In this document: one piece after another, positions 1 to 16,182 of the stretch
Position numbering within the stretch: position 1 is the stretch's first letter
Layout of the letters: every line of letters starts with the position of its first letter
Virus genome (UHGV): UHGV-0039965
Reading direction: 5' to 3' (one strand)
DNA from: a virus
DNA length: 16,182 nt
Program-made: the position numbers and the translations under genes
The notes under the pieces: generated by a model
Told to the model about the DNA's origin: nothing
Seen by the model: only the letters and a program-made list of their open reading frames with translations
Database searches by the model: none

Positions 1-14
1 CAAAGCGAGGTAAA

Positions 15-41
15 GGGGTATGAGAAAAACTCACATACCCC
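15..41 (-). terminator. Candidate hairpin just 3' of the lipoprotein gene
   Basis: Inverted repeat GGGGTATG ... CATACCCC (8 bp stem, short T-rich loop on the minus strand) begins about 10 nt after the stop at 50-52. The trailing sequence is only weakly T-rich, so intrinsic-terminator function is uncertain. Confidence 0.3.
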
Positions 42-49
42 AACACAAA

Positions 50-469
50 TTAAAACGCGGTTGGGTGAATTCCATATTCACCGTTTGATCCATACCCTAT
101 GCGATACATCAAAGTACGATCTGTTGTCACCTTGCCCGCTTGTTCGCTCATGCCACCACCACATACTCCTTTTGGCCACGCGCTGAAGACATGATCACCA
201 ATCGTTGGGTATACAACGACTTTCTGAGCTGTACCTAAATCTGCCACCTCTTTACCATCAACATAAACACGGGAAAAACACGCGCTTCCAAAGAAACCCG
301 AGTCACGCTTGATGATCACCTCTCCCGTACCGTCTCGTTTTTCGAGTAACGCGGTACTGATAATTTGTTTTTCAGGAACAGGAGTGGCTTGTTCATTTGA
401 GACAGGTTTTGTAGCACAACCGACAAGAGCAAGCATAATCCCACAGGCAAGACCATTTTTAACGACCAT
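50..469 (-). CDS. Putative lipoprotein of unknown function, possible prophage cargo gene
   Basis: 139-aa ORF whose N-terminus MVVKNGLACGIMLALVGC has a hydrophobic core followed by a lipobox-like L-V-G-C. It sits immediately downstream of tail gene D on the same strand. I do not recognise the family. Confidence 0.5.
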   Translation of the reverse strand: MVVKNGLACGIMLALVGCATKPVSNEQATPVPEKQIISTALLEKRDGTGEVIIKRDSGFFGSACFSRVYVDGKEVADLGTAQKVVVYPTIGDHVFSAWPKGVCGGGMSEQAGKVTTDRTLMYRIGYGSNGEYGIHPTAF

Positions 470-635
470 GTTTGAAAACTCCCAATATTAAAAATATGTC
501 AGCATCTAACGATAACAACGTTCAGCACCAGAGACTCTTCGTTCTCCGGCTTACGCCTAAAAATATCGCAGGTGCCGTTTGCAGTCGACATCTGTTAATA
601 CTAAATTCATACCGCCACCGGCTCGCCGAGCCCAT

Positions 636-1679
636 TTACTCCAGAGACAGCCGAACCGAAAAACCGTTTTCAGCGAGCGTCAGACTCAGTGTGTTGATAG
701 TCCAGTCCCGGTCCTCCTCGGTCCCGAATCCTTGAGTTGTGACTTTGCATTCTGCTGTCAGCGACACTAAATCGAGCGTCGCTGGCGTCGTGTACGTCAT
801 AGAGAACTCTTTTTTAGCTGCACCGCCCTTGAGCCCTGGTGCAGCTTCTTTCGCTGCGTCGAGCGACGGCTCAACTGCCGGCCATTCAATGACAGGATCG
901 CCGCCACTACCTGTCCGCAATTCTTTGATCTGCCCAGTTGCTGTGTCGTGATATTTAATCAGATACGTCGGTTCCGGATTTTCGCCACCGCTACCACTAT
1001 CGCCACTTTGTCCATTTCTCGAATAGCCCCAGCTGGAGTTATCACGACGAGTTAGCGTGTAGTGCTGGAGCGGAGCACCGCTAACAGATTCGCCCGCGCC
1101 GCGCGGCAGGAATATCCAGTACCCGCCCGCGGGTTTACTCACCGCATCGAATCTCGTTGCGAGCCGCGACATCAGGTGCATATCTGACTCGCCGACCTGA
1201 TCGAGTTGCGTGATAACATTGTCTGCAAACCGCTTTGATACGCGTGGTTTTAGCCCATTATCGCTCGCTATTGTCGCAACGATATCGCTGACAGTGACGT
1301 CGCTCCAGGAACGAGTCTTTTTGCTCTGAACTGTCGGAGATCCTTTTGCTGCGTTCATCGGAGCCGCTTTTGCTGTGAAATCAACTACCCGGGGTTCACC
1401 GCCACTGCTAGCACCGTCAACGATGTATATCCCTTTATCAATTATCTGATTACCGAAACCGAGCCCAATACTGATTTTTACTCCGCGGGCCGGAATTTTC
1501 AGAGTTTCAGAAACTATTGCTACGCGGAGTTCGTCTGTCTGTTTACTGGAGCCGCCGTAATCTGTCAGCGTGATATTGATCAAACCTTTTCTTATTTTAT
1601 CCGTGATGTTTTTATTATCAGCAGATATATAAAAATTAGGTTTCCACGCCTCCACGCCAGTATTTACGTAATCACTCAT
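636..1679 (-). CDS. Phage tail protein D (P2 gpD-like)
   Basis: 347-aa ORF in the last position of the tail operon, directly after the gpX-like gene (3-nt gap). Size and position match gpD of P2-type tails. Confidence 0.8.
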   Translation of the reverse strand: MSDYVNTGVEAWKPNFYISADNKNITDKIRKGLINITLTDYGGSSKQTDELRVAIVSETLKIPARGVKISIGLGFGNQIIDKGIYIVDGASSGGEPRVVDFTAKAAPMNAAKGSPTVQSKKTRSWSDVTVSDIVATIASDNGLKPRVSKRFADNVITQLDQVGESDMHLMSRLATRFDAVSKPAGGYWIFLPRGAGESVSGAPLQHYTLTRRDNSSWGYSRNGQSGDSGSGGENPEPTYLIKYHDTATGQIKELRTGSGGDPVIEWPAVEPSLDAAKEAAPGLKGGAAKKEFSMTYTTPATLDLVSLTAECKVTTQGFGTEEDRDWTINTLSLTLAENGFSVRLSLE

Positions 1680-1682
1680 TCA

Positions 1683-1907
1683 TCAATCCCATAATTGCGT
1701 TTCTTTTTTAACCGGCTCTGGTTCGATATCTGGTAAAACAATTTTTTCTCCAGCACGAAACACGGCACACATATCCGTTACGCCGTAATTCGAAACCTGA
1801 TATAAAACAGTCTCTGTCGTTTTTGACGCTCTCCCGTAGACCGCAAGGCAGATCTGATCGAGACGGTCACCGTCCCGTGTAGTGTATGTAATCATTTGGG
1901 GCCCCAT
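1683..1907 (-). CDS. Phage tail protein X (gpX-like small tail protein)
   Basis: About 70-74 aa; sequence ...TTRDGDRLDQICLAVYG...GEKIVLPDI fits the gpX pattern, in the expected U-X-D order. The second ATG (start at 1895, MITYTT...) has a GGGG Shine-Dalgarno-like element 7-8 nt upstream and may be the true start. Confidence 0.8.
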   Translation of the reverse strand: MGPQMITYTTRDGDRLDQICLAVYGRASKTTETVLYQVSNYGVTDMCAVFRAGEKIVLPDIEPEPVKKETQLWD

Positions 1908-2068
1908 TAATTAAAAGGATTTCATAATGAGAATTAATTTTAGTAGTCGGAGAGGTATTAGTATTTCGGCGTCAAAAAAAATACCATCAGGTTGTTTTAC
2001 ATTTATGTTCGTAGTTTTTTTTATTATTTTTATACTTGTTAAGTGCTCTGGTAGCGCTTGATTTTGTA
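1896..2068. other. AT-rich 173-bp spacer between tail genes U and X
   Basis: Markedly AT-rich by eye, with long T/A runs, in an operon whose other junctions overlap or are under 20 bp apart. Contains a 44-codon plus-strand ORF (1927-2061) for a hydrophobic peptide with AAGGA 9 nt upstream of its ATG. Confidence 0.4.
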
Positions 2069-2497
2069 TTAATCTAGCGAAGCTCCATAATATTCGAGCG
2101 TGAGTGAAAAGTCCTGCGATTTAGGTGTTCCGCCCATCAAAAAGCTGTTTTGCGTTTCAGTTAGTTCTCGCAGCACCCAGTACCCTTTCACCTCCCCGGT
2201 CCCCAGCACTAGCTGCTGGGGTTCTCCCGTGTTCCCGAGCGCTCGCAAATCTGTCAACAGGCCGACGCCGCACCCGTCAAGAAATAAAGCGTTTATCTTT
2301 CCATCGATAGTAATTGTGGGGTTCGGTCGTCCGGTTATCTGCAACGCGTCGTTTTTCCCGAATCGTGTTTGCTGAGCCCAGCGCCAGGCGTCACTACGTT
2401 GCAGTTTGTTGTACGCTACTGTTGATATAGCAAAAATGAAATCACCCAGGCCGAGCATGATATCCTCAGCACCGTTTATTGCATCACTCATTGTCAC
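2069..2497 (-). CDS. Phage tail protein U (P2 gpU-like)
   Basis: 142-aa ORF; N-terminus ...IMLGLGDFIFAISTVAYNKLQRSDAWRW... resembles gpU. Its start overlaps the tape-measure stop by 4 nt. Confidence 0.85.
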   Translation of the reverse strand: MTMSDAINGAEDIMLGLGDFIFAISTVAYNKLQRSDAWRWAQQTRFGKNDALQITGRPNPTITIDGKINALFLDGCGVGLLTDLRALGNTGEPQQLVLGTGEVKGYWVLRELTETQNSFLMGGTPKSQDFSLTLEYYGASLD

Positions 2498-4134
2498 CCC
2501 GCCGCCGCTGGTTTATCAAACATCGCGCCACGATTGTACGAACTCGCAGCCTGTCTCAGTCCATCGAGCACCCCCGACGCTGCAGATTGTTGTATTGACT
2601 GCGGATCTGTCGCACCGACAATATTGATTTCGATTTTATTGTTTTGCTCCGGCGCAGGTGTCGAGACTGCCTGCTTCAACGTATCAATATTTAACGTCGA
2701 CGAATCCAGTGCTGCAGGCGCGGTATTTTTATTTACCATCCCGGATAATGGATTAACAAACGCGAGCATTGATTCTGCCTGAGATTTTGCCTGTTCTTGC
2801 CGTTCTGGATGCCGCATATTTTCGACAGCCTCTTCGGCTTTTGCCTTCGCAATATTATCAGCAGTCAATCCAGCGTTCGGTGAATATTTACCTCCCGAAT
2901 CCATAAACTCTTGATATGCCCGATTATATTCGTCATTATAAGTTTTCTGTTCTTCATCTGATTTTTCATCCGGAATAAGCCACTCCAGTTTCTTTACGAC
3001 AGCCCATATAATCTTCCCGAATTTGACGCAACCTTCTCCAAAATTGACGATGCCATCCCACATTTTTTTCATATTTTCTGGTTTTACCCACTCAGTAATT
3101 GTGCTGACAAAACCACCCTGATTATCCTTAAACCAGGATGTAAATGTTTCACGTACTGAGTCAAACGTCGGCGCGAGTTCCCCCCCGATTTTACCGAGTG
3201 TATCTGCAAGTCCCGACGTAATAGAGCCCCACAGATTTGTCACTGATACATGCGCACGCGCCGCCCCTTCCGCACCCTCTTTTGTTAACAAATTCGACTT
3301 TTGCGCGTCAGACATTGTCTGTTCCCAGCTTTTACCCGTCGCCTTCATATACGTCATGATCTTATTAGCCTCGCCCCCCATGAGCTGGTCAGCGAGGCTC
3401 GCCGCTTGCTTCTCATCTTTCATTTCAGAGATGCGACGCATAACCTCATTAAACTGTTTTTCCCGATCCCAGCCAGCCATTCGTTTTTTCGTCAGGCCAA
3501 TTTGAAATAACATGGGATTCAGGCTTTTTTCGTTTCCGATTTCGCCGATTTTATTTGTAAGTTCTTCAGACAAATCCCCGATATTTTCGCCGTTCAGGCC
3601 CGCGGCTTTACCAATATTTTCCCACGCAGCGTATTTTTCGACGCCAACGCCGTAGGACTTCGCCAGACCGAGTTTTTCTGACGTCTCTGCATTCATTGCC
3701 AGCGCACCAGCTGCAGCACCGCCAATGAGCCCTGCCGCGCCAAGTGTCCCCCATTTGATACCCCGCCCCGTAGCCCTCACCGCACCTGCGGCGGCTCGTC
3801 CGCCCCATTTTGCAGCTCCTTTTGCGCGACCCGTCCACTTCTCCAGCTGCTGTTTTTTAGCAAGTTGAGTATTCAGCGCCTCCTGGTCCTGCGTTGTCGC
3901 TTTTATCCGACGGTCCAGCTTTTGATACTGAGCAGATAAATCAGAAACGTCTTTACCTGCCAGTTTCATTGCTGCGATTTTGTCTTTTAATTTATCCTGA
4001 CTTTTCGTTAATTTCCCGACAGTAGACGACGTCTGCCGAATCGCATCATTGAGTTCTGTTGTACCGCGACGAAACGACGGGTCTATTCGCCCACCGAATA
4101 CAACCTGCGTTTTAAAGTTTTGAGAAATAGCCAT
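2494..4134 (-). CDS. Tail tape measure protein (P2 gpT-like)
   Basis: 546-aa ORF with an N-terminal coiled-coil-like K/Q/E-rich region, a Gly/Ala-rich hydrophobic stretch (GAAKWGGRAAAGAVRATG...GAAGLIGGAAAGALA) and a long mixed C-terminal region. It lies between the E chaperone and U. Confidence 0.85.
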   Translation of the reverse strand: MAISQNFKTQVVFGGRIDPSFRRGTTELNDAIRQTSSTVGKLTKSQDKLKDKIAAMKLAGKDVSDLSAQYQKLDRRIKATTQDQEALNTQLAKKQQLEKWTGRAKGAAKWGGRAAAGAVRATGRGIKWGTLGAAGLIGGAAAGALAMNAETSEKLGLAKSYGVGVEKYAAWENIGKAAGLNGENIGDLSEELTNKIGEIGNEKSLNPMLFQIGLTKKRMAGWDREKQFNEVMRRISEMKDEKQAASLADQLMGGEANKIMTYMKATGKSWEQTMSDAQKSNLLTKEGAEGAARAHVSVTNLWGSITSGLADTLGKIGGELAPTFDSVRETFTSWFKDNQGGFVSTITEWVKPENMKKMWDGIVNFGEGCVKFGKIIWAVVKKLEWLIPDEKSDEEQKTYNDEYNRAYQEFMDSGGKYSPNAGLTADNIAKAKAEEAVENMRHPERQEQAKSQAESMLAFVNPLSGMVNKNTAPAALDSSTLNIDTLKQAVSTPAPEQNNKIEINIVGATDPQSIQQSAASGVLDGLRQAASSYNRGAMFDKPAAAG

Positions 4135-4524
4135 CGATTTTCATGACCTCGTTTACATAGAAATTAAAAACCCGGTACGGCAGGTCCATTTGCGTATCGG
4201 GCGGGATGGCAAGTTTTTTCGCAATAAACGGAATCAGAATAACTATATCTGATGTCGGTCTTTCGGGGGCTTTACCAGTTCGTTAAACGCGGCCTCCATT
4301 TGATCGTAATCGCACGCAGGCAGTGCATATAAATCCTCACGCTCCAGATTTGCCAGGCGCGCCAGCATTGTCGCTGTCCGCTCTTCAAGACCACTTTTAT
4401 CGTTACTGAACATAATGCGGTCGCGTAATTTTGGTTCGCGAATAGTAATTGTATCGCGGCTCTCACCCTTAATAATAAACGGGCGAGAGAGCGTAATAGT
4501 CATACTGTCTAATAATGATTCCAT
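4112..4524 (-). CDS. Putative gpE+E' product made by a -1 ribosomal frameshift near the 3' end of the E gene
   Basis: The -1 frame is open for about 52 codons from the last ~10 codons of E, through the 108-bp E-T spacer, to a TAA at 4112-4114 inside the first codons of T. Predicted total is about 137 aa. No canonical X_XXY_YYZ heptamer; the only slip candidates are in GTAAAGCCCCCGAAAG at about 4261-4275. Confidence 0.35.
4243..4524 (-). CDS. Tail assembly chaperone (P2 gpE-like), 0-frame product
   Basis: 93-aa ORF between the tube gene and the tape measure, the position of gpE in P2-type tails. Confidence 0.75.
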   Translation of the reverse strand: MESLLDSMTITLSRPFIIKGESRDTITIREPKLRDRIMFSNDKSGLEERTATMLARLANLEREDLYALPACDYDQMEAAFNELVKPPKDRHQI

Positions 4525-4536
4525 TTTATTTGCCTT

Positions 4537-5049
4537 TTAATATACATGGAGAATACGAGCAACGCCCGCAAGAACGTCAACACCATTAATTACTCGTTTC
4601 ATTTTTGCAGGATGAATCTCGTAAATAACTTTTCCATTTTGAACTCGTTTATAATAGCTCGGCGCAATCGTTACTGATTGCCCAACTGCTGATTTTGAAT
4701 CAGTCCCCTGCGCGTCATCAGTAATCGCCGTAATAAGCCCCTCATATGTATCAATACGTTCAAAATTGACACCGTAATTGTCAGTATATGCACTTCGAAT
4801 TTCGAACCTTGTTTTAGCACCTGGTATTAATCCAAAATACCCCATCACACCAGAATCGGAGCCAGAGACTTTAAAACTGGCTGACATTTTCTCCATTCCT
4901 CCGTCCAGAGTGATAGCTGTATCCATCGCGCCTGTTTTAAACTCGTCTTCGATTATTTTCATATCGACTGGAGTATATTCAGTACAATTTAAAACCCGTT
5001 CGCCCTGCACGAATAGCGCAAACGCGCGGTAAGCGTTGCTGTCTGACAT
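4537..5049 (-). CDS. Tail tube protein (P2 FII-like)
   Basis: 170-aa ORF immediately downstream of the sheath gene; C-terminal ...KRVINGVDVLAGVARILHVY resembles the conserved C-terminus of FII-type tube proteins. Confidence 0.85.
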   Translation of the reverse strand: MSDSNAYRAFALFVQGERVLNCTEYTPVDMKIIEDEFKTGAMDTAITLDGGMEKMSASFKVSGSDSGVMGYFGLIPGAKTRFEIRSAYTDNYGVNFERIDTYEGLITAITDDAQGTDSKSAVGQSVTIAPSYYKRVQNGKVIYEIHPAKMKRVINGVDVLAGVARILHVY

Positions 5050-5066
5050 ATTTAATCTCCGAATTA

Positions 5067-6569
5067 TCAGGCTGCTTCTTTAAAAAGGGAGGCCAGTGCT
5101 TCAACTGTATAGTCATTATTAATGCGGTACATTAACGTAATTGTTTGTGCCGGAGATTTCGGACCAAAATCAACATTAATATAAAGATTACCCGCAGCCA
5201 GGCTTTCTTTTGTATTCAGCTCACTGTCTAACCACGCACGCCCTCCGTTAATCGCACCCTGCTCCTCTAATTTGTGCAGATATGCGTTTATCGACTCGAC
5301 AACGTCTGTTCCGAGGTGCAGGTCTATCGGACGAACAATAAAATCGGTCATCATTGCCCGGGCTATAGAATCCTCAATTACGTCAGCTGTTCGACGAACG
5401 CTCTCGAAAGACCATTGCGGGCTGAGGCTGCACAAATAGTTACCCCAGTGTCTGAACCCGTCATAGCGAATAATCGTGCTGACCTGGCTGGCATTCAGCA
5501 GGTTCGCTGTGCAGTTTGTCTCACCAATAATAAAATCGTCGACTTGTTCAAGCCCTGTAACTCCGTAGATATTCTGGTTCGATTTACTCCACCAGAATCC
5601 TTTTTCATTATCAATTCGGGCTCGTAAACCAGCAGCGATAGCTGAATACGGACGAGATAACCCACTGACATCACTCGTAGAATAAACGCGAGGTCGCAAC
5701 AACTCAGCGCGTCCGCCGAGTTTTTGCCTGCGATTCACAACGTCTGCAGGGGTAGCAGCGCGCGGAGAGTCGATATAACACACTCCCCGGAGTTTATTTG
5801 CAACCACTTCAAGCTGAGCCGCTATTTCGTCTCGTGCGCTGTAATCCGGCGCTATAATAATTCGCGGGGTAACTTCGTTAATTTGCGCTGACGTCAAAAG
5901 CGAATTAATTCCGGCGATAACATTTTCGCTCATATCAGCGTCGTCGCTACTCTCTACAACGCGAACAACAACGATTAATGCATCAGTCTGATTTAAAATA
6001 TCAGAAATAGCGGGGGGCAGAGTCCCGTATTTCCCGAGCAGGGCGGCTTTCTTCTGACTACCTGCAATTAATACAGGAGAATTAATCGGGAATGCGTCAT
6101 CTGTTCCACCTGATAAATTTGTTGGTGGAAGACCAAATACTGTACCGGTTCCGGAATGCTCGCCACCAAAAGTTACATTAATCCACTCTCCGTCTGTTTT
6201 CCCCTCTCTATATTCCTGATTCTGATCATACATTTTGCCGGGGGTCATTCCCGGCTCCGTAATCATCGTTAATTTTTTTGTTCCGTCGGGCAGCGTGCTA
6301 TATCCTGGAGTGCAGGTTGCGCCCTCAACTGTCATATCTACAATTTCAACAACCCATTTATTCCCGTCGCTGCCCGGTGATACAGTTGAAAACTCAACGA
6401 GATTATCAGCCAGCGATGAGCCCCACGTTAATGATGCTCTCGTAGCCTCCGCGACGTTCGTCGCAGTACCAACAATCCCAATCACGGAAATATCTACTGT
6501 GTTGATCTCTTTTGTGCCGTCGTCGTATTCGAGCGTGCGAATACCGTGCAAAAAATTAGTTACGCTCAT
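5067..6569 (-). CDS. Contractile tail sheath protein (P2 FI-like)
   Basis: 500-aa ORF. The segment LRARIDNEKGFWWSKSNQNIYGVTGL ... STIIRYDGFRHWGN ... AGNLYINVDFGP matches the conserved sheath core as I recall it for FI-type proteins. Its start ATG overlaps the stop of the upstream -1 frame (ATGA). Confidence 0.9.
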   Translation of the reverse strand: MSVTNFLHGIRTLEYDDGTKEINTVDISVIGIVGTATNVAEATRASLTWGSSLADNLVEFSTVSPGSDGNKWVVEIVDMTVEGATCTPGYSTLPDGTKKLTMITEPGMTPGKMYDQNQEYREGKTDGEWINVTFGGEHSGTGTVFGLPPTNLSGGTDDAFPINSPVLIAGSQKKAALLGKYGTLPPAISDILNQTDALIVVVRVVESSDDADMSENVIAGINSLLTSAQINEVTPRIIIAPDYSARDEIAAQLEVVANKLRGVCYIDSPRAATPADVVNRRQKLGGRAELLRPRVYSTSDVSGLSRPYSAIAAGLRARIDNEKGFWWSKSNQNIYGVTGLEQVDDFIIGETNCTANLLNASQVSTIIRYDGFRHWGNYLCSLSPQWSFESVRRTADVIEDSIARAMMTDFIVRPIDLHLGTDVVESINAYLHKLEEQGAINGGRAWLDSELNTKESLAAGNLYINVDFGPKSPAQTITLMYRINNDYTVEALASLFKEAA

Positions 6570-6954
6570 TTTATTCCTTCTCTATTTTCACCAATTCGCG
6601 TCGCTATTGCTTCTTTAAGCTCGGCCAAGTTTTCGATTTGCGCGTCAGATGCGGTTCCGGCATCTACTGCACACTGAATTGAGAATGCCTCAATTGACAG
6701 ATCGCCAACAGTCCGTAATGTAGTCTGGAGTTTTTGCGTCTGCTCTTTTTTACAAATTTAGAAATGCTCCCATAATCCCCGCTCAGCGCTCTTTCATATA
6801 AAACCCTACCGTGTTCCTCGCAATCATTTTTCATTGCGGTGAATGGAATGTCGTTTCCAATCCCGTCAATATCGCAAATAATATTTATAGATAACCCATG
6901 CTCGTCATTAAAAACAGGGTTTGTTATTTTTCTAAATGAATCAACACTTATCAT
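6566..6954 (-). CDS. Full-length frameshift product (~131 aa) of the fibre-chaperone-like gene
   Basis: A -1 shift at the heptamer enters a frame open for 59 codons (EQTQKLQTTLRTVGDLSIEAFSIQCAVDAGTASDAQIENLAELKEAIATRIGENREGIK). That frame has no ATG or GTG of its own and ends in a TGA overlapping the sheath ATG. Confidence 0.45.
6664..6954 (-). CDS. Fibre-chaperone-like protein, 0-frame product (96 aa) of a gene carrying a -1 frameshift site
   Basis: ORF starting in a TAATG overlap with the tail-fibre stop. The first ~72 aa look protein-like; the last ~26 aa after the A-run (SRRKNSRLHYGLLAICQLRHSQFSVQ) look like out-of-frame sequence. Confidence 0.55.
   Translation of the reverse strand: MISVDSFRKITNPVFNDEHGLSINIICDIDGIGNDIPFTAMKNDCEEHGRVLYERALSGDYGSISKFVKKSRRKNSRLHYGLLAICQLRHSQFSVQ
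6745..6751 (-). other. Canonical -1 slippery heptamer A_AAA_AAG (recoding signal or homopolymer frameshift hotspot)
   Basis: Minus-strand sequence GGGAGCATTTCTAAATTTGTA AAA AAG AGC: the 0-frame codons are GTA AAA AAG, so the heptamer is in the correct register, with a Shine-Dalgarno-like GGGAG 15 nt upstream. This resembles the E. coli dnaX frameshift cassette. Confidence 0.5.
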
Positions 6955-8165
6955 TACGCAATCCTAATAGCTAAAAAACAGGCAGTCCCAATATCACCGA
7001 CCCCGCCTGGTGAATACGCCATAGCTCGCCATGAGCCAACAAGGGGTGTGTCATAAAATGGTTTTGTGGCAATATCCGTGTTATATGAACCGGTATTATT
7101 TATACTAGCGTAATATAAATCACCTCCAGCCCATATGGAGCCCGGTAGTATTTGTGGTGCATGATTAATAGCGACAAGCGCATAAGTATTAACCGCGCCA
7201 ACAACACCTATTTCCGGTGATGGGTCCGGTGAAAGACTTATATCTATGTTGCCATTTTCATCCGGCGACTCCCCGTTAATCGTTTTAACCGGTTTAAGAT
7301 TAGCCTCATTCCAGTATTTATACGTCATTCCGCCACACAGTAATACCAGGCCATCATAGTGAACTCCGCGTAATCTATAAAAAACCTTCTGATTGTTTTC
7401 TCCACGGGTCGAAAAATCTAAATAATCGCCCGACACATCTGATAAACCAGCAAGTGAAAACAACGTCAAATCAGTGCCCGGTTTGTTTATATTTATTTGT
7501 TTTTTAGAGGATAAAACGTCTTCAAAAATCACATCATCTTTAAAAGTATTTGGATGAGTAAATGCATTACCCTTATCTCTATATGCAACGTCCCCATCTA
7601 TACCAATATTTTTCCGCGCAGCCTGCTGAGCAGTTTCACCATTTGCGGGAATTTCAGATAAGTTTTTACTTATCTGCAAATATTTTTTGTCAGCTTCCTC
7701 GGGAGTTACGTAGTTGTCATATACTACAACATTAACCGTAGATGTGCTGGACACCGCGAGTGTGTATTTATACGTGATTGAAATCAGCGCACCGTTGCTG
7801 TCCGTAGGTTTTAAAATGTCCGGCGAGCGCGCCACAGAGTACAGCTCGCCTTTATCTGTTAATATCCCCACCTCACGGATAGTATAGCCCCCAGTGTCTG
7901 GCGGTACGTAAAGTGTAAAGATAACCTGGTTACCGCTATTTTCTGCGGATTTAATATCCCCACGATACGTCTCGTGAATTAATGCAGTTCGTGCCGGGTC
8001 CGGTGTTACGTCGTCGTTTCCGTTTGCGTCGCCAATAACGAATTTATTCAGCACCACGGGTACACCCGATGCCAGCGCAGCGGCTTCAAGTTGCGCCCCC
8101 CGGTCTGTCAGTACCGCATAAACCTGGCTCGCGCTCGCTTTCAGATTTGATTTTAATTTAGCCAT
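6954..8165 (-). CDS. Tail fibre protein (P2 gpH-like N-terminal domain)
   Basis: 403-aa ORF; N-terminus ...VIGDANGNDDVTPDPARTALIHETYRGDI...YTIREVGILTDKGELYSVA follows the conserved N-terminal domain pattern of P2-type fibres, with a Ser/Thr/Asn/Gly-rich variable C-terminal part. It follows gpI with an 8-nt overlap. Confidence 0.8.
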   Translation of the reverse strand: MAKLKSNLKASASQVYAVLTDRGAQLEAAALASGVPVVLNKFVIGDANGNDDVTPDPARTALIHETYRGDIKSAENSGNQVIFTLYVPPDTGGYTIREVGILTDKGELYSVARSPDILKPTDSNGALISITYKYTLAVSSTSTVNVVVYDNYVTPEEADKKYLQISKNLSEIPANGETAQQAARKNIGIDGDVAYRDKGNAFTHPNTFKDDVIFEDVLSSKKQININKPGTDLTLFSLAGLSDVSGDYLDFSTRGENNQKVFYRLRGVHYDGLVLLCGGMTYKYWNEANLKPVKTINGESPDENGNIDISLSPDPSPEIGVVGAVNTYALVAINHAPQILPGSIWAGGDLYYASINNTGSYNTDIATKPFYDTPLVGSWRAMAYSPGGVGDIGTACFLAIRIA

Positions 8166-8784
8166 TAGGTCCTATCTCCACTAACAAACTCACAATTGGC
8201 GAGCCTGATATATATAGCCCGCCGTTAATTTTTACACCGCCGTCGCCGTCTGCTGGGATATTTACGCCTATTTTCGCGTAAGGCGCACCAGCTATAAAAA
8301 ATTCACCATCGACACCCGTTTCAAAATTTATTTCTTTTAATAAGGAACGGCAATTTTTTGCATCAAATATTTGTGCAATAAAGGTATTCAATAGTTCTAA
8401 ATCTAACCCTATACTTTTTAGCAGATATATTTTAATTGCGAATGTATACGGGTCGTCCCTGGGCGTGGCTTCAAACCACTCTCTCATTTTGCTCTCAAAT
8501 CCCACCGTTAATAATGCTCGTTCGACGGCACCACGCGTGCCGCGATGTTTATTTTGCCAGGCTGCGGCCTTAATAATTTCGCGTTTTTGCTGCTCGCTCC
8601 AGTCGGGGTTCCAGTAGGTGACCGCGTACTCCCACGCCAGCCACGGCAACAGATTTGCAGGGCACAAATCGGGATTTTTAATAATTCGAATATCGCCAGG
8701 CAGATCGCCGACGTGAGATAAAACAACCTCAAGCGCCCTCTCAGGGGTTATTGCGTTCGGAGGCAGTACGCTTTGACTTGTCAT
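8158..8784 (-). CDS. Baseplate protein I (P2 gpI-like)
   Basis: 208-aa ORF; the motif NPDLCPANLLPWLAWEYAV closely matches the gpI signature as I recall it (NPDTCPANLLPWLAWAFSV). Confidence 0.9.
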   Translation of the reverse strand: MTSQSVLPPNAITPERALEVVLSHVGDLPGDIRIIKNPDLCPANLLPWLAWEYAVTYWNPDWSEQQKREIIKAAAWQNKHRGTRGAVERALLTVGFESKMREWFEATPRDDPYTFAIKIYLLKSIGLDLELLNTFIAQIFDAKNCRSLLKEINFETGVDGEFFIAGAPYAKIGVNIPADGDGGVKINGGLYISGSPIVSLLVEIGPNG

Positions 8785-8786
8785 GG

Positions 8787-9707
8787 CTACCCCATTTGCA
8801 CGCTGAGTTTGATTTCTGTGCAGTACGGAGCCTGTCCGACGCCAGCAATCACATCCTCTGTTGGCGATATCAGAATCACACGCTCCGTTCCGTCACGATG
8901 TATCGCGTCGTAAATTCCTGACAGGGCTGCTGTCGCCCCGATTTTATGTTGTGTAGCCACGTATATAGCTAAATCGCTTTGAGCACCGTTGAGCAACACG
9001 TTCTGATCGGGACCGAGCCCCGCTACGATAACGGCTTCAACCCGGTAATTCAGGTTCGACGCAGGTTTTACAGTCACGAAATCAGTCAGCGGTCGAGTAT
9101 CGTCAGGAGACAGGGCCGCATTCACTGTATTCAGTAGTGATTGAGGCGGAGTGCCGTCGCCGGTTCGCGACAAAACATACATATCGACGTATCCAGGCTG
9201 GGTCACCGGCGGGCCGTACGCCTGAGCTGACAGAACGTCGGGATCACTCGACAGCGCGAAATAGTTATAGGCGTTCGTACTGCCGGCAGTATTCCGCGCG
9301 TACCATGATAGCTGTATGCGATGACGATACTCGTCGTCACTCTCGTAAACCCCCTCAGTCGGAGGAATTGCGTCAGGATTAGCTGGCGTTATCAACAGCC
9401 GCAGGCAGTCAAAATTAGCGCCGATCTGGTCGAGGTCACTCCCTTTTGCAAACGCGAGCAATACAGCGAGCATCCCCTGATTTACCCGAGCTGTAATAAT
9501 GATTTCTCTGTATGCAACTATTTCCAGCAGTTTAACGGCCGGGTCTGACTCCAGGAGTGCGTTAAATTGTGGATATAATATCTGCAATTCTGACAGTAGA
9601 CTGGATTTAACATCTGAAAATAATGGGGTTTTAACGAATGCTGGCGGCGGCAGCAGACTCATATCAATAGTTTTCACTATCGAATTCTGAACTGTTGATG
9701 TTATCAA
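8787..9707 (-). CDS. Baseplate protein J (P2 gpJ-like)
   Basis: 306-aa ORF between the W-like and I-like genes; size and position fit gpJ. Its start overlaps the W stop (ATGA). Confidence 0.85.
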   Translation of the reverse strand: MITSTVQNSIVKTIDMSLLPPPAFVKTPLFSDVKSSLLSELQILYPQFNALLESDPAVKLLEIVAYREIIITARVNQGMLAVLLAFAKGSDLDQIGANFDCLRLLITPANPDAIPPTEGVYESDDEYRHRIQLSWYARNTAGSTNAYNYFALSSDPDVLSAQAYGPPVTQPGYVDMYVLSRTGDGTPPQSLLNTVNAALSPDDTRPLTDFVTVKPASNLNYRVEAVIVAGLGPDQNVLLNGAQSDLAIYVATQHKIGATAALSGIYDAIHRDGTERVILISPTEDVIAGVGQAPYCTEIKLSVQMG

Positions 9708-10045
9708 AATATCAGTTCCATATTATTAAACTCTAATCGCTGTTGTGTTTCGATATCTGTTGCGATAATTAATATTGTTATTTTCCCGATGTCCACTGCT
9801 AACACATTTATTCTGTCAATTCTGACGCGTGGTTCCCAGCGTGCTATTGCTCCTGCACTTTCCATTATTATTCTCATAGCAAGCGACGGATCAGTGGGAT
9901 TATCAACGAGGTCAAATAATTTGCTGCCGTATTCCGGCAACATTACACGGGTTCCCAGCGGGGTCGTTAAAATATCAACGATAGACTGACAAATGTGATC
10001 AGTCCCCGATAAAGGCTTACCGGTGTTACGGTCCATTCCAAGCAT
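9704..10045 (-). CDS. Baseplate protein W (gpW/gp25-like)
   Basis: ORF between V and J. I place the start at the ATG at 10043-10045 (MLGMDRNTGKPLSGTDHICQSIVDIL..., 113 aa), 3 nt after the V stop. The longest ORF runs to 10093 but would overlap V by 46 nt. Confidence 0.8.
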   Translation of the reverse strand: MLGMDRNTGKPLSGTDHICQSIVDILTTPLGTRVMLPEYGSKLFDLVDNPTDPSLAMRIIMESAGAIARWEPRVRIDRINVLAVDIGKITILIIATDIETQQRLEFNNMELIF

Positions 10046-10047
10046 AT

Positions 10048-10950
10048 TTACGCCATTGGTTGGTTCGGTTGTTGTGTTTCCCCGTCCGGACATATATGAG
10101 TGTGTCCGTTGTACGTTGTGCGGACCTCAGTCATTGTGCCTTGTCGGTCCTGCACCTCTTGCCCTGCTAACACACTACCGCGAGTTGTGATATTACCTGT
10201 TCCACCGTTATCTCCAGTGACAGAAATATCGTTACGGAATGTCGCTAATTTATCTACTACTAATGTCTCGGTAATATGCGTTGGACCAGCTAGTGTTATA
10301 CCACCCGGAGCCCACGCGCTGATTGTTTGAGCTGTCAGCGATATTCTGTTCGCAGCAGTAACACTAACAGAACTCGTTGCTATAACGTTCACTAAATCAG
10401 CATGTGCGTTAATTGTATCTGTCGCTGTGACATTAATAATATCAGCGTCTGCGTTAATTAATTTCCCACCATGGATATTAACTACATTTTCGCTATTAAT
10501 AGTAACATCTGCGCGTCCAAATATTTCTATTTCAGACTCACCGAGTATTTTTACCACGCCGTCCGGTACGCCCTGCCATGTCAGAGTGTGATTTTTTGTG
10601 TTATACGTCATCGTAGCCCCGTCACAGTATGCAGTGACATGATCATGGGGGTCATTGCTTGACGGAGCTTTGTCGTCAATGTGCAGCCCGAGCATAACTA
10701 CACCGTTCCGCGTATCCCCACCCTCAGAAACAACAGTAACGGGATCGCCCACTGATGGTGCGCTCCAGTCGACGCGTTCTGAGGTGGCGTGAGTAAACCA
10801 CTGCAGCCAGCCTGACTGGTGTTCGCCACCAAATGAGACTCGGCAGCGTGGAGGATTCATTTTAACTGCAGCTATCGTGCCGCGTTTAACTGCGTCACGC
10901 AGCCTGCGCGCGTTCTCCGCTGCAGCATATTCATCGTCCGATTGGGCCAT
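10048..10950 (-). CDS. Baseplate spike protein V (P2 gpV-like)
   Basis: 300 aa from the ATG at 10948-10950 (MAQSDDEY...), which has GAGGG 9-10 nt upstream. C-terminal ...YNGHTHICPDG carries the HxH motif typical of the metal-binding spike apex. The ORF track begins 5 codons earlier at 10965. Confidence 0.8.
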   Translation of the reverse strand: MAQSDDEYAAAENARRLRDAVKRGTIAAVKMNPPRCRVSFGGEHQSGWLQWFTHATSERVDWSAPSVGDPVTVVSEGGDTRNGVVMLGLHIDDKAPSSNDPHDHVTAYCDGATMTYNTKNHTLTWQGVPDGVVKILGESEIEIFGRADVTINSENVVNIHGGKLINADADIINVTATDTINAHADLVNVIATSSVSVTAANRISLTAQTISAWAPGGITLAGPTHITETLVVDKLATFRNDISVTGDNGGTGNITTRGSVLAGQEVQDRQGTMTEVRTTYNGHTHICPDGETQQPNQPMA

Positions 10951-11467
10951 AATAGTCGCCCTCATGTTCTGCGCCGATATCTGGTGCTATTCCGACGTAT
11001 ATATTTTTCAGGGTCCCCTGTGAGGGATAATCGAAAATATCTGGACCAACGCCTACAACCTGCGTGAACGACACGCACTGAACTGAATGCGAACCGACTG
11101 ACTGCCCGTTTTTAATCCAGTCGCACGGTTCCGCGTCGCTGAATTTTGCCGGTTTAGTTCCGGGACCGAACATTCGCCCATTGATCCAGCTCGTCATATA
11201 GAGCGCTGCATTCTGCGATTTCAGTCCGTACTGATCAGCTGCAAATTCACGCAGCAAATACAAATTACACGACAGCTCGACTGACTGAATTGAGCCTGGA
11301 ACCGATTCGTCACTCTGTGACCAGTTGCTGATTTCCAGGAACAGAGCTGGCGTTTCAAATCCAGCCGGAATTTCCGGATAAATTCCGAATGTTTTGATGA
11401 ACGGTATTTGTAAAACCGCGCCTTTAACGCGATCAAGATATTCGTCAAATGCATCCAGTCCGCTCAT
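10931..11467 (-). CDS. Tail-module protein of unknown identity, in the position of the P2 tail completion proteins (R/S)
   Basis: 178-aa ORF translationally coupled to the upstream ORF (ATGA overlap) and overlapping the V start. Assignment is by position only. Confidence 0.5.
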   Translation of the reverse strand: MSGLDAFDEYLDRVKGAVLQIPFIKTFGIYPEIPAGFETPALFLEISNWSQSDESVPGSIQSVELSCNLYLLREFAADQYGLKSQNAALYMTSWINGRMFGPGTKPAKFSDAEPCDWIKNGQSVGSHSVQCVSFTQVVGVGPDIFDYPSQGTLKNIYVGIAPDIGAEHEGDYYGPIGR

Positions 11468-11766
11468 AATCGTTTACCTGTTTTTGGGTCTACGTGGACA
11501 TTACCTTTCACGCGACCGCGCAAATCTTTCTCAAAAAAGCCCATAAAAACAGGGCCAATGTTTTCAAAAATATAATCATCGATAGCATCCTCCAGCGCGT
11601 CGTGCACAGGTACGCGAGCCTCTTCGATTCCTCCGCGATCCAGTCGAATCCAGACACTTTTCGCACCGTAGCGTTTCGCTACGAATGAATCGGGCCAACT
11701 CATCATCGCCAGCCCTGCACTTTTGGGTGTAAAAGTTGCCCCTCTAGCGCCTTTTTTGGTTTTCAA
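11464..11766 (-). pseudogene. Possible 5'-truncated remnant of a tail-module gene
   Basis: The track's 100-aa ORF begins at a TTG. The frame stays open about 40 codons further upstream with no ATG or GTG; the first ATGs are internal (MMSWPD...). It sits at the edge of a 336-bp non-coding gap. Confidence 0.4.
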
Positions 11767-12102
11767 AAACAGGCCGGTCTCAAGATCGCGAGGCTGTTTT
11801 TGCCTCCGTGGATTTTGTAATCGCCCCTTTAGCTCAGATACCCGGAAATCATTCAGACCGTACCAGAGCTTGGCGCTGCTCAGGTCCGTGGTAACTCCAG
11901 TTTATCGCCAAACATGTCCTTTCCCTCCGGGAAACCAATGATATTGACGATATTACACCCACAACGATTCGTTTTACGTCACTCCGCAATCACCATACAT
12001 ACGTACCAATCCGTACATTCCCACCACAAAAATGGCATTCGGCGGGCACTGGTAATGGATTTTTAACGTGTGCTATTGCCTTGCGACGTATTTTCAACTC
12101 AC

Positions 12103-12327
12103 TCATACAGCCTCCCTGCTCTCAAATGGGCGAATATTGGTTGGTTCTCCACACGGAATAGCCCAACCCAGCCAGGTAAATATTTTCAGGTCACACATCG
12201 CGTCATACCGTTCGCCAGGATTCACATCCACCATGCTGCAGGCAATTTCATATTGTTCACCATTATCAGTCAGTGCGATCTGGTCATTAATAAACCGGGG
12301 CACAAATGCCAGAAAAAGTTCTTTCAT
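12103..12327 (-). CDS. Hypothetical small protein (74 aa)
   Basis: Last gene of a four-gene run with overlapping stop/start codons. No family recognised. Confidence 0.4.
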   Translation of the reverse strand: MKELFLAFVPRFINDQIALTDNGEQYEIACSMVDVNPGERYDAMCDLKIFTWLGWAIPCGEPTNIRPFESREAV

Positions 12328-12635
12328 GAAATCCTCCGCTCAAAATAAACATACTGATTCACCGCACCGATCGACATTTCGAGTTTTTCCGCGATATCCT
12401 GGCGATTAATACCCGACTGATGTAATTCCCTTGCCAGCTCGATATCCTCCTGGCGGTATTTCACTGACTGGTGATAATTACCCCGCAGATACATACAGAT
12501 TTTCAACTCGCGCGCTTTTGTGCGTACCGCAGCACCGGTTCTTCCAATAAGCTGCCCTATACGTTCAACTATCATGCTGCCCGCACATTGTTTGATGATT
12601 ACGACTTCCGCACGCACCCACCGTTTGTATTTCAT
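12324..12635 (-). CDS. Small putative DNA-binding protein with two helix-turn-helix-like segments
   Basis: 103 aa; segments IVERIGQLIGRTGAAVRTKAREL and INRQDIAEKLEMSIGAVNQYV look like HTH motifs. Coupled by ATGA overlaps to both neighbours. A regulatory role is inferred, not demonstrated. Confidence 0.45.
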   Translation of the reverse strand: MKYKRWVRAEVVIIKQCAGSMIVERIGQLIGRTGAAVRTKARELKICMYLRGNYHQSVKYRQEDIELARELHQSGINRQDIAEKLEMSIGAVNQYVYFERRIS

Positions 12636-12868
12636 TGCTCCATCCCCCCTCTCCAGTAGTTCAGACGCTCTCTGAAAAATTCCCGGTACGTATCCGGCGT
12701 CATTCCGATTTGCTCAATCACGCTTCCCCTCGGAATACGTTTCTCAAAGAGTTGGCGGATCAGCGTCGCCGCTCGCATGTCGTAGTGCTCTTTAAGCAGG
12801 TATTCCTGAGGCCATTTGGCGCGGTTGTGTGGTAAGCCGGGCGGCAGGTAATCTGATTGCCCTGCCAT
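12632..12868 (-). CDS. Hypothetical small protein (78 aa)
   Basis: ORF coupled to both neighbours; basic and aromatic-rich. No family recognised. Confidence 0.4.
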   Translation of the reverse strand: MAGQSDYLPPGLPHNRAKWPQEYLLKEHYDMRAATLIRQLFEKRIPRGSVIEQIGMTPDTYREFFRERLNYWRGGMEQ

Positions 12869-12869
12869 A

Positions 12870-13280
12870 TCACGTCCCTTTCTTTGCTATCGGAGTGATG
12901 GAACTCAGCAGCAGGCGACAGCGACCGGGCGCGCCAATGCGCTGTCCGGTTATCTTGTCGTAAGTTTCATGCGGTGAGGCACACCAGGTTGTCGCTGTTT
13001 CGTGGAGTTTCACTTGCCGCTCACCATTTCTGCGAATCGCGATCCCGATGTGCGTTTTACCCTTACATTTCACTGCTGGCGCTGCGGCTACGGATGCCTG
13101 ACGGGCAGGCTGAGCTGGTGTTGAAAAATTGCCTGCTTTGGGTCTTGGTACAAAAACCGCACGAGTGCGCGCACGTGGCCCGGCGTTCATATTCCACAAA
13201 ATGACGTCGAGATAGTTTTTACCGTCGTCTATGTGTCCTTTGTCCGACGGGTACTCTAATTTGCCTGAAATGGTGGTCAT
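12870..13280 (-). CDS. Hypothetical protein (136 aa) downstream of the helicase
   Basis: ORF 38 bp downstream of the helicase stop, same strand. It occupies the position of lambdoid nin-region genes. No family recognised. Confidence 0.45.
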   Translation of the reverse strand: MTTISGKLEYPSDKGHIDDGKNYLDVILWNMNAGPRARTRAVFVPRPKAGNFSTPAQPARQASVAAAPAVKCKGKTHIGIAIRRNGERQVKLHETATTWCASPHETYDKITGQRIGAPGRCRLLLSSITPIAKKGT

Positions 13281-13318
13281 TGGTCTTTCCTCGGTTATTT
13301 CACGCTGGTCATGCGTGG

Positions 13319-14710
13319 TTAAAATGGGTCCGTATTAAAGTTTTTGTTTGAATACCGTTTTTCACGTTTTCTCGGTTGCTCTGCCTCCTTCTGGATGCGT
13401 AATTTTTCGCGTGCTACGTGTTGATCAACTGGCAGGAAATGCCCATTCCGGAATTCCTGATAAATAATTTCACCTGCCCCGCCAGAACGGTTTTTACCGA
13501 TAATCACCTCGGCGATACCCTTTGCAGGTGAATCAGGTGTGTAAACTTCATCGCGGTACAAAAACAAAATGCTGTCAGCGTCCTGCTCAACACTGCCGGA
13601 ATCGCGCAGGTCCGACATCACCGGGCGACGCTGGCCAGCAGGTCGAGAATCCACCTGGCGGGAAAGCTGGCTAAGAGCAAAAACAGGGGTATGCAGACGC
13701 ATGGCCATAGTCTTCATGTTGCGGGAGATATGCCCGACAGCGAGATCGTGGCGCTCGGCCTTCGGTTTTTTGATCAGGCCCATGTAATCAACACCAATCA
13801 ACTTCAGGTGCGGATAACGGCGTTTATGAGTCTCTGCAATGGCGCGGATCTGCTCAATCGTCAAATCAGTGGCATCAACAATCCAGATATCGCGATCCTG
13901 CATGATTGCAAGCGCGGCGGTTAATCTGGTCAAATCCTCATCGTCCATTTCTTTTGGATTACGCAGACGCGACGTGGACATATTCCCAGCCCCGGCAACG
14001 GTACGTTCAACAATCTGCTGAGCGCCCATTTCCATGCTGAAAAACAGTGCGCCGCCGCCATCTGCGGTAACGCCATCGATAATCTTCAGGGTAAATTCCG
14101 TTTTCCCCATGCCTGGACGACCGGCAACCACAACAAGGTCGGTCATGTTGATACCGCCCAGGGCGACATCCAGATCCTCGACTCCGGTTTTCAGCATCAT
14201 TTCCTGCGCGTCGCCAGACATCCGTTTATCAACGGTGTCAATGTAGAGCGGTAACAGCTCTTTGATGTGTACCGGCTGGACTGTGCCGGTAGCGGCGCTC
14301 ATATCCAGCACCTGAGCAACATGAGATTCAATAACCTCATCACGCTGACTCTGGTTTACAGCGTTACGGATACCATCCGCGCCAGATTGCAACAATGCCG
14401 CCATTTTGCGGCTCCGCCATGCCCGCACCATTTTCCCGGCATAGCCTTTCAGATTCGGTACCGTTGCCGGGATCCGGGATATTTGAGACAGATCCGCAAG
14501 GCTGGAACCGCCCAGCGCTTCGCTGATAAACAACATGTCGATCATGCCGTTCGCCAGTGCCTGCTTTTTGATTTCGCTGAAAGCGCGACGGTGAAACACG
14601 ATGCTGAAGGCTTCCTCCGGAGTAGTGGCAATCACATCAAACGCGTCAGGCGTCGCGCCACCGTTAATCAGACCAGCGAGAACGATCGCTTCCAGTTCTT
14701 CTGGATTCAT
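13319..14710 (-). CDS. Replicative DNA helicase, DnaB family (phage-type)
   Basis: 463 aa with Walker A GRPGMGKT, Walker B-like IWIVDATD, and C-terminal DnaB-like motifs (SQLSRQVDSR, DLRDSGSVEQDADSI, VIIGKNRSGGAGEI). Start is coupled to the upstream ORF stop. Confidence 0.9.
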   Translation of the reverse strand: MNPEELEAIVLAGLINGGATPDAFDVIATTPEEAFSIVFHRRAFSEIKKQALANGMIDMLFISEALGGSSLADLSQISRIPATVPNLKGYAGKMVRAWRSRKMAALLQSGADGIRNAVNQSQRDEVIESHVAQVLDMSAATGTVQPVHIKELLPLYIDTVDKRMSGDAQEMMLKTGVEDLDVALGGINMTDLVVVAGRPGMGKTEFTLKIIDGVTADGGGALFFSMEMGAQQIVERTVAGAGNMSTSRLRNPKEMDDEDLTRLTAALAIMQDRDIWIVDATDLTIEQIRAIAETHKRRYPHLKLIGVDYMGLIKKPKAERHDLAVGHISRNMKTMAMRLHTPVFALSQLSRQVDSRPAGQRRPVMSDLRDSGSVEQDADSILFLYRDEVYTPDSPAKGIAEVIIGKNRSGGAGEIIYQEFRNGHFLPVDQHVAREKLRIQKEAEQPRKREKRYSNKNFNTDPF

Positions 14711-15183
14711 AATGCCCCTTCCCTGGTTTTACGCAGTGTTTCTGGCTTCATCAGGTAATCAAACCCTGCCCGCCAGCCGGTGCGATATTCGCCGCCGAAA
14801 TAGAAGTCTGGGGCGTTATCGCGGAATTTTTCGAAGTAGCCGATAAATGCGCCAAGAGTTTGCGTGCGCATATGTGCCAGCAGGCGCAGGATTGCCCGAC
14901 GGCGGTCAGTATCAATTTCAGCTATAGGTAGCAGGTCGCCCAGAATCTCGTTGTAGCCCTTCACAACTTCAGCAGGGTCAACGGCAGCCTCAGCAGTGGC
15001 CCACGTCTCAGCGTCAGCCAGGTATCCGTCAAACCGGTTTACGCGGCAAATGTTCGCAGGTTTCGGAACGCTTCCGCTACGACGGCGCCATGTCGCAATA
15101 ACCCAACGAATTACTAACTGAATCTCAGCCACGCTGTACCTATGTGAAATGCACCACACCATGAAAGTGAGAGTCTGGTACAT
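14707..15183 (-). pseudogene. C-terminal remnant of a phage replication initiator (O-like) gene
   Basis: Only about 130-145 aa of plausible protein, ending in a helicase-coupled C-terminal region (...FYFGGEYRTGWRAGFDYLMKPETLRKTREGAL). No N-terminal DNA-binding domain. The first ~12 codons of the track ORF are antisense to the plus-strand ORF at 15149 and probably not real. Confidence 0.55.
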
Positions 15184-15598
15184 ATTGAATGGGGTGCGCG
15201 GCGAGTCTGCGGCTTACGGTTGCACTCCGTACATCTACGATACTAGACATGGACCAACAAGCGACGGCGAAGCGCCGAAGAAATCCTGGACGGATGCTGT
15301 TAAGAAAGCGCTATCCCCTCTCGGATTCAGCGCCGATATTTTCATGGGCCTGTACGACAATCCGGAATACCGCCAGAGGAATAAAGCTGAGTTTGATATC
15401 AAGAATGCCAGCGAGAATGCGGAAGATGCTACCCGTCTTCGTAAGGAACTGGATGAGAAGCTGATCAACGTTGCCAATACGCTGGCCGCCGCGGTAACCA
15501 CCAACGAAGTAAACAAGGTATTTGGCCTCATCGCCCGCGAAGTGGATGTACACCGAAAAGCAGCAGAAGCCAAAGGCGATAAAGAATATTCATCGTAA
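15149..15598 (+). pseudogene. N-terminally truncated Rad52/Erf-family single-strand annealing protein
   Basis: Contains the Rad52-superfamily signature KKSWTDAVKKALSPLGFSADIFMGLYD, preceded by VRVWYILNGVRGESAAYG (compare FVRV...DVGYG in Rad52), but starts too close to this motif for a complete N-terminal domain. Transcribed divergently from the O-like remnant. Confidence 0.5.
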
Positions 15599-15878
15599 AT
15601 TGAAAACTGCTAAAAACACATTTACTGATGCACAGGGGGCTATCCGGGTAATTATCGATAGCAAAGATAAGATCCCGGACGAGTATGAAGGCGTGTCACT
15701 TGTTGAAGTAGAAACGGTTATTACACCAAACAAGCGAGCCATTAAAGAAGTGATTGAATCTGCGGAGGCGGTTGCCGCAGAAATAATGGCGCGTGGAGAA
15801 ACACCACCTGCCGAATTACTTAACCCGGTACCAGGCGCACATCTGGAACGCGGCGAACGTTCGCTGAGGGTACGCTAA
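15546..15878 (+). CDS. Hypothetical protein (~110 aa from the ATG at 15546)
   Basis: The track ORF begins at a TTG at 15522; the first ATG is at 15546. It is in the +1 frame relative to the Erf-like ORF and overlaps its 3' end. Acidic and Ala-rich. Could be a separate gene or a frameshifted continuation. Confidence 0.4.
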   Translation: MYTEKQQKPKAIKNIHRKLKTAKNTFTDAQGAIRVIIDSKDKIPDEYEGVSLVEVETVITPNKRAIKEVIESAEAVAAEIMARGETPPAELLNPVPGAHLERGERSLRVR

Positions 15879-16132
15879 TGCTTAAACTCACATTAAAGCG
15901 TGGTGACGCGGTTCACCTGGTACTTGCCGATGGTACCAATGGCATTATTGAAGCACGGAGCCGCTGCGAACTTGGGCTACACCTGCCAGAAAACATTAAG
16001 GTCACGCGGGAGAAATCGGCATTCCCCCCACCAGAACTGATTACGCCTAAGGCAGCCTGGAAGAGAAGCAAGCAATTTCCGGGCATAAGAACCCACGACA
16101 GACAGCAGCATATGACCGAAAAGTTAAAGTAG
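15878..16132 (+). CDS. Small protein (84 aa) with CsrA-like N-terminal pattern
   Basis: Start overlaps the upstream stop (TAATG). In an ungapped comparison with E. coli CsrA, MLKLTLKRGD...ELGLHLPENIKVTREK matches MLILTRRVGE...RIGVNAPKEVSVHREE at M1, L2, L4, T5, G9, G33, P37, V42, R44 and E45. Compared by eye only. Confidence 0.35.
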   Translation: MLKLTLKRGDAVHLVLADGTNGIIEARSRCELGLHLPENIKVTREKSAFPPPELITPKAAWKRSKQFPGIRTHDRQQHMTEKLK

Positions 16133-16182
16133 TGCCCGTAGTTGGTGGCCAGAGAAAATGAATGATGATGCGTCCAGAGAAA

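What the first reader, a model, noticed from the sequence alone, without database searches (positions are those of the whole stretch)
11767..12102. Tail-only architecture: head, packaging and lysis modules are absent and a deletion scar lies upstream of the tail genes
A complete-looking P2-type tail module follows the replication genes with only four small genes and a 336-bp non-coding gap in between. The first tail-side ORF has no ATG and an upstream-open frame, consistent with 5' truncation. No terminase, portal, capsid, holin or endolysin is present. The element cannot make virions, but the tail module looks intact, so it could be a domesticated tailocin-like particle or simply a decaying prophage.
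Basis: inference. Interest (0 to 1): 0.65.

Follow-up and report, generated by a model that had tools for sequence, protein, structure and literature searches.

The report
Deletion scar in a decaying prophage
The 336-bp gap marks a 20-kb deletion that removed the lysis, packaging and head genes from a common E. coli prophage; it is one step in the ordinary erosion of a dead prophage, not evidence of a domesticated phage-tail weapon.

Summary
The window is a prophage remnant between tRNA-Leu (leuZ) and yecA in E. coli. Compared with a near-identical 43.7-kb prophage in strain Z0117EC0036, it lacks four blocks. The largest, 20,324 bp, joins at window 11885/11886 with 2 bp of microhomology. It removed the antiterminator Q, holins, endolysin, terminase, portal, protease, capsid, FI, FII and the first 86 codons of a 226-codon gpZ-like tail-completion gene. 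ORF 11464-11766 is the 3' part of that gene. Another deletion removed cI, cro and the N-terminus of RepO, and integrase survives only as its last 113 nt.

The tail module is not fully intact. A 1-bp deletion in an A-run (6745-6752) frameshifts the tail-fibre assembly gene.

The scar is one of three nested deletion alleles. Six of 5,426 complete E. coli genomes carry the other two: CEA601S has a smaller deletion and 19AR1724 a larger one that also removes the collar gene. No searched collection holds this exact junction. Tail and head modules co-occur in about 443 genomes each, so tail-only forms are rare and recent.

Best reading: a progressively eroding, non-inducible prophage. The retained genes match the pyocin R2 structural set, but the element has no lysis genes, regulators or recognisable promoter.

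The parts
11916..12102 (-). Native 187-bp intergenic spacer downstream of the 74-aa gene. It includes the GGAGG ribosome-binding site of the next gene, so this part of the gap is not itself a scar.
   Evidence: Collinear with intact prophages L009 and L018. Sequence read.
11886..11915 (-). First 10 codons (MFGDKLELPR) of a 73-aa gene (PHROG 340, function unknown). The rest of the gene is deleted.
   Evidence: The full gene is seen in L007 and L009. PHROG hit. Junction.
11885..11886 (.). Deletion junction with 2 bp of microhomology (TC on the + strand). It joins L018 position 11623 to 31948, so 20,324 bp are missing relative to the intact prophage and 3,987 bp relative to CEA601S.
11464..11885 (-). 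5'-truncated gpZ-like tail-completion / Neck1 gene. Codons 87-226 of 226 remain, with no start codon or ribosome-binding site. The listed ORF 11464-11766 is only its part downstream of an internal TTG.
   Evidence: A lambda gpZ family (PF06763) assignment for the ST131 homologue is given in PMC9205054 Table S5.
10931..11467 (-). 178-aa collar / tail-terminator homologue (pyocin R2 PA0615-like), intact.
   Evidence: PDB 6u5f 'Collar PA0615', E=0.019. PHROG 1072. PMC9205054 Table S5.
6954..10965 (-). Baseplate and fibre genes, all full length: gpV spike (10048-10965), gpW/gp25 (9704-10093), gpJ (8787-9707), gpI (8158-8784) and tail fibre (6954-8165).
   Evidence: Pfam and PHROG hits. Same lengths as in the intact relatives.
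6570..6954 (-). Tail-fibre assembly gene (129 aa in intact relatives, at the PA0621/gpG position), inactivated by a 1-bp deletion in an A-run (A7 to A6, window 6745-6752). The result is a 96-aa out-of-frame product.
   Evidence: NCBI's annotation pipeline (PGAP) calls no CDS here in CEA601S, 19AR1724 or 23AR1217.
636..6569 (-). Sheath (5067-6569), tube (4537-5049), assembly chaperone E (4243-4524), tape measure (2494-4134), gpU (2069-2497), gpX (1683-1907) and gpD hub (636-1679), all full length.
50..469 (-). 139-aa lipoprotein gene (PHROG 890), the last gene of the prophage before the att site and yecA.
12103..14710 (-). Surviving early-right genes: a DnaB-type helicase (13319-14710) and four small genes of 136, 78 (theta-like), 103 (helix-turn-helix) and 74 aa.
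14707..15138 (-). C-terminal fragment of the RepO replication initiator. The listed ORF 14707-15183 runs across a junction into unrelated sequence.
   Evidence: PHROG hits cover only the C-terminal part of the profiles. RefSeq pseudogene flag. Map.
15136..15138 (.). Junction of a 5,082-bp deletion (L018 3289-8370). It removed the exonuclease N-terminus, cI, cro, ydaT, a 74-aa gene and the RepO N-terminus. 3 bp of microhomology.
15139..16182 (+). Early-left debris: exonuclease C-terminal fragment (to 15597); 368-bp deletion junction at 15596/15597; Gp157 C-terminal fragment and a 60-aa gene (to 16050); 1,355-bp deletion junction at 16049/16050 that removed xis and most of integrase; last 113 nt of integrase (16051-16161).
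   Evidence: RefSeq pseudogene flags.

Best explanation
The region is a scar of illegitimate (microhomology-mediated) deletion inside a defective prophage that is being eroded step by step.

The ancestor was a 43.7-kb lambdoid myovirus with a lambda-type early region, lysis cassette and head, and a P2/pyocin-type contractile tail. It was integrated at tRNA-Leu (leuZ) next to yecA.

The lineage first lost most of integrase and xis, part of the early-left operon, and the cI-cro-RepO region. It also acquired a frameshift in the tail-fibre assembly gene. A central deletion, possibly widened in steps, then removed everything from codon 11 of a 73-aa gene to codon 86 of the gpZ-like tail-completion gene. 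That is 20.3 kb, holding Q, the late-promoter region, holins, endolysin, terminase, portal, protease and capsid.

What remains cannot excise, replicate, be induced, lyse the cell or package DNA. The tail genes survive only because deletion has not reached them yet. They have no recognisable promoter and are most likely silent or weakly read through.

Shown: the deletion map, the truncations, the frameshift and the population distribution. Inferred: the order of events and transcriptional silence.
For: 1. The window is collinear with the intact prophage L018 in five blocks at 99.94-100% identity, separated by four deletions of 1,355, 368, 5,082 and 20,324 bp. Each junction has 2-3 bp of microhomology.
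2. The truncated gene keeps exactly codons 87-226 and has no start.
3. All lysis, packaging and head genes of L018 fall inside the missing block.
4. There are three nested central alleles: L018 11742-28272 deleted in CEA601S-type (3 genomes), 11624-31947 in the window, and 9091-32853 in 19AR1724-type (3 genomes, collar and gpZ-like genes gone too).
5. All remnant carriers share the three outer deletions, the fibre-assembly frameshift and 4 SNPs. The window is identical over 10,980 bp to 19AR1724 and 23AR1217.
6. 0 of 5,426 complete E. coli genomes carry the window's junction. 443 genomes hold at least 80% of the tail block and 443 hold at least 80% of the lysis-head block.
7. No sigma-70-like site lies on the coding strand between 7381 and 16182. 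The window has 12 sites in all, against 23.2 +/- 5.0 in shuffles.
Against: - The retained gene set (collar, V, W, J, I, H, chaperone, sheath, tube, E, T, U, X, D) is the same set and order as the pyocin R2 structural genes PA0615-PA0628. The truncated gpZ-like gene has no counterpart in that cluster, so its loss alone would not prevent tail-like particle assembly.
- Apart from the frameshift, all tail ORFs are full length. With only 4 SNPs from the intact phage there is no power to test for relaxed selection.
- Expression was not measured, and the consensus promoter scan is weak evidence.
Confidence: 0.88

Rival explanations
1. Incipient or functional R-type tailocin. The deletion left a head-less, pyocin-like structural cluster that is still expressed, for example by read-through or a cryptic promoter. 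Its particles would be released with help from another prophage's lysis genes or by cell death.
For: - The retained genes equal the PA0615-PA0628 set in order. The collar homologue hits PDB 6u5f at E=0.019.
- Tantoso et al. 2022 map the ST131 homologue of this tail onto pyocin R2 and propose a tailocin role, as a hypothesis only.
- 13 of 14 structural ORFs are full length.
- No terminator-like site on the coding strand lies in the gap.
Against: - The fibre-assembly (PA0621-position) gene is frameshifted.
- The element has no holin, endolysin or spanin, no Q, no cI/cro or other regulator, and no promoter-like site upstream.
- The allele is absent from 5,426 genomes, one genome per bacterial/archaeal species (GTDB) and the metagenome contigs.
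- The sister genomes with identical tail DNA have also deleted the collar gene.
- Tail-only derivatives number about 6 against about 440 full prophages.
Confidence: 0.05
2. Assembly artefact. The 11885/11886 junction is a mis-join in the source assembly, and the real genome is CEA601S-like, with protease to FII still present.
For: - The junction was found in no other sequence.
- It coincides with a (G)AGACC site where several long-read assemblies of relatives carry single-base indels and where a contig from the Logan assemblies of public sequencing runs ends.
Against: - A same-strand join of two unique sequences 4 kb apart through 2 bp of microhomology is typical of a real deletion, not of an assembler error.
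- Two other independent nested deletions exist in finished genomes of the same lineage.
- The window's tail block is identical to that of the 19AR1724-type genomes, which lack the same region.
Confidence: 0.05
3. Deletion triggered by a restriction-enzyme break. A double-strand break at the GGTCTC/AGACC site that abuts the right endpoint would have started resection and end-joining.
For: The right endpoint lies 2 nt from one of only 8 GGTCTC/GAGACC sites in 48 kb.
Against: None of the other 11 endpoints of the six deletions lies near such a site. If the relevant motif is the 5-mer AGACC, chance proximity is not unusual. No restriction system was identified.
Confidence: 0.02

Closest known systems
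Full-length leuZ/yecA prophage of E. coli: strain Z0117EC0036 (NZ_CP098214.1, 2136850-2180630) and the homologous ST131 'prophage 5' / s2-ST131 of Tantoso et al. 2022 (PMC9205054)
   Same: Same integration site and same gene order. Identity to the Z0117EC0036 copy is 99.94-100% over all retained blocks. Identity to the tail region of four other full-length copies (L002-L005; strains and sequence types not determined) is 94.7-97.3%. ST131 strains such as EC958 carry the prophage's portal-protease junction at 100% identity. The gene order and domain families match Table S5 of the paper.
   Different: The window lacks 27.1 kb of the 43.7 kb: most of integrase, xis, the immunity region, Q, lysis, packaging and head genes, and the gpZ-like N-terminus. 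It also carries a frameshift in the fibre-assembly gene.
Remnants of the same prophage in E. coli CEA601S, GmF046 and OZ546938.1, and in 19AR1724, 23AR1217 and 24AR0180
   Same: They share the three outer deletions, the frameshift and the background SNPs.
   Different: The central deletion endpoints differ. CEA601S-type genomes keep protease to FII and a full gpZ-like gene. 19AR1724-type genomes have also lost the DnaB C-terminus, the four small genes, and the gpZ-like and collar genes.
R-type pyocin R2 of Pseudomonas aeruginosa (PA0615-PA0628; structure 6u5f)
   Same: Same order of contractile-tail structural genes, starting with the collar gene. No head genes.
   Different: The pyocin locus has its own regulators (PrtN/PrtR) and a holin/lysin cassette, and is conserved at a fixed locus (established knowledge). 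None of these holds here. Sequence similarity is remote (collar E=0.019).
Cryptic prophages of E. coli K-12 (e14, Rac, CP4-57 and others) as a class
   Same: Prophages inactivated by deletions, leaving truncated integrase and replication genes and partial structural modules (established knowledge).
   Different: Those are old and fixed across many strains. This remnant is very recent: it differs by about 4 SNPs from an intact copy and is confined to a handful of genomes.

Membership tests
Defective (cryptic) prophage remnant | Collinear homology to a full-length prophage at the same attachment site | tested here: met
   Five collinear blocks at 99.94-100% identity to L018, between tRNA-Leu and yecA.
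Defective (cryptic) prophage remnant | Loss or truncation of genes essential for the phage life cycle | tested here: met
   Integrase is reduced to 113 nt. xis, cI, cro, the RepO N-terminus, Q, the lysis genes, terminase, portal and capsid are deleted.
Defective (cryptic) prophage remnant | Flanking att direct repeats | tested here: inconclusive
   Repeats of about 125 bp are present in L001, L017, L018 and L019. They lie about 40 and about 170 bp outside the window, so they were not seen for the source genome itself.
R-type tailocin (pyocin R2-like) | Complete set of contractile-tail structural genes without head genes | tested here: inconclusive
   Thirteen full-length homologues in pyocin order and no head genes. 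The fibre-assembly gene is frameshifted.
R-type tailocin (pyocin R2-like) | Dedicated lysis cassette for release | tested here: not met
   The holins and endolysin of the parent phage (L018 22067-23403) lie inside the deleted block. None is present in the window.
R-type tailocin (pyocin R2-like) | Own regulatory circuit or promoter (for example SOS-responsive) | tested here: not met
   cI, cro, Q and the late-promoter region are deleted. No promoter-like site lies on the coding strand upstream of the tail genes (weak test).
R-type tailocin (pyocin R2-like) | Maintained across a lineage as a tail-only locus | tested here: not met
   This allele is in 0 of 5,426 genomes, and 6 of 5,426 carry sister remnants. 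443 genomes hold the tail block and 443 the head-lysis block.
R-type tailocin (pyocin R2-like) | Production of headless contractile particles with killing activity | not testable with these tools
   Needs induction, EM and killing assays.
P2-type contractile tail module | Pfam families of P2 tail genes in P2 order (V, W, J, I, H, sheath FI, tube FII, E, T, U, X, D) | tested here: met
   Phage_base_V, GPW_gp25, Baseplate_J, Tail_P2_I, Phage_tail_fib, Phage_sheath_1/1C, Phage_tube, Phage_TAC_7, Phage_P2_GpU and Phage_tail_X score above their cut-offs. Phage_GPD scores below its cut-off, but PHROG 52 matches at E=2.7e-94.

The most novel reading that the evidence does not exclude
The window catches a tailocin at birth. 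Successive deletions trimmed a lambdoid myovirus down to exactly the pyocin-R2-equivalent structural set, from collar to gpD. If that set is transcribed by read-through and released by a co-resident prophage's lysis genes, it could yield headless contractile particles. In that case the frameshifted fibre chaperone would have to be bypassed, for example by slippage in the A-run, or be dispensable.
Probability: 0.04. Interest if true: 0.6.

Novelty: new member of a known kind. Interest (0 to 1): 0.15.

Why it matters
This matters little beyond correct annotation. The region should be annotated as a non-inducible prophage remnant containing pseudogenes, not as a phage or a tailocin.

It has modest value as a dated example of prophage erosion. 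Three nested deletion alleles sit on an almost identical sequence background and can be compared base by base with an intact copy. Every junction uses 2-4 bp of microhomology.

It also bears on the published but untested suggestion that this prophage's tail acts as an ST131 'tailocin'. In the population sampled here, the tail is almost never kept without the head and lysis genes.

Tried and rejected
- **Exact-junction scans.** One genome per bacterial/archaeal species (GTDB) and the metagenome contigs gave 0 hits. The source of the window was not found.
- **Look-up of the 100-aa ORF.** It did not find the deletion. It returned full-length prophages in which the gpZ-like gene is split by single-base insertions at GAGACC sites. 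These are probably long-read errors at a methylated motif; this is my inference.
- **Logan contig L006.** It begins exactly at the junction base. I considered that it might carry the same deletion and rejected this: its tail allele is the 94.7-97.3% type, and the break fits the same error-prone motif.
- **Restriction-break hypothesis.** Only 1 of 12 deletion endpoints is near a GGTCTC/GAGACC site.
- **Family assignment of the 226-aa protein.** Pfam found nothing at E up to 1, and PDB sequence searches gave no hit. Its identity rests on PHROG 27 and on the PF06763 assignment in PMC9205054.
- **'Phage' records ON470596 and relatives.** These are prophage predictions that include yecA, not evidence of induced virions.
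- **dN/dS on the tail genes.** Not attempted, because 4 SNPs give no power.

Full report
**What is in the window.** All substantial genes lie on the minus strand. In transcription order they are:
- a C-terminal fragment of a RepO-type initiator;
- a DnaB-type helicase;
- four small genes of 136, 78, 103 and 74 aa;
- the 336-bp gap (11767-12102);
- a 100-aa ORF with a TTG start;
- a P2/pyocin-type contractile tail module: a 178-aa protein, gpV, gpW, gpJ, gpI, fibre, a 96-aa ORF, sheath, tube, chaperone E, tape measure, gpU, gpX and gpD;
- a lipoprotein gene.

Plus-strand fragments of an exonuclease, a Gp157-family protein and an integrase sit at the right end. No terminase, portal, capsid, holin or endolysin is encoded anywhere in the window.

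The 100-aa ORF matches only the C-terminal half of PHROG 27 ('tail completion or Neck1', profile positions 105-199 of 199). Its frame is open upstream to a stop five codons past position 11885. No Shine-Dalgarno sequence precedes its TTG.

**Mapping against relatives.**
- megablast against 5,426 complete E. coli genomes broke the query at window 11885/11886. No genome held both halves contiguously.
- Strain CEA601S (L001) matches window 1-11886 with 3 mismatches and 11885-16182 perfectly. It has 3,987 extra bases between the two halves. These encode an S49 protease (lambda C-like), a decoration protein, the major capsid protein, FI, an FII-type head-tail joining protein and the first 86 codons of a 226-aa tail-completion protein that covers the whole PHROG 27 profile.
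- A full-length, near-identical prophage sits in strain Z0117EC0036 (L018). It is 43.7 kb between ~125-bp att repeats, integrated at tRNA-Leu (leuZ) next to yecA.

Against L018, the window consists of five collinear blocks at 99.94-100% identity, separated by four deletions:

| Missing from L018 | Size | Window junction | What was removed |
|---|---|---|---|
| 649-2003 | 1,355 bp | 16049/16050 | most of integrase, xis |
| 2459-2826 | 368 bp | 15596/15597 | Gp157 N-terminal part and exonuclease C-terminal end (from the L018 gene coordinates) |
| 3289-8370 | 5,082 bp | 15136-15138 | exonuclease N-terminus, cI, cro, ydaT, RepO N-terminus |
| 11624-31947 | 20,324 bp | 11885/11886 | see next paragraph |

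The 20,324-bp deletion removed the rest of a 73-aa gene, an ORF6N gene, cargo genes, Q, two holins, the endolysin, both terminase subunits, gpW, portal, protease, decoration protein, capsid, FI, FII and 86 codons of the tail-completion gene. Every junction has 2-3 bp of microhomology, the signature of illegitimate recombination.

**Anatomy of the gap.** The gap has four parts:
- 12102-11916: the native 187-bp intergenic spacer after the 74-aa gene, including the GGAGG of the next gene.
- 11915-11886: the first 10 codons of the 73-aa gene (PHROG 340).
- 11885/11886: the junction.
- 11885-11767: codons 87-126 of the truncated tail-completion gene, which have no start.

**The tail module is not fully intact.** The 96-aa ORF (6664-6954) is the 129-aa tail-fibre assembly gene of the intact relatives, at the same position as P2 gpG and pyocin PA0621. 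A 1-bp deletion in an A-run shifts its frame. The same lesion is in CEA601S, 19AR1724 and 23AR1217, and NCBI's annotation pipeline (PGAP) calls no gene there. All other tail ORFs have the same lengths as in intact prophages.

**What the truncated gene is, and whether it matters.**
- The truncated 226-aa protein sits between the FII-type head-tail joining gene and the terminator-like 178-aa gene, which is where gpZ sits in lambda. Tantoso et al. assign the ST131 homologue to Minor_tail_Z, PF06763. My own Pfam and PDB searches found nothing.
- The 178-aa protein weakly matches the pyocin R2 collar PA0615 (PDB 6u5f, E=0.019), in agreement with the same paper.
- The R2 pyocin cluster starts at the collar gene and has no gpZ-like gene. 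Loss of the gpZ-like N-terminus therefore does not by itself rule out assembly of tail-like particles. I do not count it against the tailocin reading.

**Population context.**
- Six of 5,426 genomes share the three outer deletions.
- Three of them (CEA601S, GmF046, OZ546938.1) carry a smaller central deletion, L018 11742-28272, with 4 bp of microhomology. It leaves protease to FII and a complete gpZ-like gene.
- The other three (19AR1724, 23AR1217, 24AR0180) share those outer deletions. In the two whose loci I fetched (19AR1724 and 23AR1217), a larger central deletion, L018 9091-32853, also removes the DnaB C-terminus, the four small genes, the gpZ-like gene and the collar gene. The 24AR0180 locus was not fetched; I group it with them because it comes from the same collection and matches at near-identical genome coordinates.
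- The window's deletion is nested exactly between these two.
- All carriers share 4 SNPs and the frameshift relative to L018. The window is identical over 10,980 bp to 19AR1724 and 23AR1217, while CEA601S has three private SNPs. This fits stepwise widening of one scar, although independent deletions from a common ancestor cannot be excluded.
- In 19AR1724 and 23AR1217 the remnant is flanked directly by yecA and by tRNA-Leu, tRNA-Cys, tRNA-Gly and pgsA. No head or lysis genes are hiding outside the element. CEA601S has an unrelated P2-like prophage inserted next door.
- Across the collection, 443 genomes hold at least 80% of the tail block and 443 hold at least 80% of the lysis-terminase-head block. 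The tail is almost always part of a whole prophage.
- The window's junction was not found among one genome per bacterial/archaeal species (GTDB) or in metagenome contigs.

**Expression.** The native late promoter region and Q lie in the deleted block, and PR/PL and cI/cro lie in another. A consensus scan finds no sigma-70-like site on the coding strand between 7381 and 16182. Promoter-like sites are fewer than in shuffled sequence: 12 against 23.2 +/- 5.0. This is weak evidence, but it agrees with a promoterless array.

**Interpretation.**
- The scar belongs to an ordinary, very recent, progressively eroding prophage. The element cannot excise, replicate, be induced, lyse the cell or package DNA.
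- The tailocin idea has a published precedent for the intact ST131 homologue (Tantoso et al. 2022, PMC9205054). That proposal rests on sequence similarity only and concerns a complete prophage.
- Here the defining features of a tailocin locus were each tested and not met: a lysis cassette, a regulatory circuit and maintenance as a tail-only locus. The structural set is incomplete because of the frameshift. I put about 4-5% on the reading that this is a working or incipient tailocin.
- An assembly artefact is unlikely, about 5%. The junction has the same character as five other junctions in finished genomes of the lineage, and sister genomes lack the same region.

**Verdict.** Novelty is limited to a new deletion allele of a known prophage. 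Interest is low.

Noticed in passing
window 8785-8820 (gpI/gpJ boundary): A 36-nt stretch matches, at 100%, type I-E CRISPR arrays next to cas2e in many E. coli genomes. About 140 of the 583 genomes that matched the tail query did so only by a short stretch, and the three such rows listed were this CRISPR match. A second CRISPR match lies in the head region of the intact relative (L018 about 27948-27982). So E. coli CRISPR arrays carry spacers against this prophage family.
   Followed up: partly
window 6745-6752: A 1-bp deletion in an A-run (A7 to A6) frameshifts the tail-fibre assembly gene. All four remnant sequences compared share it (the window, CEA601S, 19AR1724 and 23AR1217); the intact prophages L018 and L002 do not.
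   Followed up: yes
L002-L005, positions about 9880 and 9990; L006 position 1; window 11885: Several chromosome assemblies of the intact prophage carry single-base indels exactly at GAGACC (which contains AGACC). These split the gpZ-like gene into 133-aa and 100-aa ORFs. A Logan contig (SRR33714351) starts at the same base. The pattern looks like systematic long-read error at a methylated motif. The window's deletion endpoint abuts one of these sites.
   Followed up: partly
window 14707-15183 and 15878-16132: Two listed ORFs are chimeras that read across deletion junctions. One is the RepO fragment plus 15 codons of antisense exonuclease sequence. The other is the 60-aa gene fused to the integrase remnant.
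   Followed up: yes
L018 21283-21954, 16156-16853 and 28296-29405: Even the 'intact' reference prophage has a Q gene with an internal stop, an IS1 insertion in the cargo region, and an S49 protease gene 198 bp shorter than in CEA601S and ST131-type copies. It may itself be defective.
   Followed up: no
L001 24569-41416: In CEA601S a separate P2-like prophage (integrase, replication endonuclease, portal, terminase, capsid) is inserted immediately beside the remnant's integrase fragment. It would supply lysis and tail functions in trans in that strain.
   Followed up: no
L007-L016, about 10.9-19 kb: The region between the 74-aa gene and Q in intact relatives is a variable cargo island. Contents include ORF6N, an LprI-like protein, GIY-YIG/HNH nucleases, GmrSD-like proteins, ImmA/IrrE and IS elements. 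It looks like a defence or moron hotspot.
   Followed up: no

Follow-up and report, generated by a model that had tools for sequence, protein, structure and literature searches.

The four small genes at positions 12103-13280 of the 16,182-nucleotide stretch of virus genome UHGV-0039965 (hereafter the window) are most probably genuine genes that form the promoter-proximal part of a delayed-early, nin-like row in a decayed lambdoid prophage, and that came to lie beside tail genes by deletion. The result is mostly a correction, in that the seeming regulatory cassette before a tail operon is better read as a deletion artefact, and the genes themselves, here called A to D, as standard early-region content.

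Gene content and coding evidence

All four open reading frames listed in the preliminary description are present and lie on the minus strand: A at 13280-12870 (136 aa), B at 12868-12632 (78 aa), C at 12635-12324 (103 aa) and D at 12327-12103 (74 aa). Each starts behind a Shine-Dalgarno-like sequence and strongly matches a PHROG family (E 1e-25 to 1e-86), and the RefSeq CDS calls in Escherichia coli NZ_CP166713.1 are identical to them. Ratios of dN/dS amount to 0.08-0.12 against the Salmonella orthologues (0.11 for A and 0.08 for D) and to 0.04-0.31 against E. whittamii. Their ribosome-binding sites, family matches and low dN/dS bear out the claim that they are genuine genes, tightly packed and co-oriented. 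The stop/start overlaps reported for the whole series hold for B/C and C/D, both of the ATGA type, but not for A/B, where TGAtATG leaves a 1-nt spacer; nor is the series limited to four, since a fifth ORF of 38 aa (12106-11990, minus strand) is also coupled, through an ATGA overlap on the stop codon of D.

The gene upstream of A is indeed a helicase, namely an intact DnaB-type replicative helicase of 463 aa (13319..14710, minus strand; Pfam DnaB_C 2e-69, DnaB N-terminal domain 5.6e-7; RefSeq 'replicative DNA helicase'). The A-D proteins occur on about 1000 contigs, and A-D are found intact together with the helicase in 454 of 5426 complete E. coli genomes, which means that they could still be in use. 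At the DNA level, a search of the block against phage genomes returned two short matches only, to D6 and BUCT708. Rfam at gathering threshold returned nothing over the whole window, and a repeat scan of 11700-13400 found a single short imperfect inverted repeat, with a terminator-like count equal to the shuffle expectation.

Deletion junctions and flanking remnants

The interval 11767-12102 had been taken for an intergenic gap before the tail operon, with the gene for a helix-turn-helix (HTH) protein as the last one before it. It is instead D (74 aa), not C (103 aa), that stands last, and the interval is a deletion junction flanked by gene remnants, comprising the interior of a truncated neck gene (to 11886), the junction, 104 bp of unassigned sequence and a DUF3268 remnant. 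On the tail side, 11464..11886 (minus strand) matches phrog_27, 'tail completion or Neck1 protein' (E 3.1e-16), over profile positions 105-199 of 199, and represents the last 141 codons of a neck/tail-completion gene (226 aa) corresponding to WP_000774516.1 (positions 7591-8271 of L001, the equivalent locus in the closest genome). This fragment, the first tail-module gene still surviving, lost its 5' end in the deletion marked by scar 1, a strandless feature at 11885..11886 that was located by exact-match extension from both sides and carries a 2-nt microhomology. Relative to the closest genome, E. coli NZ_CP166713.1, 3987 bp are missing at this point (L001 8014-12000), a segment that encodes head protease, decoration, capsid, FI-like and head-tail genes on the L001 gene map; a query spanning the junction found no single place covering at least 80% of it in any complete E. 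coli genome.

On the other side of the junction, the fifth ORF (11990..12106), traced by tblastx and BLASTP to positions 10829-11263 of the Salmonella prophage L010, is 60% identical to the DUF3268 gene there over its first 36-40 residues (E 5e-13), and this Salmonella counterpart matches PF11672 at 1e-38. Judged by this similarity, the fifth ORF is the N-terminal remnant of a DUF3268 zinc-finger-domain gene, which has 144 aa in intact relatives.

A second junction lies beyond the helicase. The fragment at 14704..15183 (minus strand) was identified through PHROG, RefSeq and tblastx as the C-terminal part of a RepO/O-like replication initiator: it matches PHROG replication-initiation families at E 2e-32 to 4e-41, is labelled 'RepO, incomplete, missing N-terminus' in RefSeq, and is 90% identical to L010 7484-7918 by tblastx, with the similarity to the intact Salmonella gene ending at about 15138. 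Scar 2, again without strand, was placed at 15136..15138 by tblastx of 14600-16182 against L010 and by the L010 gene map; it joins the RepO fragment to part of an early-left gene of the YdfE_N type, and the cI/cro/cII-like/pR region has been lost there along with the O N-terminus (L010 2056-7483).

The proposed history thus involves two losses. One deletion would have taken the repressor, cro and early-promoter region with the N-terminus of O, while the other would have extended from the interior of the DUF3268 gene through Q, the lysis, terminase and head genes into the neck gene. As everything between the DUF3268 gene and the neck gene was removed, the block would adjoin the tail genes by accident; its native promoter would be gone, and it is probably poorly expressed or silent.

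The early gene row in intact relatives

The original setting of the block can be read from four Salmonella prophages (L010-L013), whose proteins share 66-76% amino-acid identity with those of the window and whose genes follow the order int..cI-cro-YdaT-72 aa-O-DnaB-A-B-D-C-101 aa-DUF3268 ... DUF1367-YbcO-Q (PF06323)-holins. From the replication genes to Q, as in the delayed-early region of lambdoid phages, the row runs on one strand, with about 7 kb of small genes separating the C/DUF3268 stretch from the Q antiterminator and the holins. Since A-D lie between the replication genes and Q in these relatives, they would mark the start of a nin-like delayed-early region, in which Q is the late activator. 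In general form, the intact row would read cro, cII-like gene, O, DnaB, A, B, D/C, DUF3268, further small genes, Q antiterminator and lysis genes, and gene order and strand suggest rightward transcription from the cro-side early promoter.

Among the identities offered in the preliminary description, nin-region remnants came closest, and the position between the replication genes and Q agrees with it; the families themselves do not, as Pfam and NCBIfam show no canonical lambda Nin family (NinB to NinH) for any of A-D, and families of nin-region type, DUF1367 and YbcO, are carried by the relatives only farther downstream. The likeness to the lambda nin region and the delayed-early pR operon therefore concerns position and orientation in the intact relatives, as well as the layout of many short, packed and often ATGA-coupled genes of mosaic content. 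Unlike in lambda, the helicase here is a phage DnaB and not a lambda-P-type loader, and A and B behave not like variable cargo but like constituents of the replication module. A and B may accordingly be viewed as the fixed tail of that module, and C and D as putative interchangeable accessory cargo, confined to the Escherichia/Salmonella lineage.

Gene B and its relation to theta and Hot

The statement that no family could be named for the four proteins does not hold for B, nor for C (below). [quoted passage not shown] It matches phrog_1105, 'DNA polymerase III theta subunit', at E 2.1e-27; PF06440 is the sole Pfam family matched by its own family (30 of 32 members, best E 5e-9), and three relatives carry a precomputed PF06440 match. 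In the PDB, the two best matches of the B-family profile are P1 HOT (1se7, E 1.3e-3) and theta (1du2, E 0.07), both nearly full length, with query positions 13-74 aligned to Hot 3-62, and hhalign of the B family against HolE plus Hot gives 82% probability (E 1e-5) over 63 columns. The similarity is colinear along the full length and includes the FxERL helix. B itself scores below the Pfam PF06440 gathering score (18.4 versus 34.6 bits, E 0.0019) and below the NCBIfam NF008207 threshold (15 versus 97 bits), and single-sequence phmmer of B against the PDB gave chance matches only, with no theta among them. With B sub-threshold in Pfam and theta missed by phmmer, membership in the theta/Hot family rests on profile-level evidence.

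B resembles theta and Hot in its length of about 78 aa and in a common C-terminal F-x-E/x-R-L helix motif, and Hot also in being phage-borne. It is nevertheless very divergent, the profile alignment showing about 30% identity, and theta lacks the additional N-terminal segment conserved in B, MAGQSDYLPPGLP. Genomic setting differs as well: B sits in a lambdoid replication module directly after the phage DnaB and A, whereas P1 hot is located among late genes according to PMC7556043. The same paper, citing Chikova and Schaaper (2005, 2007), states that Hot can replace theta and presumably targets the replication apparatus of the host. By homology, the most likely role of B would be to bind, like Hot, the proofreading subunit epsilon of the host's DNA polymerase III. 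This 'hypothetical protein', encoded by about 8% of the complete E. coli genomes, can now be given a theta/Hot-like annotation.

Gene A, a modular protein next to the helicase

In A, a conserved motif near the N-terminus (DDGxxxxxxIxWxMNAxxRARTRxxFVPxP, about residues 17-47) is followed by a Pro-rich linker and, at the C-terminal end, by a module of the phrog_1226 type (residues 75-134); its PHROG matches are phrog_5148 (1.5e-86), phrog_4183 and phrog_1226. The N-terminal motif is common to gp16 of phage ZF40 and to the proteins occupying the same slot in 13 loci; A is a modular protein with one conserved motif and interchangeable C-terminal domains. Single-sequence phmmer of A against the PDB gave chance matches only, a profile of the N-terminal motif gave none, and an AlphaFold2 model built from 5 sequences was unusable, with a mean pLDDT of 36.

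In the viral loci found through the N-terminal motif, DnaB lies immediately upstream in 80 of 80 and B downstream in 78 of 80, although many of these loci are closely related, so that the counts overstate the number of independent events. Starting from B, 14 of 15 loci in genomes show DnaB, one gene and then B. As A always stands between the phage DnaB and B, it probably acts with both.

Genes C and D, the variable cargo

The two HTH-like segments noted earlier in the 103-aa protein were confirmed by profile searches, and C is by these matches a small DNA-binding protein with two helix-turn-helix repeats, the N-terminal one Myb/SANT/GcrA-like and the C-terminal one HTH_23/HTH_7/sigma-r4-like. 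C belongs to phrog_323 (E 2e-25), and its family counts 325 representative relatives, many of them with 2-12 matched repeat stretches. PDB matches of the family profile include 2lvs (8.8e-8, in two stretches), Myb repeats, GcrA and resolvase HTH domains; like 2lvs, C holds two HTH units of about 45 residues within about 100 residues, and its first repeat resembles the HTH units of Myb and GcrA. In Pfam, C itself reaches only generic HTH models, all below curated cutoffs, while HTH_23 is matched by 22 of 35 relatives, and sigma-70 region 4 and HTH_7 are also found among the relatives' matches. The Salmonella orthologue (72% identity) is placed after D, and orf90 of phage D6 is 65% identical.

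D belongs to phrog_2241 (E 1.1e-33) and has a Salmonella orthologue of 74% identity directly behind B. It is weakly predicted to be all-beta: the AlphaFold2 model from 8 sequences has a pLDDT of 53, Foldseek of this model against the PDB yielded no match with E < 1, and single-sequence phmmer of D against the PDB produced chance matches only.

Alternative explanations

A role for C as activator of the late or tail operon, as suggested in the preliminary description, is extremely improbable, even though C, having two HTH units, is a protein of bona fide DNA-binding type, stands about 0.5 kb away from the first tail-module gene left in the window, and has relatives with weak matches to models of sigma-70 region 4 and GcrA, both of which contact RNA polymerase. 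The proximity on which the suggestion was built is the product of the 3987-bp deletion together with an older deletion of the Q, lysis and terminase genes, and even in the window D and the DUF3268 remnant separate C from the gap. In the intact relatives, C does not stand at the early/late boundary but about 7 kb upstream of the holins and of a canonical Q antiterminator (PF06323), which governs late control there; the phages D6, Parlo and Vibrio F89 carry homologues of C within early accessory arrays and not beside late operons, and C matches no known late-activator family. Hardly better is the case for a toxin-antitoxin pair in which C and D would supply an HTH antitoxin and a small toxin; we consider it very unlikely. 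An HTH protein beside a small protein is a common layout of such pairs, and C and D are adjacent in Salmonella as well as in the window, where they overlap by 4 nt (ATGA); that coupling, however, also joins B to C and D to the fifth ORF and is thus a property of the entire row. C precedes D in Escherichia and follows it in Salmonella, at about 72% identity, and each gene occurs independently elsewhere: phages D6 and Parlo and Vibrio phages carry C but no D, and in a Pseudomonas phage, where C is absent, a D-like sequence forms the N-terminal portion of a protein of 181 aa. None of A-D matches a toxin or antitoxin family in Pfam, NCBIfam or PADLOC, the sole match of this kind being a weak HicB-like PHROG match on the HTH of C (E 1.3e-3).

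The notion of a defence cassette fares no better in those databases, with no PADLOC family reached by A, B, C or D at E <= 0.1. In the narrower form that D, or the C-terminal module of A, is an anti-defence or host-takeover factor, it appears unlikely, though several circumstances speak for it. Early accessory rows often hold such factors; in the Salmonella relatives, the corresponding region shows AcrVA2-like and Tad2-like Pfam matches a few kb downstream; C and D are variable cargo, carried in only 12 of the 80 viral loci found through the A motif; and in Stx phages and among the early-left accessory genes of mEp460, the C-terminal module of A circulates as a stand-alone gene of about 60 aa. 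Against this, no sequence or structure match to characterised anti-defence proteins was obtained from Pfam, PHROG or the Foldseek search with D, Pfam gave no Acr- or Tad-type match for A-D, and the reading draws purely on position. The view that A-D no longer encode proteins of importance, being either chance ORFs or relics left without function in a dead prophage, deserves more weight but is still rather doubtful. The prophage indeed lacks the repressor/early-promoter region, Q, and the lysis, terminase and head genes, and a crude consensus scan of the minus (coding) strand between 11700 and 15700 found no sigma-70-like promoter, an absence that, for a search of this kind, is no proof of silence. 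Opposed to the relic reading are the four intact reading frames with their Shine-Dalgarno sites and the intact helicase, the long-term dN/dS of about 0.1, and the recurrence of the same proteins on about 1000 contigs and in 454 complete genomes. Intact frames, dN/dS and wide occurrence argue only for past function in a phage and not for present expression.

A possible replisome accessory module

The strict order of DnaB, motif protein and theta-like protein in many enterobacterial prophages provides a concrete hint that lambdoid phages with their own DnaB may also bring a factor engaging the proofreading subunit of host polymerase III. It is conceivable, if rather speculative and on present evidence improbable, that DnaB, the A-slot protein and the theta-like B constitute an undescribed three-part replisome accessory module of Enterobacterales lambdoid phages, linking the phage helicase to the host Pol III core. 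In such a module, the 30-residue motif of A (DDGCD..IIWRMNAGARAR.RS.FVP.P) would dock on the phage helicase or on the B-epsilon complex, and the C-terminal domains (phrog_1226, winged-helix-like and HTH modules) would tether the complex to DNA or to another partner.

The same trio of DnaB, DDGCD...RMNA..RAR-motif protein and theta-like protein is encoded by gp15-gp16-gp17 of ZF40, where gp17 already bears the RefSeq name 'DNA polymerase III theta subunit', and by WCS67732-67734 of vB_SmeS_BUCT708, with 2-3 nt between the genes for the motif protein and the theta-like protein in both. Beyond B, the genes of the two phages are unrelated to those of the window; ZF40 gp18/gp19 and the post-B protein of BUCT708, considered as candidate homologues of C and D, proved not to be homologous. 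The middle proteins differ in their C-terminal part, which consists of a winged-helix-like module in ZF40, of both modules in BUCT708 and of the phrog_1226 module only in the window.

Layout and authenticity of the small-gene block

The block at 12103-13280 is a piece of the ordinary early region of a lambdoid prophage remnant and comprises four minus-strand genes: A (13280-12870, 136 aa), B (12868-12632, 78 aa), C (12635-12324, 103 aa) and D (12327-12103, 74 aa), each with a Shine-Dalgarno-like sequence before its ATG. The preliminary description of four translationally coupled ORFs is essentially correct once amended: B/C and C/D overlap by ATGA, but A and B are separated by a 1-nt spacer (TGAtATG) without overlap, and the coupled series goes on past D into a fifth minus-strand ORF (12106-11990, 38 aa), whose ATG overlaps the stop of D (ATGA). 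Upstream of A, at a distance of 38 nt, lies an intact DnaB-type helicase gene (13319-14710; Pfam DnaB_C, 2e-69), before which only a C-terminal fragment of an O-like initiator gene is found.

That all four are real genes follows from their PHROG matches (A, phrog_5148, 1.5e-86; B, phrog_1105, 2.1e-27; C, phrog_323, 2e-25; D, phrog_2241, 1.1e-33), from the occurrence of the exact proteins on hundreds to about 1000 contigs, and from Nei-Gojobori dN/dS values of 0.08-0.12 against Salmonella prophage orthologues (66-76% protein identity), a comparison in which synonymous sites are saturated. Against Escherichia whittamii, dN/dS is 0.04-0.31. In the closest genome, E. coli NZ_CP166713.1, RefSeq annotates the identical four CDS, three as hypothetical proteins and one as "DNA-binding protein".

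The fifth ORF, shorter than the usual ORF-length cut-off, is what remains of the N-terminal part of a DUF3268 zinc-finger-domain gene, as judged from its 60% identity (E 5e-13) to a 144-aa Salmonella DUF3268 protein that itself matches PF11672 at 1e-38.

Conserved order of DnaB, A and B

The block consists of two layers: A and B are fixed after DnaB, and C and D are accessory. In a survey seeded on B, with one genome per species (15 loci; Escherichia, Rosenbergiella, Enterobacter, Citrobacter, Raoultella, Serratia, Yersinia and others), DnaB was followed by exactly one gene and then B in 14 loci, and C and D were present only in Escherichia. The single intervening gene, represented by A in the window, encodes 68-234 aa, and in most loci its product starts with the motif DDGCDxxxxIIWRMNAGARARxRSxFVPxPxP; a Pro-rich linker comes next, and then one or two C-terminal modules drawn from at least three unrelated types. 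A itself combines the motif with the phrog_1226 module, which is also found by itself, as a gene of about 60 aa, in mEp460 and Stx phages. An independent survey of viral contigs, seeded on this motif, gave DnaB immediately upstream in 80/80 loci, a B-family gene downstream in 78/80 and C and D in only 12/80, all of the E. coli type. Many of these loci are closely related, so the number of independent events is smaller than the counts suggest.

Phages ZF40 (gp15-gp16-gp17) and BUCT708 resemble the window in carrying the trio of DnaB, motif protein and theta-like protein, but their genes past B are unrelated. In E. whittamii (NZ_JACSQI010000002.1, locus positions 4231-6763), A-D are 92-99% identical to those of the window and the neighbouring DnaB only 29.5%, which therefore reveals a sharp mosaic joint at the short DnaB/A spacer. 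This 38-nt spacer (13281-13318 in the window) contains a small hairpin, CACGC-7 nt-GCGTG. The conserved synteny is testable and mildly interesting.

The replication module of BUCT708 (OM816834.1, "Stenotrophomonas phage vB_SmeS_BUCT708") shares 70-76% protein identity with this E. coli prophage, and its motif protein is near in length and sequence to that of a Raoultella genome; such similarity is unexpected for a reported Stenotrophomonas phage, whose host assignment or origin may deserve a check.

Predicted functions of the four products

Gene B encodes a newly nameable member of the theta/Hot family (theta being the DNA polymerase III subunit HolE), on consistent evidence at the profile level. 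As a single sequence it has diverged too far for a phmmer search of the PDB to pick up theta, and it scores 18.4 bits against Pfam PF06440, under the cutoff of 34.6. Its PHROG family is, however, annotated as "DNA polymerase III theta subunit", and PF06440 is the sole Pfam family matched by 30 of 32 B-family members (best E 5e-9). In the PDB, the family profile scores best against P1 Hot (1se7, E 1.3e-3) and, next, E. coli theta (1du2, E 0.07); the alignments span nearly the whole length and have an FxERL helix in common, and hhalign of the B family against HolE and Hot gives 82% probability (E 1e-5, 63 columns). According to the statements in PMC7556043 that cite Chikova & Schaaper (2005 and 2007), Hot is able to stand in for theta, and the proposal is that it acts on the replication machinery of the host to the phage's benefit. 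By analogy, we infer that B would bind the host epsilon subunit.

For A and D, no matches were obtained in Pfam, NCBIfam, PADLOC or the PDB. AlphaFold models from shallow alignments were poor (pLDDT 36 for A; 53 for D, with a predicted all-beta fold), and Foldseek with the D model returned nothing below E = 1. The fixed position of A points to a role linked to replication; D behaves like cargo.

The two HTH-like segments noticed earlier in the product of C are borne out by its family, for which an exhaustive representative search yielded 325 relatives, in many of which a unit of about 45 residues occurs 2-12 times. The family alignment contains two units, the first Myb/SANT/GcrA-like (W..E...L...AG......IG...GR...AV..KA..LGI) and the second a classical HTH; in profile searches the family matches 2lvs, whose 105 aa contain two matching stretches, as well as Myb repeats, GcrA and resolvase HTH, and HTH_23 is matched by 22 of 35 relatives. 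The suggestion that C activates late genes from its place before the tail operon is unsupported, because its homologues in D6 (65% identical), Parlo and Vibrio F89 lie among early accessory genes and the intact relatives possess Q.

A nin-like row in intact relatives

Four Salmonella prophages bearing a D orthologue provide the intact map. Their left part holds the integrase, further on Gp157 and YdfE_N, and then the repressor, cro, YdaT (cII-like), a 72-aa product and O (354 aa); DnaB (463 aa), A (136), B (78), D (74), C (102), a 101-aa product and DUF3268 (144 aa) follow, and about 7 kb of further small genes, DUF1367, YbcO, the Q antiterminator (PF06323) and holins complete the right part. 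On this gene map, the A-D block is the start of a nin-like delayed-early row running from the replication genes to Q. The order is A-B-D-C in Salmonella versus A-B-C-D in Escherichia, with C 72% identical, a swap that is single-gene shuffling typical of such rows.

Of the readings offered in the preliminary description, genuine co-oriented genes and nin-region remnants stand; of those on which its interest hung, the late activator and the toxin-antitoxin pair do not, and the anti-defence cassette is unlikely. At about 12-17 kb into each Salmonella locus, genes with AcrVA2-like and Tad2-like Pfam matches, one with a DnaJ domain and one for a large DNA methylase form a variable accessory/anti-defence zone, which is deleted from the window.

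Deletion scars and prophage decay

The neighbourhood of A-D is a decayed lambdoid prophage. In E. coli genomes as well as in phage records, a 2-kb query across the block has matches only in two separate pieces, meeting at 11885/11886; among 5426 complete E. coli genomes no single place covers at least 80% of the query, and none therefore has the window's junction. Extending exact matches into NZ_CP166713.1 shows that the window is short of 3987 bp (8014-12000 of that locus), a stretch with the genes for head protease, decoration, major capsid, FI-like and head-tail proteins, and that the joint has 2 nt of microhomology. What is left here of a 226-aa neck/tail-completion gene is accordingly its 3' part, the ORF at 11464-11766 (phrog_27, profile positions 105-199 of 199), 5'-truncated and with an open frame reaching the scar (11464-11886). 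In NZ_CP166713.1 itself, the 332 bp past D end in a fusion with the final 23 bp of the portal gene, so an older deletion had already taken all that once separated the small genes from the head protease.

At a second scar (~15136-15138), the minus-strand O-like C-terminal fragment is joined to a plus-strand fragment of an early-left YdfE_N-type gene. Absent here is the equivalent of 2056-7483 in one Salmonella prophage locus (L010). With this stretch the repressor, cro, the cII-like gene and the N-terminus of O are lost, hence also the early promoters, and the whole immunity region is gone. A consensus scan found no sigma-70-like site on the minus strand of 11700-15700.

The surviving structural module (window 1-11766 and ON470596.1) is a P2-like contractile tail with sheath, tube, baseplate V/W/J/I and fibre, and fuller copies combine this tail with lambda-like head genes (gpW, portal, protease C, D-like decoration, E-like capsid, FI). 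At 16167-17570 of the NZ_CP166713.1 locus, the remnant's own integrase is a fragment, directly followed by the intact integrase and early genes of a separate P2-like prophage, so that two elements lie in tandem at the site. The remnant element adjoins yecA. Three "complete phage genomes" of about 20 kb (vB_EcoM-569R10, -720R5 and -783R5) end within the terminase gene and contain host yecA, and so look like partial prophage extractions.

Follow-up and report, generated by a model that had tools for sequence, protein, structure and literature searches.

A deletion scar between replication and recombination gene remnants in an eroding lambdoid prophage of Escherichia coli

Introduction

Towards the right-hand end of the 16,182-nucleotide stretch of viral DNA analysed here (hereafter, the window), two open reading frames stand head to head and run into each other: a 158-aa frame on the minus strand (14707–15183) and a 149-aa frame on the plus strand (15149–15598), facing apart and sharing 35 bp (15149–15183). 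A preliminary description of this DNA read the pair as an O-like replication gene and an Erf/Rad52-like recombination gene, both cut back to their C-terminal, promoter-distal parts, and proposed that a single deletion had removed the immunity and early regulatory region between them. Here we ask whether one deletion accounts for this arrangement, what DNA was lost with it, and in what state it left the helicase gene next door.

Lambdoid prophages of E. coli that have become cryptic or defective include Rac, Qin, DLP12 and e14 in K-12, as well as the pool of defective prophages in O157. In these, as in the element described below, an integrated temperate phage has been inactivated by internal deletions that cut genes short and take out modules for regulation, replication, integration and morphogenesis, and the remnant genes are annotated as pseudogenes. 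Unlike them, however, the present element is very young—its DNA is 99.9–100% identical to that of an apparently complete relative—which allows each deletion endpoint to be placed to the base. A further difference is that its lineage displays nested deletions that can be followed from one sister strain to another.

Results

Comparison with an intact relative points to a 5,085-bp deletion

To judge from its sequence, the window is filled by a defective, myovirus-type lambdoid prophage of E. coli at the leuZ tRNA/yecA locus. An intact relative resides in strain Z0117EC0036 (NZ_CP098214.1; this locus is referred to as L003, and its coordinates are given as such), where a prophage of ~43.5 kb lies between the tRNA-Leu gene leuZ and yecA, and where the shared DNA is 99.9–100% identical to the window. 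Strains 22KM0354, 21KM1392 and MEI3O-23 harbour the intact prophage too. Read in the orientation of the window, the minus strand of L003 carries, in this order, the tail module, the head module, terminase, lysis genes, Q, accessory genes, four small genes, a dnaB-type helicase gene, a gene for a 354-aa initiator, a 74-aa gene, a YdaT-family gene, and cro. The plus strand continues with a 135-aa helix-turn-helix (HTH) repressor gene, a 106-aa gene, a 738-aa gene, gp157, a 60-aa gene, a DUF4224 gene, and the integrase gene. Both sets diverge from the cro/repressor intergenic region, which is the transcriptional layout that the preliminary description had presumed for the ancestor. This ancestor is a temperate phage with a lambda-like organisation of its early region and a contractile tail, integrated at leuZ next to yecA; its contractile-tail structural module distinguishes the element from phages with a lambda-type tail.

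Aligned to L003 by blastn, the window falls into five colinear blocks of 99.94–100% identity that are separated by four gaps, here designated D1 to D4 (Table 1). Apart from these gaps, only five substitutions and two single-base indels—seven differences in 16 kb—distinguish it from the intact phage. The two head-to-head frames meet at D2, whose junction lies within the interval (15100–15250) originally singled out. On one side, window positions 11885–15138 correspond to L003 14123–10871, and on the other, window positions 15136–15597 correspond to L003 5788–5327, with L003 10871 joined to L003 5788 at the breakpoint. The element is thus almost certainly a defective prophage in which the loss of 5,085 bp at 15136–15138 joined the middle of repO to the leading large gene of the leftward recombination operon, a 738-aa gene, at three quarters of its length. 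This explanation is founded on a base-for-base comparison with a full-length relative and not on a statistical pattern, and nothing that we found speaks against the deletion itself. As had been proposed, a single gap with its endpoints inside both genes accounts for the fusion.

Table 1 Deletion junctions and features around the D2 scar. Positions refer to the window.
Feature	Position	Strand	Extent	Shared bases at junction	Evidence
Deletion D1	11885–11886		20,326 bp	TC	blastn and three-way alignment
Deletion D2	15136–15138		5,085 bp	GTA (found at either end in the intact prophage)	blastn and three-way alignment
Deletion D3	15596–15597		370 bp	TA	blastn and three-way alignment
Deletion D4	16049–16050		1,357 bp	AA	blastn and three-way alignment
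DnaB-type replicative helicase gene, intact	13319–14710	minus	463 aa		RefSeq WP_021560865.1 in identical DNA; Pfam DnaB, DnaB_C
RepO (lambda O-like) remnant	14710–15138	minus	codons 212–354 of 354		143/143 identity to full-length protein
Junction-created codons extending the RepO remnant frame to an ATG	15139–15183	minus	fifteen codons (MYQTLTFMVWCISHR)		
Remnant of the 738-aa recombination protein	15137–15595	plus	codons 558–710		149/149 identity to aa 562–710
Siphovirus Gp157-family remnant	15597–15878	plus	codons 97–189 of 189		full-length protein: Pfam Sipho_Gp157, E 3.5e-28
Small hypothetical gene (60 aa in intact phage)	15878–16050	plus	last codons and stop lost		
Prophage integrase C-terminal remnant	16051–16161	plus			RefSeq pseudogene at equivalent position; blastn block

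The polarity of this comparison could in principle be reversed, with the short form being the original and the long form the product of a 5-kb module insertion, or the junction could be an assembly artefact; no support for either was found. When window positions 13300–16182 were compared by megablast with 5,426 complete E. coli genomes, 502 had a match, three of them over the whole query. The other genomes among the matches listed cover query positions 1–1839 only and end at window position 15138, such that the left flank is matched only up to the breakpoint in about 500 of the 5,426 genomes. In about 500 genomes, the two proteins of which these frames are fragments are encoded in full and without interruption, and PHROG profiles span these full-length proteins from end to end; an inserted module would have had to complete two half genes, each in its own reading frame. 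As for an artefact, the D2 junction is identical in four independently sequenced genomes from four countries and recurs in many other assemblies. We consequently give these two readings next to no credence and retain the deletion.

Gene fragments on either side of the scar

On the minus strand, the RepO remnant is missing the N-terminal 211 codons of the full-length gene, and its stop codon and the start codon of the helicase gene overlap (ATGA, 14707–14710). The fifteen codons that lead its frame up to an ATG were created by the junction: they run antisense through the Rad52-like remnant, and the corresponding residues 1–15 are without counterpart in full-length RepO. On the plus strand, the native frame of the 738-aa gene resumes at 15137 (codon 558), with 557 codons missing upstream and the first in-frame ATG at 15149. 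Both genes are hence truncated, as had been claimed, and what remains of each is 100% identical to the corresponding part of the full-length protein. The plus-strand remnant, however, is not the C-terminal piece it was taken for, but an internal one (aa 558–710 of 738), as D3 takes the final 28 codons of the 738-aa gene, along with codons 1–96 of gp157, and creates the TAA stop at 15596–15598 that closes the frame.

Further downstream, D4 deletes the whole DUF4224 gene and leaves no more of the tyrosine integrase gene than approximately its final 37 codons. The truncated 60-aa gene in front of it now reads out of frame into the integrase remnant, giving rise to an 84-aa open reading frame (15878–16132).

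The overlap of the head-to-head frames proved real. Yet it is a by-product of the junction, set by chance stops and ATGs around the scar, and has no biological meaning. In identical DNA of strain CEA601S, RefSeq records a pseudogene 'replication protein RepO, missing N-terminus' and, for the plus-strand fragment, a pseudogene 'hypothetical protein' lacking both its N- and C-terminus; next come the Gp157-family remnant and an integrase remnant 'missing N-terminus', likewise as pseudogenes. We infer that the RepO and Rad52-like remnants are non-functional.

The lost segment carried the immunity region and a putative replication origin

The gene content of the 5,085-bp segment was established from the RefSeq annotation of L003 combined with Pfam and PHROG scans. 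Starting from the repO side, the deletion took codons 1–211 of this gene (the DNA-binding half, including iterons inside the gene), the 74-aa gene, a YdaT_toxin/'CII-like activator' gene, cro (Pfam P22_Cro, E 7e-20), the 74-bp cro–repressor intergenic region, and the cI-like repressor gene (HTH_3, E 1.4e-14). Beyond these, ~950 bp without annotated genes, the 106-aa gene, and codons 1–557 of the 738-aa gene are missing. Read by eye, the intergenic region holds a TTGACA and an operator-like inverted repeat (AACTTTCGTTAG / CTAACAAAAGTT), a motif that occurs nowhere in the window. The immunity region is thus gone, in keeping with the preliminary description: the HTH_3 repressor, P22_Cro and YdaT/CII-like genes all lie in the L003 interval and are absent from the window, and no repressor, operator or promoter-like site turned up in or near the interval (window 14600–16182 for the promoter scan, the whole window for the operator motif).

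The assignment of the minus-strand fragment as O-like likewise held up. Full-length RepO, which carries this name in RefSeq, matches PHROG 428 (replication initiation protein) with an E value of 5e-73 over aa 4–353, and it also matches PHROG 345 and several PHROGs termed 'replication initiation O-like', while Pfam and NCBIfam returned no match at default thresholds. Within repO, at L003 10576–10674, we located four to five iterons (AGGTCAAnnTGACCCA) spaced 22–23 bp apart, the array comprising four copies of a 16-nt core within five units of 22–23 bp. In phage lambda, the iterons of the origin sit within gene O and the helicase-delivery gene follows next. The intact relative resembles lambda in having a two-domain initiator with 4–5 iterons mid-gene, whose gene directly precedes the next replication gene and is translationally coupled to it, and in transcribing this module from the cro side of the immunity region. 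It differs in that the downstream gene encodes a phage DnaB-type helicase instead of a lambda P-type loader, and the window differs further in retaining merely the C-terminal 143 residues of the initiator, with the iterons gone. By analogy, the iterons within repO may constitute a lambda-like origin. As they lie in the D2 span, and as the iteron motif occurs nowhere in the window, the putative replication origin would have been lost as well—a consequence that goes beyond the preliminary description, as does the finding that D2 is one of four deletions in the window. With these losses, the element should no longer be able to be repressed, induced, or replicated, and the scar, together with its neighbours, marks an element that would lack the capacity for induction, replication, or excision.

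A Rad52-like domain is predicted in the 738-aa protein

The parent of the plus-strand remnant (L003 5242–7458) goes by the database names 'exonuclease' (PHROG 2489), 'phage-associated endonuclease', and 'hypothetical'. At default thresholds, neither Pfam nor NCBIfam yielded anything of use for the 738-aa protein, and a phmmer search against PDB sequences produced noise only, with no solved nuclease structure matched. The exonuclease VIII model of NCBIfam (877 positions, cut-off 1,269 bits) aligns weakly, at 47 bits, and to residues 231–336 only, through its positions 260–370; this stretch is the middle of the model and not its nuclease domain. An identity as RecE (exonuclease VIII) was therefore rejected, as the protein fails both on the C-terminal nuclease domain and on an equivalog-level score. 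Given that no nuclease domain was detected anywhere in the 738 residues, the exonuclease and endonuclease names may be wrong.

The C-terminal part, in turn, points to the Rad52 superfamily. Under relaxed Pfam settings, Rad52_Rad22 (PF04098) was the sole match, both for the C-terminal 285 residues and for the window remnant, albeit below threshold (E 0.03–0.06; 13.6–14.5 bits versus a gathering cut-off of 20.3); the Erf family gave no Pfam match to the C-terminal domain or to the remnant even at E values up to 10. A protein search recovered this part on its own, as a protein of ~242 aa, from many Pseudomonas genomes, phages, and prophages, and an alignment with such stand-alone homologues revealed an invariant block, GEAPKKSLTDAxKKALSxLGFSADVFLG, which we take to recall the Rad52 signature helix. 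For structure prediction we turned to a stand-alone enterobacterial homologue (P0010) that is 61% identical to the L003 domain and 64% identical to the window remnant. Its AlphaFold2 model (mean pLDDT 88.9) was compared with the PDB by Foldseek, in which the top seven matches were all the N-terminal domain of human RAD52 (E 2.5e-6 to 7.8e-6, probability 1.00), with the next match at an E value of 0.05.

These predictions support, at the level of the Rad52 superfamily, a Rad52 N-terminal-domain fold for the C-terminal domain of the 738-aa protein, which shares with human RAD52 both the predicted fold and a helix motif resembling the Rad52 signature. Of the Erf/Rad52-like label, the Rad52 half therefore stands at fold level and the Erf half does not. 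Nor is the parent a short Erf protein, as had been supposed: the 738-aa protein appears to be a fusion protein in which a long N-terminal region precedes a C-terminal Rad52-fold annealing domain. Genes of the type of Sak (lactococcal phage ul36) and Erf (P22) often adjoin a Gp157-family gene, and the 738-aa gene does so too. Unlike these phage members of the superfamily, it lacks an Erf Pfam match and stays below threshold for Rad52_Rad22, and its predicted domain is fused, in enterobacterial prophages, behind an N-terminal region of ~450 residues that in part bears a weak resemblance to the middle, non-nuclease portion of RecE. The window retains merely an incomplete piece of the domain together with part of a helical tail. 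According to the alignment, the remnant starts ~100 residues into the Rad52-like domain and lacks its first helices and strands, and no activity is therefore to be expected. Recognition of a Rad52-fold domain would improve the annotation of the 738-aa protein, which belongs to a widespread prophage family.

Four microhomology junctions and a suggested order of erosion

At the D2 breakpoints, the three-way alignment uncovered no longer similarity, IS element, or att-like repeat, and a deletion mediated by an IS element or the integrase was rejected on these grounds. Because the breakpoints share GTA alone, D2 would most likely have arisen by illegitimate, microhomology-mediated recombination, through either replication slippage or end joining, and not by a site-specific or IS-mediated event. 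A microhomology of 3 bp is short and, taken alone, compatible with chance. Yet all four junctions share 2–3 bp; by our own calculation, a random join shares at least 2 bp with a probability of ~0.16, so that four out of four would be expected at ~6e-4. This favours illegitimate recombination at microhomologies as the general process that would be eroding the element.

Such erosion extends well beyond the immunity region. D1 takes out the accessory genes, Q, the holin and lysis genes, the terminase, portal, S49 protease and capsid genes, and the head-completion genes, fusing the middle of a 226-aa gene of the head–tail region to DNA just beyond a 74-aa early gene. The tail cluster, otherwise intact-looking, is also decaying: a 1-bp deletion at window position 6752 (L003 39583) frameshifts a 129-aa minus-strand gene (approximately 6664–7050) that sits between the tail-fibre and tail-sheath genes. 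With four microhomology deletions and a tail frameshift, the whole element is eroding.

We next consider how the deleted form is distributed. D3 and D4 are both present in six of the 5,426 complete E. coli genomes: CEA601S (France), AHB18 (UK), GmF046 (USA), 19AR1724 (New Zealand), 23AR1217, and 24AR0180. D2 was read in the first four of these, and in these four loci the D2, D3 and D4 junctions are identical. No genome among the 5,426 was found with only some of D2–D4. The 149-aa remnant frame, which requires both D2 and D3, is listed in 158 blocks of public assemblies, which makes the deleted form common in one successful clone or more. The D1 junction, by contrast, occurs in no complete E. 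coli genome, but is found in a metagenome scaffold (ENA ERZ28598258) that matches window positions 5149–16182 at 100%. In place of D1, GmF046, AHB18 and CEA601S lack L003 14242–30772, compared with 14124–34447 in the window, and 19AR1724 lacks L003 11591–35353, including most of the helicase gene. Because these left-side deletions are nested and lineage-specific, they suggest that D2–D4 came first and that further erosion on the left side followed later and independently.

Repeated loss of this kind bears on D2 itself, whose 5,085-bp gap might have built up through at least two smaller deletions, one after the other, in the same interval. The element has undergone at least four separate deletions, and the nested, growing gaps of the sister lineages (14242–30772, 14124–34447, and 11591–35353) demonstrate that repeated deletion at one place does happen in it. 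Yet a partial gap is found in none of the 5,426 complete assemblies, and the D2 junction is clean, with one 3-bp microhomology and neither filler nor leftover fragments, which makes a stepwise origin rather unlikely.

At the other extreme, D2, D3 and D4 might have formed together in one complex break-and-rejoin event, for instance by faulty repair after an abortive induction or excision. They co-occur in the four complete genomes inspected and in all contigs read, they all use 2–3 bp of microhomology, and they fall within 8 kb that include the integrase gene and the immunity region; if true, this would represent a bacterial, prophage-scale analogue of clustered complex rearrangement. Co-occurrence, however, is equally expected from one clone that inherited sequential events, and the carriers share identical flanking proteins. 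Moreover, the islands of about 460 and 455 bp between the three deletions keep their original order and orientation, without inversions, filler DNA, or reshuffled fragments, and D1 and the lineage-specific deletions attest that independent deletions are frequent here. We regard such a joint event as quite improbable and view D2 as probably a single deletion within a series.

Taken as such a series, the locus represents ordinary prophage decay, with the remnants already recorded as pseudogenes in RefSeq and in line with a known pattern—one reportedly covered in the prophage decay literature, for instance by Casjens in 2003 and by Bobay, Touchon and Rocha in 2014. Its value is accordingly modest: thanks to the near-identical relative, it provides a clean example of decay with four junctions readable to the base, and the nested, growing deletions in sister strains represent ordered steps of erosion within one clone. 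Beyond annotation, the scar matters little.

An intact helicase gene left stranded

The deletion also accounts for a complete helicase gene standing alone beside two gene fragments. This gene is undamaged and does not differ from its counterpart in the complete phage, yet it is left without an intact initiator, an origin, and the cro-side promoter region, consistent with the earlier claim that it had lost its initiator and native promoter: codons 1–211 of RepO and the cro-side region both fall in the D2 gap. A consensus scan found no sigma-70-like site on either strand of window 14600–16182; as a simple consensus was used, the helicase gene could still be expressed to some extent from a promoter that is weak or not of the sigma-70 type, or by antisense read-through. 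The only strongly transcribed neighbour in the direction of the helicase gene is the glyW–cysT–leuZ tRNA operon. Read-through from this operon is unlikely, as a strong terminator-like hairpin with a 9-bp stem follows leuZ. With neither initiator, origin, nor recognisable promoter, the helicase gene is probably silent.

One could nonetheless imagine that the remnant has been kept because it is useful, with the helicase, the C-terminal domain of RepO, or the tail cluster domesticated—the last in a tailocin-like manner. The helicase gene and the four small genes downstream of it are intact and identical to those of the functional phage, as are most tail genes intact, and the loss of the integrase gene, the adjoining DUF4224 gene and the immunity genes would immobilise the element; on such an account, the deletion would lock it in place and remove toxic early genes. 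However, the helicase operon lacks a promoter-like site, and the deletions have taken Q, the lysis genes and the whole of the late regulatory DNA. In addition, the gene between tail fibre and sheath is frameshifted, and the sister lineage of 19AR1724 has lost most of its helicase gene, which argues against selection to keep it. With near-zero divergence from the intact phage, genes may be intact simply because they are young. Tailocin-like domestication in particular was judged unlikely in view of the lost late regulation and lysis, the tail-region frameshift, and the helicase loss in the sister lineage, and we hold domestication of any of these parts to be very improbable, the preferred reading remaining that of a decaying prophage.

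Additional variation among carrier strains

The carriers differ from one another in several further respects. AHB18 shows an additional IS1-associated loss in its baseplate genes. In CEA601S, a second prophage, P2/186-like as its gene names suggest, adjoins the integrase remnant (9154–14883 of the CEA601S locus, L001), and in the other carriers leuZ lies directly beside the integrase remnant, without a second prophage. Finally, in GmF046-type strains (L006 13449–13636), the S49 head-protease gene encodes 435 aa versus 369 aa in the intact reference. It contains ~190 bp of extra DNA, and the matches on either side of this site share 10 bp, which looks like a local duplication or insertion.
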